Source: an uncultured Rhodocyclaceae bacterium (lineage in GTDB: Bacteria; Pseudomonadota; Gammaproteobacteria; Burkholderiales; Rhodocyclaceae). From it: a stretch of 64,000 bases of DNA. Of this stretch, positions 1 to 64,000 are shown one piece after another. A program made the translations under genes and the position numbers. The stretch's first letter is position 1. Each line of letters opens with the position of its first letter. The notes beneath the pieces were generated by a model, which had not been told where the DNA came from, made no database searches, and was given only the letters and a program-made list of their open reading frames with translations. The stretch spans positions 184,314 through 248,313 of the forward strand of contig CAKQRL010000001.1 in the NCBI GenBank assembly GCA_934271525.1, given 5' to 3'.

Positions 1-181
1 CAATGCTCACATTGTTGCCAACACAAACCGAAGGTGAAAAATCGTCATTGGGGGTGAATTGCAAACCCAAATTGGTAAAAGAATTTTCGCCCAAAACAAA
101 ACCTAGGCGATTTAAATAAACCTTGCGCACCACGGCATCGCCGTAATAAAAGGCAAGCATTTTGACAAAACGCATCGGCAT
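1..181 (-). CDS. hypothetical protein, N-terminal fragment running off the window start; a possible longer form starts at ATG 269-267 if the C tract length differs
   Basis: Minus-strand ORF from ATG at 181-179 (MPMRFVKMLAFYYGDAVVRKVYLNRLGF...) stays open to position 1. An upstream ATG at 269-267 has a GGAG Shine-Dalgarno 6 nt before it and overlaps the stop of the upstream gene (TAAATG). It is 88 nt from the 181 ATG, so it is out of frame at the current C12. Confidence 0.4.
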   Translation of the reverse strand, partial: MPMRFVKMLAFYYGDAVVRKVYLNRLGFVLGENSFTNLGLQFTPNDDFSPSVCVGNNVSI

Positions 182-246
182 TTTGTCGACATTTTTAAGC
201 AAAAAATCTTTTGCGAAATTATCAAGGCTATTTAAAAAGTGATTCT

Positions 247-258
247 GGGGGGGGGGGG
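247..258. repeat. homopolymeric G12 tract (C12 on the minus coding strand)
   Basis: Direct read: 12 consecutive G at 247-258. It is the longest G/C homopolymer in the window; no other exceeds 5. Confidence 0.9.
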
Positions 259-269
259 TTAAGATTCAT

Positions 270-1409
270 TTAACGCTCCGCGTGCAAAGTCAGCAAGGTA
301 ATTTCAGAAGGCACAAAAAAGCGCACGGAAAAACCGCTCCAAAGGCCAGTGCCGCGGCTAACATAAAGTTGCATTGTTTGAGAATTTTCAGTAGAAACAT
401 TGTAATGGCCGGCAACAAAGCCATCATTGAATGCCGCAACAATGGGTTGCAAGAAAAACATCAAACCGCCGTGCGTGTGGCCAGAGAGTTGCAAATCAAT
501 GCCGGCTAGCGCATTGTTTACCGCACCACGCGGTTGATGCGCCAATAGAATTTTAAAGGTTTTGGGCTCAATGTTTTTTAATGCTTGGTGAATATCGGGC
601 TTTGTGCCGCCAAAGCGCCCTTGGCTTGGGTCGGGCGTGCCAATAATCGCCAATTTTGCTTGGTTGATATTTAAAACGCGGTGTTCGTTATCCAACATTT
701 GAATTGGCGTTTTTTTGAAAAAATTGAGCCATTCCATCGCGCCTGCGTAATATTCGTGATTGCCCGTTACGCCAAAAACGCCATAGCGTGCGCGCAAATC
801 GTAAAAGGGCGCGACTTCGGATTCTAATTGTGCAACAGGCGCATCAACATAATCGCCTGTTAAAAGTATTAAATCCGGGTTTTGCGCGTTGGCGCGCGCC
901 ACAACTTCGGCAAGCCACGCTTTGTTTAATAATTTGTGAATATGCGTGTCGGTGATTTGAATAATTTTAAAACCGTTTAAATCAGGCGGTAGATTTTTAA
1001 AAGTTAAATCAACATGGCGAATGTTTGGCACACTAATGGCGGAAACGCCACTATAAAAACCTAAAATTAAAGCGGTAATAAAAAACAAAACCGCATTTTT
1101 TGTTTGTTTATGCCAAGAAAATGGGCGTTTGAATATTTTAAAAATAATTAAAATAACATCGCGCAAAATAATCATAAACAACAAAATTAAAACCGACCCC
1201 ATTAAACTTTCGGTTATAAACAAAAGGCTTTTGGGCAATGCGGGGTTAAAAAAATCACCAGCTAAAAAATAATAAATGGCATATTTGGAGAGCATTACCA
1301 AAATAACCATTGAAAATAAAAGTTTGGTTAAACGTGTGGATTGAAGTGGGTAAATAAACCGCCAAAAAATTAAAAGAAAAACAAGAAGGGATGGAATCAG
1401 TGTGAACAT
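270..1409 (-). CDS. membrane-anchored calcineurin-like metallophosphoesterase
   Basis: N-terminal hydrophobic segments followed by phosphoesterase motifs (ITDTH, GDYVD, GNHEY, GHTH). Confidence 0.75.
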   Translation of the reverse strand: MFTLIPSLLVFLLIFWRFIYPLQSTRLTKLLFSMVILVMLSKYAIYYFLAGDFFNPALPKSLLFITESLMGSVLILLFMIILRDVILIIFKIFKRPFSWHKQTKNAVLFFITALILGFYSGVSAISVPNIRHVDLTFKNLPPDLNGFKIIQITDTHIHKLLNKAWLAEVVARANAQNPDLILLTGDYVDAPVAQLESEVAPFYDLRARYGVFGVTGNHEYYAGAMEWLNFFKKTPIQMLDNEHRVLNINQAKLAIIGTPDPSQGRFGGTKPDIHQALKNIEPKTFKILLAHQPRGAVNNALAGIDLQLSGHTHGGLMFFLQPIVAAFNDGFVAGHYNVSTENSQTMQLYVSRGTGLWSGFSVRFFVPSEITLLTLHAER

Positions 1410-1426
1410 TTTAAAAAAAATTGAAT

Positions 1427-1443
1427 GTTTACCGTGGATTTTT
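1427..1443. repeat. single arm of the CCACGGTAAAC palindromic repeat family (GTTTACCGTGGA)
   Basis: GTTTACCGTGGATTTTT lies between the metallophosphoesterase start and the era stop. Confidence 0.8.
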
Positions 1444-1450
1444 AAGATTT

Positions 1451-2326
1451 TTAAATTTGCGTTAAGGATTTTAATAAGGCGGCATTATCCGCCCAACCGT
1501 GCTTGACCTTTACCCAAACTTCCAAATAAACCTTGATGCCGAATAATCGCTCCAAATCACGCCGAGCGGTAGTTGCAATGTGTTTTAATTTGTTACCATT
1601 TTTGCCGATTAACATCGCCTTGTGGTTGTCGCGCTCAACCCAGACTGCCGCAAAAATGCGGGCGAGTTTTTCTGTTTCTTCAAATTTTTCTATTTCCACC
1701 GCACAGCCATAAGGCAATTCATCGCCCAAAAAGCGAAAGATTTTTTCTCTGATAAATTCCGCTGCCAAAAAACGCATACTTTTGTCGGTGATGGTTGATT
1801 CTTCAAAAAACAAAAAATCGTGCGGCAAAAACGTTTGGGCAACATTTAACAACGGCGCACTTTCTTTTTGCGAAATGGCGGCAATCGGCACAATGGCGGC
1901 AAAGTTGAAATGTTCTTGGCATTTTTTTATAAAAGGCAACAAGGTGTTTTTGTTTTTTAAACGGTCAATTTTGTTAATTGCCAAAATCACTGGTTTTTCT
2001 TTGGGCAAATAGGGCAAAAGGGCAGAATCTTTGTCATCAAATGTTCCGGCTTCAATAATAAAAATCACCACATCAACTTCAACAAGCGTGTTTTTAACAT
2101 TTTGATTCATCCCGCGGTAGAGCGCATTTTGAAAACGGTTTTGAAAGCCGGGCGTGTCCATAAACACAAACTGCGCGGCATTCGTTGTTAAAACGCCCAA
2201 AATGGTGGCGCGGGTGGTTTGCGCCTTGCGCGAGGTTATGCTGATTTTCTCCCCAATGAGTTGGTTCAAAAGCGTGGATTTGCCAACATTCGGTTTGCCA
2301 ACCAATGCCAAAGTGCCTGAACGCAT
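1451..2326 (-). CDS. era: GTPase Era
   Basis: G1 motif GKPNVGKSTLLN, DTPG, NKID, a C-terminal KH domain, about 290 aa. Confidence 0.9.
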   Translation of the reverse strand: MRSGTLALVGKPNVGKSTLLNQLIGEKISITSRKAQTTRATILGVLTTNAAQFVFMDTPGFQNRFQNALYRGMNQNVKNTLVEVDVVIFIIEAGTFDDKDSALLPYLPKEKPVILAINKIDRLKNKNTLLPFIKKCQEHFNFAAIVPIAAISQKESAPLLNVAQTFLPHDFLFFEESTITDKSMRFLAAEFIREKIFRFLGDELPYGCAVEIEKFEETEKLARIFAAVWVERDNHKAMLIGKNGNKLKHIATTARRDLERLFGIKVYLEVWVKVKHGWADNAALLKSLTQI

Positions 2327-2968
2327 TTACATTCCTAATGATTTTAAAAGCTCGTTGTGATTTTCCGCGGTTTTCTTTTTGTGGTTTTTTTTGGGCAAAG
2401 GCTGGGCGGCAGGGGATTTTTGCAGTGGAATAAAGCTAACATCATCCATTGCCAATTCCACGTAAAACACGTGGTTGTTGCCGGTGTAAAAGGAAATGCG
2501 GCGCGCTTGCGGATGGTCTAAATTGGTATCGACTCGCAACATCACTTCCTTATTCAACACCAACATTTTGGGTTGGCTTTGCGTGATATTGGTGTGCAAA
2601 TCGGCTTCAATGCGGCGCGTGAAGTCGCCCACCATTTGGTTTAACAATTCGCCCATCACGTTTGCCACTTCTGCTGCCGTGTGTGAATGCGCCAACTCGT
2701 TGTTTGGAAAACCCATGTTGGAGAGATATTTGCTGTAAAGCTCCATTGCCGCATCGGCTGAAAAATTGATGACAACCAAACCCGAAAAACCGCCATCAAA
2801 TAACACAAAAGAGGCAATATCCGGTTTTAAGCAGGTTTTTTGAATCACTTGAACCATTGGCGAATAGCGCACGCAGTCGTTGGTGGCGGTGTTTAAAACA
2901 TTGGTTACCGATTCGCACAAATTCAACAAAACGTCTTCCACACCGCGAACGGCAGAATTATTGGGCAT
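2327..2968 (-). CDS. hypothetical protein, possibly CheX-like, co-transcribed between the dynamin-like GTPase and era
   Basis: ORF abuts the era start (stop at 2327, era start at 2326). Likely start is MPNNSAVRG. Weak resemblance to CheC/CheX-type motifs (EVANVMGELLNQMVGD). Function uncertain. Confidence 0.4.
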   Translation of the reverse strand: MPNNSAVRGVEDVLLNLCESVTNVLNTATNDCVRYSPMVQVIQKTCLKPDIASFVLFDGGFSGLVVINFSADAAMELYSKYLSNMGFPNNELAHSHTAAEVANVMGELLNQMVGDFTRRIEADLHTNITQSQPKMLVLNKEVMLRVDTNLDHPQARRISFYTGNNHVFYVELAMDDVSFIPLQKSPAAQPLPKKNHKKKTAENHNELLKSLGM

Positions 2969-2972
2969 TGTT

Positions 2973-4961
2973 TTATCCTTTCTCACTTTCCAAACTTGGA
3001 CGAAATAACGCAATGATACGCCGACTCATCTTGTGAAATTCTTCAATTTTTTGTTCAGTTTCTTTGCAACGCGCATGCACATCGTTTAAGCGTTCTTCCA
3101 AGGAATTGGTTGCTTTGTGAATGCGAGATAGGGCTTCAACTCTGCGTTCCAACTGCTGTTCATATTCCCGCACCTGCGCTTCCAAAGGAATGATGATGCT
3201 ATCCAACCACACGGCGCAATCGCTGTTGGTTTTTTCAACCACATGCCGAACGCTCAATGTGACTTCTTCAAAAAAACGTTGGGTAACTTTTCGTTTGTCT
3301 TGGGTTAAAAGACTCAAGGTTGAATTGGTATGTTTGGCGCACCACAAGTGCAAACGCCCCACTTCTTTTTCGCAACGGCGCAAATCAAAAGCGGCAGGTG
3401 GTGGAATTTGTAAGCCGTATTCTTTGGCGAATTTTTCGTAAGCGCTGGTAATGAGCGCGTGGATTTTTTTAATCTCTTCTTCTGCCGCCCAAAGCACATC
3501 CAACACGCGCCCGAAGTAAACTTCCATTGCGCCGGCTAAATGCTTGGAAAATGCGCCACTCAACATCACTTTTCTGGTTGTTTGCGTCAATTGCCGCAAT
3601 TTTTCCACATCCAAATTGCTTTGCAAATGGCGCACGCGGTCGGCAAAAACCTTGCGCATGGCATCCAAATAATTCACACTTTCGGCAAATTTTTTGCGTT
3701 CAAATTGTATGCGGTTGAGCATATAAGTAACGGCATTTTTGTTTTTGCCGCTTAATTCTTCCAATTCAAAGCATTGTTCTTTGAAATTATCTAAGCGAGA
3801 TGCCAACACGCCTTGAATAAAACCGAAGATATCGTTTAATTCCGCCTGCGCATTACTTTTGACCAAATCGTATTGGTCGGGCAAAAGCGAGTTGGAAAGC
3901 GTATTTTCTAATTCTTTTAAGCGCGAACGGGCAAGCAGTTGGGCATCGTTTTTAACCTTGGCAACCAAGGCTTTGTGCGCTGAGACGGCAAAAATTTGCG
4001 TTGGTGGAATTTCCAAAATCTGCGCGCAGTTGGCGGCTTGTTGTGCGATGATTTTGTTGATTTCCTCTTCTGTTTTGAGTTCGTCCCACAAGCTATCAAT
4101 TTTGTTTAAAACAACAATTTTTCCGGCATGACCAGTTTTGGTTTGTGCGCAAATATGCTCGCGCCACACGGTTAAATCCGATTGTGTAACGCCTGCGTCA
4201 GCTGCCAAAACAAAAAGCGTGGCGTGCGCCGAGGGCAACAAAGACAAAGTCAATTCAGGTTCAGCGCCAATGGCATTCAAACCGGGCGTGTCCAAAATCA
4301 CCAACCCTTGGCGAAGTAATGGATGCGGAAAATTAATCAAAGCGTGCCGCCAACGCGGAATTTCCACTTGGTTGTTTTCATCAATTTGAAATAGCTTATT
4401 TGAAGTGTTGTTGGCATCATCCCCGATATCAAAACCCAAACGGCGCGCTTCATCCACCGGCACGCGAATGGTTTCTTGCACGTGTTGCAGAGCGGCGGAT
4501 AAAGATTGCGCAGAATCAATATTGATTCCAATAAAATGCCAAGCGTCTTTTTGCTGGCGATAATCGCTCACATTGCCGTCTGTGGCGCGGGTTTGAATAG
4601 GCAAAAGTTCCACGCCGTGCGGTTTTTTAACGTCAAAAAATAATTCCGTTGGGCACATTGTTGTGCGGCCGGCGGAAGACGGCAAAATGCGACTGCCGTA
4701 ATCGGAAAAGAAAATGGCGTTAATCAACTCCGATTTGCCGCGCGAAAACTCCGCCACAAAGGCAATCATCAATCGGTCGGCGCGCAGGCGCGCCAAGAGA
4801 TTTTTTAAGCGTTCTTCAATTTGCGCATCTGATAAGCCATTTTCTGCCAAGCGTTCGCGAAAAATTTCAATGCGGGAAGTCAAGGCGCCGCGCCATTCGG
4901 TATATTCGTCAAATTTTTTTGAGAGCGACATCATTGATAAGCGTGAAGATTTTTTTTTCAT
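2973..4961 (-). CDS. bacterial dynamin-like GTPase
   Basis: 662 aa. N-terminal GTPase motifs (FSRGKSELINAIF = G1, DTPG, NKID) followed by long coiled-coil-like helical regions. Size and architecture fit the BDLP/CrfC/LeoA class. Confidence 0.7.
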   Translation of the reverse strand: MKKKSSRLSMMSLSKKFDEYTEWRGALTSRIEIFRERLAENGLSDAQIEERLKNLLARLRADRLMIAFVAEFSRGKSELINAIFFSDYGSRILPSSAGRTTMCPTELFFDVKKPHGVELLPIQTRATDGNVSDYRQQKDAWHFIGINIDSAQSLSAALQHVQETIRVPVDEARRLGFDIGDDANNTSNKLFQIDENNQVEIPRWRHALINFPHPLLRQGLVILDTPGLNAIGAEPELTLSLLPSAHATLFVLAADAGVTQSDLTVWREHICAQTKTGHAGKIVVLNKIDSLWDELKTEEEINKIIAQQAANCAQILEIPPTQIFAVSAHKALVAKVKNDAQLLARSRLKELENTLSNSLLPDQYDLVKSNAQAELNDIFGFIQGVLASRLDNFKEQCFELEELSGKNKNAVTYMLNRIQFERKKFAESVNYLDAMRKVFADRVRHLQSNLDVEKLRQLTQTTRKVMLSGAFSKHLAGAMEVYFGRVLDVLWAAEEEIKKIHALITSAYEKFAKEYGLQIPPPAAFDLRRCEKEVGRLHLWCAKHTNSTLSLLTQDKRKVTQRFFEEVTLSVRHVVEKTNSDCAVWLDSIIIPLEAQVREYEQQLERRVEALSRIHKATNSLEERLNDVHARCKETEQKIEEFHKMSRRIIALFRPSLESEKG

Positions 4962-4981
4962 TATTTGTTATTTTATGGTGA

Positions 4982-5029
4982 TTTTCCACGGTAAACGCCA
5001 AAATTTTTTGGCGTTTACCGTGGATTTTT
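4982..5029. repeat. palindromic repeat pair (TTTTCCACGGTAAACGCC-AAAATTTTTTG-GCGTTTACCGTGGATTTTTTT), terminator-like hairpin
   Basis: Perfect 16-nt inverted arms plus a T-run, abutting the tatC stop codon. Confidence 0.9.
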
Positions 5030-5752
5030 TTATTCCTTTTCTTTATTTTCTAAAAAACGGGCGCAAAATAAACCGATTTCGTAGAGCAAACACATCGGAA
5101 TAGCCAAAGCAAGTTGGGAAACCACATCGGGCGGGGTGATGACCGCCGCAAGCACAAAAGCAAAAACAATGAAATAAGCGCGCCATTGTTTCAATTTTTC
5201 CACATTCAACACATTGATTTTAACCAACACCAACAGCGCCACAGGCACTTCAAATGCCAAGCCAAAAGCGATGAACATTGTGATAACAAATGACAAATAC
5301 GCTTCAATGTCTGGCGCGGGCGTGATGCTTGCCGGCGCAAAGGCGTTGATGAATTTGAAAACTTGCCCAAAAACCAAAAAATAGCAAAAAGCCATTCCCA
5401 AAAAGAAAAGCAAAGTGCTTGATATCACAAGCGGCAAGCCCAAACGTTTTTCGTGTTGATAAAGCCCCGGCGCAATAAATGCCCACGCTTGCCACAAAAC
5501 AAAGGGCAAAGCCACAACAAACGCCGCCAAGGCGCTTACTTTGAGCGGAATTAAAAATGGCGTGACCACGCCAATGGCGAGCATTTTGGAGCCTTGAGGT
5601 AGCGCTGCGGTAAGCGGCGCGGCAAGAAAATCATAAATGGCAGAAGGTCCCGGATAAATGCACAACACCAACAAGGCAATTAAAACCGCCGCTAGCGATT
5701 TGAGCAAGCGGTCGCGCAATTCAATCAAATGGGAGATAAGCGATTCGTCCAT
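5030..5752 (-). CDS. tatC: Sec-independent protein translocase TatC
   Basis: 240 aa polytopic membrane protein with TatC signature. Positioned after tatA and tatB. Confidence 0.9.
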   Translation of the reverse strand: MDESLISHLIELRDRLLKSLAAVLIALLVLCIYPGPSAIYDFLAAPLTAALPQGSKMLAIGVVTPFLIPLKVSALAAFVVALPFVLWQAWAFIAPGLYQHEKRLGLPLVISSTLLFFLGMAFCYFLVFGQVFKFINAFAPASITPAPDIEAYLSFVITMFIAFGLAFEVPVALLVLVKINVLNVEKLKQWRAYFIVFAFVLAAVITPPDVVSQLALAIPMCLLYEIGLFCARFLENKEKE

Positions 5753-6072
5753 TATTTTTTCTGCGGCGGTCCATAAAAGTCGGGCGGCAAGTTTTCTAAT
5801 GTTTCTTGGATTTCAGCCACGGTTTGCCGAGTTTGCGCCGTGATTTTTTCTGTGATTTGTTGGCTTTGGTTTTCTAAATCCGCTTTGATTTGATGCACTT
5901 CTTGAAGTGGTATTTCTTTTGTCAAATCGTCTTTAAAATGCTGCGCCATTTTTTGAAAGCGCCCGATGATAACGCCTAATGTGCGTGCCACTTTGGGCAA
6001 ACGCTCGGGACCAACCACAATCAAGGCGACTATGGCAATGACCACAAGTTCAGAAAAAGCAATATCAAACAT
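5752..6072 (-). CDS. tatB: twin-arginine translocase subunit TatB
   Basis: MFDIAFSELVVIAIVALIVVGPERLP N-terminus typical of TatA/B. Second gene of the tatABC block. Confidence 0.8.
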   Translation of the reverse strand: MFDIAFSELVVIAIVALIVVGPERLPKVARTLGVIIGRFQKMAQHFKDDLTKEIPLQEVHQIKADLENQSQQITEKITAQTRQTVAEIQETLENLPPDFYGPPQKK

Positions 6073-6093
6073 TCTTTTTCAAAAAAATCACGG

Positions 6094-6140
6094 GTTGACC
6101 GTGGAACATTGCAGTTTTAAAAAAATCCACGGTAAACGCC
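6094..6140. repeat. palindromic repeat pair (GTTGACCGTGGAA ... TCCACGGTAAACGCC)
   Basis: Inverted arms between tatB and tatA. Confidence 0.85.
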
Positions 6141-6148
6141 GAATTTTT

Positions 6149-6334
6149 TTACGATTTTTCATCGCTAATTTGCTTTTCTGCTGGTTTTTCAGAAGCGCCT
6201 TCTGCCATTCCCTCTTTTAAACCTTTGATGGCAGAACCCAAATCACGCCCAATGTTTGGCAATTTTTTGGTGCCGAAAATCAAGACCACAACCAACAAAA
6301 CAATTAACCAATGCCAAATGGAAAAAGTGCCCAT
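6149..6334 (-). CDS. tatA: twin-arginine translocase subunit TatA
   Basis: 61 aa, [26 protein letters not shown]. Confidence 0.85.
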
Positions 6335-6337
6335 TTT

Positions 6338-6685
6338 TTACTCCTTTGAAACCATTTTGCCGATGGGGTCACTACCACCCAACACGTGCAAATGCAAGTG
6401 CGGCACTTCTTGGCCGCCAATTTTATTGGTGTTTACAATTAAGCGAAAACCATCTTTTGATAATTCTTGCGCAATGGTTTTTGCCCGCAAAACGAGTTTG
6501 CCAAGCAATTCGGCATCGTTTGATTCGGCTGTGAAAAGCGATTCAATGTGCTTTTTGGGAATCACCAAAATATGCACTGGCGCCAGAGGATTGATATCTT
6601 TGAATGCCAACAAATCAGCATCTTCAAACACTTTTTGAGATGGGATTTTGCCCGCTACAATTTTGCAAAATAAGCAATCTTGCAT
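6338..6685 (-). CDS. HIT-family protein (HinT-like purine nucleoside phosphoramidase)
   Basis: Histidine triad HLHLHVLGG, about 115 aa. Confidence 0.85.
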   Translation of the reverse strand: MQDCLFCKIVAGKIPSQKVFEDADLLAFKDINPLAPVHILVIPKKHIESLFTAESNDAELLGKLVLRAKTIAQELSKDGFRLIVNTNKIGGQEVPHLHLHVLGGSDPIGKMVSKE

Positions 6686-6687
6686 TT

Positions 6688-7011
6688 TTAAGTTCCTTTC
6701 CTAGAATTTTTTTCTGCAATGCCGCTTGTTCCTTCCCGCCTTGCAAGTTCATCCAACACTTCGGCAAGCGTAACTTTTTTAAACTGCAACAAAACCATTA
6801 AGTGGAATAATAAATCCGCTGTTTCATAAATCAAATGGCGGCGGTCGGCTTCTTTGCTTGCCAAAATAGTTTCAATCATCTCTTCGCCAAGTTTTTTCAA
6901 AATGCTATCTTCGCCTTTTTGAAAAAGGGCAGCGGTATAAGATTCAGCAGGGTTGGCAAATTGGCGTTCATTGAGCGTTTTTTCCAAACGCTGCAAAATA
7001 TTATTTTCCAT
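6688..7011 (-). CDS. hisE: phosphoribosyl-ATP pyrophosphatase HisE
   Basis: About 107 aa from [13 protein letters not shown]. The track ORF has an N-terminal extension overlapping hisI. Last gene of the his block. Confidence 0.8.
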
Positions 7012-7378
7012 AAATTTCTTTCGGATTTTTTTGAGGCGGTGCATTTTCGCACCACACACCGTTTTTTAAATCATAAAAAAAACACGAACGGCGCCCCGTG
7101 TGGCAAGCAAGCCCGATTTGTGCAACGGTTAAAAGAATGGTGTCTTTGTCGCAATCCGTTTGGATTTTGAGAATTTTTTGGTAATGCCCCGATTCTTCGC
7201 CCTTTTGCCACATTTTGCCGCGCGAGCGGGAAAAATAAACGGCAAAATTCGTTTCCAAGGTTTTTAAAAGTGATTCGCGATTCATCCACGCCATCATCAA
7301 AACCTTGCCTGATTCGTCCTGCGCAATGGCGGGAATCAAACCGTCTTTATTCCATTTTAATTCGTCTAAAAAATTCAT
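7001..7378 (-). CDS. hisI: phosphoribosyl-AMP cyclohydrolase HisI
   Basis: 125 aa, position within the his operon, conserved C..H..C region. Confidence 0.85.
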
Positions 7379-8133
7379 TGCCGCACCACAATGCCGCTTT
7401 TGGCTAAAAAATCTTTGGCTTGCCTAATGGTATATTCGCCAAAATGAAAAATAGAAGCCGCCAAAACAGCGTCCGCCTTGCCAAGCAGAATGCCGTCTGC
7501 CAAATGTTGCAAGTTGCCAACGCCGCCCGAAGCGATGATGGGAATAGGCACAGATTCTGATATTTTGCGGGTGAGCGCCAAATCAAAACCATTTTTGGTG
7601 CCGTCACGATCCATGCTGGTTAAAAGAATTTCACCGGCGCCGCGCGCGGCGACTTCCTTTGCCCAAAGAATGGCGTCAATGCCCGTGTCGTTTCTGCCGC
7701 CGTGGGTAAAAACGTGCCATTTTTCATTGCCGCATTGCTTGGCATCAATGGCAACCACAATGCACTGTGCACCAACTTTTGAAGAAGCTTCGTCAATTAA
7801 ATCAGGATTTTGAATTGCCGCCGTGTTGATGGAAACTTTGTCTGCACCGGCATTCAACAATCGGCGCACGTCTTCAATTTTGCGCACGCCGCCGCCAACT
7901 GTTAAAGGAATAAAAACCTCGCGCGCGCAAGATTCAACAACGTGCAAAATAATGTCGCGCTCGTCTGATGATGCCGTAATATCCAAAAAAGTCAGTTCGT
8001 CGGCGCCCATTTGCCCGTATTGTCTAGCGATGGCAACGGGTTCGCCCGCGTCTTTCAAATCCACAAAATTGGTGCCTTTGACCACGCGGCCAGCGTTTAC
8101 ATCCAAGCAAGGAATAATGCGTTTGGCTAACAT
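7375..8133 (-). CDS. hisF: imidazole glycerol phosphate synthase cyclase subunit HisF
   Basis: 252 aa TIM barrel, [12 protein letters not shown] ... typical HisF sequence. Confidence 0.95.
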
Positions 8134-8136
8134 TTT

Positions 8137-8877
8137 TTAAAACGCTCGGCGAACAACGGCAATGGTTTTGAGCGCCTGCGCAAAATCAATGGCGCCGTTG
8201 TATAAAGCGCGCCCGGCAATCACGCCTTTAATTGTGCCTGTTAAAGCAAGCGATTCAATGTCGGACAAAGAGGATAATCCGCCGCTTGCAAAAACGGGAA
8301 TTTTTAAGGATTGGGCAAGCTTGTCGGTTGCTTGAACGTTAATGCCTGTCATCATTCCATCGCGCGCAATGTCGGTGTAAATAATGCCAATCGCCCCCGA
8401 ATCTTCAAAGCGTTTGGCGCATTCCAAAACGCTTAAATCGCTTAATTTTGCCCAGCCGTCTGTGGCAATTTTGCCGTCTTTGGCATCCAAACCGATGATG
8501 ATTCGATTGGGAAACTCTCGGCAGGCTTCTTTCACAATGTTGGGGTTTTGCACGGCAACCGTGCCTAAAATTACCCATTGCACGCCCCAATCCAACACGT
8601 TTTCAATGGTTTTTAAATCGCGAATGCCGCCGCCCAATTCCACAGGAATTTTGCCGTTTAAGGTTTTGAGAATGTTTAAAATCGCTTCTTTATTTTGCGG
8701 CGTGCCAACAAAAGCACCGTTTAAATCCACCAAATGCAAGCGTTCTGCGCCTTCGGCTTGCCAGCGCGCCGCCATTTCTTCTGGTTTATCAGAAAAAACC
8801 GTGGCATTGTTCAGCTCGCCTTGCTTTAAACGCACGCAAGAACCGTCTTTTAAGTCAATTGCAGGAATAATTAGCAT
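8137..8877 (-). CDS. hisA: ProFAR isomerase HisA
   Basis: 246 aa, [12 protein letters not shown]. Confidence 0.9.
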
Positions 8878-8895
8878 TGTTCAGATTTTTTAAAT

Positions 8896-8946
8896 CGCCG
8901 TGAAAAACCGCATTTTACGAAAAAAATCAGCGTTTACCGTGGAAAA
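8896..8946. repeat. palindromic repeat pair (degenerate arm GCCGTGAAAAACCG + GCGTTTACCGTGGAAAA)
   Basis: Between hisA and hisH. Confidence 0.7.
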
Positions 8947-8950
8947 TTGC

Positions 8951-9556
8951 TCAAAACTGCCATTGCGTAAAATTTTGCATCAATTTTAAGCCGTGTTCCG
9001 CGCTTTTTTCGGGGTGAAACTGCACGGCAATGCAGTTGTTGGCAATGATGGCGCTGGTGAAATCATCTGAGTAATTGGTGGTTGCGGCAACAATATTTTC
9101 AGAGGTTTGAACAAAAAAACTATGCACAAAATAAAAACGTGAATCCTGCGCAATGCCTTGCCAAATGGGATGCTCAAAACTTTGATGCACCGTATTCCAA
9201 CCCATATGCGGAATTTTGAAGTCGGTTGGCACTTGAAAACGCTTCACCTTGCCTTTAAAAATGCCAAAACCTTGGGTATTGCCTTCTTCGCTTGTTTCAA
9301 AAAGCATTTGTAACCCCAAACAAATGCCCAAAAATGGCTTTGTTTTGGCGGCATTCAAAATGGCGTTTTGAATGCCGCGCCTTTTGATTTCAGCCATGGC
9401 ATCAGGCAAAGCGCCTTGGCCGGGAAAAACCACGCGGTCAGCAGAATCAATGGTTGAGGCGTTATTGGCAATTTTAATTTCTTCATTTGTAACGTGCCGC
9501 AAGGCTTGGTAGACCGAGCGCAAATTGCCAAAGCCGTAATCCACAATGGCAATCAT
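8951..9556 (-). CDS. hisH: imidazole glycerol phosphate synthase glutaminase subunit HisH
   Basis: 201 aa class I glutamine amidotransferase with catalytic Cys (GICLG) and HPE. Confidence 0.9.
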
Positions 9557-10143
9557 AAGGCGCCTTTGGTGCTGGGCACGTCTTTGACGCGCGAGTCTAT
9601 GGCCATTGCCATTTTCAAGGCGCGCCCAAAGGCTTTGAATAAACTTTCCGCTTGGTGGTGTGCGTTTTCACCTTTGATATTGTCCAAATGCAAAGTGATG
9701 GCGGCGTGATTCACAAAACCTTGGAAAAACTCACGCACCAGTTCAGAATCAAAATGACCGATTTTTTGCGCCGTGAAGTTGCAGGAAAAATACAAACCCG
9801 GGCGACCAGAAATATCAATCACCGCGCGGGACAAACTTTCATCCAAAGGCACATAAGCAAAGCCATAGCGCGTAATGCCTTTTTTGTCGCCTAATGCACT
9901 GCGAAAAGCCTGCCCCAACACGATGCCGATGTCTTCTACTGAATGGTGGTCGTCAATGTGCGTGTCGCCCTTGGCGATGATTGTTAAATCCACCAAAGCG
10001 TGGCGCGCAATTTGGCAGAGCATATGGTCCAAAAAAGGCACGCCGCTGTTGATTTCTTGGCTTCCCGAGCCATCCAAATCGATTACCACGCTGATTTGTG
10101 TCTCATTTGTGTTGCGGCTTACATCCGCTCGGCGTTGTTTCAT
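9553..10143 (-). CDS. hisB: imidazoleglycerol-phosphate dehydratase HisB
   Basis: About 196 aa from [15 protein letters not shown] with a GGAG Shine-Dalgarno upstream. The track ORF is longer by 10 codons. Confidence 0.9.
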
Positions 10144-10155
10144 TTTTTTCTCCTT

Positions 10156-10198
10156 TTTTCCACGGTAAACCAAAATTTTTTTGGTTTACCGTGGATTT
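10156..10198. repeat. palindromic repeat pair (TTTTTCCACGGTAAACC-AAAATTTTTTTG-GTTTACCGTGGATTTTG)
   Basis: Inverted arms between hisB and ccmI. The TAA inside the second arm is the ccmI stop codon. Confidence 0.9.
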
Positions 10199-11403
10199 TG
10201 TAGTCTTTCAATTTCTTGTCGCAAATAATTCGGCATTGTGTTGGTGATTTTGAGATATTGCACCTTGTCTTCAAAAAGCGCATCGTAAAAAAGCACCCAA
10301 GGATTTTGCGCATCCGCCGCTTTGGCTGATTCTAAAAAACTTTTTGCCTTGGCTAAATTGTTGTTGCGCCAAAAAGTGCCCGCCACAATCGCTTGCAGTT
10401 GTGCATCGTTTTTGGGAATTGCCGATTCTGCCGCAGTGAAAATTTCCAGCGCCAAATCATAACGGCGCAAATTGTGTGCGGCTTTGCCCAAAATGAGCAA
10501 AACGGCTTGCGATTCGGCACTTGGCGCAGCATTTAAAATTTTATCTTTTAAATCAATAACTTGGGCGATTGCCGCGGATTCATCATCCGCTGACAATTCG
10601 CCTTGGCGGATTTTAATGTCGGCTAATGTGTTTTCAATCATCGCCACAACGCGCGGGTCGTGGTTGGTGGTTTTGGCTTTTAACAACAATTCTTTGGCAC
10701 GTTGAATGTCGCCTTTTTCAAGCAGTGCGTAACCCAAAAAGAGCAGGGCGCGCGGGTTTTGGGAATCAATAGAGGCGGCGCGCTCCAACATTTTTAAAGG
10801 TTCACCCAAAAAACTGCCTGTTTTATTCCACAAAGCGCTTGCGTAAAGACTCAACAATTCGGCGTTTTCAATGTTTAATTGTTCTACGGCGGGCAAAGTT
10901 TCAAGGGCGCGGTCAAATTGTTCTGCGTTTTGCAATTCCATTGTTAGCGCAACAATATCGGCAAGCGCTTTTTCATCCTTTGGGTTTTCTTTTAAAGCGG
11001 CAATCAATTGGTTCTGGCTGAATTGAATCGGGTCGCGCAATTCCAAACTCAAAGCATTGGGGTTGCCCCACAAAAAATAAAGAAAAAGGGTGAATAAAGG
11101 CAAAATAAATAATAAAACCCAAGCTGTGGCAATCGCAGGTTGCCACGGTTTGGGCGAATCGGATGAAATGGCTTCTTCAAGAACGCGTTTTTTTAAATCC
11201 GCTGTTGCTTCTAAAAATTCCGATTCGCTTAAAACGCCTGCGGTTTTTTTGTATTTTAGTTTTTTCAGCTGGGTGCGCAAAATTGCCAAGTTGTCGTTGA
11301 AATCTTGGGTTTTTGGCGGAATAAAAAACGCGCGAAATAACACAAAAAAAACGCCTGCCAAAAGCAAAAACGCCAAAAAAGCAAAAAGCAAGACTTCACT
11401 CAT
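10186..11403 (-). CDS. ccmI: c-type cytochrome biogenesis protein CcmI/CycH (TPR)
   Basis: N-terminal transmembrane segment then TPR-like repeats. Last gene of the ccm operon. Start set at MSEVLLFAFLAF. Confidence 0.7.
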   Translation of the reverse strand: MSEVLLFAFLAFLLLAGVFFVLFRAFFIPPKTQDFNDNLAILRTQLKKLKYKKTAGVLSESEFLEATADLKKRVLEEAISSDSPKPWQPAIATAWVLLFILPLFTLFLYFLWGNPNALSLELRDPIQFSQNQLIAALKENPKDEKALADIVALTMELQNAEQFDRALETLPAVEQLNIENAELLSLYASALWNKTGSFLGEPLKMLERAASIDSQNPRALLFLGYALLEKGDIQRAKELLLKAKTTNHDPRVVAMIENTLADIKIRQGELSADDESAAIAQVIDLKDKILNAAPSAESQAVLLILGKAAHNLRRYDLALEIFTAAESAIPKNDAQLQAIVAGTFWRNNNLAKAKSFLESAKAADAQNPWVLFYDALFEDKVQYLKITNTMPNYLRQEIERLQNPR

Positions 11404-11836
11404 CGCCTTTCTCCAAAAGTTCAGCGGCTTTTTGCAAAGCCTTTGAATCAGGTGTTGTGGCGGCAATGCGTTGGTTGCGTTTTTTGAAATAAAGCAAAAA
11501 AGCAATGAAACCGATGGCAAAAAAAACAGCAGGCGCTGCCCACAAAATCAGCGTGTTGGTTTTTACGGGCGGGTTGTAGCGCACAAAATCGCCGTAGCGT
11601 TCAGTCATAAAATCCAAAATTTGTGCGTCCGTTTTGCCGGTTTGAATCATCACACGGATTTCGTTTTTCAAATCCGTTGCCAAATCGGCATCCGAATCGG
11701 CAATGCTTTGGTTTTGGCACACCAAACAACGCAATTCGCTGGATAATTTTAAAAGCCGCGAGTCGGCATCATCAGGTGTTTGCGCAAACACCAAAAATGG
11801 GAAAAAAACGAATAAAAACAAAAGATTAAGACGCAT
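11396..11836 (-). CDS. ccmH: cytochrome c-type biogenesis protein CcmH
   Basis: Signal peptide plus LRCxxC motif (LRCLVCQNQSIADSDA). Confidence 0.8.
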   Translation of the reverse strand: MRLNLLFLFVFFPFLVFAQTPDDADSRLLKLSSELRCLVCQNQSIADSDADLATDLKNEIRVMIQTGKTDAQILDFMTERYGDFVRYNPPVKTNTLILWAAPAVFFAIGFIAFLLYFKKRNQRIAATTPDSKALQKAAELLEKGDE

Positions 11837-12416
11837 TTTGTAACTCCGCAATGGCGGGGAGAATTTTATCTTTTAAAACATCTGCGGTGATTGGTCCCAA
11901 ATGTTTGAAGCGAATGGTGTTGTTGGCATCTATCAAAAAGGTTTCAGGCACGCCATAAACGCCGTAATCTATGCCGACTCTGCCGTTTAAATCCAAAACG
12001 GATAAGGTATAAGGATTGCCACGTTCTAATAGCCACGCATTGGCGCGGGTGGTGGCTTGGATTTTTTCATCTTCTGGTGAAATTTTAGAAGAATCAATGG
12101 TTGCATCGCCACGAATTTCTTTGTAATTCAAACCGATGATGGGAATATTGCCGTTATTTTTTGCAAACTCAACCAACACGGAATGTTCCACGCGGCAAGA
12201 CACACACCAACTTGCCCAAACGTTCAAAAGCCAGATTTTGCCTTTCATTTCAGCTGGGGAAAACGCGCGCGTATCGTTTAAAACAGGCAAGCGAAAATCA
12301 GGCGCAGGTTTGGCAATTAAAGCGGATGGAATATCGCGCGGGTTGAGCGTGAGCCCCATGCCCAATAAAATGACCAACAGCAAAAATGCGCCAAACAACA
12401 AAAAATAACGATTCAT
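11826..12416 (-). CDS. ccmG: thiol:disulfide interchange protein DsbE/CcmG
   Basis: Thioredoxin-fold WASWCVSCRVEH, 196 aa. Confidence 0.85.
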   Translation of the reverse strand: MNRYFLLFGAFLLLVILLGMGLTLNPRDIPSALIAKPAPDFRLPVLNDTRAFSPAEMKGKIWLLNVWASWCVSCRVEHSVLVEFAKNNGNIPIIGLNYKEIRGDATIDSSKISPEDEKIQATTRANAWLLERGNPYTLSVLDLNGRVGIDYGVYGVPETFLIDANNTIRFKHLGPITADVLKDKILPAIAELQNAS

Positions 12417-14323
12417 TTTTTAGCCTTTAAAAATGCGAATAAACCGCCGATTGCCATCAACAGCGCACCAGCCCACAACCATGAGATAAAGGGTTTGTAA
12501 TAAACGCGCACAATCCAAGCGCCGTTGGTTTTTTCTGCATGGGCAGGTTCGGCAAGTGCTACGTAAATATCGCGCAAAATGTTGGCGTTGACGGCGGCTT
12601 CGCTCATTGGCATTGCAGAGGAATGGTAATTGCGTTTTTCAGGGTTGAGTGTGGCGATTTTTTGATTGTCTTTTTCCAACCAAAATTCGCCAACATAGGC
12701 GGTGTAATTGGGGCCTGTTTTTTGTGTAATACCTTTAAAAATCACCGAATAATCGGCAATTTCAACGTGATTTTCCACGGTCAACACCACATTTTTTTCA
12801 ATTTCAAAGGTTGAGACCATTGCCGCGCCAAGCACAAAAACCGCCACACCCAAATGCCCCAGATGCATACCCAAAAAATCCAAGGGCAAAGGCGCTTGAC
12901 TTTGTTTGATGCGGTTAAAAATATGCGCGAGTGCGCCAAAAAAAATCCAAAAAGCCAAAAACAACGCCAAAAAACTTGTGGTTTGGAATTTTTTGTAAAT
13001 GGCTAAAAGGGCAGTGGCGGCAACAAGGCTTAAAACAAAAGGAATTGCCAATTTTTTAAGAATGGGGGATGAATCCGACTTTTTCCAGCGCAACCACACG
13101 GCAATGCCGATAAAGAACAATAATGGAAACACAATCGGCACGAATACGGCGTTGAAGTAGGGCGGCCCAACGGAGATTTTTCCCCATTGCAAAGCGTCTA
13201 TTAAAAGCGGATACAAAGTGCCCAACAAAACCGTGCCGCAAGCAACGACTAATAAAATATTGCCTAAAAGTAAAAAACTCTCGCGTGAGATGAGCGAAAA
13301 CCGCGCGCCCAAGCCCACTTTTGGTGCGCGTAAGGCAAATAAAAATAAGGATGAACCGATGACAAGGCTTAAAAAAATCAAAATAAACACGCCGCGTTTG
13401 GGGTCTGTGGCAAAGGCATGAACGGAGGTTAAAACGCCCGAGCGCACCAAAAATGTGCCTAACAACGACAAAGAAAACGCCGAAATTGCCAACAACACCG
13501 ACCAATTTTTAAAACTGCCGCGTTTTTCCGTAACAAGCAAGGAATGCAAAAGCGCCGTGCCGATGAGCCACGGCATAAAAGAAGCGTTTTCTACTGGATC
13601 CCAAAACCACCAGCCGCCCCAGCCGAGTTCAAAATATGCCCACCACGAGCCAACCGCAATGCCAAGCGTTAAAAAAATCCACGCCAACAAGGTCCAAGGG
13701 CGTGATTTTTTAGCCCATTCTGTGTTGACTTTGCCTGAGATGAGCGCCGCCACAGCAAAGGCATAAGCCAAGGAAAAACCGACATAACCCATATAAAGCA
13801 AAGGCGGGTGAATAATCATTCCAATATCTTGCAAAAGCGGATTCAAATCGCGCCCGTTGAGTGCCATTGGCAACAAGCGATTAAAAGGGTTGGAGCTTGC
13901 CAAAATAAAGAGCAAAAAACCAAAAGAAATCAGCGCCAACACGCCCAACACCTGCGCACGAAAAAAGGGTGGAATGTTTTTGGAATTGCAAACAAAGGCA
14001 GCGCTCCACCAGCCCATCATCACAATCCAGAGCAAGAGCGAACCTTCATGCCCGCCCCAAATTGCCGCGAATTTGTAAAAAGCAGGGAGATTGTTGCCAG
14101 AATTTTGGGCAACGTATGCCACGGAAAAATCATCCGTTAAAAAAGCAAAAGCCAAGGCAGCAAAGGCGATTGTGGTTAAAAACGAGAGCGCCAAATTGGC
14201 GGGCGCTGCAAAATTCACCCAAGCCAAGCGGCCTTTTTGCGCGCCCAAAATCGGCAACACGCCCGCAGGCAAAGACAAAACCAATGCCAACACCAAGGCA
14301 AAATGTCCGAATTCAATAATCAT
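12413..14323 (-). CDS. ccmF: cytochrome c heme lyase subunit CcmF
   Basis: 636 aa polytopic membrane protein with a WGGWWFWD tryptophan-rich motif. Confidence 0.9.
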
Positions 14324-14781
14324 TGTTGTGGTTTTTCTTGTAAGGTTTTTGCCAGCCCCCGCGCGTGTGCTTCTCCTAGTGCTTGGGCGGCTTCGGGCGG
14401 CATATAGTTTTCATCGTGTTTTGCCAAAACTTCTTGCGCCACAAATACGTTGTTTTCAATTCTGCCTTGCGCCACAACGCCTTTGCCTTCCGAAAACAAG
14501 TCGGGCAGAATGCCTTGGTAAATCACGGGAATATCGGTTTCGGTATCCGTTACCACAAAGTTTATTTTTAAGGAATTGGCTTCTCTTTTAACTGATTCAT
14601 TTTTCACCATACCGCCCAAGCGAAAAACTTTGTTTTTTGGTGCTTTGCCAGCGGCAATGTCGGTGGGCGAAATATAAAAGGCAATGTTGCTGTTTAAAGC
14701 ATTCAAAACCAAAGCGGCAATAGCGCCCAAAATGGCAAGTGCCACAGCGATGATGATTAGTTTTTTGTGGCGTAGTTTCAT
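14320..14781 (-). CDS. ccmE: cytochrome c maturation heme chaperone CcmE
   Basis: 153 aa, N-terminal transmembrane segment, conserved FRLGG and heme-binding region. Confidence 0.9.
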
Positions 14782-14782
14782 T

Positions 14783-14800
14783 TTTCCACGGTAAACAAAT
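14783..14800. repeat. single arm of the palindromic repeat (TTTTTCCACGGTAAAC) between ccmD and ccmE
   Basis: Immediately upstream of the ccmE start codon, inside the operon. Confidence 0.8.
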
Positions 14801-14814
14801 AATTTTTTTGAAGT

Positions 14815-14997
14815 TTAAAAGTCGCTCAAATGAAAAACTTTGATTTTTTCCAAAGTTTTGCGTGATTTTAATTTTAAAAGAACGACTTCTAGCGCCATTC
14901 CCAAAGCTGTTGCGCTCAAAGCGCCCCAAACGTATAAAGCATAACCGCCCATTGCAAAAAAGTCGGATACATTATTCCAATAAGGTGTGAGATTCAT
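14815..14997 (-). CDS. ccmD: heme exporter protein CcmD
   Basis: About 60 aa single-transmembrane peptide (MNLTPYWNNVSDFFAMGGYALYVWG...) between ccmC and ccmE. The longer track ORF overlaps ccmC. Confidence 0.6.
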   Translation of the reverse strand: MNLTPYWNNVSDFFAMGGYALYVWGALSATALGMALEVVLLKLKSRKTLEKIKVFHLSDF

Positions 14998-15737
14998 TTG
15001 GTTTCGCCTTTTACAACGATTTTTTTCACCCATTCGCTTGCCATTTCGCGCTCCAAAATAATGCGCCGCACGCGCATTAAGCTTGTGGCAAAGGCATACA
15101 TCCAAAAGGCAAGCGACATCAACAACATTGCCCACAACATAATTGCGGCAATGGAAGGCGTTTTGCCGATTGCCACACTAGCGCCTTGGTGCAAGGTATT
15201 CCACCATTTGACCGAAAAATAAATAATCGGCACGTTGATGACCCCAACCAAAAGCAAAATTGCGCCTGCTTTATCCGCGCGCCTGACATCATCAATTGAT
15301 GCAATCAATGCCCAATAGCCGATATATAAAAATAACAAAATCAATTCCGATGTTAGCCGTGCATCCCAAACCCACCACGTGCCCCACATGGGTTTGCCCC
15401 AAAAAGCGCCTGTCCAAAGGGATAAAAATGCCATCAAAGCGCCTGTGGGTGCAATTGCGCGGGTCATCATTGCCGATAATCGCGTGTTAAACGCCAAGCC
15501 AATTGCCGACCAAAAAGCCATTACCACATACAAAAACATACTCAGCCACGAGGCAGGCACATGCACGAAAATAATTCGGTAGCCTTCGCCTTGTTGAAAA
15601 TCAATGGGCGCAACAATTAAGCCCAAATACAAACCCGCCGCAGCAAAAATAAACGCCAACACCCAAAAAATTGGAATGAGTTTTCCAGCCAAAGGATAAA
15701 AGGTTGCGGGGGAAGAAAAATAATAAAGTGATTTCAT
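14994..15737 (-). CDS. ccmC: heme exporter protein CcmC
   Basis: 247 aa with the WGxxWxWD motif (WGTWWVWDARL). Confidence 0.9.
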   Translation of the reverse strand: MKSLYYFSSPATFYPLAGKLIPIFWVLAFIFAAAGLYLGLIVAPIDFQQGEGYRIIFVHVPASWLSMFLYVVMAFWSAIGLAFNTRLSAMMTRAIAPTGALMAFLSLWTGAFWGKPMWGTWWVWDARLTSELILLFLYIGYWALIASIDDVRRADKAGAILLLVGVINVPIIYFSVKWWNTLHQGASVAIGKTPSIAAIMLWAMLLMSLAFWMYAFATSLMRVRRIILEREMASEWVKKIVVKGETK

Positions 15738-15741
15738 AACG

Positions 15742-16407
15742 CTATTCTAAGGCTAATTTTAAAGCGGCGGCACAGGCAAAGGGCGACAAAGAAAAAGCAG
15801 CAAGTGCCATTGCGGCAATTAAGGACAAATGCGCATCAAAAGCCATTTGGTCAAGTGCGGCATCTACTGCCAGCGCACCAAAGATTAAAACGGGAATATA
15901 CAAAGGCAAAATAATCAAAGACACCAACACGCCGCTTGATCGCAAACCCAAAGTTAGCGCAGCACCAATTGTGCCGATGGCTGATAACGCTGGCGTGCCG
16001 ATTAAAAGCGTTAGCATTAAAACAAGCAAAGCATCAAAAGGCAAATCAAATTGAATGCCCAAAATTGGAGCGATAACACCCAATGGCACGCCTGATAATA
16101 ACCAATGCGCCGTTGTTTTTGCCAACACCACAAAAGGCAAGGGCAAAGGCGACAAAGCCATTTGCGCCAGTGTGCCGTCAGCAAAATCATCCGCAAAAAG
16201 CCGAGGCAACGACAACAAAGTTGCAAGTAGTGCGGCAACCCACAAAATGCCCGGCGCCAAACGTTGCAACAGTTTTAAATCGGCACCAACGGCAAGCGGA
16301 AAAAGGCTTGCAACCATTATGAAGAAAAACAAAATCGCCCAAATGTCTGCGGCTCTTCGGCACGCCAACAAAAAATCCCGCGCGATGATTTTCAAAAAAA
16401 TGGCCAT
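15742..16407 (-). CDS. ccmB: heme exporter permease CcmB
   Basis: About 221 aa from MAIFLKIIARDF. The track ORF's 48-codon N-terminal extension runs into the repeat array. Confidence 0.8.
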   Translation of the reverse strand: MAIFLKIIARDFLLACRRAADIWAILFFFIMVASLFPLAVGADLKLLQRLAPGILWVAALLATLLSLPRLFADDFADGTLAQMALSPLPLPFVVLAKTTAHWLLSGVPLGVIAPILGIQFDLPFDALLVLMLTLLIGTPALSAIGTIGAALTLGLRSSGVLVSLIILPLYIPVLIFGALAVDAALDQMAFDAHLSLIAAMALAAFSLSPFACAAALKLALE

Positions 16408-16697
16408 TGTTAAAATTTTTTTTGGTCTACCGTGGAAAAGCGCCGATTCTACGAAAAAACAGCGGTTTTTTAAAAAAAATCGGCGTTTACCGTGGAAAAA
16501 CGCGCTTGAAACGAATTGGCTGAAACGTTTTTTAAAAAATGTGGTTTTCAATGAAAACGCCGATTTTAACGAATCAAAAAAGCAGAAAACGAGATTTTGC
16601 GCGTTTGTTTTTCAAAAAAAATTTTTGTTTACCGTGGAAAAACGCCGATTTTAAAGAATCAAAAAATTAAAAAAAGCGTGTTTTGAAAGCGATTTTT
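16408..16697. repeat. tandem array of about 3-4 degenerate direct repeat units, each headed by TACCGTGGAAAA(A/G)CGCCGATT(T/C)TA...GAATCAAAAAA, inside the ccm operon
   Basis: Three same-orientation copies of the core 12-mer (about 16426, 16487, 16626), plus a fourth unit lacking the core (about 16545), in a 290-bp non-coding gap between ccmA and ccmB. Confidence 0.85.
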
Positions 16698-17330
16698 TTA
16701 ATGTGGCGATTTTAAGCGCAAATGCTTCATCGGTGCGCTGGCGGGTTTTAGTCCGTCTATTTTTTGGTGGGAAGTAAAAACCAACAAGCCGCCATTTGCC
16801 GAATGCGCGTTGATTTTTGCAACAAGCCATTCCAATGCTTGCGAATCCAATGCAACAAAGGGTTCATCCAACACCCACAAGCAGCGCGTATCAAAAGCCA
16901 AGCGCGATAAGGCAACGCGCCGTTTTTGCCCTTGGGATAAAAATTTGGCGGGCACATCCAAACGTTTTTTTAAATTGAGCGCACAAAGCGATTGCACTGC
17001 CACATCCAAATGCAAGGCAATGCCTGCAATTTCGGCAGATATTTGCAAGTTTTCCAACGGCGTCAATTCTTCTTTGATGGCGTTGGAATGCCCGATAAAA
17101 CAAAGGTTTTCTTTAAAATCGGGTGATTGGGCAATAGGCACATTGTTCCACAACACGCCTCCAGAATCGGGCGTGGCAAGTCCCAACAAAATGCGCATTA
17201 AGGTTGATTTGCCTGCGCCATTTTCGCCTTCAATGTGTAGCATTTCGCCTGCGGCAAGCGAAAAACATACGTTGTTAAAGAGCGGCAGCGCGCCTCGCCA
17301 ACAAGAAATATCCTGTCCACACAACTGCAT
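16698..17330 (-). CDS. ccmA: cytochrome c biogenesis ATP-binding export protein CcmA
   Basis: ABC ATPase (GENGAGKSTL, LSQGQKRR, VLDEP). Start set at MQLCGQ to match the CcmA length. The track start is a GTG inside the repeat core. Confidence 0.8.
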   Translation of the reverse strand: MQLCGQDISCWRGALPLFNNVCFSLAAGEMLHIEGENGAGKSTLMRILLGLATPDSGGVLWNNVPIAQSPDFKENLCFIGHSNAIKEELTPLENLQISAEIAGIALHLDVAVQSLCALNLKKRLDVPAKFLSQGQKRRVALSRLAFDTRCLWVLDEPFVALDSQALEWLVAKINAHSANGGLLVFTSHQKIDGLKPASAPMKHLRLKSPH

Positions 17331-17365
17331 TTTTTCAAAATTAAAAAAAGAAGGAATTTTAAGAT

Positions 17366-17420
17366 TTTCCACGGTAAACCGAATGTTTTTTTGAAAATTT
17401 TGAAAGGTTTACCGTGGAAA
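17366..17420. repeat. palindromic repeat pair (TTTTCCACGGTAAACC ... GGTTTACCGTGGAAA)
   Basis: Inverted arms with a TTTTTTTGAAAATTTTGAAAG spacer between ccmA and yicC. Confidence 0.9.
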
Positions 17421-18272
17421 TTATTCAATATTTTGCACTTGTTCGCGCATTTGTTCTATGAGAACTTTGAGTTGCATGGCGGCGCTAGTAACCTCGTTTG
17501 AAATGGCTTTGCTTGCCAAGGTGTTGGCTTCGCGCATCAATTCTTGCATCAAAAAATCCAAGCGTTTGCCGTGCGGCGCAGGGCTTTGGATAATGGTTTT
17601 TAAATTTTCAACATGCGCTTTTAAGCGGCTTAATTCTTCTGCGACATCTGTTTTCAAAAGCTGCACGGTAAATTCTTGCACCAAGCGTTCCTCGGGCAAT
17701 TCGGCTGTTGAAAATTCCTTGAAGCGTTTTCGCATTTTTTCTTGCCACAACGCGTTGAGCGCGGGCAGATTTTCGTTTAAAAAGTTTAAAACCTTGTCAA
17801 TGGCAAGCGCTTTTTCTGTTAAAAAAGCAGCCAGTTGCGCGCCTTCGGTTTTTCGGCTTATTTTGAATTGGGCGAATATTTCAGCAAAAAGATTTTGAAT
17901 ATCAACAGCAAAATTGTTCTGCAATTCTCCAACATCTTGCAACACGCCGTCCAAATGCAAGAGTTCATAAGCGCTAAATTCGCGCAAATTGGGCAACTTG
18001 GCAGCCAGTTGCGTTTGCAATTTTAAATAATCGTCAATTGCCGATTCGTTTAAAAGCCGTTTGTTTTTTTGGGTTTCTCGCTGCCAATTAAAAACGATGC
18101 GCACTTTGCCGCGAAACAAATTTTGTTTGCAAAAATTGCGCAAAAATTCTTCCGATTCTATCGGCAATGCATCGCCTGAAAATTCAACGTCTAGCGCCCG
18201 ATGATTGACGCTTTTGATGGTGATTGAAACCGATTCTTTTTTGCCTTCGGCAAAACCTGTCATACTTTGCAT
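17421..18272 (-). CDS. yicC: YicC-family stress-induced protein
   Basis: 283 aa, MQSMTGFAEG N-terminus, YicC_N and DUF1732-like C-terminus. Confidence 0.8.
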   Translation of the reverse strand: MQSMTGFAEGKKESVSITIKSVNHRALDVEFSGDALPIESEEFLRNFCKQNLFRGKVRIVFNWQRETQKNKRLLNESAIDDYLKLQTQLAAKLPNLREFSAYELLHLDGVLQDVGELQNNFAVDIQNLFAEIFAQFKISRKTEGAQLAAFLTEKALAIDKVLNFLNENLPALNALWQEKMRKRFKEFSTAELPEERLVQEFTVQLLKTDVAEELSRLKAHVENLKTIIQSPAPHGKRLDFLMQELMREANTLASKAISNEVTSAAMQLKVLIEQMREQVQNIE

Positions 18273-18331
18273 TTGTGGAACTCTTGGTAAAATAGCGCGT
18301 TTTAAAAATGAATTTTAGCTGATATAAAAAA

Positions 18332-19279
18332 ATGGTGGCACAAGTCAATAGCGCACTGCCTAACGGCACACGTCTGGAAAATTATGTAATCGTCAAACAA
18401 CTCTCATTAGGCGGGTTTTCTATCGTCTATTTGGCGCGGGATTTCAAAACCCGCGATGAAGTGGTTATCAAAGAGTTCTTGCCGAATAATTTAGCCTTGC
18501 GAATGGCAGGGGAAATGCGCCCGCAGGTCAATGAAATCAACCGCCCGCTATTTCGTTACGGCTTAAAATGCTTTTTTGAAGAAGGCAAGGCTTTGGTGAA
18601 ATTGAATCACCCGAACGTAATACGCGTTTTGAATTTTTTCCGCGCCAACGGCACGGTTTATATTGTGATGAATTATGAAAAAGGTTTTTCATTGCATCAT
18701 TACATCAAAAAACAACCAGTGGATGAAGCCTTTTTGCGCGATGTTTTTACGCGTTTGTTAGATGGTTTGCACGAAGTGCATGCGAATCATCTTTTGCATT
18801 TGGATATTAAGCCAGCCAACATTTATTTGCGCGAAGACCAATCGCCTGTGCTATTGGATTTTGGCGCCGCGCGGCAAATGTTGGAAAAAGCACCATTGGA
18901 ATTAAAACCAATGTATACGCCCGGTTTTGCTTCTCCCGAGCATTATGGCGATCGTTCCAAGTTGGGCACGTGGAGCGATATTTATAGCATTGGCGCATCG
19001 CTTTACAACTGCTTATCCAAAGTTGTGCCGCCTGCGGCGGATGAGCGCCAAAAAAATGACACCTTAATGCCTGCAATGCGCCGTTGGGAAGGACAATACA
19101 CCGATCGCTTTTTGGAGATTATTGATTGGTGTATGAATTTGAATTATTTGTATCGGCCGCAAACCGTGGCTGTTTTGCAAAAAGCCTTGTTGGATTTGCC
19201 CGAATTGCCGAAAAAAGGCGAAATTCAATGGGGCGAACTCTGGCGCAGCATTCGTAAAACTTTGAATACGGAATTGTAA
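18332..19279 (+). CDS. Hanks-type serine/threonine protein kinase
   Basis: Kinase subdomains: VIKEF (Lys), HLDIKPANI catalytic loop, DFG, a PE-containing activation segment. 315 aa, catalytic domain only. Confidence 0.8.
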   Translation: MVAQVNSALPNGTRLENYVIVKQLSLGGFSIVYLARDFKTRDEVVIKEFLPNNLALRMAGEMRPQVNEINRPLFRYGLKCFFEEGKALVKLNHPNVIRVLNFFRANGTVYIVMNYEKGFSLHHYIKKQPVDEAFLRDVFTRLLDGLHEVHANHLLHLDIKPANIYLREDQSPVLLDFGAARQMLEKAPLELKPMYTPGFASPEHYGDRSKLGTWSDIYSIGASLYNCLSKVVPPAADERQKNDTLMPAMRRWEGQYTDRFLEIIDWCMNLNYLYRPQTVAVLQKALLDLPELPKKGEIQWGELWRSIRKTLNTEL

Positions 19280-20244
19280 TGAGCTTTGAAATCTTCCAAG
19301 AAAGTCGACTCGGTCAACGCAAAAATAACGAAGACCGCGTGGGTTATTGTTATTCCAAAAATTCCGTGTTGATGGTAGTGGCGGACGGCATGGGCGGCTA
19401 TGAACACGGCGAAGTGGCTTCTCAAATTACGCTTCAAACCTTAACAGACGTTTTTCGCCAAAAGGTTTTAAAAGGTTTTAGGGATCCAAAAGCCTTTTTG
19501 TTGGATGGCATTTTGGCTGCGCATCGGGCAATTACCGAATATGCGCTTGATCACTTCACCGATTTTCCGCGTTCAACCGTGGTTGTTTGTTTGATTCATA
19601 AAGAAAAAGCCTATTGGGCGCACGCGGGCGATTCGCGTTTGTATGTTTTGCGCAACGGGCAGGTTTTCTTTAAAACGCACGACCATTGCCGAGTCAATGA
19701 TTTATTTGAAGCTGGGCAAATCACCGCCGAAGAAGCGCACAATCACCCCGACCGAAACAAAATTTACAGTTGTTTGGGCGGCACCATTACGCCGATTATT
19801 TCCATTTCCGACCCATTATTGATGAAAGCAGGCGATATTATTCTGCTTGCCACAGACGGGCTTTGGGGCAATGTTGATGACGCATCAATGATTAACGCCT
19901 TTGGCACGCAGCCCTTTACCGATTCAATGAGTCATTTGTTGGATTTGGCAGAACAAGGTGGCGGCAAGTTTTGCGATAACTTATCAACCGTGGCGCTTTT
20001 GTGGGATGGCGAGGTCTCTGAATACAGCATTACGCCTGAGGACTTGGCGAAAAATGAAGTGAAGATGGAAAAAGCCGAGCCTTATGCCCAAGATGTTGCC
20101 GCCGTGGAAGAAAGCAACAATGAAGCACCACCCGAGGTTGCGCGCGAAATTGAAGACGTGTTTGCCGATTTGCGCGCTGTTTTGGAAAAAAATCAGCCCA
20201 AAAAGCCCAAGAAAAACAACAAGATTTTCTACCCACGGCGCTAA
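19279..20244 (+). CDS. PP2C-family Ser/Thr protein phosphatase
   Basis: MVVADGMGG and DGLWG metal-binding motifs. Start overlaps the kinase stop (ATGA). Confidence 0.8.
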   Translation: MSFEIFQESRLGQRKNNEDRVGYCYSKNSVLMVVADGMGGYEHGEVASQITLQTLTDVFRQKVLKGFRDPKAFLLDGILAAHRAITEYALDHFTDFPRSTVVVCLIHKEKAYWAHAGDSRLYVLRNGQVFFKTHDHCRVNDLFEAGQITAEEAHNHPDRNKIYSCLGGTITPIISISDPLLMKAGDIILLATDGLWGNVDDASMINAFGTQPFTDSMSHLLDLAEQGGGKFCDNLSTVALLWDGEVSEYSITPEDLAKNEVKMEKAEPYAQDVAAVEESNNEAPPEVAREIEDVFADLRAVLEKNQPKKPKKNNKIFYPRR

Positions 20245-20246
20245 AA

Positions 20247-21518
20247 TTGTTTGGGTTGACCGTGGAAAAAATAAGCAATTTGCCGTTTGAATGGTTGTTG
20301 GGTTTGCGTTATACGCGTGCGCGGCGGCGCAACCATTTTATTTCGTTTATTTCGGTTATCGCTATTTTGGGCATTGCCTTGGGTGTGGCGGCGTTAATCG
20401 TTGTTATGTCGGTGATGAACGGTTTTCAAAGCGAATTGCGCGAACGCATTTTGGGCGTGGTCTCCCACATTCAAGTTAGCGCCATGGATGGCCATTTAAG
20501 CGATTGGCAAAAGGTTCGCCAAAACGCTTTAAAACACCCCGAAGTTTTAGCCGCCGCCCCTTTTGTGCAATCGCAGGTGATGATTTCATCTTCCCGCGCA
20601 AAAGGCGCCATTGTTCGCGGCATTGACCCAACCTTGGAAGAAGGCGTTGCGGCATTTGCGCAATCCATGAAAAAAGGGCAATACGAGGCTCTAAAACCGG
20701 GCAGTTTCGGCGTTATTTTGGGCGAAGATTTGGCGCGAGCAATAGGCGTAGGTTTGGGCGATTCGGTGATGATGATTGCGCCTGATGCGGACATTTCCAT
20801 CGCAGGAATTTTGCCAAGAATGAAGCGGTTTTCTGTTGTTGGCATTTTTTCGGTTGGTATGTATGAATACGATTCGGGTTTGGTGTTGATGAATCTTGCC
20901 GATGCGCAGGTTTTTTTCAAAATGGACAATGCCGTCTCTGGCGTGCGTTTGAAAACGCGCGATTTGTTCCGCGCGCCCGCCATTGTTTTGGACTTGGCTC
21001 AAACCCTAAACACGCACGCGTGGCTTACCGACTGGACGCAAAGCCATGCGAATTTTTTTCGCGCCGTGCAAATTGAAAAAACAATGATGTTTATCATTTT
21101 GTCTTTAATTGTTGCTGTTGCCGCTTTCAACTTGGTTTCCACTTTGGTAATGGCGGTAACAGATAAAGAATCGGATATTGCCATTTTGCAAACCTTGGGC
21201 GCTACGCCCCGTTCAATTATGTTGATTTTCATTATTCAAGGCGCCATTTTGGGTATTTTTGGTTTGGTTCTTGGCATTGCAGGCGGCGTGGCGCTTGCTT
21301 TGAATATTGATGTGGTTGTGCCTTTTATTGAAAACCTTTTTAACGTGCAATTTTTATCCAAAGAGGTTTACTACATTTCCGATTTGCCAAGCGAATTGCA
21401 TTGGCAAGACGTTTTTGGCGTTGCGCTAATGGCGCTTGTTTTGGCTTTTGTTGCAACAATTTATCCAAGCTACCGCGCATTAAAAATCAACCCTGCCGAT
21501 GCTTTGCGCTATGAATAA
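20247..21518 (+). CDS. lolC: lipoprotein-releasing system transmembrane permease (LolC/E, or a single LolF-type)
   Basis: N-terminus GLRYTRARRRNHFISFIS resembles E. coli LolC. FtsX domain. Only one permease gene precedes lolD. The true start may be the GTG at 20262 inside a repeat arm. Confidence 0.8.
   Translation: MFGLTVEKISNLPFEWLLGLRYTRARRRNHFISFISVIAILGIALGVAALIVVMSVMNGFQSELRERILGVVSHIQVSAMDGHLSDWQKVRQNALKHPEVLAAAPFVQSQVMISSSRAKGAIVRGIDPTLEEGVAAFAQSMKKGQYEALKPGSFGVILGEDLARAIGVGLGDSVMMIAPDADISIAGILPRMKRFSVVGIFSVGMYEYDSGLVLMNLADAQVFFKMDNAVSGVRLKTRDLFRAPAIVLDLAQTLNTHAWLTDWTQSHANFFRAVQIEKTMMFIILSLIVAVAAFNLVSTLVMAVTDKESDIAILQTLGATPRSIMLIFIIQGAILGIFGLVLGIAGGVALALNIDVVVPFIENLFNVQFLSKEVYYISDLPSELHWQDVFGVALMALVLAFVATIYPSYRALKINPADALRYE
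20256..20273. repeat. single repeat arm (GTTGACCGTGGAAAAAAT) inside the 5' end of lolC
   Basis: Encodes L-T-V-E-K at the lolC N-terminus. Confidence 0.7.
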
Positions 21519-22170
21519 CGAAATTGTTTTATCTGCCGAAAATTTGCACAAAACCTTCCGCGTGGCAGGTCAGCGCGTTTTGGTTTTAAACGGCATTTCG
21601 TTGGTGTTAAAAGCGGGCGAATTTTTGGTTATCACAGGACCTTCTGGCGCAGGAAAATCAACCTTGTTGCATTTGTTGGGCGGTTTGGAAAAACCAGATT
21701 CAGGTGCGGTTTTTTTAAAAGGTAGCGCACTTTCCGCTTTAAAACCCAAAGATTTGAATGCGTGGCGCAATCAATATTTGGGCTTTGTTTATCAATTCCA
21801 CCATTTGTTGCCGGAGTTTTCCGCCTTGGAAAATGTGGCAATGCCTTTGATTATTCGGCGAATTGAGCGCCGCGAAGCGGCGCGCAAGGCGGCGGCAATT
21901 TTGGAAAAAGTGGGCTTAAAACAGCGCTTTAATCATCGCCCATCGGAATTATCTGGCGGCGAGCGCCAACGCTGCGCCATTGCGCGCGCAATGGTGGGCG
22001 AGCCCGCTTGCATTTTGGCAGACGAGCCAACAGGCAATTTGGATTCCAAAACCGCAATAGAGGTTTTTCAATTATTAAAAAGCTTGTGTGCAGAAAAGGG
22101 GCTTGCTTTAATCATCGTAACCCATGACGAAAAAATCGCAGCTTGCGCCCAAAAACGCTTTCAACTTTGA
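21511..22170 (+). CDS. lolD: lipoprotein-releasing system ATP-binding protein LolD
   Basis: ABC ATPase: GPSGAGKSTLL, LSGGERQR, ILADEPTGNLD. Confidence 0.85.
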   Translation: MNNEIVLSAENLHKTFRVAGQRVLVLNGISLVLKAGEFLVITGPSGAGKSTLLHLLGGLEKPDSGAVFLKGSALSALKPKDLNAWRNQYLGFVYQFHHLLPEFSALENVAMPLIIRRIERREAARKAAAILEKVGLKQRFNHRPSELSGGERQRCAIARAMVGEPACILADEPTGNLDSKTAIEVFQLLKSLCAEKGLALIIVTHDEKIAACAQKRFQL

Positions 22171-22180
22171 AAAAAAGCAA

Positions 22181-22313
22181 TTTTCCATGGTCAACGCAGA
22201 TTTTTTTTGAAAATTTTAAAAGGTTGACCGTGGATTTTAAGCAGAAAGCATTTGGATTTATTTAAAAAAATCCACGGTAAACGTGAAAAAAATTTGACGT
22301 TTACCGTGGAAAA
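22181..22313. repeat. cluster of four repeat arms (two inverted pairs) in the convergent lolD/cheA intergenic region
   Basis: TTTTCCATGGTCAACGC, GGTTGACCGTGGATTTT, TCCACGGTAAACG, CGTTTACCGTGGAAAA. Confidence 0.85.
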
Positions 22314-22322
22314 TCGTTATTT

Positions 22323-24194
22323 TTAAGCAGATTCAAGGCGAAGGTTGGTGGGCGTGCGTTGGTTTTGGTCGGCGAGCAATTCTTTGATATCTAAAATCAA
22401 CACGATTTTGCCGTTAGAAAGTGTGGTTACTCCCGCAATGCCTTTGGGACGAAAACCTTCCAAAGATTTCACCACGGCATCGTCCCGCCCAACAAAGCTA
22501 TCCACGCTCAAAATAAAACTGCGGTCTGCCGTTTGCACAAAAACGCCGTATTCCGGGTAGCGTTCTTGCTCCCACCCCAAAAGAGAAACGAGCGAAATAA
22601 CAGGCAACACTTCGCCGCGCACCACCAAAGTTTCTTTGCCGCCTACTTCTTGAATGCTGTCGCGAAAAATTGGCAAAATTTCGCGCACCAGCGACAAGGG
22701 CAGGGCAAAGGGTTGGTCGCCCAACTGCACAATTAAAACAGGCAAAATGGCAAGCGTTAAAGGCAACGAAATTACAAAAACCGAGCCTTTGCCCAACTCC
22801 GAACGGATTTCAACCGAACCGTTCAATTTTTGAATGTTGGTTTTAACAACATCCATCCCCACGCCGCGCCCAGAAACGCTGGATATTTGCGTTTTGGTGG
22901 AAAATCCGGGTAAGAAAATTAAATTCAAACTTTGGCGGTCGTCCAAAGTGTTGGCTTCTTCCTCAGAAATTAAACCTTTTTCAATGGCTTTGGCGCGGAT
23001 GGTCTCAGGGCTCATCCCTTTGCCGTCATCGGCAATCATCAACACAATGTGGTCGCCTTCTTGGCGGGCTTCCAAGCGCACCAAGCTTTTTTCAGGTTTG
23101 CCTGATGCGCGGCGCTCTTCGGGCGTTTCAACACCGTGGTCGACGGCGTTCCTAACCAAGTGAATCAACGGATCCGCCAAGTCTTCAATCATCGTTTTGT
23201 CGACTTCGGTTTCTTCACCCGCCATCACCAATTCAATGTTTTTGCCCATTTGGCGCGCCAAATCCCGCGCGATGCGTGGGTATTTTTGAAAGAGTCTGCC
23301 AATGGGTTGCATGCGGGTTTTCATCACGGAATTTTGCAAATCCGAGACCAACAAATCCAGTTGATTGACCGCTTGATCCAATGCGTGCAAAGTTTCGGTA
23401 TCGTTTTTGCCAGCCAAAATATCGCTTCTTAAACTGGTGAGCCGATTTTTGGTCAAACCAATTTCGCCCGACAAATTCAAAACTTGGTCAAGCCGCGCAG
23501 TATCCACCCGAATGGTTGTTTCGCGGTTGGATTCAGAGGCGCGCCGCGCCGCACCATTTGCGGCAGGCGCGGCGGATTTTTTGGTTGGTGCGGTTGCCGC
23601 CGCCGCAGGCGTGGGAACGCTGGCGGACGCAGGCGTTCCTGTTGTTTGGGCTGGCGTGGCATTGTTCGCTGTGATGGCGGCGTGAACGGCATTCCAATCG
23701 GGCTCGTTTGAGTTGCCCGAAGCAGGTGCAGGCGTAGTAGAAGTTGCCGCAGGTGGTGTTGGCGCGGCAGATGCGCTAGCCGTAGCCGCCGCAGGCGCGG
23801 CTTTGCCTGCCACGGCGGCTTGCAAAGCCGCCAAAATGTTGGGGGCGGCGGGTTTTGGTTGTATGCTTTGTTGGAGTTCATCAAACATGGCGTGCACGCC
23901 TTGGGTTGCCGCCATAATGGTGTCCATCAACTCGGGGGTAAGTGATAGCTCGCCGTTCCTCAATTTGTCAAAAATGTTTTCCGTTAGCTGGCACAAGGTA
24001 ACAAGTTCTGTGGCGTTCAAAAAGCCTGCACCGCCTTTGATGGTGTGGAAACCGCGGAAAATGTCGTTCAACAAATTGTGGTCGTCCGGGGCTTTTTCCA
24101 AGTCCACAAGTTTGTTATCCACATCGCCCAACAGGTCATAGGCTTCTTGCAGAAAGTCCTGCAACAATTCTTCCATGCCGGCAAAATCGCTCAT
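22323..24194 (-). CDS. cheA: chemotaxis histidine kinase CheA
   Basis: HPt domain (FRGFHTIKGGAGF), Ala/Pro/Thr-rich linker, dimerisation and HATPase domains (GRGVGMDVV), C-terminal CheW-like domain. Confidence 0.9.
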   Translation of the reverse strand: MSDFAGMEELLQDFLQEAYDLLGDVDNKLVDLEKAPDDHNLLNDIFRGFHTIKGGAGFLNATELVTLCQLTENIFDKLRNGELSLTPELMDTIMAATQGVHAMFDELQQSIQPKPAAPNILAALQAAVAGKAAPAAATASASAAPTPPAATSTTPAPASGNSNEPDWNAVHAAITANNATPAQTTGTPASASVPTPAAAATAPTKKSAAPAANGAARRASESNRETTIRVDTARLDQVLNLSGEIGLTKNRLTSLRSDILAGKNDTETLHALDQAVNQLDLLVSDLQNSVMKTRMQPIGRLFQKYPRIARDLARQMGKNIELVMAGEETEVDKTMIEDLADPLIHLVRNAVDHGVETPEERRASGKPEKSLVRLEARQEGDHIVLMIADDGKGMSPETIRAKAIEKGLISEEEANTLDDRQSLNLIFLPGFSTKTQISSVSGRGVGMDVVKTNIQKLNGSVEIRSELGKGSVFVISLPLTLAILPVLIVQLGDQPFALPLSLVREILPIFRDSIQEVGGKETLVVRGEVLPVISLVSLLGWEQERYPEYGVFVQTADRSFILSVDSFVGRDDAVVKSLEGFRPKGIAGVTTLSNGKIVLILDIKELLADQNQRTPTNLRLESA

Positions 24195-24206
24195 GTTTGT
24201 TCTCCC

Positions 24207-24965
24207 TTAAAAGCCAAGGCTATCCAAGAGCTCATCGACTTGTTCTTGATTCACCACCACATCCGTTCGGCCTTGTGCGTTGATGACAGGTCCTTGCAAC
24301 ATACTGCTGACCTCTTCGGTTTTCTTCGTTTCTGGCACAACTTGCAACAAGACGCTCATCAAACTTGTTTCTAGATCTTGGGTAACTTCAATGATTTTTT
24401 TAATCACCTGACCGGTTAAATCTTGAAAATCTTGCGCCATTACAATTTCCATCAACTGCGCGTGCAACATGGCGTTTTTGGTTTTGAGGTCTTCGTTTAA
24501 GAATTTTTTGGTATCCAGCGCCAACTGCCGCAAACCGTTTGAATCCAAGCGATTCGCAAATAAATCATCCCAACGCTTGGATAGCGCCGCCGCAGAATTA
24601 TTCACTTGTTCTAATAACGGATTGGCAATATCCGTGGCGTTTAAAACGCGCCCTGCCGCTTGTTCGGTAAGATTGGCCACATACGCCAAGCGCGCTTTGG
24701 TATCGGGCATAGCCGACATATTTTTTTCTAACATTTTGTCGTAACCCAACTGCCCCAAAGTATCGTGCAAAGAACGGGTCATTTGCCCCAGTTGATTAAA
24801 AACGTTTTCTTGGGTATTAGACCAATTTTCCACGGTAGACGCGGAATTTTTTTGAGAATTGGAAGAAGCGCTCGCGGCAGTTGCAGCAGGCTCAGCGGGA
24901 TGATTGTTGGCAGCAATGGAATCAAATAAGGCTTCTAATTCGTCAGAATCGTTGGTGGCAGTCAT
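24207..24965 (-). CDS. cheZ: CheY-P phosphatase CheZ
   Basis: C-terminal ...DQEQVDELLDSLGF matches the CheZ C-terminal CheY-binding peptide. Sits between cheY and cheA. Confidence 0.8.
   Translation of the reverse strand: MTATNDSDELEALFDSIAANNHPAEPAATAASASSNSQKNSASTVENWSNTQENVFNQLGQMTRSLHDTLGQLGYDKMLEKNMSAMPDTKARLAYVANLTEQAAGRVLNATDIANPLLEQVNNSAAALSKRWDDLFANRLDSNGLRQLALDTKKFLNEDLKTKNAMLHAQLMEIVMAQDFQDLTGQVIKKIIEVTQDLETSLMSVLLQVVPETKKTEEVSSMLQGPVINAQGRTDVVVNQEQVDELLDSLGF
24829..24845. repeat. single repeat arm (TTTTCCACGGTAGACG) inside cheZ coding sequence
   Basis: Encodes ...STVENW... in CheZ. Confidence 0.6.
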
Positions 24966-24977
24966 TGTGGTTGCTCC

Positions 24978-25370
24978 TTATTTGCCCATTTTTTCAAAAA
25001 TTTTGTTGAGTTTTTCGGACATCGTGCCTGCTGTAAAAGGCTTGACAATGTAGCCGCTGGCACCCGCTTGCGCAGCCGCAATGATGTTTTCTTTTTTGGC
25101 TTCCGCCGTTACCATCAAAACGGGCAGATTTTGCAAAGCGGGCGTTGCGCGGATATTTTGCAAAAGGGTTAAACCATCCATATTCGGCATATTCCAGTCG
25201 GTCACCACAAAATCAAAGCCGCCTGCGGAGAGTTTTTCCAACGCCACTTTGCCGTCTTCGGCTTCGTCTACGTTGGTGTAACCCAATTCTTTCAACAAGT
25301 TGCGCACAATGCGGCGCATGGTGGAAAAATCATCCACCACCAAAAATTTAGTTTGGGGATTTGCGGCCAT
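24978..25370 (-). CDS. cheY: chemotaxis response regulator CheY
   Basis: 130 aa receiver: [19 protein letters not shown], conserved Lys near the C-terminus. Confidence 0.9.
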
Positions 25371-25397
25371 TTTGCCTTACTCCTTTTCTATTATTTT

Positions 25398-26342
25398 TTA
25401 ACGCTCCAACAATGGGCGCAAGGTATCTGCCAGTGCCACGGCATCAAATTTTGCCACATAGGCATCCACGCCAACGTTTTTGCCCATTGACCGATTTGCT
25501 TCTGATGACAAGGACGAGTGCATAATCACCGGCACGTCTTTAAAGCGTGCGTCAGCTTTGATGTTTTTGGTTAAAACATAACCGTCCATCTCCGGCATTT
25601 CGGCATCCACCAAAATCAAGCGCACTTCATCGCGCATATTGCGCCCGGTTTGTTGAACGTGCATGGCAATGGCTTGAAGGCGCGTCCAAGCTTCTTGTCC
25701 GTTGGTGGCGTGTTTGTGGCGCACGCCCAATTTATCCAACACTTCGGCAATTTTGCGCCGAGCAACAATTGAATCATCCACAAAAAACACACACGCATCG
25801 GAATCAATTTGCGCTGGTGGAATGTCGCTAATCATCGTATCGCCAAAGGCGTTGGTTAAAATTTGTTCCACATCCAAAATGGAGACCAAATTGCCGTTGT
25901 CAAGTTCAATCACAGCAGTAATCAAACATTGATTAGACGACAACACGCTTTCAGGCGCTTTAACGCGGTCCCAGTCGACTCGGATGATGCGGTCAACTTC
26001 GTTTACCAAAAAGCCAAGCGTGCGTTGCGAATATTCTGCCACCATCATTGTTTTGCCCAAACCTTCAGGCGCATCGGTAAGCTGCAAAAAGGCGGAGATG
26101 GATAAAACTGGAATGGCGTTACCGCGCAACGACACCAAACCTTCCACGCCGTGTGGCATATTCGGGGTTTTGGTGATATGCGGTGTGCGGCTGACTTCTC
26201 TGACCTTAAAAACATTAATACCAAAGATTTCCTTGGTGCCCAAGTTGAAGAGCAAAATCTCCATTTTGTTGGAGCCTGCCAAACGCGTGCGGGCATCAAC
26301 CGTTGCCAATAGATTTTTATTTTCGGTTTGTTCTTCCATCAA
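25398..26342 (-). CDS. cheV: chemotaxis protein CheV (CheW-like + receiver domain)
   Basis: N-terminal CheW-like domain (EILLFNLGTKEIFGINVFKVREV) followed by a REC domain (DAEMPEMDGYVLTKNIK). Confidence 0.8.
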   Translation of the reverse strand: MMEEQTENKNLLATVDARTRLAGSNKMEILLFNLGTKEIFGINVFKVREVSRTPHITKTPNMPHGVEGLVSLRGNAIPVLSISAFLQLTDAPEGLGKTMMVAEYSQRTLGFLVNEVDRIIRVDWDRVKAPESVLSSNQCLITAVIELDNGNLVSILDVEQILTNAFGDTMISDIPPAQIDSDACVFFVDDSIVARRKIAEVLDKLGVRHKHATNGQEAWTRLQAIAMHVQQTGRNMRDEVRLILVDAEMPEMDGYVLTKNIKADARFKDVPVIMHSSLSSEANRSMGKNVGVDAYVAKFDAVALADTLRPLLER

Positions 26343-26348
26343 AATCTC

Positions 26349-27311
26349 CTAGGAAATCGCCTTCAAGCGCCGTGCCAAGGTTTCAGACAAGCGCAAGGGG
26401 TCAAACTTCGGCACGTATTCATCCACGCCTACGGATTTGCCTAATTCCTGATTGGATAAGCTGGATAAGCTTGAGTGCATAATCACTGGAATGTCGTTCA
26501 AACGCGGGTCGGTTTTGATTTTTTTGGTCAAAATGTAGCCGTCCATCTCCGGCATTTCAATGTCGGTTAAAACAAGTGCCACGCTATCTCGCGCACGTTT
26601 GCCGGTGCTTTGCTCCAAGTTGGCAATTTTGTCTAATTCTTCCCAAAGCAAGCGACCGTTTGCGGCACCAACGCCTTTCACACCCATTGTCTCTAATGTT
26701 TTGGCGATTTGTTTTCGTGCCACGCTCGAGTCATCACAATAGTAAACCGTTAAATCGTGGCGGTTCAATTCTTCAACACCGCGGAAGGCAATATCGTTGT
26801 CAATGGAAGTTGTTTCAGACAAAACTTTTTCTACGTCCATCAGCATCACAAGCCGACTGTCTTCTAATTCTGTAACAGCCGTTACCAATCCACCCGTTTG
26901 CGCCGTCAACATCTCTGGCGGCACGCACATTTTGGACCAATCCAAACGCAAAATGGTATCCACGCCTTCCACCAAAAAACCCTGCGTGTGGCCGGCGTAT
27001 TCGGTAACAATTAAAATCTCGCGCGGAGTCGTTACCGGAATGCCTGCGTATTTGGCCAAATCAATCACTGGCACCAACACACCACGCAAACTCACCATTC
27101 CTTCTACCGCCGCAGGCATATCGGGAGCGGCGGTAATCGTCGGGGTGCGCATGACTTCGCGCACTTTAAAAACATTGATTCCATAAGTTTCTCGGCGATT
27201 GGTGCGGGGGTCGACCCCCAAATAAAAGAGCAATATCTCCAGCTTATTCGTGCCCGCCAACTTGGTGCGGGCGTCGATACTTTTGAGCAAATCCGACATG
27301 CCAATCCCCAA
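26349..27311 (-). CDS. cheV: chemotaxis protein CheV, second tandem paralog
   Basis: Same two-domain architecture (EILLFYLG...GINVFKVREV; DIEMPEMDGYILTKKIK). Confidence 0.8.
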   Translation of the reverse strand: MGIGMSDLLKSIDARTKLAGTNKLEILLFYLGVDPRTNRRETYGINVFKVREVMRTPTITAAPDMPAAVEGMVSLRGVLVPVIDLAKYAGIPVTTPREILIVTEYAGHTQGFLVEGVDTILRLDWSKMCVPPEMLTAQTGGLVTAVTELEDSRLVMLMDVEKVLSETTSIDNDIAFRGVEELNRHDLTVYYCDDSSVARKQIAKTLETMGVKGVGAANGRLLWEELDKIANLEQSTGKRARDSVALVLTDIEMPEMDGYILTKKIKTDPRLNDIPVIMHSSLSSLSNQELGKSVGVDEYVPKFDPLRLSETLARRLKAIS

Positions 27312-27365
27312 ACGATTGTAAAAATATGCGTTAGTTTAAACCAACACGCCTTTTAATAAAACACC

Positions 27366-27415
27366 CCCACGGTAAACCTTTATTTTTTTCAAAAAAAGAG
27401 GCGTTTACCGTGGAT
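27366..27415. repeat. palindromic repeat pair (CCCACGGTAAACC ... GCGTTTACCGTGGAT)
   Basis: Inverted arms with a TTTATTTTTTTCAAAAAAAGAG spacer. Confidence 0.85.
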
Positions 27416-27449
27416 AAAAAAAACGGCGAAGATTTTCGCCGTTTTTTTG
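27416..27449. terminator. rho-independent terminator hairpin (AACGGCGAAGATTTTCGCCGTTTTTTTG)
   Basis: GC-rich stem plus T-run immediately downstream of the thiolase gene. Confidence 0.7.
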
Positions 27450-27465
27450 TTTTGTTTGTAAATTT

Positions 27466-28647
27466 TTACATCCGCTCAAAAATAGCGGCAATGCCTTGGC
27501 CGCCGCCGATGCACATCGTTACCAAACCGTATTTGCCACCTGTGCGTTGCAATTCATAAAGCGCTTTGGTTGCCACAAATGCGCCCGTGCAGCCCACCGG
27601 ATGCCCCAAAGCAATGGCGCCGCCATTGGGGTTGGTTTTGGCTGGGTCAAAGCCCAATTCATTTGCCACGGCACAAGCTTGTGCGGCAAAGGCTTCATTG
27701 GCTTCAATCACATCCATTTGGTCTAAACTTAAACCGGCTTTTTTAAGCGCCAAGCGCACGGCGGGAACAGGACCAATGCCCATAATTTCATGCGGCACGC
27801 CTGCCACAGCATAAGAAACCAAACGTGCCATCGGTTTTTGACCAGCGGCTTTGGCGGCTTCTTCGGAAGCCAACACAAAAAAGCATGCGCCATCATTGAG
27901 CGATGAAGCATTGCCCGCGGTTACCGTGCCGTCTTTTTTGAAAACAGGTTTCATTTTGGCTAATTTTTCTAAGGTAACTTCTTTGGGATTTTCATCCACA
28001 TTGAACACTACATCGCCTTTGCGGGTTTTTAAAGTGATATCCACAATTTGCGATTTAAAATGGCCAGCTTTAATGGCGGCAGCGGCACGCGTTTGCGAAG
28101 TTAAAGCCAATTCATCTTGCATTTGGCGCGTAATGCCGTATTTTTCTGCGACATTTTCAGCGGTGACGCCCATATGTCCAACACCAAATGGGTCGGTTAC
28201 AACTGACACCATACCGTCAAAAGCACTAACATCGCCCATACGTGCGCCCCAGCGCAAATTAGGCAACATATAAGCCGCACGCGACATGGATTCCACACCG
28301 CCGCCAATGCCGTATTGCACTTCACCCAACATAATTTGTTGTGCGGTGGTCACAATGGCTTGCAAACCCGAAGAACACAAGCGATTGACCGCCATTGCAA
28401 TGGAATTGTTTTCATCACAACCAGCATTGACCGATGCCACGCGTGCCACATAAGCATAACGTTTATCGGTGGGCATGGTGTTGCCAACGGTCACATATTC
28501 AATGGCTTTGGGATCCACGCCAGAACGCGCAATGGCTTCTTTCATCACCACCGTGGCCAATTCACAAGGTTCCATATCTTTCAAAGAACCACCATAAGCA
28601 CCGATTGCAGAACGCACGGCACTCAAAACCACAACGTCTTTACTCAC
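27466..28647 (-). CDS. acetyl-CoA C-acetyltransferase (thiolase II, PhaA-like)
   Basis: 393 aa thiolase with N-terminal active-site Cys region (NRLCSSGLQAI) and C-terminal GGGQG / CIGGGQG motifs. Confidence 0.9.
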   Translation of the reverse strand: MSKDVVVLSAVRSAIGAYGGSLKDMEPCELATVVMKEAIARSGVDPKAIEYVTVGNTMPTDKRYAYVARVASVNAGCDENNSIAMAVNRLCSSGLQAIVTTAQQIMLGEVQYGIGGGVESMSRAAYMLPNLRWGARMGDVSAFDGMVSVVTDPFGVGHMGVTAENVAEKYGITRQMQDELALTSQTRAAAAIKAGHFKSQIVDITLKTRKGDVVFNVDENPKEVTLEKLAKMKPVFKKDGTVTAGNASSLNDGACFFVLASEEAAKAAGQKPMARLVSYAVAGVPHEIMGIGPVPAVRLALKKAGLSLDQMDVIEANEAFAAQACAVANELGFDPAKTNPNGGAIALGHPVGCTGAFVATKALYELQRTGGKYGLVTMCIGGGQGIAAIFERM

Positions 28648-28665
28648 GCTTTTCTCCTATAAGAG

Positions 28666-29550
28666 TTAAACAACAAAAAAACGCCCGACCATCTCAATTA
28701 GAAATAGCAGGAAACAAAAAAACAACCACATACCAAACATGCGGTCAACCAAGCTCTCGCCGTGCAAAAGCACGGCTGATGGATTTTGGAAGTCGTCATT
28801 TTTTAAGGCTAATGCGGCTTTGCCAGAATCCGACAAAAATGCGGCGTTTTGTGCCATTGTCATCAAACAATCGGTTTTTGCCTTTGCCATGGCGCCTTCA
28901 AAATGCCCCATCAACGCATAACCGAATATGGTGATGCGAGATGGCAACCAGTCCATATAAACGAATATTGTCCAACTAAAACGCCAAAAAGGCGAGTCGC
29001 TTTCTTCAAAAACTTCAATTTTTTGCGCAAGCGATTCGGCAATTCTATAAAAAAGTGCGCCTGCTGCTCCAAAAATTAAGAAAAAATAAAGCGGCGCAAA
29101 AAAATGCCGATGCGAATCAATTAAACCTTGATTGAGTGTTTCTTCTGCAATTTTTGCGTTATCTTCATGCACGGTTTCTTCTTTTGGAATGCCGTTCATT
29201 TTTTGCCAACGGATTAAATTTTGCCGCGCGGATTCAACATGCGCGCCATTAAAATCTGAAACAATTTTGATATAAAGATTCTGGCGCGGCAAAAAATCCA
29301 AGGATACCCAAAGCAGAACCACGTTAAAAACCAAAAACACCCAAAAGGCGCAGTTATCTACCCAAAAGGAAAGAATAAAAAGCAAAAGGGCAGGCAATAT
29401 GCCAACGAACCAAGCCAGTGGCGCATCGCGTTTGTGGCCGGTTTCAAAACGGGAAAATAGCCACATTTGCAGACGCATTAGAATTTTTCGCGCATCAAAT
29501 GGGAAGAAATGCGCCAAAACCACCGCCAAGATTATTGACAAGAAACTCAT
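28666..29550 (-). CDS. AmpE-family inner membrane protein
   Basis: About 294 aa from MSFLSIILAVVLAHFF. Aligns by eye with E. coli AmpE blocks (HFFAPLYFFLIFGAAG ~ FYLAPLFWLIVGGTWG; MDWLPSRITIFGYALMGHFEGA ~ [22 protein letters not shown]). The track ORF is 107 codons longer. Confidence 0.5.
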   Translation of the reverse strand: MSFLSIILAVVLAHFFPFDARKILMRLQMWLFSRFETGHKRDAPLAWFVGILPALLLFILSFWVDNCAFWVFLVFNVVLLWVSLDFLPRQNLYIKIVSDFNGAHVESARQNLIRWQKMNGIPKEETVHEDNAKIAEETLNQGLIDSHRHFFAPLYFFLIFGAAGALFYRIAESLAQKIEVFEESDSPFWRFSWTIFVYMDWLPSRITIFGYALMGHFEGAMAKAKTDCLMTMAQNAAFLSDSGKAALALKNDDFQNPSAVLLHGESLVDRMFGMWLFFCFLLFLIEMVGRFFVV

Positions 29551-29649
29551 CTGCGGATTGCCACCTTGAAGAATGCAAAAAGGGTAACACAATTTAAACC
29601 CAATCGCATAATTTGCGATTTTCTTAAAATAAATTAAAAGTTTTGCAAT

Positions 29650-29707
29650 TTTCCACGGTAAACCTTTAAAAACTTTCAAAAAAACTTTTTGTTTACCGTG
29701 GATTTTT
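29650..29707. repeat. palindromic repeat pair (TTTTCCACGGTAAACC ... GTTTACCGTGGATTTTT)
   Basis: The TAA stop of the M50 peptidase gene lies within the second arm. Confidence 0.9.
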
Positions 29708-30350
29708 AACTGGGATAAACGGAAAAAATAAGGGCTAAAAGGCGCATAAGAAAAGCAATAGCTGGCAACATTATGCTGTTCAAAATGTTGGTGAAAAGCA
29801 AAATTAAAATAATCCAAAAGCCATAAGGTTCTATTTTGTTGAGAATTGCAGCAAGCGGTAGCGGCAACCAACCCACCGCGATTCTGCCGCCATCCAAAGG
29901 CGGAATTGGAATTAAATTTAAAACGATTAAAACCAAATTCACCAAAATACCGCTACCCGCCATCGCCACCCAAAATGTGGCATTGTTTGTGCCGTTTAAA
30001 AAGCAGAGTTTTAAAATCATCGTCCAAAAAAGCGCCATTGCCAAGTTGGCAGCGGGGCCAGCCAGCGCCACCCACGCCATATCGCGCCGCGGGTTTTTAA
30101 AAAATTGTGGATTAACCGGCACAGGCTTGGCATAACCAAACAAAAAACTACCGTTGCTAAACAACAAAATCAAAACAGGTATCAAAACCGTGCCGATGGG
30201 GTCAATGTGGCGGATGGGATTTAAAGTAATGCGCCCCATTTGTTCGGCTGTTGGGTCGCCAAAGTAGCGCGCCACATAGCCGTGCGCTGCTTCATGCAAC
30301 GTGATTGCCAAAATCACTGGTATGCTGATGGTTAAAATATTTTCAAGCAT
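29706..30350 (-). CDS. site-2 protease family (M50) membrane metalloprotease
   Basis: HEAAHG (HExxH) in a transmembrane helix, polytopic, 214 aa. Confidence 0.7.
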   Translation of the reverse strand: MLENILTISIPVILAITLHEAAHGYVARYFGDPTAEQMGRITLNPIRHIDPIGTVLIPVLILLFSNGSFLFGYAKPVPVNPQFFKNPRRDMAWVALAGPAANLAMALFWTMILKLCFLNGTNNATFWVAMAGSGILVNLVLIVLNLIPIPPLDGGRIAVGWLPLPLAAILNKIEPYGFWIILILLFTNILNSIMLPAIAFLMRLLALIFSVYPS

Positions 30351-30519
30351 TGTTTATTCTTAAAAAGTTTTGAAAATGCGCCAAGTTGCTCTGCGCTCAA
30401 CAATCGCAAAAGAAGCATTTTCTAACATTTCGCCCAAACGCCCAAACGATTTTCTACTATTGTTAAAAAATTGTTTTCTTAACATTTTGCTTAAAAAGAG
30501 TTGATAAATGGCAAATTTA

Positions 30520-30582
30520 AAAATCCACGGTCAACGGCTAAAAAATTTTAAAAAAAATCAACGTTTACCGTGGAAAAACGCC
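30520..30582. repeat. palindromic repeat pair (AAATCCACGGTCAACGG ... ACGTTTACCGTGGAAAAACGCC)
   Basis: Inverted arms upstream of the M50 gene and downstream of tsaC. Confidence 0.85.
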
Positions 30583-30605
30583 AATCGTTATTTTTTAATA
30601 TTTTT

Positions 30606-31229
30606 TTATTTTTGAAACGGCGAAACATCGCCGGCGCCGATGCGGATGATTTCAGGCGCAGCGCTTGTTAAATCAATCACCGAGGTTGGAATAACGCCGC
30701 AATGGCCAGCGTCCAACACCCAATCAATCATATTGTTTAAGCGCTCGCCGATTTCCCAGCCTTGCGTCAAAGGCTCAGAGTCGCCCGGTAGTTGTAAGGT
30801 AGCGCTTAGCATTGGTGCGTTTAGTTCTTTTAATAAACCTTGCGCCACAGCATGTGCGGGAATGCGAATGCCAATGGTTTTGCGTTTGGGGTGCATCACG
30901 CGGCGCGGCAATTCTTTGGAGCCTTCTAAAATAAACACATAAGCGCCCGGTGTGGCGGCTTTGAGCAAACGGTAACATTGGTTATCAACTTTGGAATATT
31001 GGGCAATTTCGGATAAATCCCGCACCATTAAGGTCAAGTGGTGGCGCGGGTCAAGTTGCCGAATTTCGCGAATGCGGTCAATGTTGCCTTTGTCGCCCAA
31101 GGCGCACGCCAAAATGTAGGAAGCATCGGTTGGCAAGGCAATCAGCGCGCCTTGGCGCACCACTTCTGCCGCTTGCTTCAAAAGCCGCGGCGCGGGGTGT
31201 TCGGGGTGAATTTGAACAATGCGCGTCAT
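30606..31229 (-). CDS. tsaC: L-threonylcarbamoyladenylate synthase (TsaC/YrdC family)
   Basis: 207 aa YrdC-fold (ALPTDASYILAC, KGNIDRIREIRQ). Confidence 0.8.
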   Translation of the reverse strand: MTRIVQIHPEHPAPRLLKQAAEVVRQGALIALPTDASYILACALGDKGNIDRIREIRQLDPRHHLTLMVRDLSEIAQYSKVDNQCYRLLKAATPGAYVFILEGSKELPRRVMHPKRKTIGIRIPAHAVAQGLLKELNAPMLSATLQLPGDSEPLTQGWEIGERLNNMIDWVLDAGHCGVIPTSVIDLTSAAPEIIRIGAGDVSPFQK

Positions 31230-31238
31230 TTTAAAATC

Positions 31239-32372
31239 TCAAAAAAAATCGGTGTTTACCGTGGAAAAAAGCGCTAATTCTACAAAATAGCGCGCGCCTA
31301 AGGACAAAATTTCATCGTTAAAATCATAATGCGGGTTGTGTAGCGGTGCGGAATCGCCGTTGCCAATCCATGCGTAACAACCGGGTTTTTCATCCAACAT
31401 AAAGGCAAAATCCTCAGAGGTCATTGCGGGGTTGGCTTGGGTTAAAACATTTTCTTTGCCAAAAACTTGTTGGGCAACATTTTGCGCAAATTGCGTGGCT
31501 TTGGAATGGTTGATGGTTGGCGGATAATGCGGTGTTAAATGCGATTGCACCAAAATGCCAAAACCCGCCGCAATGCCTTCTGCCATTTGGCGAATCTTGG
31601 GGAGAATTGTGTTTTCCAAAAGCGCTTTGTCAAAATAGCGCAGCGTTCCAGTTAGTTTTGCCACAGGCGGCAACACGTTAAAAGTATCGCCCGCGTGAAA
31701 TTGTGTAATGCTCAACACAAGCGGGTTTTGCGCCGATTTTTGCCGTTGAATAAAAGCTTGAAGCGTTGTAACAAAACTTGATGCCGCCAAAATCACATCA
31801 TCGCCTTCAAAAGGCAAAGCGGCGTGGCAACCGCGCCCAGAAAATTCAAATGCCACGTGGCAATTTCCTGCCATAATTGCGCCCGGGAACAACGCCATTT
31901 TGCCTGCTGCAAGCCCCGGCCAGTTGTGCAGTGCAAAAACGGCGCGGCAGGGAAATTGTTCAAATAAGCCGTCCTCAATCATTGCTTTTGCGCCTGCTCC
32001 GCCTTCTTCGGCAGGTTGAAAAATGAATGCCACGTTGCCTTTGAAGTCTTGCGATTCGGTTAAGATTTTTGCCGCTTTTAAAAGCATTGCCATATGCCCA
32101 TCGTGCCCGCAGGCGTGCATTTTGCCAAGATTTATAGAAGCGTAGGGTTTTTCGGTTTTTTCTAAAATTGGCAAAGCGTCCATGTCGGCTCTTAAACCGA
32201 TCAAGGGCGCAGAGTCGCTTCTTTTTAAGTGCGCAACCACGCCCGTTTTGCCAAGATTTTCTACAATTGGCAAACCTAATTTTTTCAAAAAATCTGCCAC
32301 AAAAGCGGCTGTGGCGTTTTCTTCATAAGCCGTTTCAGGATGCGCGTGCAAATGTTGGCGAATGTTTTTCAT
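31239..32372 (-). CDS. M20-family amidohydrolase (hippurate hydrolase / N-acyl-L-amino acid amidohydrolase-like)
   Basis: 377 aa. M20D motifs (HACGHDGH, metal-binding residues). Confidence 0.8.
   Translation of the reverse strand: MKNIRQHLHAHPETAYEENATAAFVADFLKKLGLPIVENLGKTGVVAHLKRSDSAPLIGLRADMDALPILEKTEKPYASINLGKMHACGHDGHMAMLLKAAKILTESQDFKGNVAFIFQPAEEGGAGAKAMIEDGLFEQFPCRAVFALHNWPGLAAGKMALFPGAIMAGNCHVAFEFSGRGCHAALPFEGDDVILAASSFVTTLQAFIQRQKSAQNPLVLSITQFHAGDTFNVLPPVAKLTGTLRYFDKALLENTILPKIRQMAEGIAAGFGILVQSHLTPHYPPTINHSKATQFAQNVAQQVFGKENVLTQANPAMTSEDFAFMLDEKPGCYAWIGNGDSAPLHNPHYDFNDEILSLGARYFVELALFSTVNTDFF
31252..31270. repeat. single repeat arm (GTGTTTACCGTGGAAAAAA)
   Basis: Between tsaC and the M20 gene. 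Confidence 0.8.
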
Positions 32373-32797
32373 TTTAAAAGTTCCTCCAAGCGTGCCATGT
32401 GGTCAAGGTTGGCGTGGTGGTAAGCGGATTTCACATAGTCTGCCAAATGCGCGTGTTCATTTGCCAAATCGCTGGTTTCATAAGCAAAGGTTAAGGCAAA
32501 ACCTTGGGATTCATCGCCTTCAATGGTGATGGTTAAATTGCCGCTCACATGCTCGCCCGAAGGAATTACATCAAAGGACAACCACGTTTCTTCTTGCCAG
32601 CGCACAATGTCGCGCACCACAATGTTGTTGGCAAAATGCAAGCGGCGAAAAATGGCATCATTTTTTCGTTCCACAATCGCAAAATTTTCCAGTGCGGCTA
32701 AAAATTGTGCGGGGTTTTCCACGCGCTCCCACAAGGCGCGCCACAAGTTGGGTCTGGTGGATTTGGCTTGAAGTTGTAAAGTTTCTTTAAAAATCAT
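32369..32797 (-). CDS. hypothetical protein (142 aa)
   Basis: ORF with overlapping stop/start coupling to the M20 gene. No family assignable from sequence alone. Confidence 0.5.
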   Translation of the reverse strand: MIFKETLQLQAKSTRPNLWRALWERVENPAQFLAALENFAIVERKNDAIFRRLHFANNIVVRDIVRWQEETWLSFDVIPSGEHVSGNLTITIEGDESQGFALTFAYETSDLANEHAHLADYVKSAYHHANLDHMARLEELLK

Positions 32798-32815
32798 CGT
32801 GGTAGACTGCGCAAA

Positions 32816-33505
32816 ATGATGGCATTAGAAAAAATTTTACAAAAAGAAGGCTTTGGCACGCGCCGCGCCTGCCGCCGTTTGATTGAAAGCGGCGCAGTGA
32901 AAGTTCAGGGCATTGTTTGCCAAAATCCAAGTGCGTTATTTTCTCAAAAAAATTTGCCGTTGACCGTGGAAAACTGCGATTTTTTAGCAAAAGAAAAGGT
33001 CATTTTGGCGTTCAACAAACCCGTGGGCGTGGAATGTTCGCAAAAATCTTTTCACCAAAGCATTTTTTCTTTCATTCCGCAACGCTTTGTTAATCGCGCA
33101 ATCCAGCCGATTGGGCGCTTGGATGTGGCAACATCTGGCTTGATTTTTTTAACAGACGATGGGCAGTTGAATCATTTTTTAACTCTTCCTAAAAACAAAA
33201 TCCCGCGTGTTTATATTGCCGAATGCGCCGAACCGTTGGCAGAAAACGCTTGTGCGCGCTTAAAAAAAGGTATTTTGTTGAAAAACGAAAAAATAAAAAC
33301 CATCGCCGAATCGGCAGAATTGTTGGATGAAAAAACGCTCAAAATTACGCTTTCAAGCGGCAAATACCACGAAGTGCGGCGCCTTGTCGGCGCGCTCAAC
33401 AATCGCGTTGTGGCTTTAAAACGCGTGGCTTTTGGCAAATTTTTTCTACCCGATGATTTGGCGCTTGGCGAATTTTTGGAAATAGAAAAGGATGCAATTT
33501 TATGA
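32816..33505 (+). CDS. rsuA: 16S rRNA pseudouridine(516) synthase RsuA
   Basis: N-terminal S4 domain (LEKILQKEGFGTRRACRRLIESGAVKV) and pseudouridine synthase motif GRLDVATSGL. Confidence 0.85.
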   Translation: MMALEKILQKEGFGTRRACRRLIESGAVKVQGIVCQNPSALFSQKNLPLTVENCDFLAKEKVILAFNKPVGVECSQKSFHQSIFSFIPQRFVNRAIQPIGRLDVATSGLIFLTDDGQLNHFLTLPKNKIPRVYIAECAEPLAENACARLKKGILLKNEKIKTIAESAELLDEKTLKITLSSGKYHEVRRLVGALNNRVVALKRVAFGKFFLPDDLALGEFLEIEKDAIL

Positions 33506-34422
33506 TGACGCTTACCGAAATCCGCTACGTTGTGGCATTGGCGCACGAAAAGCATTTTGGGCGCGCGGCTTCGCGTTGTTTTGTCAGCCAACCGACTTTG
33601 TCTTTGGCGATTAAAAAAGTGGAATCTCGCTTAAATGCGGCGTTGTTTGAACGTATGGCAGAAGGTGTGAGTTTAACGCCTTTTGGTCAGAGCTTTTTGC
33701 CGCAAGCTGAGCGGGTTTTAGAAGAAGCCTTGCATTTAAAAGAATTGGCGCAAACGGCAGCCAACCCGTTATCTGGCCCGCTGCGCATTGGCGTGATTTA
33801 TAGCGTAGCGCCGTATTTGTTGCCGCCTTTGGTTGTTGCTATGCACCAAACCGCGCCGCAAATGCCGCTTTTTTTAAAAGAAGATTTCACCCAACAACTT
33901 ATTTTTGATTTAAAAAGCGATGCCATTGATATTGCCATTTTGGCTTTGCCAATCAATGAGCCCGGTTTGGTAACCAAACCGCTTTATGAAGAAGATTTTT
34001 GCGTGATTGCGCCCAAAAATCACCCATTTAGCAAACACAAAAAAATCAAACGCGCTATGTTGGATGAAGCGCCCGTTTTGTTATTAGGACAAGGCAATTG
34101 TTTTCGCGACCAAGTGTTGGAATCCTGCCCGAATTTGAATAAAAATGAACAACCTTTGAGCGGCATTGAAGGCAATTCATTGGAAACCTTGCGCTATATG
34201 GTGGCAAGTGGCGTGGGCGTGGCGATTGTGCCGATGAGTGCGCTCAACCCCAAAATGCAAAAAAACGATTTGATTTGCAGCATTGCCTTTGCTGAACCTG
34301 TGCCAAGCCGCACCATTGCGCTTGTGTGGCGGGTGAGTTTTCCGCGCACTCAAACAATAGACGTTTTGCAATCCGCCATTTTGTCTTGCCCTTTGTTTGG
34401 CGTTCGGGCTTTAACAAAATGA
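33502..34422 (+). CDS. oxyR: LysR-family transcriptional regulator, OxyR-like peroxide sensor
   Basis: N-terminal HTH (MTLTEIRYVVALAHEKHFGRAASRCFVSQPTLSLAIKKVE) and a redox Cys pair spaced 9 apart (GNCFRDQVLESC), like OxyR C199/C208. Confidence 0.75.
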   Translation: MMTLTEIRYVVALAHEKHFGRAASRCFVSQPTLSLAIKKVESRLNAALFERMAEGVSLTPFGQSFLPQAERVLEEALHLKELAQTAANPLSGPLRIGVIYSVAPYLLPPLVVAMHQTAPQMPLFLKEDFTQQLIFDLKSDAIDIAILALPINEPGLVTKPLYEEDFCVIAPKNHPFSKHKKIKRAMLDEAPVLLLGQGNCFRDQVLESCPNLNKNEQPLSGIEGNSLETLRYMVASGVGVAIVPMSALNPKMQKNDLICSIAFAEPVPSRTIALVWRVSFPRTQTIDVLQSAILSCPLFGVRALTK

Positions 34423-34457
34423 TAAAATGGCGACTTTTTTTAGCCAAGCGAGTCATT

Positions 34458-35402
34458 ATGAACAACGCCCTTTTTGAATCCGACATTCAAAGTTTAAATC
34501 TTATTAACCGCGGCAAAGTGCGCGATATTTACGCCATTGATAGCGAAAAAATGCTCATCATCACCACCGACCGCTTATCTGCTTTTGATGTGATTTTGCC
34601 CGACCCGATTCCTTTAAAAGGTTCGGTGCTAACGGCAATTTCCAATTTTTGGTTTGATAAATTAAGCGATATTACTCCGAATCATTTAACCGGCATTGCG
34701 CCAGAAGATGTGGTAATGCCTAACGAAATTCCACAAGTTAAAAACCGCGCCGTTGTGGTGCAACGCTTAAAACCCTTGCCACTGGAAGCTGTTGTGCGCG
34801 GTTATTTGATTGGTTCAGGCTACAAAGATTACATGGCAACGGGTGCTGTTTGTGGCATTGAATTGCCGCGCGGTTTGGTGCTGGCAAGCAAATTGCCACA
34901 AACGATTTTTACACCAGCCACCAAAGCCGAAGTAGGCGCACACGATGAAAATGTTTCTTTGGAGATCATCATTCAAAATATTGACAAAGCCTACGGCGAT
35001 TTTTTAAAAACCCACGGCACCAACGCCGAAGAAATTGCCCATTCTGTTCGCGCCAAAGCCGTGGAACTCTACGAAGTGGCGGCACTGCACGCCGAAGACC
35101 GCGGCATTATCATTGCCGACACCAAGTTTGAGTTTGGCTTGGATGAAAACGCCAAACTAATTTTGATGGACGAAGCATTAACGCCCGACTCATCGCGCTT
35201 TTGGCCGGCGGATATGTGGGTGGAAGGTCAAAACCCGCCATCTTTTGACAAACAAAGCGTGCGCGATTATTTAGAAACGCTTGATTGGAACAAAAAAGCG
35301 CCCGGGCCAAAATTGCCTGATTCCATCATTCAAATGACCTCTGAAAATTACGTGATGGCTTTTGAGCGCTTGACCGCTTTATCCAAAGACGATTTGTTTT
35401 GA
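34458..35402 (+). CDS. purC: phosphoribosylaminoimidazole-succinocarboxamide synthase PurC
   Basis: 314 aa long-form SAICAR synthetase (KVRDIYAIDSEKMLIITTDRLSAFDVIL). Confidence 0.9.
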   Translation: MNNALFESDIQSLNLINRGKVRDIYAIDSEKMLIITTDRLSAFDVILPDPIPLKGSVLTAISNFWFDKLSDITPNHLTGIAPEDVVMPNEIPQVKNRAVVVQRLKPLPLEAVVRGYLIGSGYKDYMATGAVCGIELPRGLVLASKLPQTIFTPATKAEVGAHDENVSLEIIIQNIDKAYGDFLKTHGTNAEEIAHSVRAKAVELYEVAALHAEDRGIIIADTKFEFGLDENAKLILMDEALTPDSSRFWPADMWVEGQNPPSFDKQSVRDYLETLDWNKKAPGPKLPDSIIQMTSENYVMAFERLTALSKDDLF

Positions 35403-35405
35403 TGA

Positions 35406-35462
35406 TTTTCCACGGTAAACGCCAAAAAATTTTCAAAAAAATGCAAGGTTTACCGTGGAATT
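35406..35462. repeat. palindromic repeat pair (TTTTCCACGGTAAACGCC ... GGTTTACCGTGGAA)
   Basis: Inverted arms with an AAAAAATTTTCAAAAAAATGCAAG spacer between purC and guaA. Confidence 0.9.
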
Positions 35463-35493
35463 TGGCGCAAAAAAACGGCGCAAAGGAATAAAA

Positions 35494-37029
35494 ATGCACA
35501 AAATTTTGATTTTGGATTTTGGCTCGCAATTTTCTAAACTCATCGCGCGGCGCGTGCGGGAGTTGCAGGTTTATTGCGAAATTCACCCGTTTGACGTCTC
35601 TGAATCCTTTATCCGCAATTTTGCGCCCAAAGGCATTATTTTGTCGGGCGGACCAAATTCCGTTAATGATAGCGACTTTAAAGCGCCTGAAATTGTTTTT
35701 AAACTGGGCGTGCCGGTTTTAGGCATTTGCTACGGTATGCAAACAATGGCAACACAGTTGGGCGGTGCGGTTGAAAAATCCGCCACGCGCGAGTTTGGTT
35801 CTGCGCGCATCAATATTTCTGCCGAATCGCCTTTGTTTTCTTCGGTTTTGGAGGGCGCCAACTTTTTGGACGTTTGGATGAGCCACGGCGACAAGGTTGT
35901 TGCCGCGCCAAGCGGTTTTAGCATCATCGCGCAAAACGAATCTTGCCCTATCGCCGCTTTTGCCGATGAAACCCGCCATTTTTACGGCTTACAATTCCAC
36001 CCCGAAGTAACGCACACTTCACGCGGTGAGGCGATTTTTGAATCCTTTTTGCATACCATTTGCGGTTGCGACAACGCTTGGACAATGCCGCATTTTTTGG
36101 AAGAATCGGTGATTAAAATCCAAAAAGAAGTAGGCACAGATGAAGTGATTTTGGGGCTTTCGGGCGGCGTGGATTCTTCCGTTGTGGCAGCGCTTTTGCA
36201 TCGCGCCATCGGCACGCAACTGACTTGCGTTTTTGTGGATAACGGGCTGTTGCGCTTAAACGAAGCACAACACGTTTTGGATACTTTTCGTGCGCATTTG
36301 GGCGCGCGCGTGGTGTTTGTTGATGCATCTGATCGCTTTATGAACGCTTTAAAGGGCATTAGTGATCCAGAAAAAAAACGCAAAATCATCGGGCGCGAAT
36401 TTGTTGCTGTTTTTGAAGAAGAAGCGCAAAAATTGCCAAAAGCCAAATGGTTGGCGCAAGGCACAATTTACCCAGACGTGATTGAATCGGCAAAAGGTTC
36501 AAAAGCACAAACAATTAAAAGCCACCACAACGTGGGCGGTTTGCCTGAAACCTTGAATTTAAAACTTTTGGAACCCTTAAAAGAGTTATTCAAAGACGAA
36601 GTGCGGCGCTTGGGCGTGGCATTGGGGTTGCCTGAAAAAATGGTCTACCGCCATCCTTTTCCCGGGCCGGGCTTGGGCGTTAGAATTTTGGGCGAGGTAA
36701 AGCGCGAATTTGCGGATTTGTTGCGGCAGGCGGATGCCATTTTTATTGAAGAATTGGAAAAATCAGGCTGGTATTTAAAAACCAGCCAAGCCTTTGCGGT
36801 GTTTTTGCCGGTGAAGTCGGTAGGCGTGATGGGCGATGCGCGAACTTATGAATATGTTGTGGCTTTGCGCGCCGTGGAAACGCAAGATTTTATGACTGCC
36901 CGCTGGGCAGAATTGCCACACGCTTTGCTTGCCAAAATTAGCAACCGCATTATTAATGAAGTCTCGGGCATCAACCGCGTGGTCTATGATATCTCCACCA
37001 AACCCCCCGCCACAATTGAATGGGAATAA
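35494..37029 (+). CDS. guaA: GMP synthase (glutamine-hydrolysing) GuaA
   Basis: GATase domain ([15 protein letters not shown]) plus ATP-PPase SGGVDSSV and a C-terminal dimerisation domain ending ...IEWE. Confidence 0.95.
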
Positions 37030-37039
37030 AAACCAAATA

Positions 37040-37080
37040 TCCACGGTAAACGCAAATTTTTTTGCGTTTGCCGTGAAAAA
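37040..37080. repeat. palindromic repeat pair (TCCACGGTAAACGC ... GCGTTTGCCGTGAAAAA, second arm degenerate)
   Basis: Downstream of guaA; terminator-like. Confidence 0.8.
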
Positions 37081-37128
37081 AAGCATAAAATGCACGCCTT
37101 TTAACCATTTAAGAAAGTGGCACGATTT

Positions 37129-37978
<850 letters not shown>

Positions 37979-37988
37979 TTTTCAAAAT

Positions 37989-38105
37989 TCCACGGTAAAC
38001 GTTTTGTTTTTTATCGCTGTTGATCGTGAAAAGTCATTTTTTCGCAAAAATCCACGGTAAACGCTAAAAAGTTTTGACAAAAAGAATCCGTTCACCGTGG
38101 ATTTT
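37989..38105. repeat. cluster of repeat arms (TTCCACGGTAAACG; degenerate TGATCGTGAAAAG; TCCACGGTAAACGC; CGTTCACCGTGGATTTT)
   Basis: Intergenic region between the FkbM gene and hxlR. Confidence 0.85.
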
Positions 38106-38119
38106 GGTTGTTTTGAAAA

Positions 38120-38461
38120 TCAGCTTTCGTTTTTGTAGCTTTTTCCCCAAGCGGAAAGGCTCTCCAAAATGGTGTTGAGTGATTCGCCTAATGGCGTAAG
38201 CGCGTATTCCACTTTGGGTGGAACTTCGGCAAAAACCTTGCGTTTGACGATTTTCGCTTCTTCCAACTCGCGCAAGTTTTGCGTTAAAACCTTTTGCGAA
38301 ATGCTTTGATTTTTGGTGTGCGAGACCGATTTTTTCAATTCGCCAAAACGCATTTTGCCTGCCAACAAATCGCGGATAATCAAAAACTTCCATTTGTTGC
38401 CAATGATATTGAGCGTCGTTTCAATCGGGCAGGGTGAAAAATATTTTTTCTTTGTAGTCAT
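38120..38461 (-). CDS. HxlR-family winged-helix transcriptional regulator
   Basis: 113 aa, CPIETTLNIIGNKWKFLIIRDLLAGKMRFGEL pattern typical of HxlR-type HTH. Confidence 0.75.
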   Translation of the reverse strand: MTTKKKYFSPCPIETTLNIIGNKWKFLIIRDLLAGKMRFGELKKSVSHTKNQSISQKVLTQNLRELEEAKIVKRKVFAEVPPKVEYALTPLGESLNTILESLSAWGKSYKNES

Positions 38462-38590
38462 TGTAATTCCTAAAAGGTATCCAAAAGGTGCTTATCGCAT
38501 AAAAAAGTGCTTACTTGTTTTTATGTATCAACACGTCTAAATTAAAGCTACCCGCTGTTGGGTTGTCAAGCATTTTAAAAGGATATTGCA

Positions 38591-38938
38591 ATGAAAAAAT
38601 TCAGCAAAATTACGTTGGAAACTACGCCGCGTGTGGAATTGAAGGAAACCTTGTCGCTAACAGGGTGTGAGATTTCGCACAATATTTTGAAAGCCGGGCA
38701 GGCGGTGCCTTTTTTTCACGCGCATAAAGAAAATGAAGAGATTTATTTCTTCATTGAAGGCAACGGAGCGATGGTGTTGGATGGTGAAAAAATCGCCGTT
38801 GGGAAAAATGACATTCTCAGGGTGTCGCCGCCTGTGATGCGCAAGATGCGTGCTGTTACGGATTTGCGTTATTTGTGCATTCAAGTTAAAGAAAATTCTT
38901 TGACGCAGTGGACGAAGGAAGACGCGATTTGCGCATAA
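38591..38938 (+). CDS. cupin-domain protein, divergent from the HxlR regulator
   Basis: 115 aa with cupin-like G(x)5HxH...E pattern (PFFHAHKENEEIYFFIEGNG). HxlR/cupin pairs are a common arrangement. Confidence 0.6.
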   Translation: MKKFSKITLETTPRVELKETLSLTGCEISHNILKAGQAVPFFHAHKENEEIYFFIEGNGAMVLDGEKIAVGKNDILRVSPPVMRKMRAVTDLRYLCIQVKENSLTQWTKEDAICA

Positions 38939-38948
38939 ATCTTTGATT

Positions 38949-38995
38949 TTACACGGTAAACTTCAAAAAAATTGCGGGTTTACCGTGGATTTTTG
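38949..38995. repeat. palindromic repeat pair (TTACACGGTAAAC ... GGGTTTACCGTGGATTTTT)
   Basis: Downstream of the cupin gene. Confidence 0.85.
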
Positions 38996-39036
38996 TTTTT
39001 GTAAAATAAAGCCGTTTTTTTTAAAGGAGCTAAAAA

Positions 39037-39237
39037 ATGGATAAATTGTTTGCTGATATGACTCCCGAAGAATACGAAGCGGTGATGGCAGAAATTGAAG
39101 AGCAAGACAGAGAACAGCGCGCAGAATGGGAAGCAATGATGGAAATTGTGTGCGAAGTGCAATGGATAGAGCAGATTTTGGATAGCGTTGCTGCGGATTT
39201 TGAAAAAGATTCCGGGCTTTATATGCGCTTTTATTAA
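39037..39237 (+). CDS. small acidic hypothetical protein (66 aa)
   Basis: Strong Shine-Dalgarno (AAAGGAGCT-N6-ATG), strongly acidic sequence (MDKLFADMTPEEYEAVMAEIEEQDREQRAEWEAMMEIV...), followed by a clean terminator. Confidence 0.5.
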   Translation: MDKLFADMTPEEYEAVMAEIEEQDREQRAEWEAMMEIVCEVQWIEQILDSVAADFEKDSGLYMRFY

Positions 39238-39274
39238 AACGAAAAGTCGCTGTGCGATTTTTTGCAGATAAAAG

Positions 39275-39302
39275 AAAACCCCGCATTCTGCGGGGTTTTT
39301 TG
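39275..39302. terminator. bidirectional rho-independent terminator (AAAACCCCGCATTCTGCGGGGTTTTTTG)
   Basis: GC stem CCCCGCA/TGCGGGG flanked by A-run and T-run, between the convergent small ORF and phaC. Confidence 0.85.
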
Positions 39303-39336
39303 ATTCGGTTTTAAAACCTAAAACTTTTGAAAGCGC

Positions 39337-41070
39337 TTACACCGCGCGCACTTTTACATAAGAGCCGGGCGCGGCTTCCAAAGGTTTGTATTGCGCATTG
39401 CCCAAAGTTTTGGGTGGCGTTTGTTCTTTGCCTTGCAAAGGTTTGTTCCAAGCGGCCCAATCTTTCCACCAGCTGCCGGGATGTTCCGAAGCACCTTCAT
39501 ACCAACTTTGTGCATCTTCGTTCAAATTTTCATTCGTCCAGTAGCTGCGTTTGTCTTTTTTGGCGGGATTGACTGTTCCTGCCACGTGACCAGAAGCGCC
39601 CAAAACAAAACGCATATTGCCACTTAAAATGCGTGTGCTTTGGTAAGCAGAAGTCCAAAACACAATGTGGTCTTCTTTGGCGGCAAACAAATAAGTGGGG
39701 CAATCAATTTTGCCCAAATCCACTTTCTCACCGCAAACGGTGACTTTGCCCGGCACGCGCAAATTGTTGTCGTAATAAGTGTTGCGGATATACCAACAAC
39801 CAAAAGGCCCTGCCATATTCGTGGAGTCGGAATTCCAATAAAGAATATCAAAAGCGGCTGGTTTTTCGCCTTTTAAGTAATTGTTGACCACGTAACTCCA
39901 AACCAAATCATTGGGTTTCAAAAAGGAGAAGGTGTTTTGCAAATCGCGCGCGGGTAATAATCCGCCTTTGCCGATGGTGGCATCGCGCGTTGCCAAAAAG
40001 TTGGCATCAATCATCAAACCAATATCACCCGTGTCAGAAAAATCCAACAAAGTGGTCAACAGCGTTAAGGAATGGGCAATTTTTTCACCGCGCGCCGCCA
40101 AAACAGCCAAAGCCGTGCAAAGCATTGTGCCGCCCACGCAAAAGCCCAAAACGTTGATATCTTTGGCACCAGTTACATTTTGCACAATGTGCATGGTGTC
40201 AATAATGCCTTTTTCAATAAAATCATCCCAAGTGAGTTTGCATTGCGGGTCGGTTGGGTTAATCCAAGAAACCAAGAAAACGGTGTTGCCTTGCTCAATC
40301 AAATAACGCACAAGGGAATTATCCGGTTGCAAATCCAAAATGTAGAATTTGTTAATAGAAGGCGGCACCACCAAAAGCGGACGCGCGCCCACTTTTTCGG
40401 TTAAAGGTTTGTATTGAATGAGCTGCATCACTTCATTTTGAAAAATCACACTGCCTTCTGTGGTTGCCAGATTTTTGCCGATTTCAAAAGCGGATTCATC
40501 GGTCATAGAAATGCGGCCTTTTTGCATATCGCCCAACAGGTTGTTGATGCCATCGGTAATGCTTTGACCGCGCGTTTCCATGGCTTTTTGGATAAATTCC
40601 GGATTGGTTGCCGCAAAATTAGAAGGCGAAAAAGCATCGCCGATTTGCGTTGCCAAAAAGCGCATTTTTTCTCTTGCGCGCTCATCTTCTGTGGGCACCG
40701 ATTCCACCAAACGATTGAGCATTTCCACATTCAATAAATAAGATTGATAAAGGTATTCGTAATATGGATTTTTATGCCACGCTTCACCTTGAAAACGGCG
40801 GTCTTTATCGGCGCCAGCAACTTTAAAAGTTGGTTCAATGCCTTGTTGTTTTTGCATAATGGATTGCCAAAGTTCCATTTGCTTTAAAGCATATTCGCGT
40901 TGCAAGTTGGTTACCAGTTGTGCTTCTTGTGGAATTTGCACATTGGCATTGTTCATAGAACTCATTTGACCAACTGCACCCATAAATTGTTGAAGCATAT
41001 TTTGCCCGGCTTGCATAAATTGCGCCGCATTTTGTAAAAAATCTGTGCCCGAATTGGTTTCTTGCGTCAT
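39337..41070 (-). CDS. phaC: class I poly(3-hydroxyalkanoate) polymerase PhaC
   Basis: 577 aa, alpha/beta-hydrolase with lipase-box-like GFCVGG (active-site Cys). Confidence 0.9.
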   Translation of the reverse strand: MTQETNSGTDFLQNAAQFMQAGQNMLQQFMGAVGQMSSMNNANVQIPQEAQLVTNLQREYALKQMELWQSIMQKQQGIEPTFKVAGADKDRRFQGEAWHKNPYYEYLYQSYLLNVEMLNRLVESVPTEDERAREKMRFLATQIGDAFSPSNFAATNPEFIQKAMETRGQSITDGINNLLGDMQKGRISMTDESAFEIGKNLATTEGSVIFQNEVMQLIQYKPLTEKVGARPLLVVPPSINKFYILDLQPDNSLVRYLIEQGNTVFLVSWINPTDPQCKLTWDDFIEKGIIDTMHIVQNVTGAKDINVLGFCVGGTMLCTALAVLAARGEKIAHSLTLLTTLLDFSDTGDIGLMIDANFLATRDATIGKGGLLPARDLQNTFSFLKPNDLVWSYVVNNYLKGEKPAAFDILYWNSDSTNMAGPFGCWYIRNTYYDNNLRVPGKVTVCGEKVDLGKIDCPTYLFAAKEDHIVFWTSAYQSTRILSGNMRFVLGASGHVAGTVNPAKKDKRSYWTNENLNEDAQSWYEGASEHPGSWWKDWAAWNKPLQGKEQTPPKTLGNAQYKPLEAAPGSYVKVRAV

Positions 41071-41169
41071 TTTGACCTCACTTCGTTGAATGTGGAAAAG
41101 GGCATTGTGCAGTGCAACTTAAACAATGTCAATTTAAAACAAAATAGCTTTAAAAATCAAAGTTTTAGC

Positions 41170-41919
41170 CTATCCATGCCCGTGGCCAATCAATTGTTGC
41201 ACTGCAAAAATTGAGAGAATTCCAAAGATAATTAAAAGAATTTGCAATGCGGCACTTTTTAAATCGGTTTTGTGGTGAAGCCCGGGAATCAAATCCGCCA
41301 TCGCCACATAAATCATACTTGCGGCAGCAACGCCCAAAAACAAGGGCAAAATCTCGTGCAATTCGCCCAACATTAAATATGCCAAGGCGGCGCCCAAAAT
41401 CATTGTGGCGTTTGAAATAAAGTTGAACACAATGGCGCGTTTTAGGCTGTAACCCGAATGGCGCAAAATCAAAAAATCGCCAATTTCTTGCGGAATTTCG
41501 TGCGCGATAATCGCCAACATTGTTACCCAACCGATTGTGGCATTTTCCAAAAAAGCGGCGGCAATCAACACGCCGTCAGCAAAGTTGTGGAAAGCATCCC
41601 CGATTAAAATCAACACGCCCGCGCGGTGTGGCGTGGGCGAATGGGTTTCGCAATGATTGTGGTGGCAATGTCGCCACAAAACGAGTTTTTCCAAAATAAA
41701 AAAGCCCAAAATGCCGCCAAGCAAAATAATGGAAAGTTGGTGCGCATCGGTTTCTTCAAAGGCGTGCGGCAGAATTTCCAAAAAAGCGGCACCAAGCAAA
41801 GCGCCGATGGCATAACAAATTAACAAATGCAAATGCCGCGCACGCAAGCCCACCAAAGCGCCAACAGCAACGCTAACGGTGCAAACAAAAAAAGCGGCTA
41901 ATAAGATCCAAAAAAACAT
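41170..41919 (-). CDS. ZIP-family divalent metal transporter (ZupT-like)
   Basis: 249 aa polytopic membrane protein with His-rich loop (HCHHNHCETHSPTPH) and a conserved HEIPQEIGDF motif. Confidence 0.75.
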   Translation of the reverse strand: MFFWILLAAFFVCTVSVAVGALVGLRARHLHLLICYAIGALLGAAFLEILPHAFEETDAHQLSIILLGGILGFFILEKLVLWRHCHHNHCETHSPTPHRAGVLILIGDAFHNFADGVLIAAAFLENATIGWVTMLAIIAHEIPQEIGDFLILRHSGYSLKRAIVFNFISNATMILGAALAYLMLGELHEILPLFLGVAAASMIYVAMADLIPGLHHKTDLKSAALQILLIIFGILSIFAVQQLIGHGHG

Positions 41920-41964
41920 GGTCGGGTTAAGAAAAAGAAAAAAGGTGATTATAAAGATTGCAAT

Positions 41965-42021
41965 TTCCCACGGTAAACTCCAAAAAATTTTGAAAAAAAT
42001 GCGGCGTTTACCGTGGAAAAT
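41965..42021. repeat. palindromic repeat pair (TTTCCCACGGTAAACTCC ... GCGTTTACCGTGGAAAA)
   Basis: The TAA stop of kdsB lies inside the second arm. Confidence 0.9.
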
Positions 42022-42775
42022 CGCGTTTTTTTAAACGGGATTTTAAAATTTGGCGCACATGCTCGGCATCTTCCAAGGTATCCACGCCAACAAAATCGCC
42101 ATTTTTTAAAATGGCCAAGGCAATTTTTTCGCCGTGCCAGAGTGTGCGCAACTGCTCCAACATTTCTATTTTTTCCAAAGGCGATGGCGGCAATTCCAAA
42201 AATCGTTTGACGAAAGCGGCGCGGTAGGCGTATAAGCCGATATGCTTGAAAGCCGCGCAGGGCATGGCATTGGGATTATCGCGCGAGAAAGGAATTGCTG
42301 CGCGCGAAAAATAAAGCGCCTCATTTTTTTGATTGGCAACCACTTTGACGTTATTGGGATTTTGAAAAGCCGCAAAATCTTTAAAAGGTGTTGCCAAAGT
42401 TGCCATTGCCGCGCCAGATTTTTCCAAAGTTGTTGCCACCAAATTGAGCGCTTCGGGGTTCATCAACGGTTCATCGCCTTGCAAATTCACAATGATTTCA
42501 TCATTCAAAAAACCTTGCAATTTCAAGGCTTGCGCCAAACGTTCCGTGCCGTTTTGGTGGTGTTTGTCGGTTAAAACGGCGGCGATGTTGTGTTGCTGGC
42601 AAGTGTGCAGAATTTTTTCATCATCGCAAGCCACCACCACGCTTAGGGCGTTGGATTGCAAAGCAATTTGCGCCACGCGCACAATCATTGGAATGCCGTT
42701 TAAATCAATAAGCGGCTTTTGTGGCAAGCGAGTGGATTCTAATCGCGCGGGAATAAAAACGTGAAAATCAGGCAT
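42008..42775 (-). CDS. kdsB: 3-deoxy-manno-octulosonate cytidylyltransferase KdsB
   Basis: MPDFHVFIPARLESTRLPQKPL N-terminus resembles E. coli KdsB (IIPARYASTRLPGKPL), 255 aa. Confidence 0.9.
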   Translation of the reverse strand: MPDFHVFIPARLESTRLPQKPLIDLNGIPMIVRVAQIALQSNALSVVVACDDEKILHTCQQHNIAAVLTDKHHQNGTERLAQALKLQGFLNDEIIVNLQGDEPLMNPEALNLVATTLEKSGAAMATLATPFKDFAAFQNPNNVKVVANQKNEALYFSRAAIPFSRDNPNAMPCAAFKHIGLYAYRAAFVKRFLELPPSPLEKIEMLEQLRTLWHGEKIALAILKNGDFVGVDTLEDAEHVRQILKSRLKKRDFPR

Positions 42776-42818
42776 TTTTGAAAAAAATGAAACGTTGACC
42801 GTGGAAAACAGCGAAAAA

Positions 42819-43376
42819 TCAGGGTTTTTTCTGCGCAGATTCGGGTGATTTTGCTGATTCGTTGGATTTTTCCATTTTTGCCAACGATTCTTTTACCGCA
42901 GCGGCAATGCCTTGGGTAGAAGTTAAATTGATTTTAAGCGTAGCGCCTACAAAAGCGCGTTGGTCGGGCGTGTATTCGCTAAACGACGCGCTGCGCGCCA
43001 ACAAGGCGTTGACTTCGTCATTCAATTTTTTGTATTTGCGCTCAAAATTTTTGCCGCTCAATTTGGCTGCATCTGAGGCGATTTGTTGTTCTAATGCCAT
43101 ATCTTCGGGCGACACTGCGGCAATGTAGTGCGCCATTTTTTTCATAATCTTGGTGAAATCGGCGTCAATTTTTTTTAAATCTTCTGTTGTCATTTTTTTA
43201 TTAAGCCGCTCCAAAAGAGCGCTCAACTCGGCTTTTAAAGCGCGGTCTTCTGCCATACTTAAAGATATTGGCAGGTTTTCAATTGCCGCTGCGGCTTTTT
43301 TTTCTGCCGAATTGTTTTGCTCTGCAAAAACTGGCAATGCCAAAAATGCGGCGCACAAAATTGCAATGGTTTTCAT
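42819..43376 (-). CDS. periplasmic hypothetical protein, possibly DUF1311/LprI-like (lysozyme inhibitor fold)
   Basis: Signal peptide (MKTIAILCAAFLALPVFA). Helical region with the same arrangement as the neighbouring lipoprotein. Confidence 0.4.
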   Translation of the reverse strand: MKTIAILCAAFLALPVFAEQNNSAEKKAAAAIENLPISLSMAEDRALKAELSALLERLNKKMTTEDLKKIDADFTKIMKKMAHYIAAVSPEDMALEQQIASDAAKLSGKNFERKYKKLNDEVNALLARSASFSEYTPDQRAFVGATLKINLTSTQGIAAAVKESLAKMEKSNESAKSPESAQKKP

Positions 43377-43390
43377 TTGAAATCTCCTTT

Positions 43391-43936
43391 TTAATAAATG
43401 CGTTGTTGCAAAGATTGCTGTGCAAGTGTTGCCATTTTTAAGAAAATGGCTTCAATGCCAAATTGAAATTCGGATGCCAAATAATTGCGTTCATCCAAAG
43501 TGTAATCGGCAAAATTTTTGTTCAATTCCAAGTTGGCTTGCAAAATTTCCATCTCGTTTTTGAATTTTTTGTTAAAACCTTCTTCGCCCAATTTTTGGCG
43601 TGCGTCTGCCAAATCCCACAATTCGGTTGGTTTGAGCGCCAGCACATAACGTTGCCAAAATGCCGCGCGGCGTTCCATTTTTTTGGCGTATTCGCTTAAA
43701 TCTTGCGCGTGCATTTGCAAAATGCCCTCAGAACCTCGGCTTGTTACTTCGCCCAATTCTTTGTAAAAAGCTTGAAATTCGGTTGTAGATAAAGCCTGCG
43801 GCAAATCGCGCGCTGTTGATTTTGTTGCGGTGTAAGGAATTTTGGCAACCGTAAAGTTTTCCGGTTTTTCATAAGTGGGCGCTGATGCGCAAGCCACAAG
43901 AATGCTTGCTGCAAAACCCAAAAAAATATTTTTCAT
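43391..43936 (-). CDS. lipoprotein, paralogous to the preceding gene
   Basis: Lipobox LVAC-A (MKNIFLGFAASILVACASA). Similar length and helical pattern as 42819-43376. Confidence 0.4.
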   Translation of the reverse strand: MKNIFLGFAASILVACASAPTYEKPENFTVAKIPYTATKSTARDLPQALSTTEFQAFYKELGEVTSRGSEGILQMHAQDLSEYAKKMERRAAFWQRYVLALKPTELWDLADARQKLGEEGFNKKFKNEMEILQANLELNKNFADYTLDERNYLASEFQFGIEAIFLKMATLAQQSLQQRIY

Positions 43937-43982
43937 TCAAGATTCCTTTTTCAAAAAAATTTTCAGTTGACCGTGGAAAAAA

Positions 43983-45809
<1,827 letters not shown>

Positions 45810-45832
45810 TTAAAAAAAATTTTGGGTTCACC

Positions 45833-48800
45833 GTGGAAAATTCCAAAAATTTGCCAAACTTGCCGATTTTTGAAAAGGAATCGGCGATTGTTGCCGCATT
45901 AGAAAAAAATCAAGTCGTTATTGTTGCCGGCGCCACAGGTTCGGGCAAATCCACGCAACTTGCCAAAATTGTTTTAAAAGCAGGCTTGGGGCAGAAAATT
46001 GCCCACACGCAACCGCGCCGCTTGGCGGCAAGAACCTTAGCCGCTCGGGTTGCTGATGAATTAAATATGCCAATAGGCAGCGGCGTGGGTTTGGAATTGC
46101 GTTTTGTAAATGAAACAAGCGAGAATGATTGTATTACTTTTTTAACCGATGGTTTATTACTTTCTAAAATAACGCGCGATAAACTTTTAAATCAATACGA
46201 TACCATTATTATTGACGAAGCGCACGAGCGGAGTTTGAATATTGATTTTCTCTTGGCGTATTTAAAAATTTTAATTCAAAAACGCAAAGATTTAAAAATA
46301 ATTATTACCAGCGCCACGATTGATACCGATAAATTTTCAAAACATTTTAATAATGCACCGATTATTGAAGTATCAGGCAAGTTATTCCCCGTAAATATTC
46401 ATTATTTAAATGAAGAAATGGCGAATGTGGATTTGTTAGAAAAAACAGCCGATATTGTAGAAAATTTAAATGGTAAAAAAGGCGATATTTTAATTTTTTT
46501 AGGGGGTGAAAAGGATATTGCAGAAACAATTAAAATATTGCGCAAACGCCCAAGTTTGAAAAACATGGAATTTTTGCCGCTTTATGCGCGATTAGCGCCA
46601 CAAAAACAAGCGCGGGTTTTTGAATTATCAAAAACACAACGCGTGATTTTGGCAACCAACGTGGCCGAAACTTCGCTCACTGTGCCGAATATTCGCTTTG
46701 TGATTGATTGGGGTTTGGCAAGAATCAAACGTTACGCTTACCACCAAAGAATTGAACGCCTGCCGATTGAAAAAATTTCGCAAGCCTCGGCAAATCAACG
46801 CGCAGGGCGCTGCGGGCGACTTTCAAGCGGCGAATGTTTTCGGCTTTATACCCAAAGCGATTTTGAAACTCGCCCCGCTTTTACGCCGCCCGAGATTTTG
46901 CGCGCAAATTTGGCGAATGTGGTTTTAAAAATGCGGGCATTGCATTTTAATAATACGGATTTATTTTTGGAATCTCCGCCTCAAAAAGCGTGGAGCGATG
47001 CGGAAAAAACCTTAAAAGAATTGAATGCTTTAAATGAAAATAACGGTTTAACAAAAATAGGAAAACGTTTAGCCGATTTGCCCATTGACGCGCGGCTTGG
47101 ACGCATTTTATTAGCAGCGGAACATTTAAATGTTTTAAATGAAATGCTAATTATTGTTGCTGCTATTTCTGTGCCTAATTTATTAGATGAAAATCCACGG
47201 TCAACTGAATATTTTTTTGAAAAAAATAATCCGTTTACCGTGGAAAAACAGCGTTCTGTTTTTATGGATTATTTATCATTATGGAATAAAAGAAAAAACA
47301 ACCATTCGCCAAAGTTTAAAGAATGGAGTGAGATTTATTTTCAACTCAAAAAAATATTTCAACCGAAAAAATCTGTTTTAAAATCTGCCCCAGATTTTTA
47401 TAAAAAAATACACGGCGCGATTTTAACCGGTTTTTTGGGTTTTATCGGCTTTAAAAGCGATGAAAAAGGTTTATACCAAGGCGTTAAAAATCTGCGTTTT
47501 TATTTGCACCCGAAATTAACAATTAAAAATCCACCGCGTTGGATTGTGGCAAACGAGTTGGTTGAAACAAGCCGACTTTTTGCCAGCGCCTTTGCGCAAA
47601 TTGAACCCGAATGGATTGAATCAGCGGCTTATAACTTAATTCAAAAACAATTTTTGGAACCGCATTGGGAAAAAAAATCGCAAGCCGTCATTGCTTATGA
47701 AAAAATTACGCTTTGGGGTTTAACGATTATTCCCAAACGGCGTGTTTTGTTTGGAGAAAAAGATAAAGCATTGTCGCGCCAAATATTTATTCAAAATGCC
47801 TTGGTACAAATGGATTTGCCTGTGGCGTTTTTAAACCGATGGGCATTTATTCAAAATAATTTAAAAATTATTCAAAAAATAAAAGAAATGGAAATAAAAC
47901 AACGGCGGCAAGATATTTTAATTGATGATAGTTTGATTTTTGATTTTTACAATGCGCATATTGATGCCAATGTTTATGATTTGAAAAGTTTTGAAGTGTG
48001 GTTGAAACATAACCCCAAAACGCTATTTTTATCGCAAAAAGATTTGATGAATCACCAAGCCAATGGCATAACCAATGAAAAATTTCCATCCTTTTTAAAA
48101 ATTGGTGAAAAAGCATATCCCTTGATTTATAACTTTGCGCCCAATGATGCAATGGATGGCGTTACTATTCAAATACCGCTATTGGATTTAAAAAACATTC
48201 CCTCCAAATGTTTGGAATGGTTGGTGCCCGGACTCATTAAAAACAAAGTATTGTTTTTGCTCAAAAGCTTGCCGCAAAAATACCGCGTGAAGATTCAACC
48301 ATTAGAAACTTTTACTGATGATTTTTTGGCAAAAGAAGATTTAAATTTAAACGATGGCATTGTTTTTAATCTTATTCAATTCATGCGCACAAAATACGCT
48401 TTTGAATCGCGAGGGTGGGCATTAAATGAACAACTTTTTCGCACAGAGAACCTGCCGCATTATTTTTTGATGAATGTTGAATTATTAGATGAAAATAAAA
48501 ATCGCTTGGCACTCTCACGCAATATTGATGATTTAAAAACACAATTTAAAGAATCCGCCAAAAAAGTGTTTGTTGCGCATATTCCAAAAGAAGAAACACA
48601 AGATTTTAAAAATTGGGATTTTGGCGATTTGGATGATTTGATTGAGTTAACCATCGCTGGCGAAAATGTGATTGGTTATCCAGCTTTGTGTTTTGAAAAA
48701 AATCGTTTGTTTTTAAACGTTTTTGATGATTTGGATTCTGCTACTTTGAATCATAAAATCGGTTTGTTGGAATTATTTCAGCGCGTTTTGAATGTTTATA

Positions 48801-49429
48801 AAAAAAGTTTGGAAAAAAACTGTTCTAATAGCCTTTTAATGTTGTTTATGCCTTTGGGCACGGCAGAAGAATTTAAAAAACAATGGTTGGCGCAGGTTTT
48901 TACAGAATGTTGCTTAAATGAACCATTGCCCAAAACCAAGGCTGCTTTTTTAAAACGCGTGGATAAAGCCAAACCCCGCTTAAACCTTGTGGGGCAAGAG
49001 ATGGCAAGGTTGCTCACAGAGATTTTGGAATTGTGGCGCAACCAAAAATTAAACAATGTTAAGGCTTTTCCAAACGCTTTGGAAGATTTGAATCGCCAAC
49101 GTGATTTTTTAATCCACAAACATTTTATTATTCAAAACTCTTGGGCGCGTTTAAAACAATTTCCGCGTTATTTAAAAGCAATGGATTGGCGCATTGAAAA
49201 AATTCGGCAAAACCCCGCACGGGATTTTCAAAATCAAAAAGCGATTGCTTATTTTTTAAATCTTTATTTGAGAGAAATTAAAAAACACCCGCAAAATCTT
49301 GCTTTAAAAGATTTTTATTTTTTGATTGAAGAATTGCGGATTTCTTTATTTTCAGATGGCAAATTAAAAACGCCAATGCCAATTTCAATTAAACGATTAG
49401 AAAAAGTTTGGGCTTCTTTAAAATTTTAA
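45833..49429 (+). CDS. hrpA: ATP-dependent RNA helicase HrpA (N-terminally short relative to E. coli)
   Basis: DEAH-box helicase: Walker A AGATGSGKST, DEAHER, SAT, a HA2/OB region and a long C-terminal domain. The track start (GTG 45833) lies inside a repeat arm, so the exact start is uncertain. It begins only 54 bp from the divergent thiC start. Confidence 0.85.
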   Translation: MENSKNLPNLPIFEKESAIVAALEKNQVVIVAGATGSGKSTQLAKIVLKAGLGQKIAHTQPRRLAARTLAARVADELNMPIGSGVGLELRFVNETSENDCITFLTDGLLLSKITRDKLLNQYDTIIIDEAHERSLNIDFLLAYLKILIQKRKDLKIIITSATIDTDKFSKHFNNAPIIEVSGKLFPVNIHYLNEEMANVDLLEKTADIVENLNGKKGDILIFLGGEKDIAETIKILRKRPSLKNMEFLPLYARLAPQKQARVFELSKTQRVILATNVAETSLTVPNIRFVIDWGLARIKRYAYHQRIERLPIEKISQASANQRAGRCGRLSSGECFRLYTQSDFETRPAFTPPEILRANLANVVLKMRALHFNNTDLFLESPPQKAWSDAEKTLKELNALNENNGLTKIGKRLADLPIDARLGRILLAAEHLNVLNEMLIIVAAISVPNLLDENPRSTEYFFEKNNPFTVEKQRSVFMDYLSLWNKRKNNHSPKFKEWSEIYFQLKKIFQPKKSVLKSAPDFYKKIHGAILTGFLGFIGFKSDEKGLYQGVKNLRFYLHPKLTIKNPPRWIVANELVETSRLFASAFAQIEPEWIESAAYNLIQKQFLEPHWEKKSQAVIAYEKITLWGLTIIPKRRVLFGEKDKALSRQIFIQNALVQMDLPVAFLNRWAFIQNNLKIIQKIKEMEIKQRRQDILIDDSLIFDFYNAHIDANVYDLKSFEVWLKHNPKTLFLSQKDLMNHQANGITNEKFPSFLKIGEKAYPLIYNFAPNDAMDGVTIQIPLLDLKNIPSKCLEWLVPGLIKNKVLFLLKSLPQKYRVKIQPLETFTDDFLAKEDLNLNDGIVFNLIQFMRTKYAFESRGWALNEQLFRTENLPHYFLMNVELLDENKNRLALSRNIDDLKTQFKESAKKVFVAHIPKEETQDFKNWDFGDLDDLIELTIAGENVIGYPALCFEKNRLFLNVFDDLDSATLNHKIGLLELFQRVLNVYKKSLEKNCSNSLLMLFMPLGTAEEFKKQWLAQVFTECCLNEPLPKTKAAFLKRVDKAKPRLNLVGQEMARLLTEILELWRNQKLNNVKAFPNALEDLNRQRDFLIHKHFIIQNSWARLKQFPRYLKAMDWRIEKIRQNPARDFQNQKAIAYFLNLYLREIKKHPQNLALKDFYFLIEELRISLFSDGKLKTPMPISIKRLEKVWASLKF
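47200..47249. repeat. complete palindromic repeat pair embedded in frame inside hrpA coding sequence
   Basis: AAATCCACGGTCAAC-TGAATATTTTTTTGAAAAAAATAATCC-GTTTACCGTGGAAAAAC is translated as ...NPRSTEYFFEKNNPFTVEKQ... within HrpA. Confidence 0.8.
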
Positions 49430-49440
49430 ATTGCAAAAAA

Positions 49441-49505
49441 AATCCACGGTCAACCGATTATTATTTTGATATTGTTAGTGTTTTTGTTCGTTGACCGTGG
49501 GAAAA
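49441..49505. repeat. palindromic repeat pair with a longer spacer (AATCCACGGTCAACCG ... CGTTGACCGTGGGAAAA)
   Basis: Convergent intergenic region between hrpA and the hypothetical gene. Confidence 0.85.
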
Positions 49506-49507
49506 TA

Positions 49508-50260
49508 TTAAATCATTTCGCGGATTTTTTCCAAAACAATGGGCATTTTGGAAAATACATTCAAACGTGCATTTTCATTTAAAGGGTCGCGTGCCAAAAT
49601 ATTCACCGCTTTTTCTAATTGTCGCGCAGCACCAGCCACATCGTTTAATTCAATTTGCATGGCTTCTTGCACCAACCAATCGGTGCTCAACTGCAAGGTT
49701 TCCATATTCGGCGGCAATTCGTTCAAAGCGCTGTGGATTAGTTCCAATTGTTCGGCGGCTTCGTCCAAAAAGAGTTGGTCAATAATTTCTGAGCGCCCAT
49801 CGTAATTCAAGGATTCTGCCGATTGCGTCAAACGTTTGGTGAAGTAGGTCAAGCGTGCGTTTAATTCGGGATGCTCCAAATCGGTGTCGCTCATCACTTC
49901 AAAAGTGCTGCAAAGCGCTGCTTTTAAAGAAAAAGCCTGCGGCAAGGTTGCCACGCTTTCATAGCGCCCAACGGCGTTCACCAAGGCTTCGGCAAAAGGC
50001 AGGCAATAAGGATCATTGGTTTTCAAAAGCAAGCGGTAGGTTTGCCATGCCAAATGGTGCAAGGCGTTTAAGCTTTCGTCTTCTTCCACCACCAAATTGC
50101 GCCATTGAATAAGCAAACGCCGCATGCACACTTGCCACGCATCGTTGACCGTTGGGTCAAAACGGCGCTGTGCTGCTTTTGCCAAAAGCGGCAAAATGGC
50201 ATTCAACATATTGGGCAGTTGCACGCGAAAGTCAGAATCAAGAGAAAGAGCAGGTGTCAT
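49508..50260 (-). CDS. hypothetical protein (about 250 aa)
   Basis: Clean ORF with no recognisable motif. Start probably at MTPALSLDSDF. Confidence 0.5.
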   Translation of the reverse strand: MTPALSLDSDFRVQLPNMLNAILPLLAKAAQRRFDPTVNDAWQVCMRRLLIQWRNLVVEEDESLNALHHLAWQTYRLLLKTNDPYCLPFAEALVNAVGRYESVATLPQAFSLKAALCSTFEVMSDTDLEHPELNARLTYFTKRLTQSAESLNYDGRSEIIDQLFLDEAAEQLELIHSALNELPPNMETLQLSTDWLVQEAMQIELNDVAGAARQLEKAVNILARDPLNENARLNVFSKMPIVLEKIREMI

Positions 50261-50360
50261 CGCAATTCCTTTAAAAAACAATAACTTATAGGAAGATATT
50301 ATGAAATTGCGTGAAGTTTAACTAAAAAAATAAATAAAATCAAATATTATTTTAATTTTT

Positions 50361-51176
50361 TTAAAGTTTTTTATTATTTTCCACGGTAAACGATGATTTT
50401 TTTTGAAAATGGCAATAAGAAAATAGAATGAAGCCTATCAAAATCATTGGCAAAGATAACCATTGTCCCATTGAAATGAAATAAGATTTGCCAAAAATGC
50501 CATCGTCTGGTTCTCTAAAAAACTCGGTGATAAAACGGCAACAACCATAACCAATTAAGAAAATAGCCGAGATTTTGCCTTGTTGTTTGGGTTTATAAAA
50601 CCACAACAAACAAAATAATAAAGCGCCTTCTAATAACATGTGGTAAATCTGTGATGGGTGGCGCGGCAACAAAGAACCCGATTGTGGAAAAACCATTGCC
50701 CACGGCAAATTGGCGTTTGTTATTCTGCCCCACAATTCGCCGTTAATAAAATTGCCTAATCGCCCAAACATTAAACCAAGCGGCACAAGTGGGGCGATAA
50801 AATCGGTGAGTTTTAACCACGCCATTTTGTTTTGATAAACAAAAATAGAAACGGCAAACAAAACGCCCAAAAAACCACCGTGAAAACTCATTCCGCCTTG
50901 CCAAATTTTGATGATTTCAAATGGTTGGTGAAAATAATAAATGGGATTATAAAAAAGCACTTCGCCCAAGCGCCCGCCCAAAATAATGCCGATAAAGGCG
51001 TAAAATAATAAATCGTCAAATTGTTGATGATTTAAAGGCGCTTGGTTTTGTTTGATTAAATAACGCCCCAAAAAGAGCGCTTGTAAATAAGCCAAAACAT
51101 ACATTAAACCATACCAATGAATTTTAAAAAATCCTAAATCAAGCGCCACGGGGTTGAAGTTGGGATGCGTTAACAT
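50361..51176 (-). CDS. lgt: prolipoprotein diacylglyceryl transferase Lgt
   Basis: N-terminus FKIHWYGLMYVLAYL resembles E. coli Lgt (VALHWYGLMYLVGFI). Polytopic, 271 aa. The last 9 codons (FTVENNKKL) are encoded by a repeat arm. Confidence 0.9.
   Translation of the reverse strand: MLTHPNFNPVALDLGFFKIHWYGLMYVLAYLQALFLGRYLIKQNQAPLNHQQFDDLLFYAFIGIILGGRLGEVLFYNPIYYFHQPFEIIKIWQGGMSFHGGFLGVLFAVSIFVYQNKMAWLKLTDFIAPLVPLGLMFGRLGNFINGELWGRITNANLPWAMVFPQSGSLLPRHPSQIYHMLLEGALLFCLLWFYKPKQQGKISAIFLIGYGCCRFITEFFREPDDGIFGKSYFISMGQWLSLPMILIGFILFSYCHFQKKSSFTVENNKKL
50377..50392. repeat. single repeat arm (TTTTCCACGGTAAACG) forming the 3' end of the lgt ORF
   Basis: Encodes ...FTVEN of the Lgt C-terminus on the minus strand. 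Confidence 0.7.
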
Positions 51177-51278
51177 TTTGTTTAAAAGGCATTAAAAAGT
51201 TTTGCATTATAAATAAGCAAGTTTGCTTTTAAAAGATTGTAAGCGTTAAAATTGCCGCATTCTATTGGGAGAAATAAT

Positions 51279-53126
51279 ATGCCAGCGTATCGCTCACAAA
51301 CTTCAACACACGGCAGAAATATGGCAGGCGCGCGCGCGTTGTGGCGCGCCACGGGAATGAAGGATGAAGATTTTAATAAGCCCATTATTGCGGTGGTTAA
51401 TTCTTTTACGCAATTTGTGCCCGGGCACGTGCATTTAAAAGATATTGGGCAAATGGTGGCGCGCGAAATTGAAAAAGCAGGCGGCGTTGCCAAGGAATTT
51501 AACACCATTGCCATTGATGATGGCATTGCCATGGGGCACGGCGGAATGTTGTATTCACTGCCCAGCCGTGATTTGATTGCCGATTCGGTGGAATATATGG
51601 TCAATGCGCATTGTGCCGATGCGATGATTTGCATTTCCAACTGCGACAAAATCACCCCCGGCATGTTAATGGCGGCGATGCGCTTGAACATTCCATGTGT
51701 GTTTGTGTCTGGTGGACCAATGGAAGCGGGCAAAGTGCATAACATCAAAGTGGATTTAATTGACGCGATGATTAAAGCGGGCGATTCCACCGTGAGTGAA
51801 CAAGATGTTGAACATTACGAGCGCTCGGCTTGCCCCACGTGCGGTTCTTGTTCTGGAATGTTTACCGCCAATTCTATGAATTGCCTAACCGAAGCCTTGG
51901 GGTTGAGTTTGCCGGGCAATGGCACGTTGGTTGCAACGCATCAAAATCGCCAAAAACTTTTTTTAGAAGCGGCGCGTTTAATTGTTCAAAATGCCAAGCG
52001 TTATTACGAAAACGATGATGTTTCGGTTTTGCCGCGCGAAATTGCGCAAAAAGGCGCTTTTGAAAATGCGATGACTTTGGATGTGGCAATGGGCGGCTCC
52101 ACCAACACGGTGTTGCATATTTTGGCGGTGGCGCAAGAAGCGGGCGTGGATTTTACAATGCGTGATATTGACCGCATTTCCAAAAAAACGCCGTGTTTGT
52201 GCAAAGTGGCGCCCGCCACGCAAAAATACCACGTGGAAGATGTGCATCGTGCAGGCGGTGTGATGGGCATTTTGGGCGAATTAGACCGTTTGCAGTTAAT
52301 CAACCGCACAATGCCTAGCGTGTTGATGAAAACCATCGGTGAAGAAATTGATACTTTTGATGTGATGCGTGCGGTGGCAGTTGATGTGCATGATTTTTAT
52401 AAAGCATCGCCCGGCGGCATTCCCAATACACAAGCTTTTTCGCAAAATCAATTTTTCAATGAATTGGATTTAGACCGCACACAAGGTTGCATTAGGAATG
52501 CCGAAAATGCGTATAGTTTGGACGGCGGCTTGGCGGTGCTTTACGGCAACATTGCCGAAGATGGTTGCATTGTGAAAACCGCTGGCGTGGATGAATCCAT
52601 TTTGGTTTTTTCGGGCAAAGCGCAAGTTTTTGAAAGCCAAGAAGATGCGGTAGAAGCCATTTTGGGCGGCAAAATCAAAGCTGGCGATGTGGTGGTGATT
52701 CGTTATGAAGGCCCCAAAGGTGGTCCGGGTATGCAGGAAATGCTTTATCCCACTTCTTATTTGAAATCCATGGGTTTGGGCAAAGAATGCGCACTTTTAA
52801 CCGATGGGCGTTTTTCGGGCGGCACTTCGGGCTTGTCTATTGGCCACGTCTCACCCGAGGCAGCCAATGGCGGCGCAATTGCTTTAATTGAAAACGGCGA
52901 TACGATTAAAATTGATATTCCACAACGCCAAATTCACCTTGCGGTATCTGATTCCGAACTCGCCGAACGGCGGCAAAAAATGCAAGAAAAGGGGAATGCC
53001 GCTTGGCAACCTGAAAATCGCCAACGCTTTGTTTCCAATGCGTTAAAGGCTTATGCGGCAATGGCAACATCGGCGGACAAAGGCGCAGTGCGTGATATTC
53101 AAAAGTTATCGCATTTAATGCCGTAA
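51279..53126 (+). CDS. ilvD: dihydroxy-acid dehydratase IlvD
   Basis: 616 aa from [27 protein letters not shown], nearly identical in pattern to the E. coli IlvD N-terminus. CPTCGSC cluster motif. Confidence 0.95.
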
Positions 53127-53175
53127 AGGTTTACAATGCCGTTTGAATATTGTTTTTTTAACTTTTGGAGGGAAC

Positions 53176-53481
53176 ATGAAAAAGCTCAGCCTAGCCGTCG
53201 TTGCCGCCGCTCTTGTTTTGGCGCCGCAAGCTTATGCGGATGAAGCCTTGGCAAAAGCCAAGAATTGCCGCACTTGCCATGTGGATGACAAAAAATTGAT
53301 CGGCCCAGCGTATAAAGAAGTCGCCGCCAAATACAAGGGCGACCCCAACGCCGTTAAAATGTTGGCAGAAAAAATGCGCAAAGGTGGCACGGGCGTGTGG
53401 GGCAAAGTGCCGATGCCGCCTAACCCATTGGTCAACGAACAAGAAGCCGAAACCTTGGCAAAATGGGTGTTGTCCAAATAA
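53176..53481 (+). CDS. periplasmic class I c-type cytochrome (c5/c551/c552-like)
   Basis: Signal peptide MKKLSLAVVAAALVLAPQAYA, heme-binding CRTCH, distal Met region. About 101 aa. Confidence 0.75.
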   Translation: MKKLSLAVVAAALVLAPQAYADEALAKAKNCRTCHVDDKKLIGPAYKEVAAKYKGDPNAVKMLAEKMRKGGTGVWGKVPMPPNPLVNEQEAETLAKWVLSK

Positions 53482-53498
53482 ACGCATTGTTTTTTTAC

Positions 53499-53525
53499 AA
53501 AAAAGCCTCTTTGGAGGCTTTTTTT
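53499..53525. terminator. rho-independent terminator (AAAAAGCCTCTTTGGAGGCTTTTTTT)
   Basis: GCCTC/GAGGC stem plus T-run after the cytochrome c gene. Confidence 0.85.
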
Positions 53526-53539
53526 GTGGTTGGAATCAA

Positions 53540-53554
53540 AAAATCCACGGTCAA
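53540..53554. repeat. single repeat arm (AAATCCACGGTCAAC)
   Basis: Upstream of cobB. Confidence 0.8.
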
Positions 53555-53583
53555 CTTGAAAAAAATTCAAAAAAAACAAAACA

Positions 53584-54351
53584 ATGAACAAACATTTGGA
53601 AAAAATTGATGCCCTTTTGGCTGATTTAAAAAAAGCCAAACGCGTTTTGGTGATTACCGGCGCGGGCATTTCTGCTGATTCGGGCTTGCCCACGTATCGC
53701 GGCGTGGCAGGGCTTTATAACGAAGGTTTAACCGAAGAAGGCTTGCGCATTGAAGATTGTCTGTCGGGTGCGGTTTTTCAAAAATATCCAGAAATTACGT
53801 GGAAATATTTGTGGCAAATTGGGGAAAACTGCCGCAAAGCCAAACCGAATCGCGCGCATGAAATCATCAGTGCGTGGCAAAATCGTTTTGAGCGCTTGTT
53901 GGTTTTTACGCAAAACATTGACGATTTGCACCGCCGCGCGGGCTCCAAAGATTTAATAGAAGTGCACGGCAATTTCAAAACTTTGCATTGCACACGTTGT
54001 GCGTGGGCATCGCCTTTGGATTTAAACGAATTATCCCAAGATAAACTCCCTCCCAAATGCCCCAAATGCGGCGCTGTGGCACGTGTGCCGGTTGTTTTGT
54101 TTGGGGAAATGTTGCCAGAGGATGCCATTTATAATTTTTCAAAAGCGTGGGAAGAAGGCTTTGATATGGTTTTTGTAATCGGCACCACGTGCAGTTTTCC
54201 GTATATTGCGCAACCTGTTTTGATGGCGGCGCAAAGCGGCTTGCCCACTGTTGAAATCAATTTGGACTCCACACCTGTTACACCTTTTGTGCGCCACCAC
54301 GTGGCAATTCCAGCGGCACAAGCGCTTGAAAAAATCAACGCATTGTTGTAA
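53584..54351 (+). CDS. cobB: NAD-dependent protein deacylase (sirtuin, CobB family)
   Basis: GAGISADSGLPTYRG, QNIDDLH, Zn-binding CxxC...CxxC (CTRC ... CPKC). Confidence 0.85.
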   Translation: MNKHLEKIDALLADLKKAKRVLVITGAGISADSGLPTYRGVAGLYNEGLTEEGLRIEDCLSGAVFQKYPEITWKYLWQIGENCRKAKPNRAHEIISAWQNRFERLLVFTQNIDDLHRRAGSKDLIEVHGNFKTLHCTRCAWASPLDLNELSQDKLPPKCPKCGAVARVPVVLFGEMLPEDAIYNFSKAWEEGFDMVFVIGTTCSFPYIAQPVLMAAQSGLPTVEINLDSTPVTPFVRHHVAIPAAQALEKINALL

Positions 54352-54382
54352 GAAAAAAGTTGCAAAAAAACAACGGCGCATT

Positions 54383-54420
54383 TTTTGTTGCACTGCAAAA
54401 AAATTTATCGCACTGCAAAA
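54383..54420 (+). promoter_or_regulatory. direct repeats TTGCACTGCAAAA / TCGCACTGCAAAA upstream of the phasin gene; candidate operator
   Basis: Two GCACTGCAAAA copies spaced 9 bp apart, 50-85 bp upstream of the phasin ATG. The 17-mer TTGTTGCACTGCAAAAA recurs at 41196, and GTTGCACTGCA lies upstream of phaC. Confidence 0.35.
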
Positions 54421-54469
54421 TTTTTTTAAAATGCCTTCTTTTTTATTTAGCTTAACAAAGGAGTGTTTT

Positions 54470-54997
54470 ATGTTTTTCACGACCACCCCACAAGAGTCCT
54501 TTAAGGAACAAACGAATTTGGCGGGCTATTGTATTAGCACCACTTTGGATGGCATTGAGCGTGTGGCGATGTTGAATTTATCCACCGCTCGCTCGACAGT
54601 GGAAATGGCGTTGTCTTCTATGAGCGGTTTAACGGGCGCCAAAGATTTGCGGGTAACCACTTATTTGCACAAACATTTAACGCCCGCTTTGGAACAAGGC
54701 GCACAATACACACGCAATTTTATTGAAATCAACAGCAACACACGCCACAAAATTGCCGAGCGTGTTGAAAATAAAATTGCCGAACAGCAAAATGAATTTC
54801 ACCATTTGATTGAACGCTCACTTGACCAAGGACCTTTGGCGAGTCAAAAAGCGGTTTCTATGGTGAAAAGCGCCATCCGTGCCACCACCGATACTTTGGA
54901 AGGCATCAATGAAGCTGCCAAACGTGCTGGCGAAATGGTGGAAGCAAGCACTTCTGCGGTGGTCAATGCCACGGCAAAATCGGCATGCAAAATTTAA
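54470..54997 (+). CDS. putative phasin (PHA granule-associated protein)
   Basis: 175 aa from MFFTTTPQESFKEQ with AAGGAG Shine-Dalgarno. Helical, Ala/Thr-rich, phasin-like composition; PHA genes are nearby. The track ORF start at 54251 is inside cobB. Confidence 0.45.
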   Translation: MFFTTTPQESFKEQTNLAGYCISTTLDGIERVAMLNLSTARSTVEMALSSMSGLTGAKDLRVTTYLHKHLTPALEQGAQYTRNFIEINSNTRHKIAERVENKIAEQQNEFHHLIERSLDQGPLASQKAVSMVKSAIRATTDTLEGINEAAKRAGEMVEASTSAVVNATAKSACKI

Positions 54998-55016
54998 TAA
55001 CAAACATTGTTCAAAA

Positions 55017-55054
55017 CGAAAAACGGCGTTTTTTGGAAAAACGCCGTTTTTTTG
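55017..55054. terminator. rho-independent terminator (AAAAACGGCGTTTTTTGGAAAAACGCCGTTTTTTTG)
   Basis: Stem ACGGCGTTTT/AAAACGCCGT plus T-run downstream of the phasin gene. Confidence 0.8.
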
Positions 55055-55072
55055 AATTGTTTCAAAAAAATT

Positions 55073-55090
55073 ACACGTTTACCGTGGAAA
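55073..55090. repeat. single repeat arm (CACGTTTACCGTGGAAAA)
   Basis: Follows the phasin terminator. Confidence 0.8.
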
Positions 55091-55160
55091 ATTTTATTTT
55101 TTTAGGCAAAATATAGTTTTTAAAATGTAGAATGTAGAAAAGCAACAGCGGGTTTTTGTT

Positions 55161-55928
55161 ATGGAAATGGAAGACGTTCTCTTGGATAATCGCCCTGCGG
55201 TGCAGCGTTATGTGACTACAAACGCCAACATTACTGCGCAGGAATTGCGCCTGATTTTGAGTTTTCAGGGGCGCTACAAGCTTGCCCGCAATTTCAAATG
55301 TATTGTGGTGGAAGGTTACCGTGAACGCACTTTGGTGAGTTATAACCTTGGTTTTCAGCTTTTTTTAACTTATACCGCCTTGGAACGCTTATCAAAAATC
55401 GTGCGCAAACACCACCACATGGTGGAAATCAACAATCCCAAAGTTGCGCAAAGCCTGCGTTCTGTTTATGTGACTCAACAAAACGCCATTCGCACCGTTT
55501 TGGCAAAAACGCAATTTGCCCAAAGTTTTGACGACTTTATGAGCGGCAAAACCGACAACATTCGCATTATGGCAACGGCGTTAAGAATGCTTGTTTTTGC
55601 GGGGCATTTTTCATTTTCTAGCACATCAACTTTAATGCCTTTGCATATTCGTGCTTTGCAAGATTTAAACGAAGCCATTTTGAAATATTGCGTGCAAACC
55701 TTTGAGACGTGGTTCAAAAAACGCAAAAAAGGCGAAGTGCCGCCGCCAGAACCTGCCGCAGACAACAAAACGGACGATGAAGACGACCTTGCCGAAGACG
55801 ATGCTTCCCCGCTGACCATCATTATGGAGCAGGGCGATTTAACCGAAACCGATGCCACCAGCAAATCTTTGCAGGAAAAAGATTTAACGCAAACCCAAGT
55901 GCGCCGCCGCCATCTTTTTGGGTTTTAA
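55161..55928 (+). CDS. hypothetical protein with an acidic C-terminal tail (255 aa)
   Basis: Clean ORF. C-terminus rich in D/E (DDEDDLAEDDASP). No assignable family. Confidence 0.5.
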   Translation: MEMEDVLLDNRPAVQRYVTTNANITAQELRLILSFQGRYKLARNFKCIVVEGYRERTLVSYNLGFQLFLTYTALERLSKIVRKHHHMVEINNPKVAQSLRSVYVTQQNAIRTVLAKTQFAQSFDDFMSGKTDNIRIMATALRMLVFAGHFSFSSTSTLMPLHIRALQDLNEAILKYCVQTFETWFKKRKKGEVPPPEPAADNKTDDEDDLAEDDASPLTIIMEQGDLTETDATSKSLQEKDLTQTQVRRRHLFGF

Positions 55929-55962
55929 TTTTTTGTTATTGTTTTTTTTGTGTTTTTTGAAT

Positions 55963-55988
55963 AACCGTGGCTTGCCACGGTTTTTTTG
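55963..55988. terminator. rho-independent terminator (AACCGTGGCTTGCCACGGTTTTTTT) built on the ACCGTGG/CCACGGT core
   Basis: Short hairpin plus T-run after the hypothetical gene. Confidence 0.75.
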
Positions 55989-56070
55989 TTGTTGTGAAAG
56001 AAGACGCAATATTGCCCTGATAAAATCAAAAAATCATATAGAATCAAAGAAAAATCCAAGGAGTTAAGCC

Positions 56071-56337
56071 ATGTATGATTTATCCATCGCCGTGCCACAA
56101 TCTTTCAAAACCACTTGCAGAAAAACCGAGTCAAAAGCAAAACCAAAAGATGAGCAAAAAACAGCTCAAAAAGTGGTGAAAAAAGTGGCAAAAAAAACCA
56201 AAACCCAACCCGAGCGGGTTTTTAAAGAAGAAGTTGCATCTGTTGCCACTTGGCGTGCGGTGGAAAAAGGCATGGCGGAAATTGCTCGTGGTGAGTTTTT
56301 CACCTTGGAAGAGTTGGAAGCGAAATATTTGAAATGA
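56071..56337 (+). CDS. putative type II antitoxin (partner of a RelE/ParE-family toxin)
   Basis: 88 aa, basic N-terminal region, 4-nt overlap (ATGA) with the downstream toxin gene. Confidence 0.5.
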   Translation: MYDLSIAVPQSFKTTCRKTESKAKPKDEQKTAQKVVKKVAKKTKTQPERVFKEEVASVATWRAVEKGMAEIARGEFFTLEELEAKYLK

Positions 56338-56606
56338 CTTGGCGCATTGAAACTTCCAAGCGGTTTGAAAAATTTTTGGCAAAACACAACGATGCCGCCC
56401 CGCAAATTTTGAAAATATTGCGCATTTTAGCCAACGACCCTTATAGCAATTCTTTGGATATCAAAAAATTGGTTAATCACCCTGATGGTTTTTATCGTGT
56501 GCGTTTTGGCAAATACCGCATAATTTACACATTAGATGCTGCCAACAAAACCATTGCTTTTCCCGCTGCCGATGCCCGTGGCGGAATTTATAAAAACAAA
56601 AAATAG
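56334..56606 (+). CDS. RelE/ParE-family type II toxin
   Basis: WRIETSKRFEKFLAKH ... DGFYRVRFGKYRIIYTLD matches the RelE/ParE consensus (W.IEFSK.AEKFLKKL ... GLYRIRVGDYRVIY). The C-terminal catalytic region is diverged. Confidence 0.7.
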   Translation: MTWRIETSKRFEKFLAKHNDAAPQILKILRILANDPYSNSLDIKKLVNHPDGFYRVRFGKYRIIYTLDAANKTIAFPAADARGGIYKNKK

Positions 56607-56622
56607 TTTTAAACCACCGAGA

Positions 56623-56679
56623 TTTTCCACGGTAAACGTTTAAAAACTTTGAAAAAAAGAAATCGTTCACCGTGGAAAA
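56623..56679. repeat. palindromic repeat pair (TTTTCCACGGTAAACG ... CGTTCACCGTGGAAAA)
   Basis: Inverted arms with a TTTAAAAACTTTGAAAAAAAGAAAT spacer downstream of the toxin gene. Confidence 0.9.
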
Positions 56680-56708
56680 TTACCCAACAAAAGCAAAATA
56701 AAAAAAGA

Positions 56709-56723
56709 GTGGCACTGAAATTG
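56709..56723 (+). promoter_or_regulatory. sigma-54 (RpoN) -24/-12 promoter consensus TGGCAC-N5-TTGC, about 250 bp upstream of fliC
   Basis: Exact match TGGCACTGAAATTGCT on the fliC strand. An A-tract GCAAAA array follows at about 56855-56895. Confidence 0.4.
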
Positions 56724-56975
56724 CTTTTTTGCTTGCCGTTTTTGCGTTTGTTTGGCTTAAAAAAAGGGATTCAAGTTTTGATTTTGAGCGCCGTAAAAAC
56801 ACATAAGAAAGTCCAAAAGCGCAAAAGCGTGATGTAACAAGGTTATGCAAAGCCTGCAAAAGCAAAAGCAAAGGCAAAAAAAACGCAAAACCTTGGCGCA
56901 AGAAAGGCGGAATAAAGCGTTTTAAGGCGTTTTTGGATGCAAGTTTTTTGGAATTGTTTTTTTAGGAGAATTATC

Positions 56976-58544
56976 ATGGCAATGGTTTTAAACACCAACA
57001 TCCAGTCGTTGAATTCCCAACGGCATTTGTCCAACAGCCAATCTAGTTTGAACACGGCGTTGGAACGTTTGTCTTCTGGTTTGCGCATCAACAGCGCCAA
57101 GGATGACGCTGCTGGTTTGGCAATTTCTGACCGGATGACTGCCCAAATTCGTGGTTTAACCCAAGCACAACGCAACGCCAATGACGGCATTTCCATGGCG
57201 CAAACTGCCGAAGGCGCTTTGGGCAAAATGAGTGAAATTTTGCAACGGATTCGTGAATTAGCCGTGCAATCGGCAAACGCCACCAACAGCGCTTCTGATC
57301 GCAAAGCCTTGAATGATGAAGTGGGGCAATTGGTTTCCGAATTGCAACGCTTTGCCTCCACCACGCAATTCAACGGCACCACCTTGTTGGATGGAACAAA
57401 CGCCACCAACACCTACCAAGTGGGCGCCAATGCTAACCAAACCATTATGGCAACCACCACCGACTTCCGCACGGACAAATACGGCGCTTATCAAATCGGG
57501 AATGTAGTTGCTACTGGTGGTGCTGGCGCTGGTGTTGCTGTGTCTAATGCCGTGTCTAGCTCCACAACGGGGCAACAAGTGACTGGTGCTTTTGTTAAAT
57601 CTTCTGGCACAATGATTTTGAATGGTCCCAACGGCACGGCAAATATTACATGTGGCACGGGTGATTCTGCTTACGATATGGCGCAAAAAATCAATGCGCA
57701 ATCGCAAACGGGGATTACTGCCGAAGCCCGCACGGAAACTCGCTTGACATTCGGTGCATCAGGTTCTTATAGCTTGCAAGTATTCACCACAACCGCTGCC
57801 AACGGCTCTGCGAAGGTGGATGCAAGTAACATTGCCACGGTTTCCTTTAAAATTGATGCCCACGAAACCAAAGATGGTTTGACCGCAGCAGCCAATGCTT
57901 TCAATGAAGTCTCTGCCAAATCTGGCGTTACGGCGAAAGTTACGGACGATGGCAAAGGCTTGATTTTGGTCAACGAAGAAGGCAAGAATATCAACGTTGG
58001 TTCGGATAGCAAAACTGACCCGGGTGTGATTTGTTTAGGGAACACGAGTGGTGGTGTAACCTGTGCGAGTATCGCTAGCAACTCTGCTGGTCTGCTTACC
58101 GCAGGTGGTCAAATCACCTTGGATGCGTCCCGTTCTTATTCGGTGCAACTTTCAGGCAACATGCAATTACAAGCGGGCGCTTTAACGCAAAGTTCTTTGA
58201 CTTCCGCAACAGCCCAAGCCTCCGATTTGCAAAAAGTGGCAAGTTTGGATATTTCCACGGTGAAAGGCGCCACGCAAGCCCTGCGCACGGTTGACCAAGC
58301 TTTGGATGCGGTGTCAAGCCAACGTGCCAAATTCGGTGCTTTGCAAAGCCGCTTTGAATACACGGTTGCCAACCTTTCAACCACCATTGAAAACACCACT
58401 TCGGCAAGAAGCCGTATTCAAGACACCGACTTTGCCTCTGAAACGGCAAATATGACCAAAGCACAAGTGCTCCAACAAGCTGGCACGGCAATGCTGGCGC
58501 AAGCCAACAGCTTGCCGCAAAGTGTTTTGACCTTGTTGAACTAG
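56976..58544 (+). CDS. fliC: flagellin
   Basis: 522 aa from [18 protein letters not shown] with conserved N- and C-terminal flagellin domains ([19 protein letters not shown]; [22 protein letters not shown]). GGAG Shine-Dalgarno. Confidence 0.9.
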
Positions 58545-58556
58545 CCACAACCCACT

Positions 58557-58600
58557 CAGCAAAAAGGGATTTTCAACAACCCTTTTTGCTGGGGGTTTTA
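58557..58600. terminator. rho-independent terminator after fliC (CAGCAAAAAGGG-loop-CCCTTTTTGCTG + GGGGTTTT)
   Basis: 12-bp perfect stem followed by a T-rich run. Confidence 0.8.
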
Positions 58601-58656
58601 AAAAGTTTAATTTTATTGATGACGTTTTTTTTTAATGTTTTTTCTGCAAAAAGGAG

Positions 58657-59091
58657 ATGGCAATGATGAATATCTCTACCTTAACCAACACCACGCAAGC
58701 TTTGAATCAGGCGCAAACGCAACGCACGCCCTCGCCTGTTACCACCCAAAACACGGGCAATGCGCCCGTTGAACAACGCCCAAGTTCTGCGCCGCAACCG
58801 GTGAATCAAAGCCAACAAATTGCCAAAAATGTTTCAGCCACAGAAAACCAAGACGAATTGCAGGCTTTAAACGATGCGGCACAAAAAATCAGTGCGCATT
58901 TGAATTTAAAAAATTCTTCTTTGGAATTTTCCGTTGACCAAAATTCTGGCAAAAACGTGGTGAAAATTGTGGATAAAACAACCAAAGAAGTGGTGCGGCA
59001 AATTCCATCCGAAGAAGCCATTCACATTGCGCAAGCTTTGGATGAATTGGATGAAATCCGCCAAGGTTTGCTGCTATCAGAACAAGGTTAA
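58657..59091 (+). CDS. flaG: flagellar protein FlaG
   Basis: 144 aa, Gln/Thr-rich N-terminus, conserved C-terminal FlaG block (LEFSVDQNSGKNVVKIVDKTTKEVVRQIPSEE). Confidence 0.7.
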   Translation: MAMMNISTLTNTTQALNQAQTQRTPSPVTTQNTGNAPVEQRPSSAPQPVNQSQQIAKNVSATENQDELQALNDAAQKISAHLNLKNSSLEFSVDQNSGKNVVKIVDKTTKEVVRQIPSEEAIHIAQALDELDEIRQGLLLSEQG

Positions 59092-59097
59092 AAGAAA

Positions 59098-59115
59098 AAA
59101 ATCCACGGTCAACCG
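59098..59115. repeat. single repeat arm (AAATCCACGGTCAACCGC)
   Basis: Between flaG and fliD. Confidence 0.8.
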
Positions 59116-59156
59116 CAAATTTTTTTGAAAGTTTTGTTAAAAAAAGGACAAAGAAA

Positions 59157-60608
59157 ATGGCATCCATCACCGCATTAGGCACAGGTTCCGGCATTGATTT
59201 GGAAAGTATGGTAACCAAACTCATGGATGTGGAACGCTTATCCATTACCCGAGTGCAAAACCGCCAAAAAAGCGTGGAGTCGGAAATTTCCGGTTTGGGG
59301 CAGTTGAGCAATGCTTTGTCTTCTATTCAAACGGCGGCAAAAGATTTGTTGCCTGCTTCTTCAACTGCTTCAATGAAAGATACTTTTACCACTTACAAAG
59401 CCAGCGTGGTCAATGAAAAAGTAGCCTCCGCCACTTTAAAATCGGGTGCCAAAAACACAGCCACCGGCGGCTATTCTTTGGAAGTGGAACAATTGGCATC
59501 ATCCCATCGCTTGGTTACCAAAGCAGGTGAAAAAAACGAAGTAACAGAGAATGGCACTTTGAAAATTGAAATCGGTTCTTTGTCGGAAAAAGACGGCAAA
59601 AAAACCTTTTCTGCCAACGGTGCCAAAACCTTGGAAATTGATGTTAAAAAAGACGCTTCATTGTCAGACATTCGTGATGCAATTAACAAAGCAAACGGCG
59701 GCGTATCTGCAACCATTATTAAAGGTTCGGGCGGCGAGCAGTTGGTGCTTTCATCCAAAGATACGGGTTTGGACAATGTGATGAAAATCTCCGGCTTGAA
59801 AAATTTTGCTTTTGACCCTGCCGCCGCCGCCGATTCTGCAACCAACAAAATGAGCGATTCGGCAACTGATGGCGGAGCGGCGGCGCAAAATGCCAAATTG
59901 TCCATTAACGGCATTGCGGCAGAGAGTTCTTCCAACGTGGTGGAAAATGTTTTGGATGGCGTCTCTTTAACGCTTTATGGCACCAATAAAGGTGACCCAA
60001 CCACCGTTTCCGTATCTGTGGATAATTCCACCAAAATTACTGAGAGTTTGGATGCTTTTGTAACTTCTTTTAATGCTTCTGCCACCATTATTTCCGACTT
60101 GGGCAAATACGAACAAGAAACGGGCGAAACTGGTTTGTTGCAAGGCAGAGCCATTTTGCGCAATTCCAAAACGCAACTGACCAAATTGATTTCCGGCAAC
60201 AATGGCATTGCGGGTTCGGAATACCAAAATTTGGCATCCATTGGCGTTTCATTTAGCAAAACAGGCGAGTTGCAGTTGGATTCGTCCATGCTCAAAACCG
60301 CTTTAAGCAGGGATTATGACGGCGTGATGGGCTTGGTGCAAAACACTTTCAAAGGGCTTGATTCGGGCGTGGATAAAATGATTGCCACAGACGGCACGGT
60401 CACCAAATCCACAGAAAGCACCAACAAAATTTTGTCGCAATTAAAAGAGCAAGAATCAACTTTGAATACACGCTTGAATAACATTGAATCACGTTACAGA
60501 AAACAATTTACCAGTTTGGATTCTTTGGTTTCCAGTTGGAACAACATTTCTTCGTATATCTCGCAGTTGGTAGATAGTATGAATGCCAATTCCGGGGCAC
60601 GCAAATAA
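59157..60608 (+). CDS. fliD: flagellar filament capping protein FliD
   Basis: 483 aa. N-terminus ITALGTGSGIDLESMVTKLMDVER, C-terminal coiled coil. Confidence 0.85.
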   Translation: MASITALGTGSGIDLESMVTKLMDVERLSITRVQNRQKSVESEISGLGQLSNALSSIQTAAKDLLPASSTASMKDTFTTYKASVVNEKVASATLKSGAKNTATGGYSLEVEQLASSHRLVTKAGEKNEVTENGTLKIEIGSLSEKDGKKTFSANGAKTLEIDVKKDASLSDIRDAINKANGGVSATIIKGSGGEQLVLSSKDTGLDNVMKISGLKNFAFDPAAAADSATNKMSDSATDGGAAAQNAKLSINGIAAESSSNVVENVLDGVSLTLYGTNKGDPTTVSVSVDNSTKITESLDAFVTSFNASATIISDLGKYEQETGETGLLQGRAILRNSKTQLTKLISGNNGIAGSEYQNLASIGVSFSKTGELQLDSSMLKTALSRDYDGVMGLVQNTFKGLDSGVDKMIATDGTVTKSTESTNKILSQLKEQESTLNTRLNNIESRYRKQFTSLDSLVSSWNNISSYISQLVDSMNANSGARK

Positions 60609-60633
60609 ACAAAAATAAAACAAAACAAGTAAA

Positions 60634-60661
60634 ATAAAACCCTTCTTGTGAAGGGTTTTTT
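60634..60661. terminator. rho-independent terminator after fliD (AAAACCCTTCTTGTGAAGGGTTTTTTT)
   Basis: CCCTTC/GAAGGG stem plus T-run. Confidence 0.8.
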
Positions 60662-60662
60662 T

Positions 60663-61088
60663 ATGTTTGGAACGTTTAACAAACCAACCGCCGCTTATGA
60701 ACAAGTGGGCATTGCATCGGATGTGGCAAGTGCCGACCCGCATCGCTTGATTTTGTTGCTTTTTGAAGGTGCGGCAGCGGCTTTGAACCATGCGCTTTTT
60801 TGCATGGAAGAGGGCGATATTCCGGGCAAAGGGCAATCTATTTCCAAAGCTATTTCTATTATCAACGATGGTTTGTTGGCAAGTTTGGATGTGAAAGCGG
60901 GCGGCGAATTGGCTGAACGCCTTTATGCGCTTTATGAATATATGGTTAATCGCTTACTTTGGGCGAATTTAAAAAACGACAAAACCGTTTTGCAAGAAGT
61001 GCAATACCTTTTGGAAGAAATCCACAGCGCTTGGCGTGCCATCAAACCCAATGCGGATGGCACATTTCCGCCGCCACCCGAAGAATAA
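60663..61088 (+). CDS. fliS: flagellar export chaperone FliS
   Basis: About 141 aa four-helix-bundle FliS pattern (AAYEQVGIASDVASADPHRLILLLFEGA ... LYEYMVNRL). Confidence 0.8.
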   Translation: MFGTFNKPTAAYEQVGIASDVASADPHRLILLLFEGAAAALNHALFCMEEGDIPGKGQSISKAISIINDGLLASLDVKAGGELAERLYALYEYMVNRLLWANLKNDKTVLQEVQYLLEEIHSAWRAIKPNADGTFPPPPEE

Positions 61089-61099
61089 GGCGAGAAACA

Positions 61100-61339
61100 A
61101 TGAAAATCCACGCCATTATTGAAAAGGACGAAAACGGCTATTTTGCCTACGTGCCGAGCTTGCAAGGTTGCGTAACCCAAGGCGAAACCTTGGAAGACAC
61201 TCGGGAGAATATAAAAGAAGCGGTGGCGTTGTATTTGGAAAGTTTGGAAGCTGACGAGATTCAAAGTATTTTGTCTAAACAAGTTACCATCACACCAATT
61301 GAGGTTGCAGGTAGCCATCGCATTTATACGCATTTATAA
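61100..61339 (+). CDS. hicB: HicB-family antitoxin (N-terminal RNase H-like domain only)
   Basis: MKIHAIIEKDENGYFAYVPSLQGCVTQGETLEDTRENIKEA matches the HicB N-domain consensus. 79 aa from an internal ATG in the track ORF. No intact hicA partner. Confidence 0.7.
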   Translation: MKIHAIIEKDENGYFAYVPSLQGCVTQGETLEDTRENIKEAVALYLESLEADEIQSILSKQVTITPIEVAGSHRIYTHL

Positions 61340-61448
61340 AAAAGAAAGTTTGTGAATGGTTTTGCCACACCACGCAGGCAAAGTTTTACACCCAAAAATC
61401 ATCAAAGATTTGTTTAATGTGTTGGAGCGTGCAAGGTTTTTGTAAAAT

Positions 61449-61511
61449 TCCACGGTAAACCGATGTTTTTTTCAAAAAAATAATGCGTTTACCGTGGAAA
61501 ATCGCTATTAA
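61449..61511. repeat. palindromic repeat pair (TTCCACGGTAAACC ... GCGTTTACCGTGGAAAA)
   Basis: Inverted arms with a GATGTTTTTTTCAAAAAAAATAAT spacer. Confidence 0.9.
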
Positions 61512-61545
61512 AATGAAAAAGTTTTAAAGAAAAAGGAGCGTAAAA

Positions 61546-61803
61546 ATGTCCGCCGTTTTAAAACCTGTGGAAGAGCCGACTGATGAAATAACCATTCGCA
61601 TTGCCAAAAAAATCAGCAATGCTTATGCCCGTTATGCCGACATTTTGAATATGCCCAAGGAAGAGTTGCTCGCCCGAGCGTTGGACGCTTTTGTGGAAGA
61701 AATGCACGATGCGGCGGCAATTTTGGAAGCCCGCAAAGCCACCGCCGCAGGCGAGAGAACTTACACTTGGGAAGAAGTGCAAAGAGAAAATGGGCTCATA
61801 TAA
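61546..61803 (+). CDS. putative antitoxin (partner of a truncated RelE/ParE toxin)
   Basis: 85 aa. Overlaps the start of a RelE-like fragment by 14 nt. Confidence 0.4.
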   Translation: MSAVLKPVEEPTDEITIRIAKKISNAYARYADILNMPKEELLARALDAFVEEMHDAAAILEARKATAAGERTYTWEEVQRENGLI

Positions 61804-61915
61804 AATCACCTACACGCCACACGCCCGCAAGCAATTCAAAAGTTTGGATAAATCGGTGCAACGCCGCATTCAAAAATTTTTAAGCGAAGTGGCAGCGCTT
61901 GGTGAAATTTATTAA
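61790..61915 (+). pseudogene. truncated RelE/ParE-family toxin (N-terminal 41 codons only)
   Basis: MGSYKITYTPHARKQFKSLDKSVQRRIQKFLSEVAALGEIY* matches the first half of the RelE/ParE consensus, then stops. Confidence 0.5.
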
Positions 61916-61939
61916 ACAATTTTTAAGAAAGATAACATT

Positions 61940-62401
61940 GTGAGCATTCCATTTTTCCAACCAAAAATTTTGAATAAAGCGTGGGTTTTGTCTGGTGTTT
62001 TGTGGCGAGATGATTTTACAGACGAAGCACGTCAAGGCGCCATTAATGCGGTTAAAGGCAAATATTTTGAATTGTGGGGTGCGGAATTTTTAAAAGATGT
62101 GTTGCCTTGTGGTTATTCTGCGGAATTAGCCGATTCCAAAGTTCAAAAAGGTTGGGATTTAAAGATTTTGAACGCCCACAAGAAAGCGACAGATTTTTTG
62201 CAAGCCAAGGCAACATCTTGCACGGCGTATGTTTATGAATCGCTTGTGCGTTATCCGCAATTTCGGGTTTTGACCACCCACGAAGTGGCGAAAAAAATGC
62301 GCCCTAAAAAGTTTAATAAAACGGAATTTGTTTGGGATTCTGGAATGTTAAACACCGATTTGGGCGAGTGGATTGCAGAAGAATTTTCTAAAAAATACTA
62401 A
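61940..62401 (+). CDS. hypothetical protein (153 aa, GTG start)
   Basis: ORF immediately after the toxin remnant. No recognisable motifs. Confidence 0.4.
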   Translation: MSIPFFQPKILNKAWVLSGVLWRDDFTDEARQGAINAVKGKYFELWGAEFLKDVLPCGYSAELADSKVQKGWDLKILNAHKKATDFLQAKATSCTAYVYESLVRYPQFRVLTTHEVAKKMRPKKFNKTEFVWDSGMLNTDLGEWIAEEFSKKY

Positions 62402-62422
62402 TTTGTTTTTTAATTTTTAATT

Positions 62423-62520
62423 TTTTCCACGGTAAACAAAAAGTTTTTTTGAATTTTTTTTTTGATTGTTTAAGGCGCCAAGCCGACTTTTAAAAAAAAT
62501 CTGCGTTTACCGTGGATTTT
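62423..62520. repeat. palindromic repeat pair with a long spacer (TTTTCCACGGTAAAC ... GCGTTTACCGTGGATTTT)
   Basis: Contains a T11 run. Upstream of the response regulator gene. Confidence 0.85.
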
Positions 62521-62560
62521 TATTTTAAAATTTTCCACAATTTTTGAGCTTGGGGGCGCT

Positions 62561-63259
62561 ATGAAAGAAAGAATTTTGCTGGTGGAAGACGATGAACGCT
62601 TGGCTTCAATCACAGCGGAATATTTAACCAAAAATAATTTTGACGTGAAAATTGAAGGCCGTGGTGATGCAGCCGAAGAACGCATTGTGCGCGAAGCGCC
62701 TGATTTGGTGATTTTGGATGTGATGTTGCCCGGCAAAGATGGCTTTGAAGTTTGCAAAGCCGTGCGTGATAAATACGCCGGCATCATCTTAATGCTGACC
62801 GCGCGCGATGAAGATTATGACCAAATTTTGGGTTTGGAATTGGGCGCTGATGATTACATTGCTAAGCCCGCGCAGCCGCGCGTTTTATTAGCCCGAATCA
62901 AAGCCTTGTTGCGCCGCAACCATGCAAGCGATTGGGCAACGGATGCCGAAACCTTGCAATTTGGCGCTTTTAAAATCAGCCAGCAGACGCGAAGCGCCAC
63001 TTTGAACCAAGAAAATATTGATTTGACCACGGCGGAATTTGATTTGTTGTGGTTAATGGCAACGCATGCGGGCAGTGTTTTGTCGCGCGATGATTTGTTG
63101 CAAGAGTTGCGCGGCATTGGTTTTGATGGTTTGGATCGCTCAATTGATGCGCGAATTTCACGCTTGCGCCGCAAGTTAAATGATGACCCGGACAATCCCA
63201 AACGCATCAAAACCGTGCGCGGCAAGGGTTATTTGTTCAGCAAATATGATTGGGATTAA
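62561..63259 (+). CDS. OmpR-family two-component response regulator
   Basis: REC (ILLVEDDERL, DLVILDVMLPGKDG) plus a winged-helix transcriptional-regulatory domain (RSATLNQENIDLTTAEFDLLWLMATHAG ... VRGKGYLF). Confidence 0.9.
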   Translation: MKERILLVEDDERLASITAEYLTKNNFDVKIEGRGDAAEERIVREAPDLVILDVMLPGKDGFEVCKAVRDKYAGIILMLTARDEDYDQILGLELGADDYIAKPAQPRVLLARIKALLRRNHASDWATDAETLQFGAFKISQQTRSATLNQENIDLTTAEFDLLWLMATHAGSVLSRDDLLQELRGIGFDGLDRSIDARISRLRRKLNDDPDNPKRIKTVRGKGYLFSKYDWD

Positions 63260-64000
63260 ACCTTTTGTGCGTTTATTTCAACGGCAGCGCCGTGGACCAT
63301 ATCGCTTATTGCGGCTTTTTTTGAATTTTTATGTGATTTTCATCGGCGCTTTTGTGGCGATTGCATTTAGCGCCGATTATGTGATTAGTCGCGCGCAACA
63401 CGAGCGCATTGAAGAATACGCGCGCCGTTTTATGCAAGGCACCATTACGATGATAACAACCGATTTGGATCGTTATCCCGTTGTGCTTTGGAGCATTCGT
63501 CTGCAACAATTACAAGCGCATTTTTCTTACCGCCTGCGTATTTTTAAGCGTGAAGAAATCGCGCAACTCTTGCCACAAGTGCGTGATTTGGATGCCTTGG
63601 ATGAAGGCGACATTGTGGTGAATTTTCCTGCCAAAATGATGTATCAGCGGCTTGGCAACACGCCTTTTATTTTGGCTATTGGCCCGTTTTCAAAAGATTT
63701 GCAAAGTCCAGAAGATAGCGCCTCTTTGCCTTTGGAAGCGCGAATGCGGCTTTTGACGTGGTCGCTAATGGCGTTTTTGTTTGCGGTGGTTTTGTATTTT
63801 TGGCTGCGCCCCATTGTGCGCGATTTGGAAAATATGCGCCAAGCCGCCGCCCTTTTTGGCACGCAACGCCGCGACATTCACACGCGGGTGAAAACAAATT
63901 TGTTTGCGCCGTTGTCTATTGCTTTTAATTCAATGATTCGCCGCATTGATGAGCTTTTGCAAACGCACAAGGAATTAACCAGCAGCATCTCGCACGAGTT
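63246..64000 (+). CDS. sensor histidine kinase, partial (runs off the window end)
   Basis: Overlaps the response regulator stop. Two transmembrane segments flank a periplasmic domain, then a HAMP-like region and the start of the H-box (LTSSISHEL). Confidence 0.75.
   Translation, partial: MIGIKPFVRLFQRQRRGPYRLLRLFLNFYVIFIGAFVAIAFSADYVISRAQHERIEEYARRFMQGTITMITTDLDRYPVVLWSIRLQQLQAHFSYRLRIFKREEIAQLLPQVRDLDALDEGDIVVNFPAKMMYQRLGNTPFILAIGPFSKDLQSPEDSASLPLEARMRLLTWSLMAFLFAVVLYFWLRPIVRDLENMRQAAALFGTQRRDIHTRVKTNLFAPLSIAFNSMIRRIDELLQTHKELTSSISHE

Follow-up and report, generated by a model that had tools for sequence, protein, structure and literature searches.

The palindrome embedded in the reading frame of hrpA consists of two inverted copies, sharing one centre, of a DNA-level motif of ~31–35 nt that recurs throughout the genome. 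In the window, by which we mean the whole 64 kb stretch of DNA analysed here, the 8-mer core of this motif occurs 52 times, or 0.81 per kb. The comparisons described below show that the motif arose in a tolerant segment of hrpA by base substitutions with the protein length unchanged, that it is maintained at the DNA level, and that its copies are independent realisations of the motif, not offspring of a master copy. We consider the chances about even that a low-GC relative of Rhodocyclales uses the motif as its DNA uptake signal sequence, with inverted pairs that would double as hairpins or terminators according to the T-runs that flank them.

The hrpA gene, encoding the ATP-dependent RNA helicase HrpA, is an intact CDS at 45833–49429 on the plus strand. 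A protein cluster of 24 members has a representative that matches the product at 100% identity, and Pfam applied to this identical protein returns all domains of a full HrpA, namely DEAD, Helicase_C, HA2, OB_NTP_bind and DUF3418. An earlier, sequence-only reading held that a complete palindrome is read through in frame within this gene, and this is borne out by the ORF call and translation, which run uninterrupted for 1198 aa. The element is also present where that reading placed it, except that a start at 47200 cuts off part of the left arm: the 51-nt dyad spans 47194–47244, has the sequence TCCACGGTCAAC-TGAATA-TTTTTTT-G-AAAAAAA-TAATCC-GTTTACCGTGGA and is translated as NPRSTEYFFEKNNPFTVE, i.e. 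N454-P-R-S-T-E-Y-F-F-E-K-N-N-P-F-T-V-E471. The left unit (47190–47224, minus strand) encodes N-P-R-S-T-E-Y-F-F and comprises an AAAA flank, the arm TCCACGGTCAAC (47194–47205), the spacer TGAATA, a T7 tract (47212–47218) and the central G at 47219. The right unit (47214–47248, plus strand) runs from T5 through the same G and an A7 tract (47220–47226) to the spacer TAATCC, GTTT-ACCGTGGA (47233–47244) and a second AAAA flank, and encodes F-E-K-N-N-P-F-T-V-E-K in the motif’s commonest coding frame. Because the left arm is the C variant (GGTCAAC), the TAA stop of the commoner GGTAAAC is avoided in that frame; the A variant in the same frame provides the stop codons of a CcmI-like gene and of kdsB. 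The dyad has a folding energy of –24.2 kcal/mol (z = –5.8), and the AF2 pLDDT drops below 50 exactly at HrpA residues 453–473, the element-encoded segment.

Two further sites border the gene. A single unit lies at the hrpA 5′ end (45810–45841, plus strand), its core GTG at 45833 being the first in-frame start-like codon. The sequence-only reading took this GTG for the sole start-like codon; in-frame TTG codons follow 6 and 9 codons further downstream, and judging from the ORF the true start may be GTG 45833, TTG 45851 or TTG 45860. Just 3′ of the stop, an inverted pair (TCCACGGTCAAC ... GTTGACCGTGGg, one partner having a mismatch) occupies 49439–49504. The relatives L002, L003 and L004 all have a unit on or close to the 5′ end of hrpA as well, and they keep the position of this 3′ pair. 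Scanning genome contigs with HrpA peptides gave an unrelated Desulfobacterales locus as the sole match.

What had been described as stand-alone 13-nt arms turned out to be parts of a larger, bipartite unit, T5-S-A7-TT-N4-GTTK-ACCGTGGA-WWWT, since in every copy, single or paired, the A7 tract and the core are separated by a constant distance. With at most one mismatch allowed, ACCGTGGAAAA is matched 39 times against 2.6 expected, a count reached by none of 100 shuffles. Related metagenome contigs carry 869 cores in 1.05 Mb (0.83 per kb, about one per 1.2 kb), a density that is somewhat inflated because only loci holding a strict match were chosen, although the window, chosen without regard to the motif, has the same density. 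The two strands are used equally (462 plus to 459 minus). In position weight matrices built from 52 and from 860 copies the core is invariant, the A7 tract is strong and the spacer, with information close to zero, is nearly random; there are 716 perfect 12-mers to 218 with one mismatch. Roughly half of all copies stand singly and have no hairpin: the 120 strict singles folded among the 207 found have a mean folding z of –0.13, and 1% of them have z below –2. Facing copies form dyads with a core-to-core spacing fixed at 43 nt in 131 of ~230 pairs. The same motif stands at the same positions in species with ~80% DNA identity, and also in an hrpA allele whose product is only 55% identical.

Searches for a known counterpart returned little. 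Rfam at the gathering threshold matched no family in the window, the strict motif was absent among 2.9 million viral contigs, and 11- and 12-mers of the motif retrieved only primers from the searchable literature, the 12-mer having no match there; a look-up of the window protein at 2973–4961 gave no record. Two familiar kinds of site were considered and set aside. Reading the A-tract as an UP element and TTGACC as a –35 box would make the unit a promoter, but the 860 copies show no –10 signal at the place expected for it, 17 nt downstream. A likeness to a DnaA box, a parS site or a Noc site was dismissed on copy number and on the missing symmetry that such sites require.

The sequence-only reading interpreted the hrpA palindrome as an in-frame colonisation of coding sequence resembling that by Rickettsia palindromic elements (RPEs). 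This does not agree with the history of the sites, where we find no element-sized indel, no target-site duplication, dyads that are mutually distinct and arms that change by substitution. The check it proposed, whether the encoded peptide is an insertion or a replacement, gave replacement when run on HrpA, with a net length difference of ~2 residues and not 17: the element-encoded stretch aligns with QDPRERP...AAD.AH..F of eight distant betaproteobacterial HrpAs and of E. coli HrpA (PDB 6zwx), and the left arm occupies the place of QDPRxRP, nearly invariant in other HrpAs. In a codon alignment of hrpA from four relatives the arms differ by substitutions only, the arm reading ACCGcGGA in L002, with CCGCAG in L003 in place of the window’s CCACGG, and L004 keeps the right unit and lacks the left arm. 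Motif columns in this alignment are identical across relatives even at synonymous positions, while the N6 spacer varies, and the hrpA site is common to all four lineages compared.

Elsewhere the picture is similar. The whole units in rsuA (32943–32974, plus strand, read as SQKNLPLTVEN) and ccmF (12770–12801, minus strand, an 11-residue read-out) align without gaps and with a length difference of 0 to solved homologues, H. influenzae RsuA (1vio) and Thermus CcmF (6zmq), respectively. The Lgt tail of L002 is missing the core and has the identical length. Cores are gained or lost from strain to strain via single substitutions at 17416 and 22188. Among 131 dyads 127 sequences are distinct, with spacers no more complementary than those of shuffled partners, and at k ≥ 4 identical flanks, as target-site duplication would leave them, are no commoner than in the control. 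Since a tblastn search for CcmF, CheZ, RsuA, LolC, GuaA and Lgt orthologues among the fetched related loci matched Lgt alone, site histories are traceable for hrpA and lgt only.

Stop-free spans of 600 nt or longer contain about 18% of the cores; there all six frames occur with a strong preference for one of them (76 of 161 coding copies, 47%). The TVE[N/K] peptides that had been noticed in CcmF, CheZ and RsuA are indeed there, each encoded by a whole unit; that in cheZ (24825–24856, minus strand) is read as SQKNSASTVEN and lies in an N-terminal stretch ahead of the part alignable to E. coli CheZ. The arm reported at the lgt 3′ end likewise belongs to a whole unit in the Lgt C-terminal tail (50376–50407, minus strand, read as FQKKSSFTVEN), the core of which ends 19 nt before the stop, and this unit occurs in L003 and L004 as well. 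The proposal that arms donate TAA stop codons to three genes stands for two, the CcmI-like gene and kdsB, where the TAA lies inside CCACGGTAAAC; it fails for the M50 peptidase gene, whose stop is upstream of the arm (gtTAAaaatccacggtaaa) and outside GGTAAAC. For the CcmI-like TPR gene (10186–11520), the stop is the minus-strand TAA 10186–10188 within a short inverted pair with cores 29 nt apart (10155–10199); for kdsB, it is the minus-strand TAA 42008–42010 within a dyad having one mismatch in one arm (41960–42021).

Apparent donation of start codons is a different matter. For GuaA and CcmA the core GTG is merely the first start-like codon, and an in-frame ATG follows 13–14 codons downstream. 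A canonical 51-nt dyad fills the entire orf358–guaA spacer (35405–35463), and the guaA ORF opens with its core GTG (35455); the likely start is the ATG that comes 13 codons later, with AAAGGA ahead of it, and the 12 residues that follow from it are what we take to be a typical GuaA N-terminus. The motif thus explains several annotation errors: ORFs lengthened to a core GTG, a called ORF running across three intergenic units, and stops donated by arms.

Most copies are located between genes, with an intergenic bias of ~30-fold per base. In the window, 25 of 37 intergenic regions hold a copy. Occupancy is 90% for convergent, 63% for tandem and 48% for divergent regions, so that gene 3′ ends are enriched. 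Single units are oriented without regard to which way the genes are transcribed (29 to 20). A T-run is found on one side or both in 71% of dyads, 25 of 169 dyads have none in either direction, and several operon-internal dyads have one on the antisense strand only. The flanking T- and A-runs are consistent with use as terminators. A four-arm cluster between the convergent lolD and cheA genes (22181–22314), in which the core at 22188 is strain-polymorphic (T/C), is illustrative: on the plus strand a T-run comes after the first pair, and the second is preceded by an A-run, i.e. a U-run on the cheA transcript, an arrangement that fits terminator use. Next to a single unit at 55019–55091 there is also a canonical GC-rich terminator.

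What, then, could maintain such a motif? A nucleoid-associated or chromosome-organising protein, abundant in the cytoplasm and binding singles as a monomer and 43-nt dyads as a dimer, with bending at the A-tract and selection acting locus by locus, strikes us as a rather unlikely answer. It would make sense of the bipartite motif with its fixed A-tract distance, of the very sharp dyad spacing, of the indifference to strand and transcription direction, and of copies that are unrelated by descent while their positions are conserved across species. Site-by-site selection would nevertheless be hard put to maintain ~0.8 near-perfect sites per kb at a ratio of 716 perfect to 218 imperfect copies, and the sites of known nucleoid proteins are far less uniform than these; nor is there an obvious benefit from costly full units placed within proteins in all six frames. 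The enrichment between genes and at 3′ ends (25 of the 37 window regions; 90% of convergent regions), the fixed spacing of inverted pairs, T-runs that match gene direction in several cases and the strong fold of the hrpA dyad (–24.2 kcal/mol, z = –5.8) would instead suit REP/BIME-like intercistronic palindromes whose main role would be as hairpins, in RNA or in DNA (terminators, mRNA 3′ protection, gyrase or IHF sites), perhaps mobilised by a RAYT, with a few copies spilling into coding sequence. We regard this as quite unlikely, for about half of the copies are hairpin-less singles, ~18% lie in ORFs, 48% of the divergent, promoter-only regions hold a copy, and 25 of 169 dyads lack any T-run. 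Dyad spacers are complementary only at the chance level, meaning that no extended stem has been selected, and the motif and its positions are common to several species, including the hrpA allele with the 55%-identical product. A crude HUH pattern search of 5009 ORFs revealed no convincing Y1/HUH transposase, and no Rfam family matched. The REP/BIME (REPIN) elements of Enterobacteria and Pseudomonas are similarly abundant, sit at gene 3′ ends and in intercistronic spaces and pair up in inverted orientation across defined linkers, but each REP single is a hairpin, and REPs are strictly extragenic and fall into species-specific families, in contrast to the hairpin-less singles, intragenic copies and cross-species distribution seen here.

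If termination were the whole function, the dyads would be the genome’s preferred intrinsic terminators and the remainder decayed ones, in keeping with the occupancy of convergent regions and the T-runs beside 71% of dyads. Decay would hardly leave hairpin-less singles with a perfect core and A-tract, however, and the copies in coding sequence and divergent regions, the intra-operon dyads whose only T-run is antisense and the GC-rich terminator standing beside a single unit (55019–55091) all tell against this notion, which we find very improbable. We give equally little credence to a mobile palindromic element, RPE-like or a MITE, that would have jumped in frame into hrpA and further genes. 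The complete palindrome translated without a stop in an intact gene and the many genomic copies are what one would expect of it, and RPEs, too, are palindromic repeats translated within functional proteins. RPEs, however, lengthen the protein by an element-sized peptide and exist as related full-length copies, whereas here homologues show no element-sized insertion and spacers are near-random, 127 of 131 dyads being distinct; unlike RPEs and MITEs the motif has no target-site duplication and its half-units occur alone. Point mutations gain and lose arms, and the hrpA site is found in all four lineages compared. On this comparative evidence, a mobile element appears largely refuted.

Sequence-specific DNA uptake is documented in only two bacterial families (PMC3630211; 10.1101/2025.10.24.684340), with 1,465 core copies in H. 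influenzae and 1,892 in N. meningitidis (PMC7811141). The Pasteurellaceae signals Hin-USS AAGTGCGGT and Apl-USS ACAAGCGGT (PMC3630211) are not matched by the core of the present motif, GTTKACCGTGGA, although its reverse complement ends in CGGT as Hin-USS does (TCCACGGT versus AAGTGCGGT). Coding copies of DUS and USS show frame bias (10.1101/2025.10.24.684340), and the motif here agrees. Like Pasteurellaceae USS, it combines a near-invariant short core with AT tracts on one side and variable bases between, occurs at ~0.8 per kb equally on both strands as singles and inverted pairs, has frame-biased, indel-free copies inside genes and shares homologous positions among related species; USS inverted pairs are found at terminators, which may be true of the motif’s pairs too. 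It departs from them in its core, in a single, much more conserved A7 tract, in a stronger intergenic bias, in the palindromic T5-S-A7 centre that yields the fixed 43-nt dyad, and in its host, an uncultured betaproteobacterium allied to Rhodocyclales that is known only from metagenome assemblies. With Neisseriaceae DUS, which are read by the minor pilin ComP, it has in common a betaproteobacterial host, ~0.8–1 copy per kb, probably a large share of copies in inverted-repeat terminators, a clade-marking dialect and mosaic alleles between lineages; DUS are 10–12-mers lacking a phased A-tract, we know of no DUS dialect that resembles GTTKACCGTGGA, and no ComP orthologue turned up here.

The traits of an uptake signal found here are thus a copy number of ~1 per kb, strand balance, conserved positions without common descent, and coding copies born by substitution with a frame bias. 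We imagine that a surface receptor of the type IV pilus or competence machinery would prefer motif-bearing DNA, and that repeated uptake and recombination of DNA from the same clade would multiply the motif to high numbers of near-perfect copies at every place that tolerates it. The junction of T-tract and A-tract, about two helical turns from the core, might ease DNA kinking at the pore, a role already suggested for the AT tracts in the USS of Haemophilus. With a T5-S-A7 centre that is a palindrome in its own right, dyads would come at little cost, and they could then be co-opted as hairpins, terminating only where a T-run follows; on the hrpA sense strand A-runs stand on both sides of the dyad, so the mRNA would be read through. 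Three independent sister-lineage assemblies match the window at 97% identity or more in thiC, ilvD and cytC-SIR2 and are 50–70% identical across 45430–50663, the pattern of a recombination mosaic. Chimeric assembly does not account for this mosaic in L004, as two further independent assemblies, one of them an NCBI MAG, repeat the pattern; conjugation or transduction, in place of natural uptake, could be its source. Motif-bearing contigs carry six prepilin-type genes, recognised by the N-terminal methylation-domain model only, and one PilT-like ATPase; crude patterns found none of DprA, ComEA and ComEC in 1.1 Mb, which is no proof of absence but lends the uptake reading no support.

Some observations sit less comfortably with an uptake signal. 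The ~30-fold intergenic bias per base exceeds that of Haemophilus USS, and the 43-nt spacing is more regular than in known DUS or USS pairs and could reflect a dimeric DNA-binding protein instead. Moreover, known uptake sequences reportedly favour poorly conserved protein segments, whereas the left hrpA arm replaces the nearly invariant QDPRxRP.

The motif may nevertheless represent a third, independently evolved uptake-signal family, the first beyond Neisseriaceae and Pasteurellaceae, and we would put the chance of this slightly short of even. It would mark uncultured betaproteobacteria of low GC content, a clade with ties to Rhodocyclales, by a bipartite 31–35-nt motif (A-tract plus GTTKACCGTGGA) with a palindromic centre giving fixed 51-nt dyads, and its drive would overwrite a nearly invariant HrpA motif and supply some stop codons. 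If true, sequence-specific uptake would be more widespread than two families, and there would be a way to detect uptake specificity from metagenomes alone. Whether such specificity originates through molecular drive or through selection for “self” DNA has long been debated, and the present motif, being far richer in information and forming fixed dyads, would offer an independent test of the drive model.

The abundance of the repeat is not due to chance: in the window, ACCGTGGAAAA is matched 39 times with at most one mismatch, where 2.6 matches would be expected, and its 8-mer core is found in 52 copies in 64 kb. When all 52 copies were aligned on the core, every one of them, single or paired, carried TT-S-AAAAAAA about six variable bases upstream of GTT(T/G)ACCGTGGA, which is followed directly on its 3' side by AAAT or TTTT. 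Since every unit thus has its own A-tract, what the sequence-only reading had called the canonical spacer of a palindrome, TTTTTTTGAAAAAAA, consists of the A-tracts of two inverted units lying end to end. A metagenome scan with the strict unit, the 28-nt pattern A7-N6-GTTTACCGTGGAAAA, gave at least 117 loci (1.05 Mb in all, GC 34–49%) with a core density of 0.83/kb, and the pattern had no exact match in 2.9 million IMG/VR viral contigs. The position weight matrix from 860 copies among the metagenome matches listed reads T5-S-A7-TT-N4-GTTK-ACCGTGGA-WWWT, with spacer information near zero.

Among the matches listed, the motif uses both strands (462:459), and the core-to-core distance of facing pairs peaks sharply at 43 nt (131 pairs; 169 at 42–44 nt), with minor classes at 32 and 10 nt. 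Singles account for roughly half of all copies, and their orientation is independent of the direction of transcription (29 to 20). A unit is present in 25 of the 37 intergenic regions of at least 30 nt in the window and, among the matches listed for the large set, in 90% of the regions between convergent genes, 63% of those between tandem genes and 48% of those between divergent genes. Stop-free spans of at least 600 nt contain about 18% of the cores listed; all six frames are represented there, and 47% fall in the frame x-E/Q-K-N/K-x-x-L/F/S-T-V-E-N/K. Direct arrays are rare outside the 380-nt ccmB-ccmA spacer (16318–16697), which holds three units of the same orientation (cores at 16429, 16489 and 16631); a called 111-aa ORF spanning them (16319–16654) has no Pfam match and is probably not a gene.

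The copies are independent of one another. Among the matches listed, the 131 dyads (inverted pairs of units) of exactly 51 nt comprise 127 distinct sequences, and pairing the spacers within a dyad gives no more complementarity than pairing them with shuffled partners. No target-site duplication is seen in the flanks, strict singles show no tendency to fold (mean z −0.13), and perfect 12-mers outnumber one-mismatch variants 716 to 218. Together these data rule out both selection for an extended stem and a MITE or REPIN that transposed recently, and they argue for a process by which particular positions stay perfect at thousands of independent sites. The motif lacks the defining features of Rickettsia palindromic elements (RPEs) and MITEs (insertion, whole-length similarity and target-site duplication) and those of REPs (singles that form hairpins, and extragenic location).

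The hrpA dyad permits a closer look at how a copy comes to lie within a gene. The ORF (45833–49429, 1198 codons) is uninterrupted in translation of the window, and the encoded protein, identical (100%) to the representative sequence of a cluster of 24 proteins, has the complete set of HrpA domains (DEAD, Helicase_C, HA2, OB_NTP_bind and DUF3418). The dyad at 47194–47244, TCCACGGTCAAC-TGAATA-TTTTTTT-G-AAAAAAA-TAATCC-GTTTACCGTGGA, is read through as N454-PRSTEYFFEKNNPFTV-E471, much as the sequence-only reading had described it, although its start at 47200 clips the left arm. It folds at −24.2 kcal/mol (z −5.8). In the left-arm frame the common variant GGTAAAC would give a TAA stop, and the hrpA variant GGTCAAC gives Ser instead. 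Among the matches listed, such long stop-free spans (at least 600 nt) hold just 9 of the 169 dyads, some of the nine being ORF extensions, and the hrpA case is therefore rare. In at least one other strain (218,234-bp contig), hrpA appears in the gene calls as two proteins of 820 and 393 aa (P0248 and P0249 in the cluster), with the apparent break well downstream of the dyad; the gene may thus be decaying in some strains.

This dyad had been interpreted as an RPE-like colonisation in frame, but alignment with orthologues shows replacement instead of insertion. There is no element-sized gap against eight distant HrpAs, whose ...SVQDPRERPxExQEAADEAHxxFxxE... matches the element-encoded stretch column by column, and against E. 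coli HrpA (6zwx, HMMER) there are indels of 1–2 residues only, net about +2. In an AF2 model built from a 40-sequence alignment (mean pLDDT 80), residues 453–473 form the only low-confidence patch in that part of the protein, matching the element-encoded 454–471, with confident helices on either side. The nearly invariant QDPRxRP that other HrpAs have at the element's position is absent from the clade protein (residues 446–454). Clade HrpA has lost a conserved motif there rather than gained a loop. It also lacks the N-terminal stretch (up to roughly 100 residues) that leads into the helicase core in most aligned outgroup proteins (window 45833–46100).

The dyad site is common to four relatives, whose arms differ by substitutions only in the codon alignment: the right arm reads ACCGcGGA in one metagenome contig (L002), the left arm has CCGCAG in another (L003) for CCACGG in the window, and a third (L004) keeps a perfect right unit and has no left arm. 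Across the four, motif columns are identical at synonymous positions too (GAA, AAA, ACC, GTG, GAA) and the N6 codons vary, which places the constraint on the DNA, not the peptide. The complete units within RsuA and CcmF can be aligned to 1vio and 6zmq, respectively, with no gap. The CheZ unit lies in an N-terminal stretch ahead of the part alignable to E. coli CheZ, and the Lgt unit in the C-terminal tail, which in L002 has the same codon number without the core. Between near-identical strains, single substitutions make or break cores at 17416 and 22188, and A-tract length (A7 or A8 at 16668 and 22285) is the sole indel class in the 21.9 kb compared.

HrpA is closest to three metagenome proteins, at 87%, 78% and 55% identity, followed by Betaproteobacteria at about 43%; IlvD is about 80% identical to those of Dechloromonas, Azospira and Azonexus. 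Judging from such matches, the host, which has a GC content of 44% and occurs in many samples, is an uncultured low-GC betaproteobacterium allied to Rhodocyclales. The contigs of the three relatives are syntenic with the window, with 0.6–0.7 motifs per kb. Over 42200–54250, a sister lineage represented by three independent assemblies (L004, L125 and L126, including NCBI MAG GCA_050872585.1) matches the window at 97–100% identity in kdsB, hyp181-thiC, the 5' portion of lgt, ilvD and cytC-SIR2, but at only 50–70% over 45430–50663 (hrpA, hyp250 and the 3' portion of lgt) and over three small stretches between genes (51113–51299, 53089–53227 and 54247–54547). Its hrpA allele (55% aa) is more divergent than those of separate species (87% and 78%). 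The pattern is that of a sharp mosaic formed by recombination, and in the imported segment the motif occupies the same sites. Two unannotated genes vary in presence, hyp250 (49508–50260, 250 aa, between hrpA and lgt) being missing in L002 and hyp185 (42819–43376, 185 aa, adjoining kdsB) in L125; motif units lie in the adjacent intergenic regions. Elsewhere in the window, the cumulative GC skew has its minimum at about 28000–33000, and the genes, mostly on the minus strand up to the divergent ataL/rsuA pair (32797/32816), lie mostly on the plus strand after it; this may reflect no more than strand, or a switch linked to replication. A dynamin-family GTPase (662 aa) adjoins a DUF3334/CheX-like protein (2327–4961), and a Ser/Thr kinase and PP2C phosphatase pair (18332–20244) lies directly upstream of lolCD.

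Dyad flanks, classed on the strand reading TCCACGGT...ACCGTGGA, are A/A in 52 cases, T/T in 44, A/T in 25 and T/A in 25, so that for most dyads a U-run follows the hairpin in one direction only. In the lolD/cheA (convergent) and MTase/hxlR gaps the runs face incoming transcripts, and several operon-internal dyads have the T-run on the antisense strand only. On the sense strand of hrpA the dyad is flanked by an A-run on either side, hence no U-run in the mRNA. Dyads have plausibly been co-opted as terminators where a T-run is present. As proposed earlier, GGTAAAC in the left-arm frame supplies exactly the stops of the CcmI-like gene and kdsB; the M50 gene, thought to end likewise, stops upstream of the arm. 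Nor is the core GTG the only start available to hrpA, which also offers TTG in frame at 6 and at 9 codons downstream. The core GTG is the first start-like codon of hrpA (45833), lolC (20262), guaA (35455) and ccmA (17372), and ORF finders and public gene calls both start all four there. In guaA and ccmA an in-frame ATG 13–14 codons downstream is the likelier start; that of guaA is preceded by AAAGGA and opens a 12-residue stretch typical of a GuaA N-terminus. The GTG starts look like a systematic annotation artefact of the repeat.

As to function, we consider a DNA uptake signal the most likely candidate, at about an even chance, because the footprint matches the one known from uptake sequences in Pasteurellaceae and Neisseriaceae: a strand- and transcription-blind DNA motif at about 0.8/kb, in near-perfect copies not copied from one another, with a core and a phased AT tract, occurring singly and in inverted pairs at gene ends, with copies formed in situ within genes and biased in frame, and shared across a clade. 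Uptake sequences of the two families number 1,465 cores in H. influenzae and 1,892 in N. meningitidis (PMC7811141); their AT tracts are thought to aid kinking, about half of the copies lie in terminators, and a frame bias is known (PMC7811141; 10.1101/2025.10.24.684340; PMC3630211). On the uptake model the fixed 43-nt dyad would follow from the T5-S-A7 centre, which is its own reverse complement, so that a second core at the mirrored distance would create two full units. Supporting context for uptake is the recombination mosaic of the sister lineage, the absence of the strict motif from the viral contigs, and the presence of prepilin-type genes and a PilT-like ATPase on motif-bearing contigs. 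Weak points of the uptake model are that crude searches found no DprA, ComEA or ComEC, that the intergenic bias is very strong, and that the regularity of the dyads would suit a dimeric DNA-binding protein equally well. The motif matches no described core of the Neisseriaceae DNA uptake sequence (DUS) or the Pasteurellaceae uptake signal sequence (USS), and by analogy it may work as a USS does. Confirmation of that role would make this the first case of an uptake sequence beyond the two classical families.
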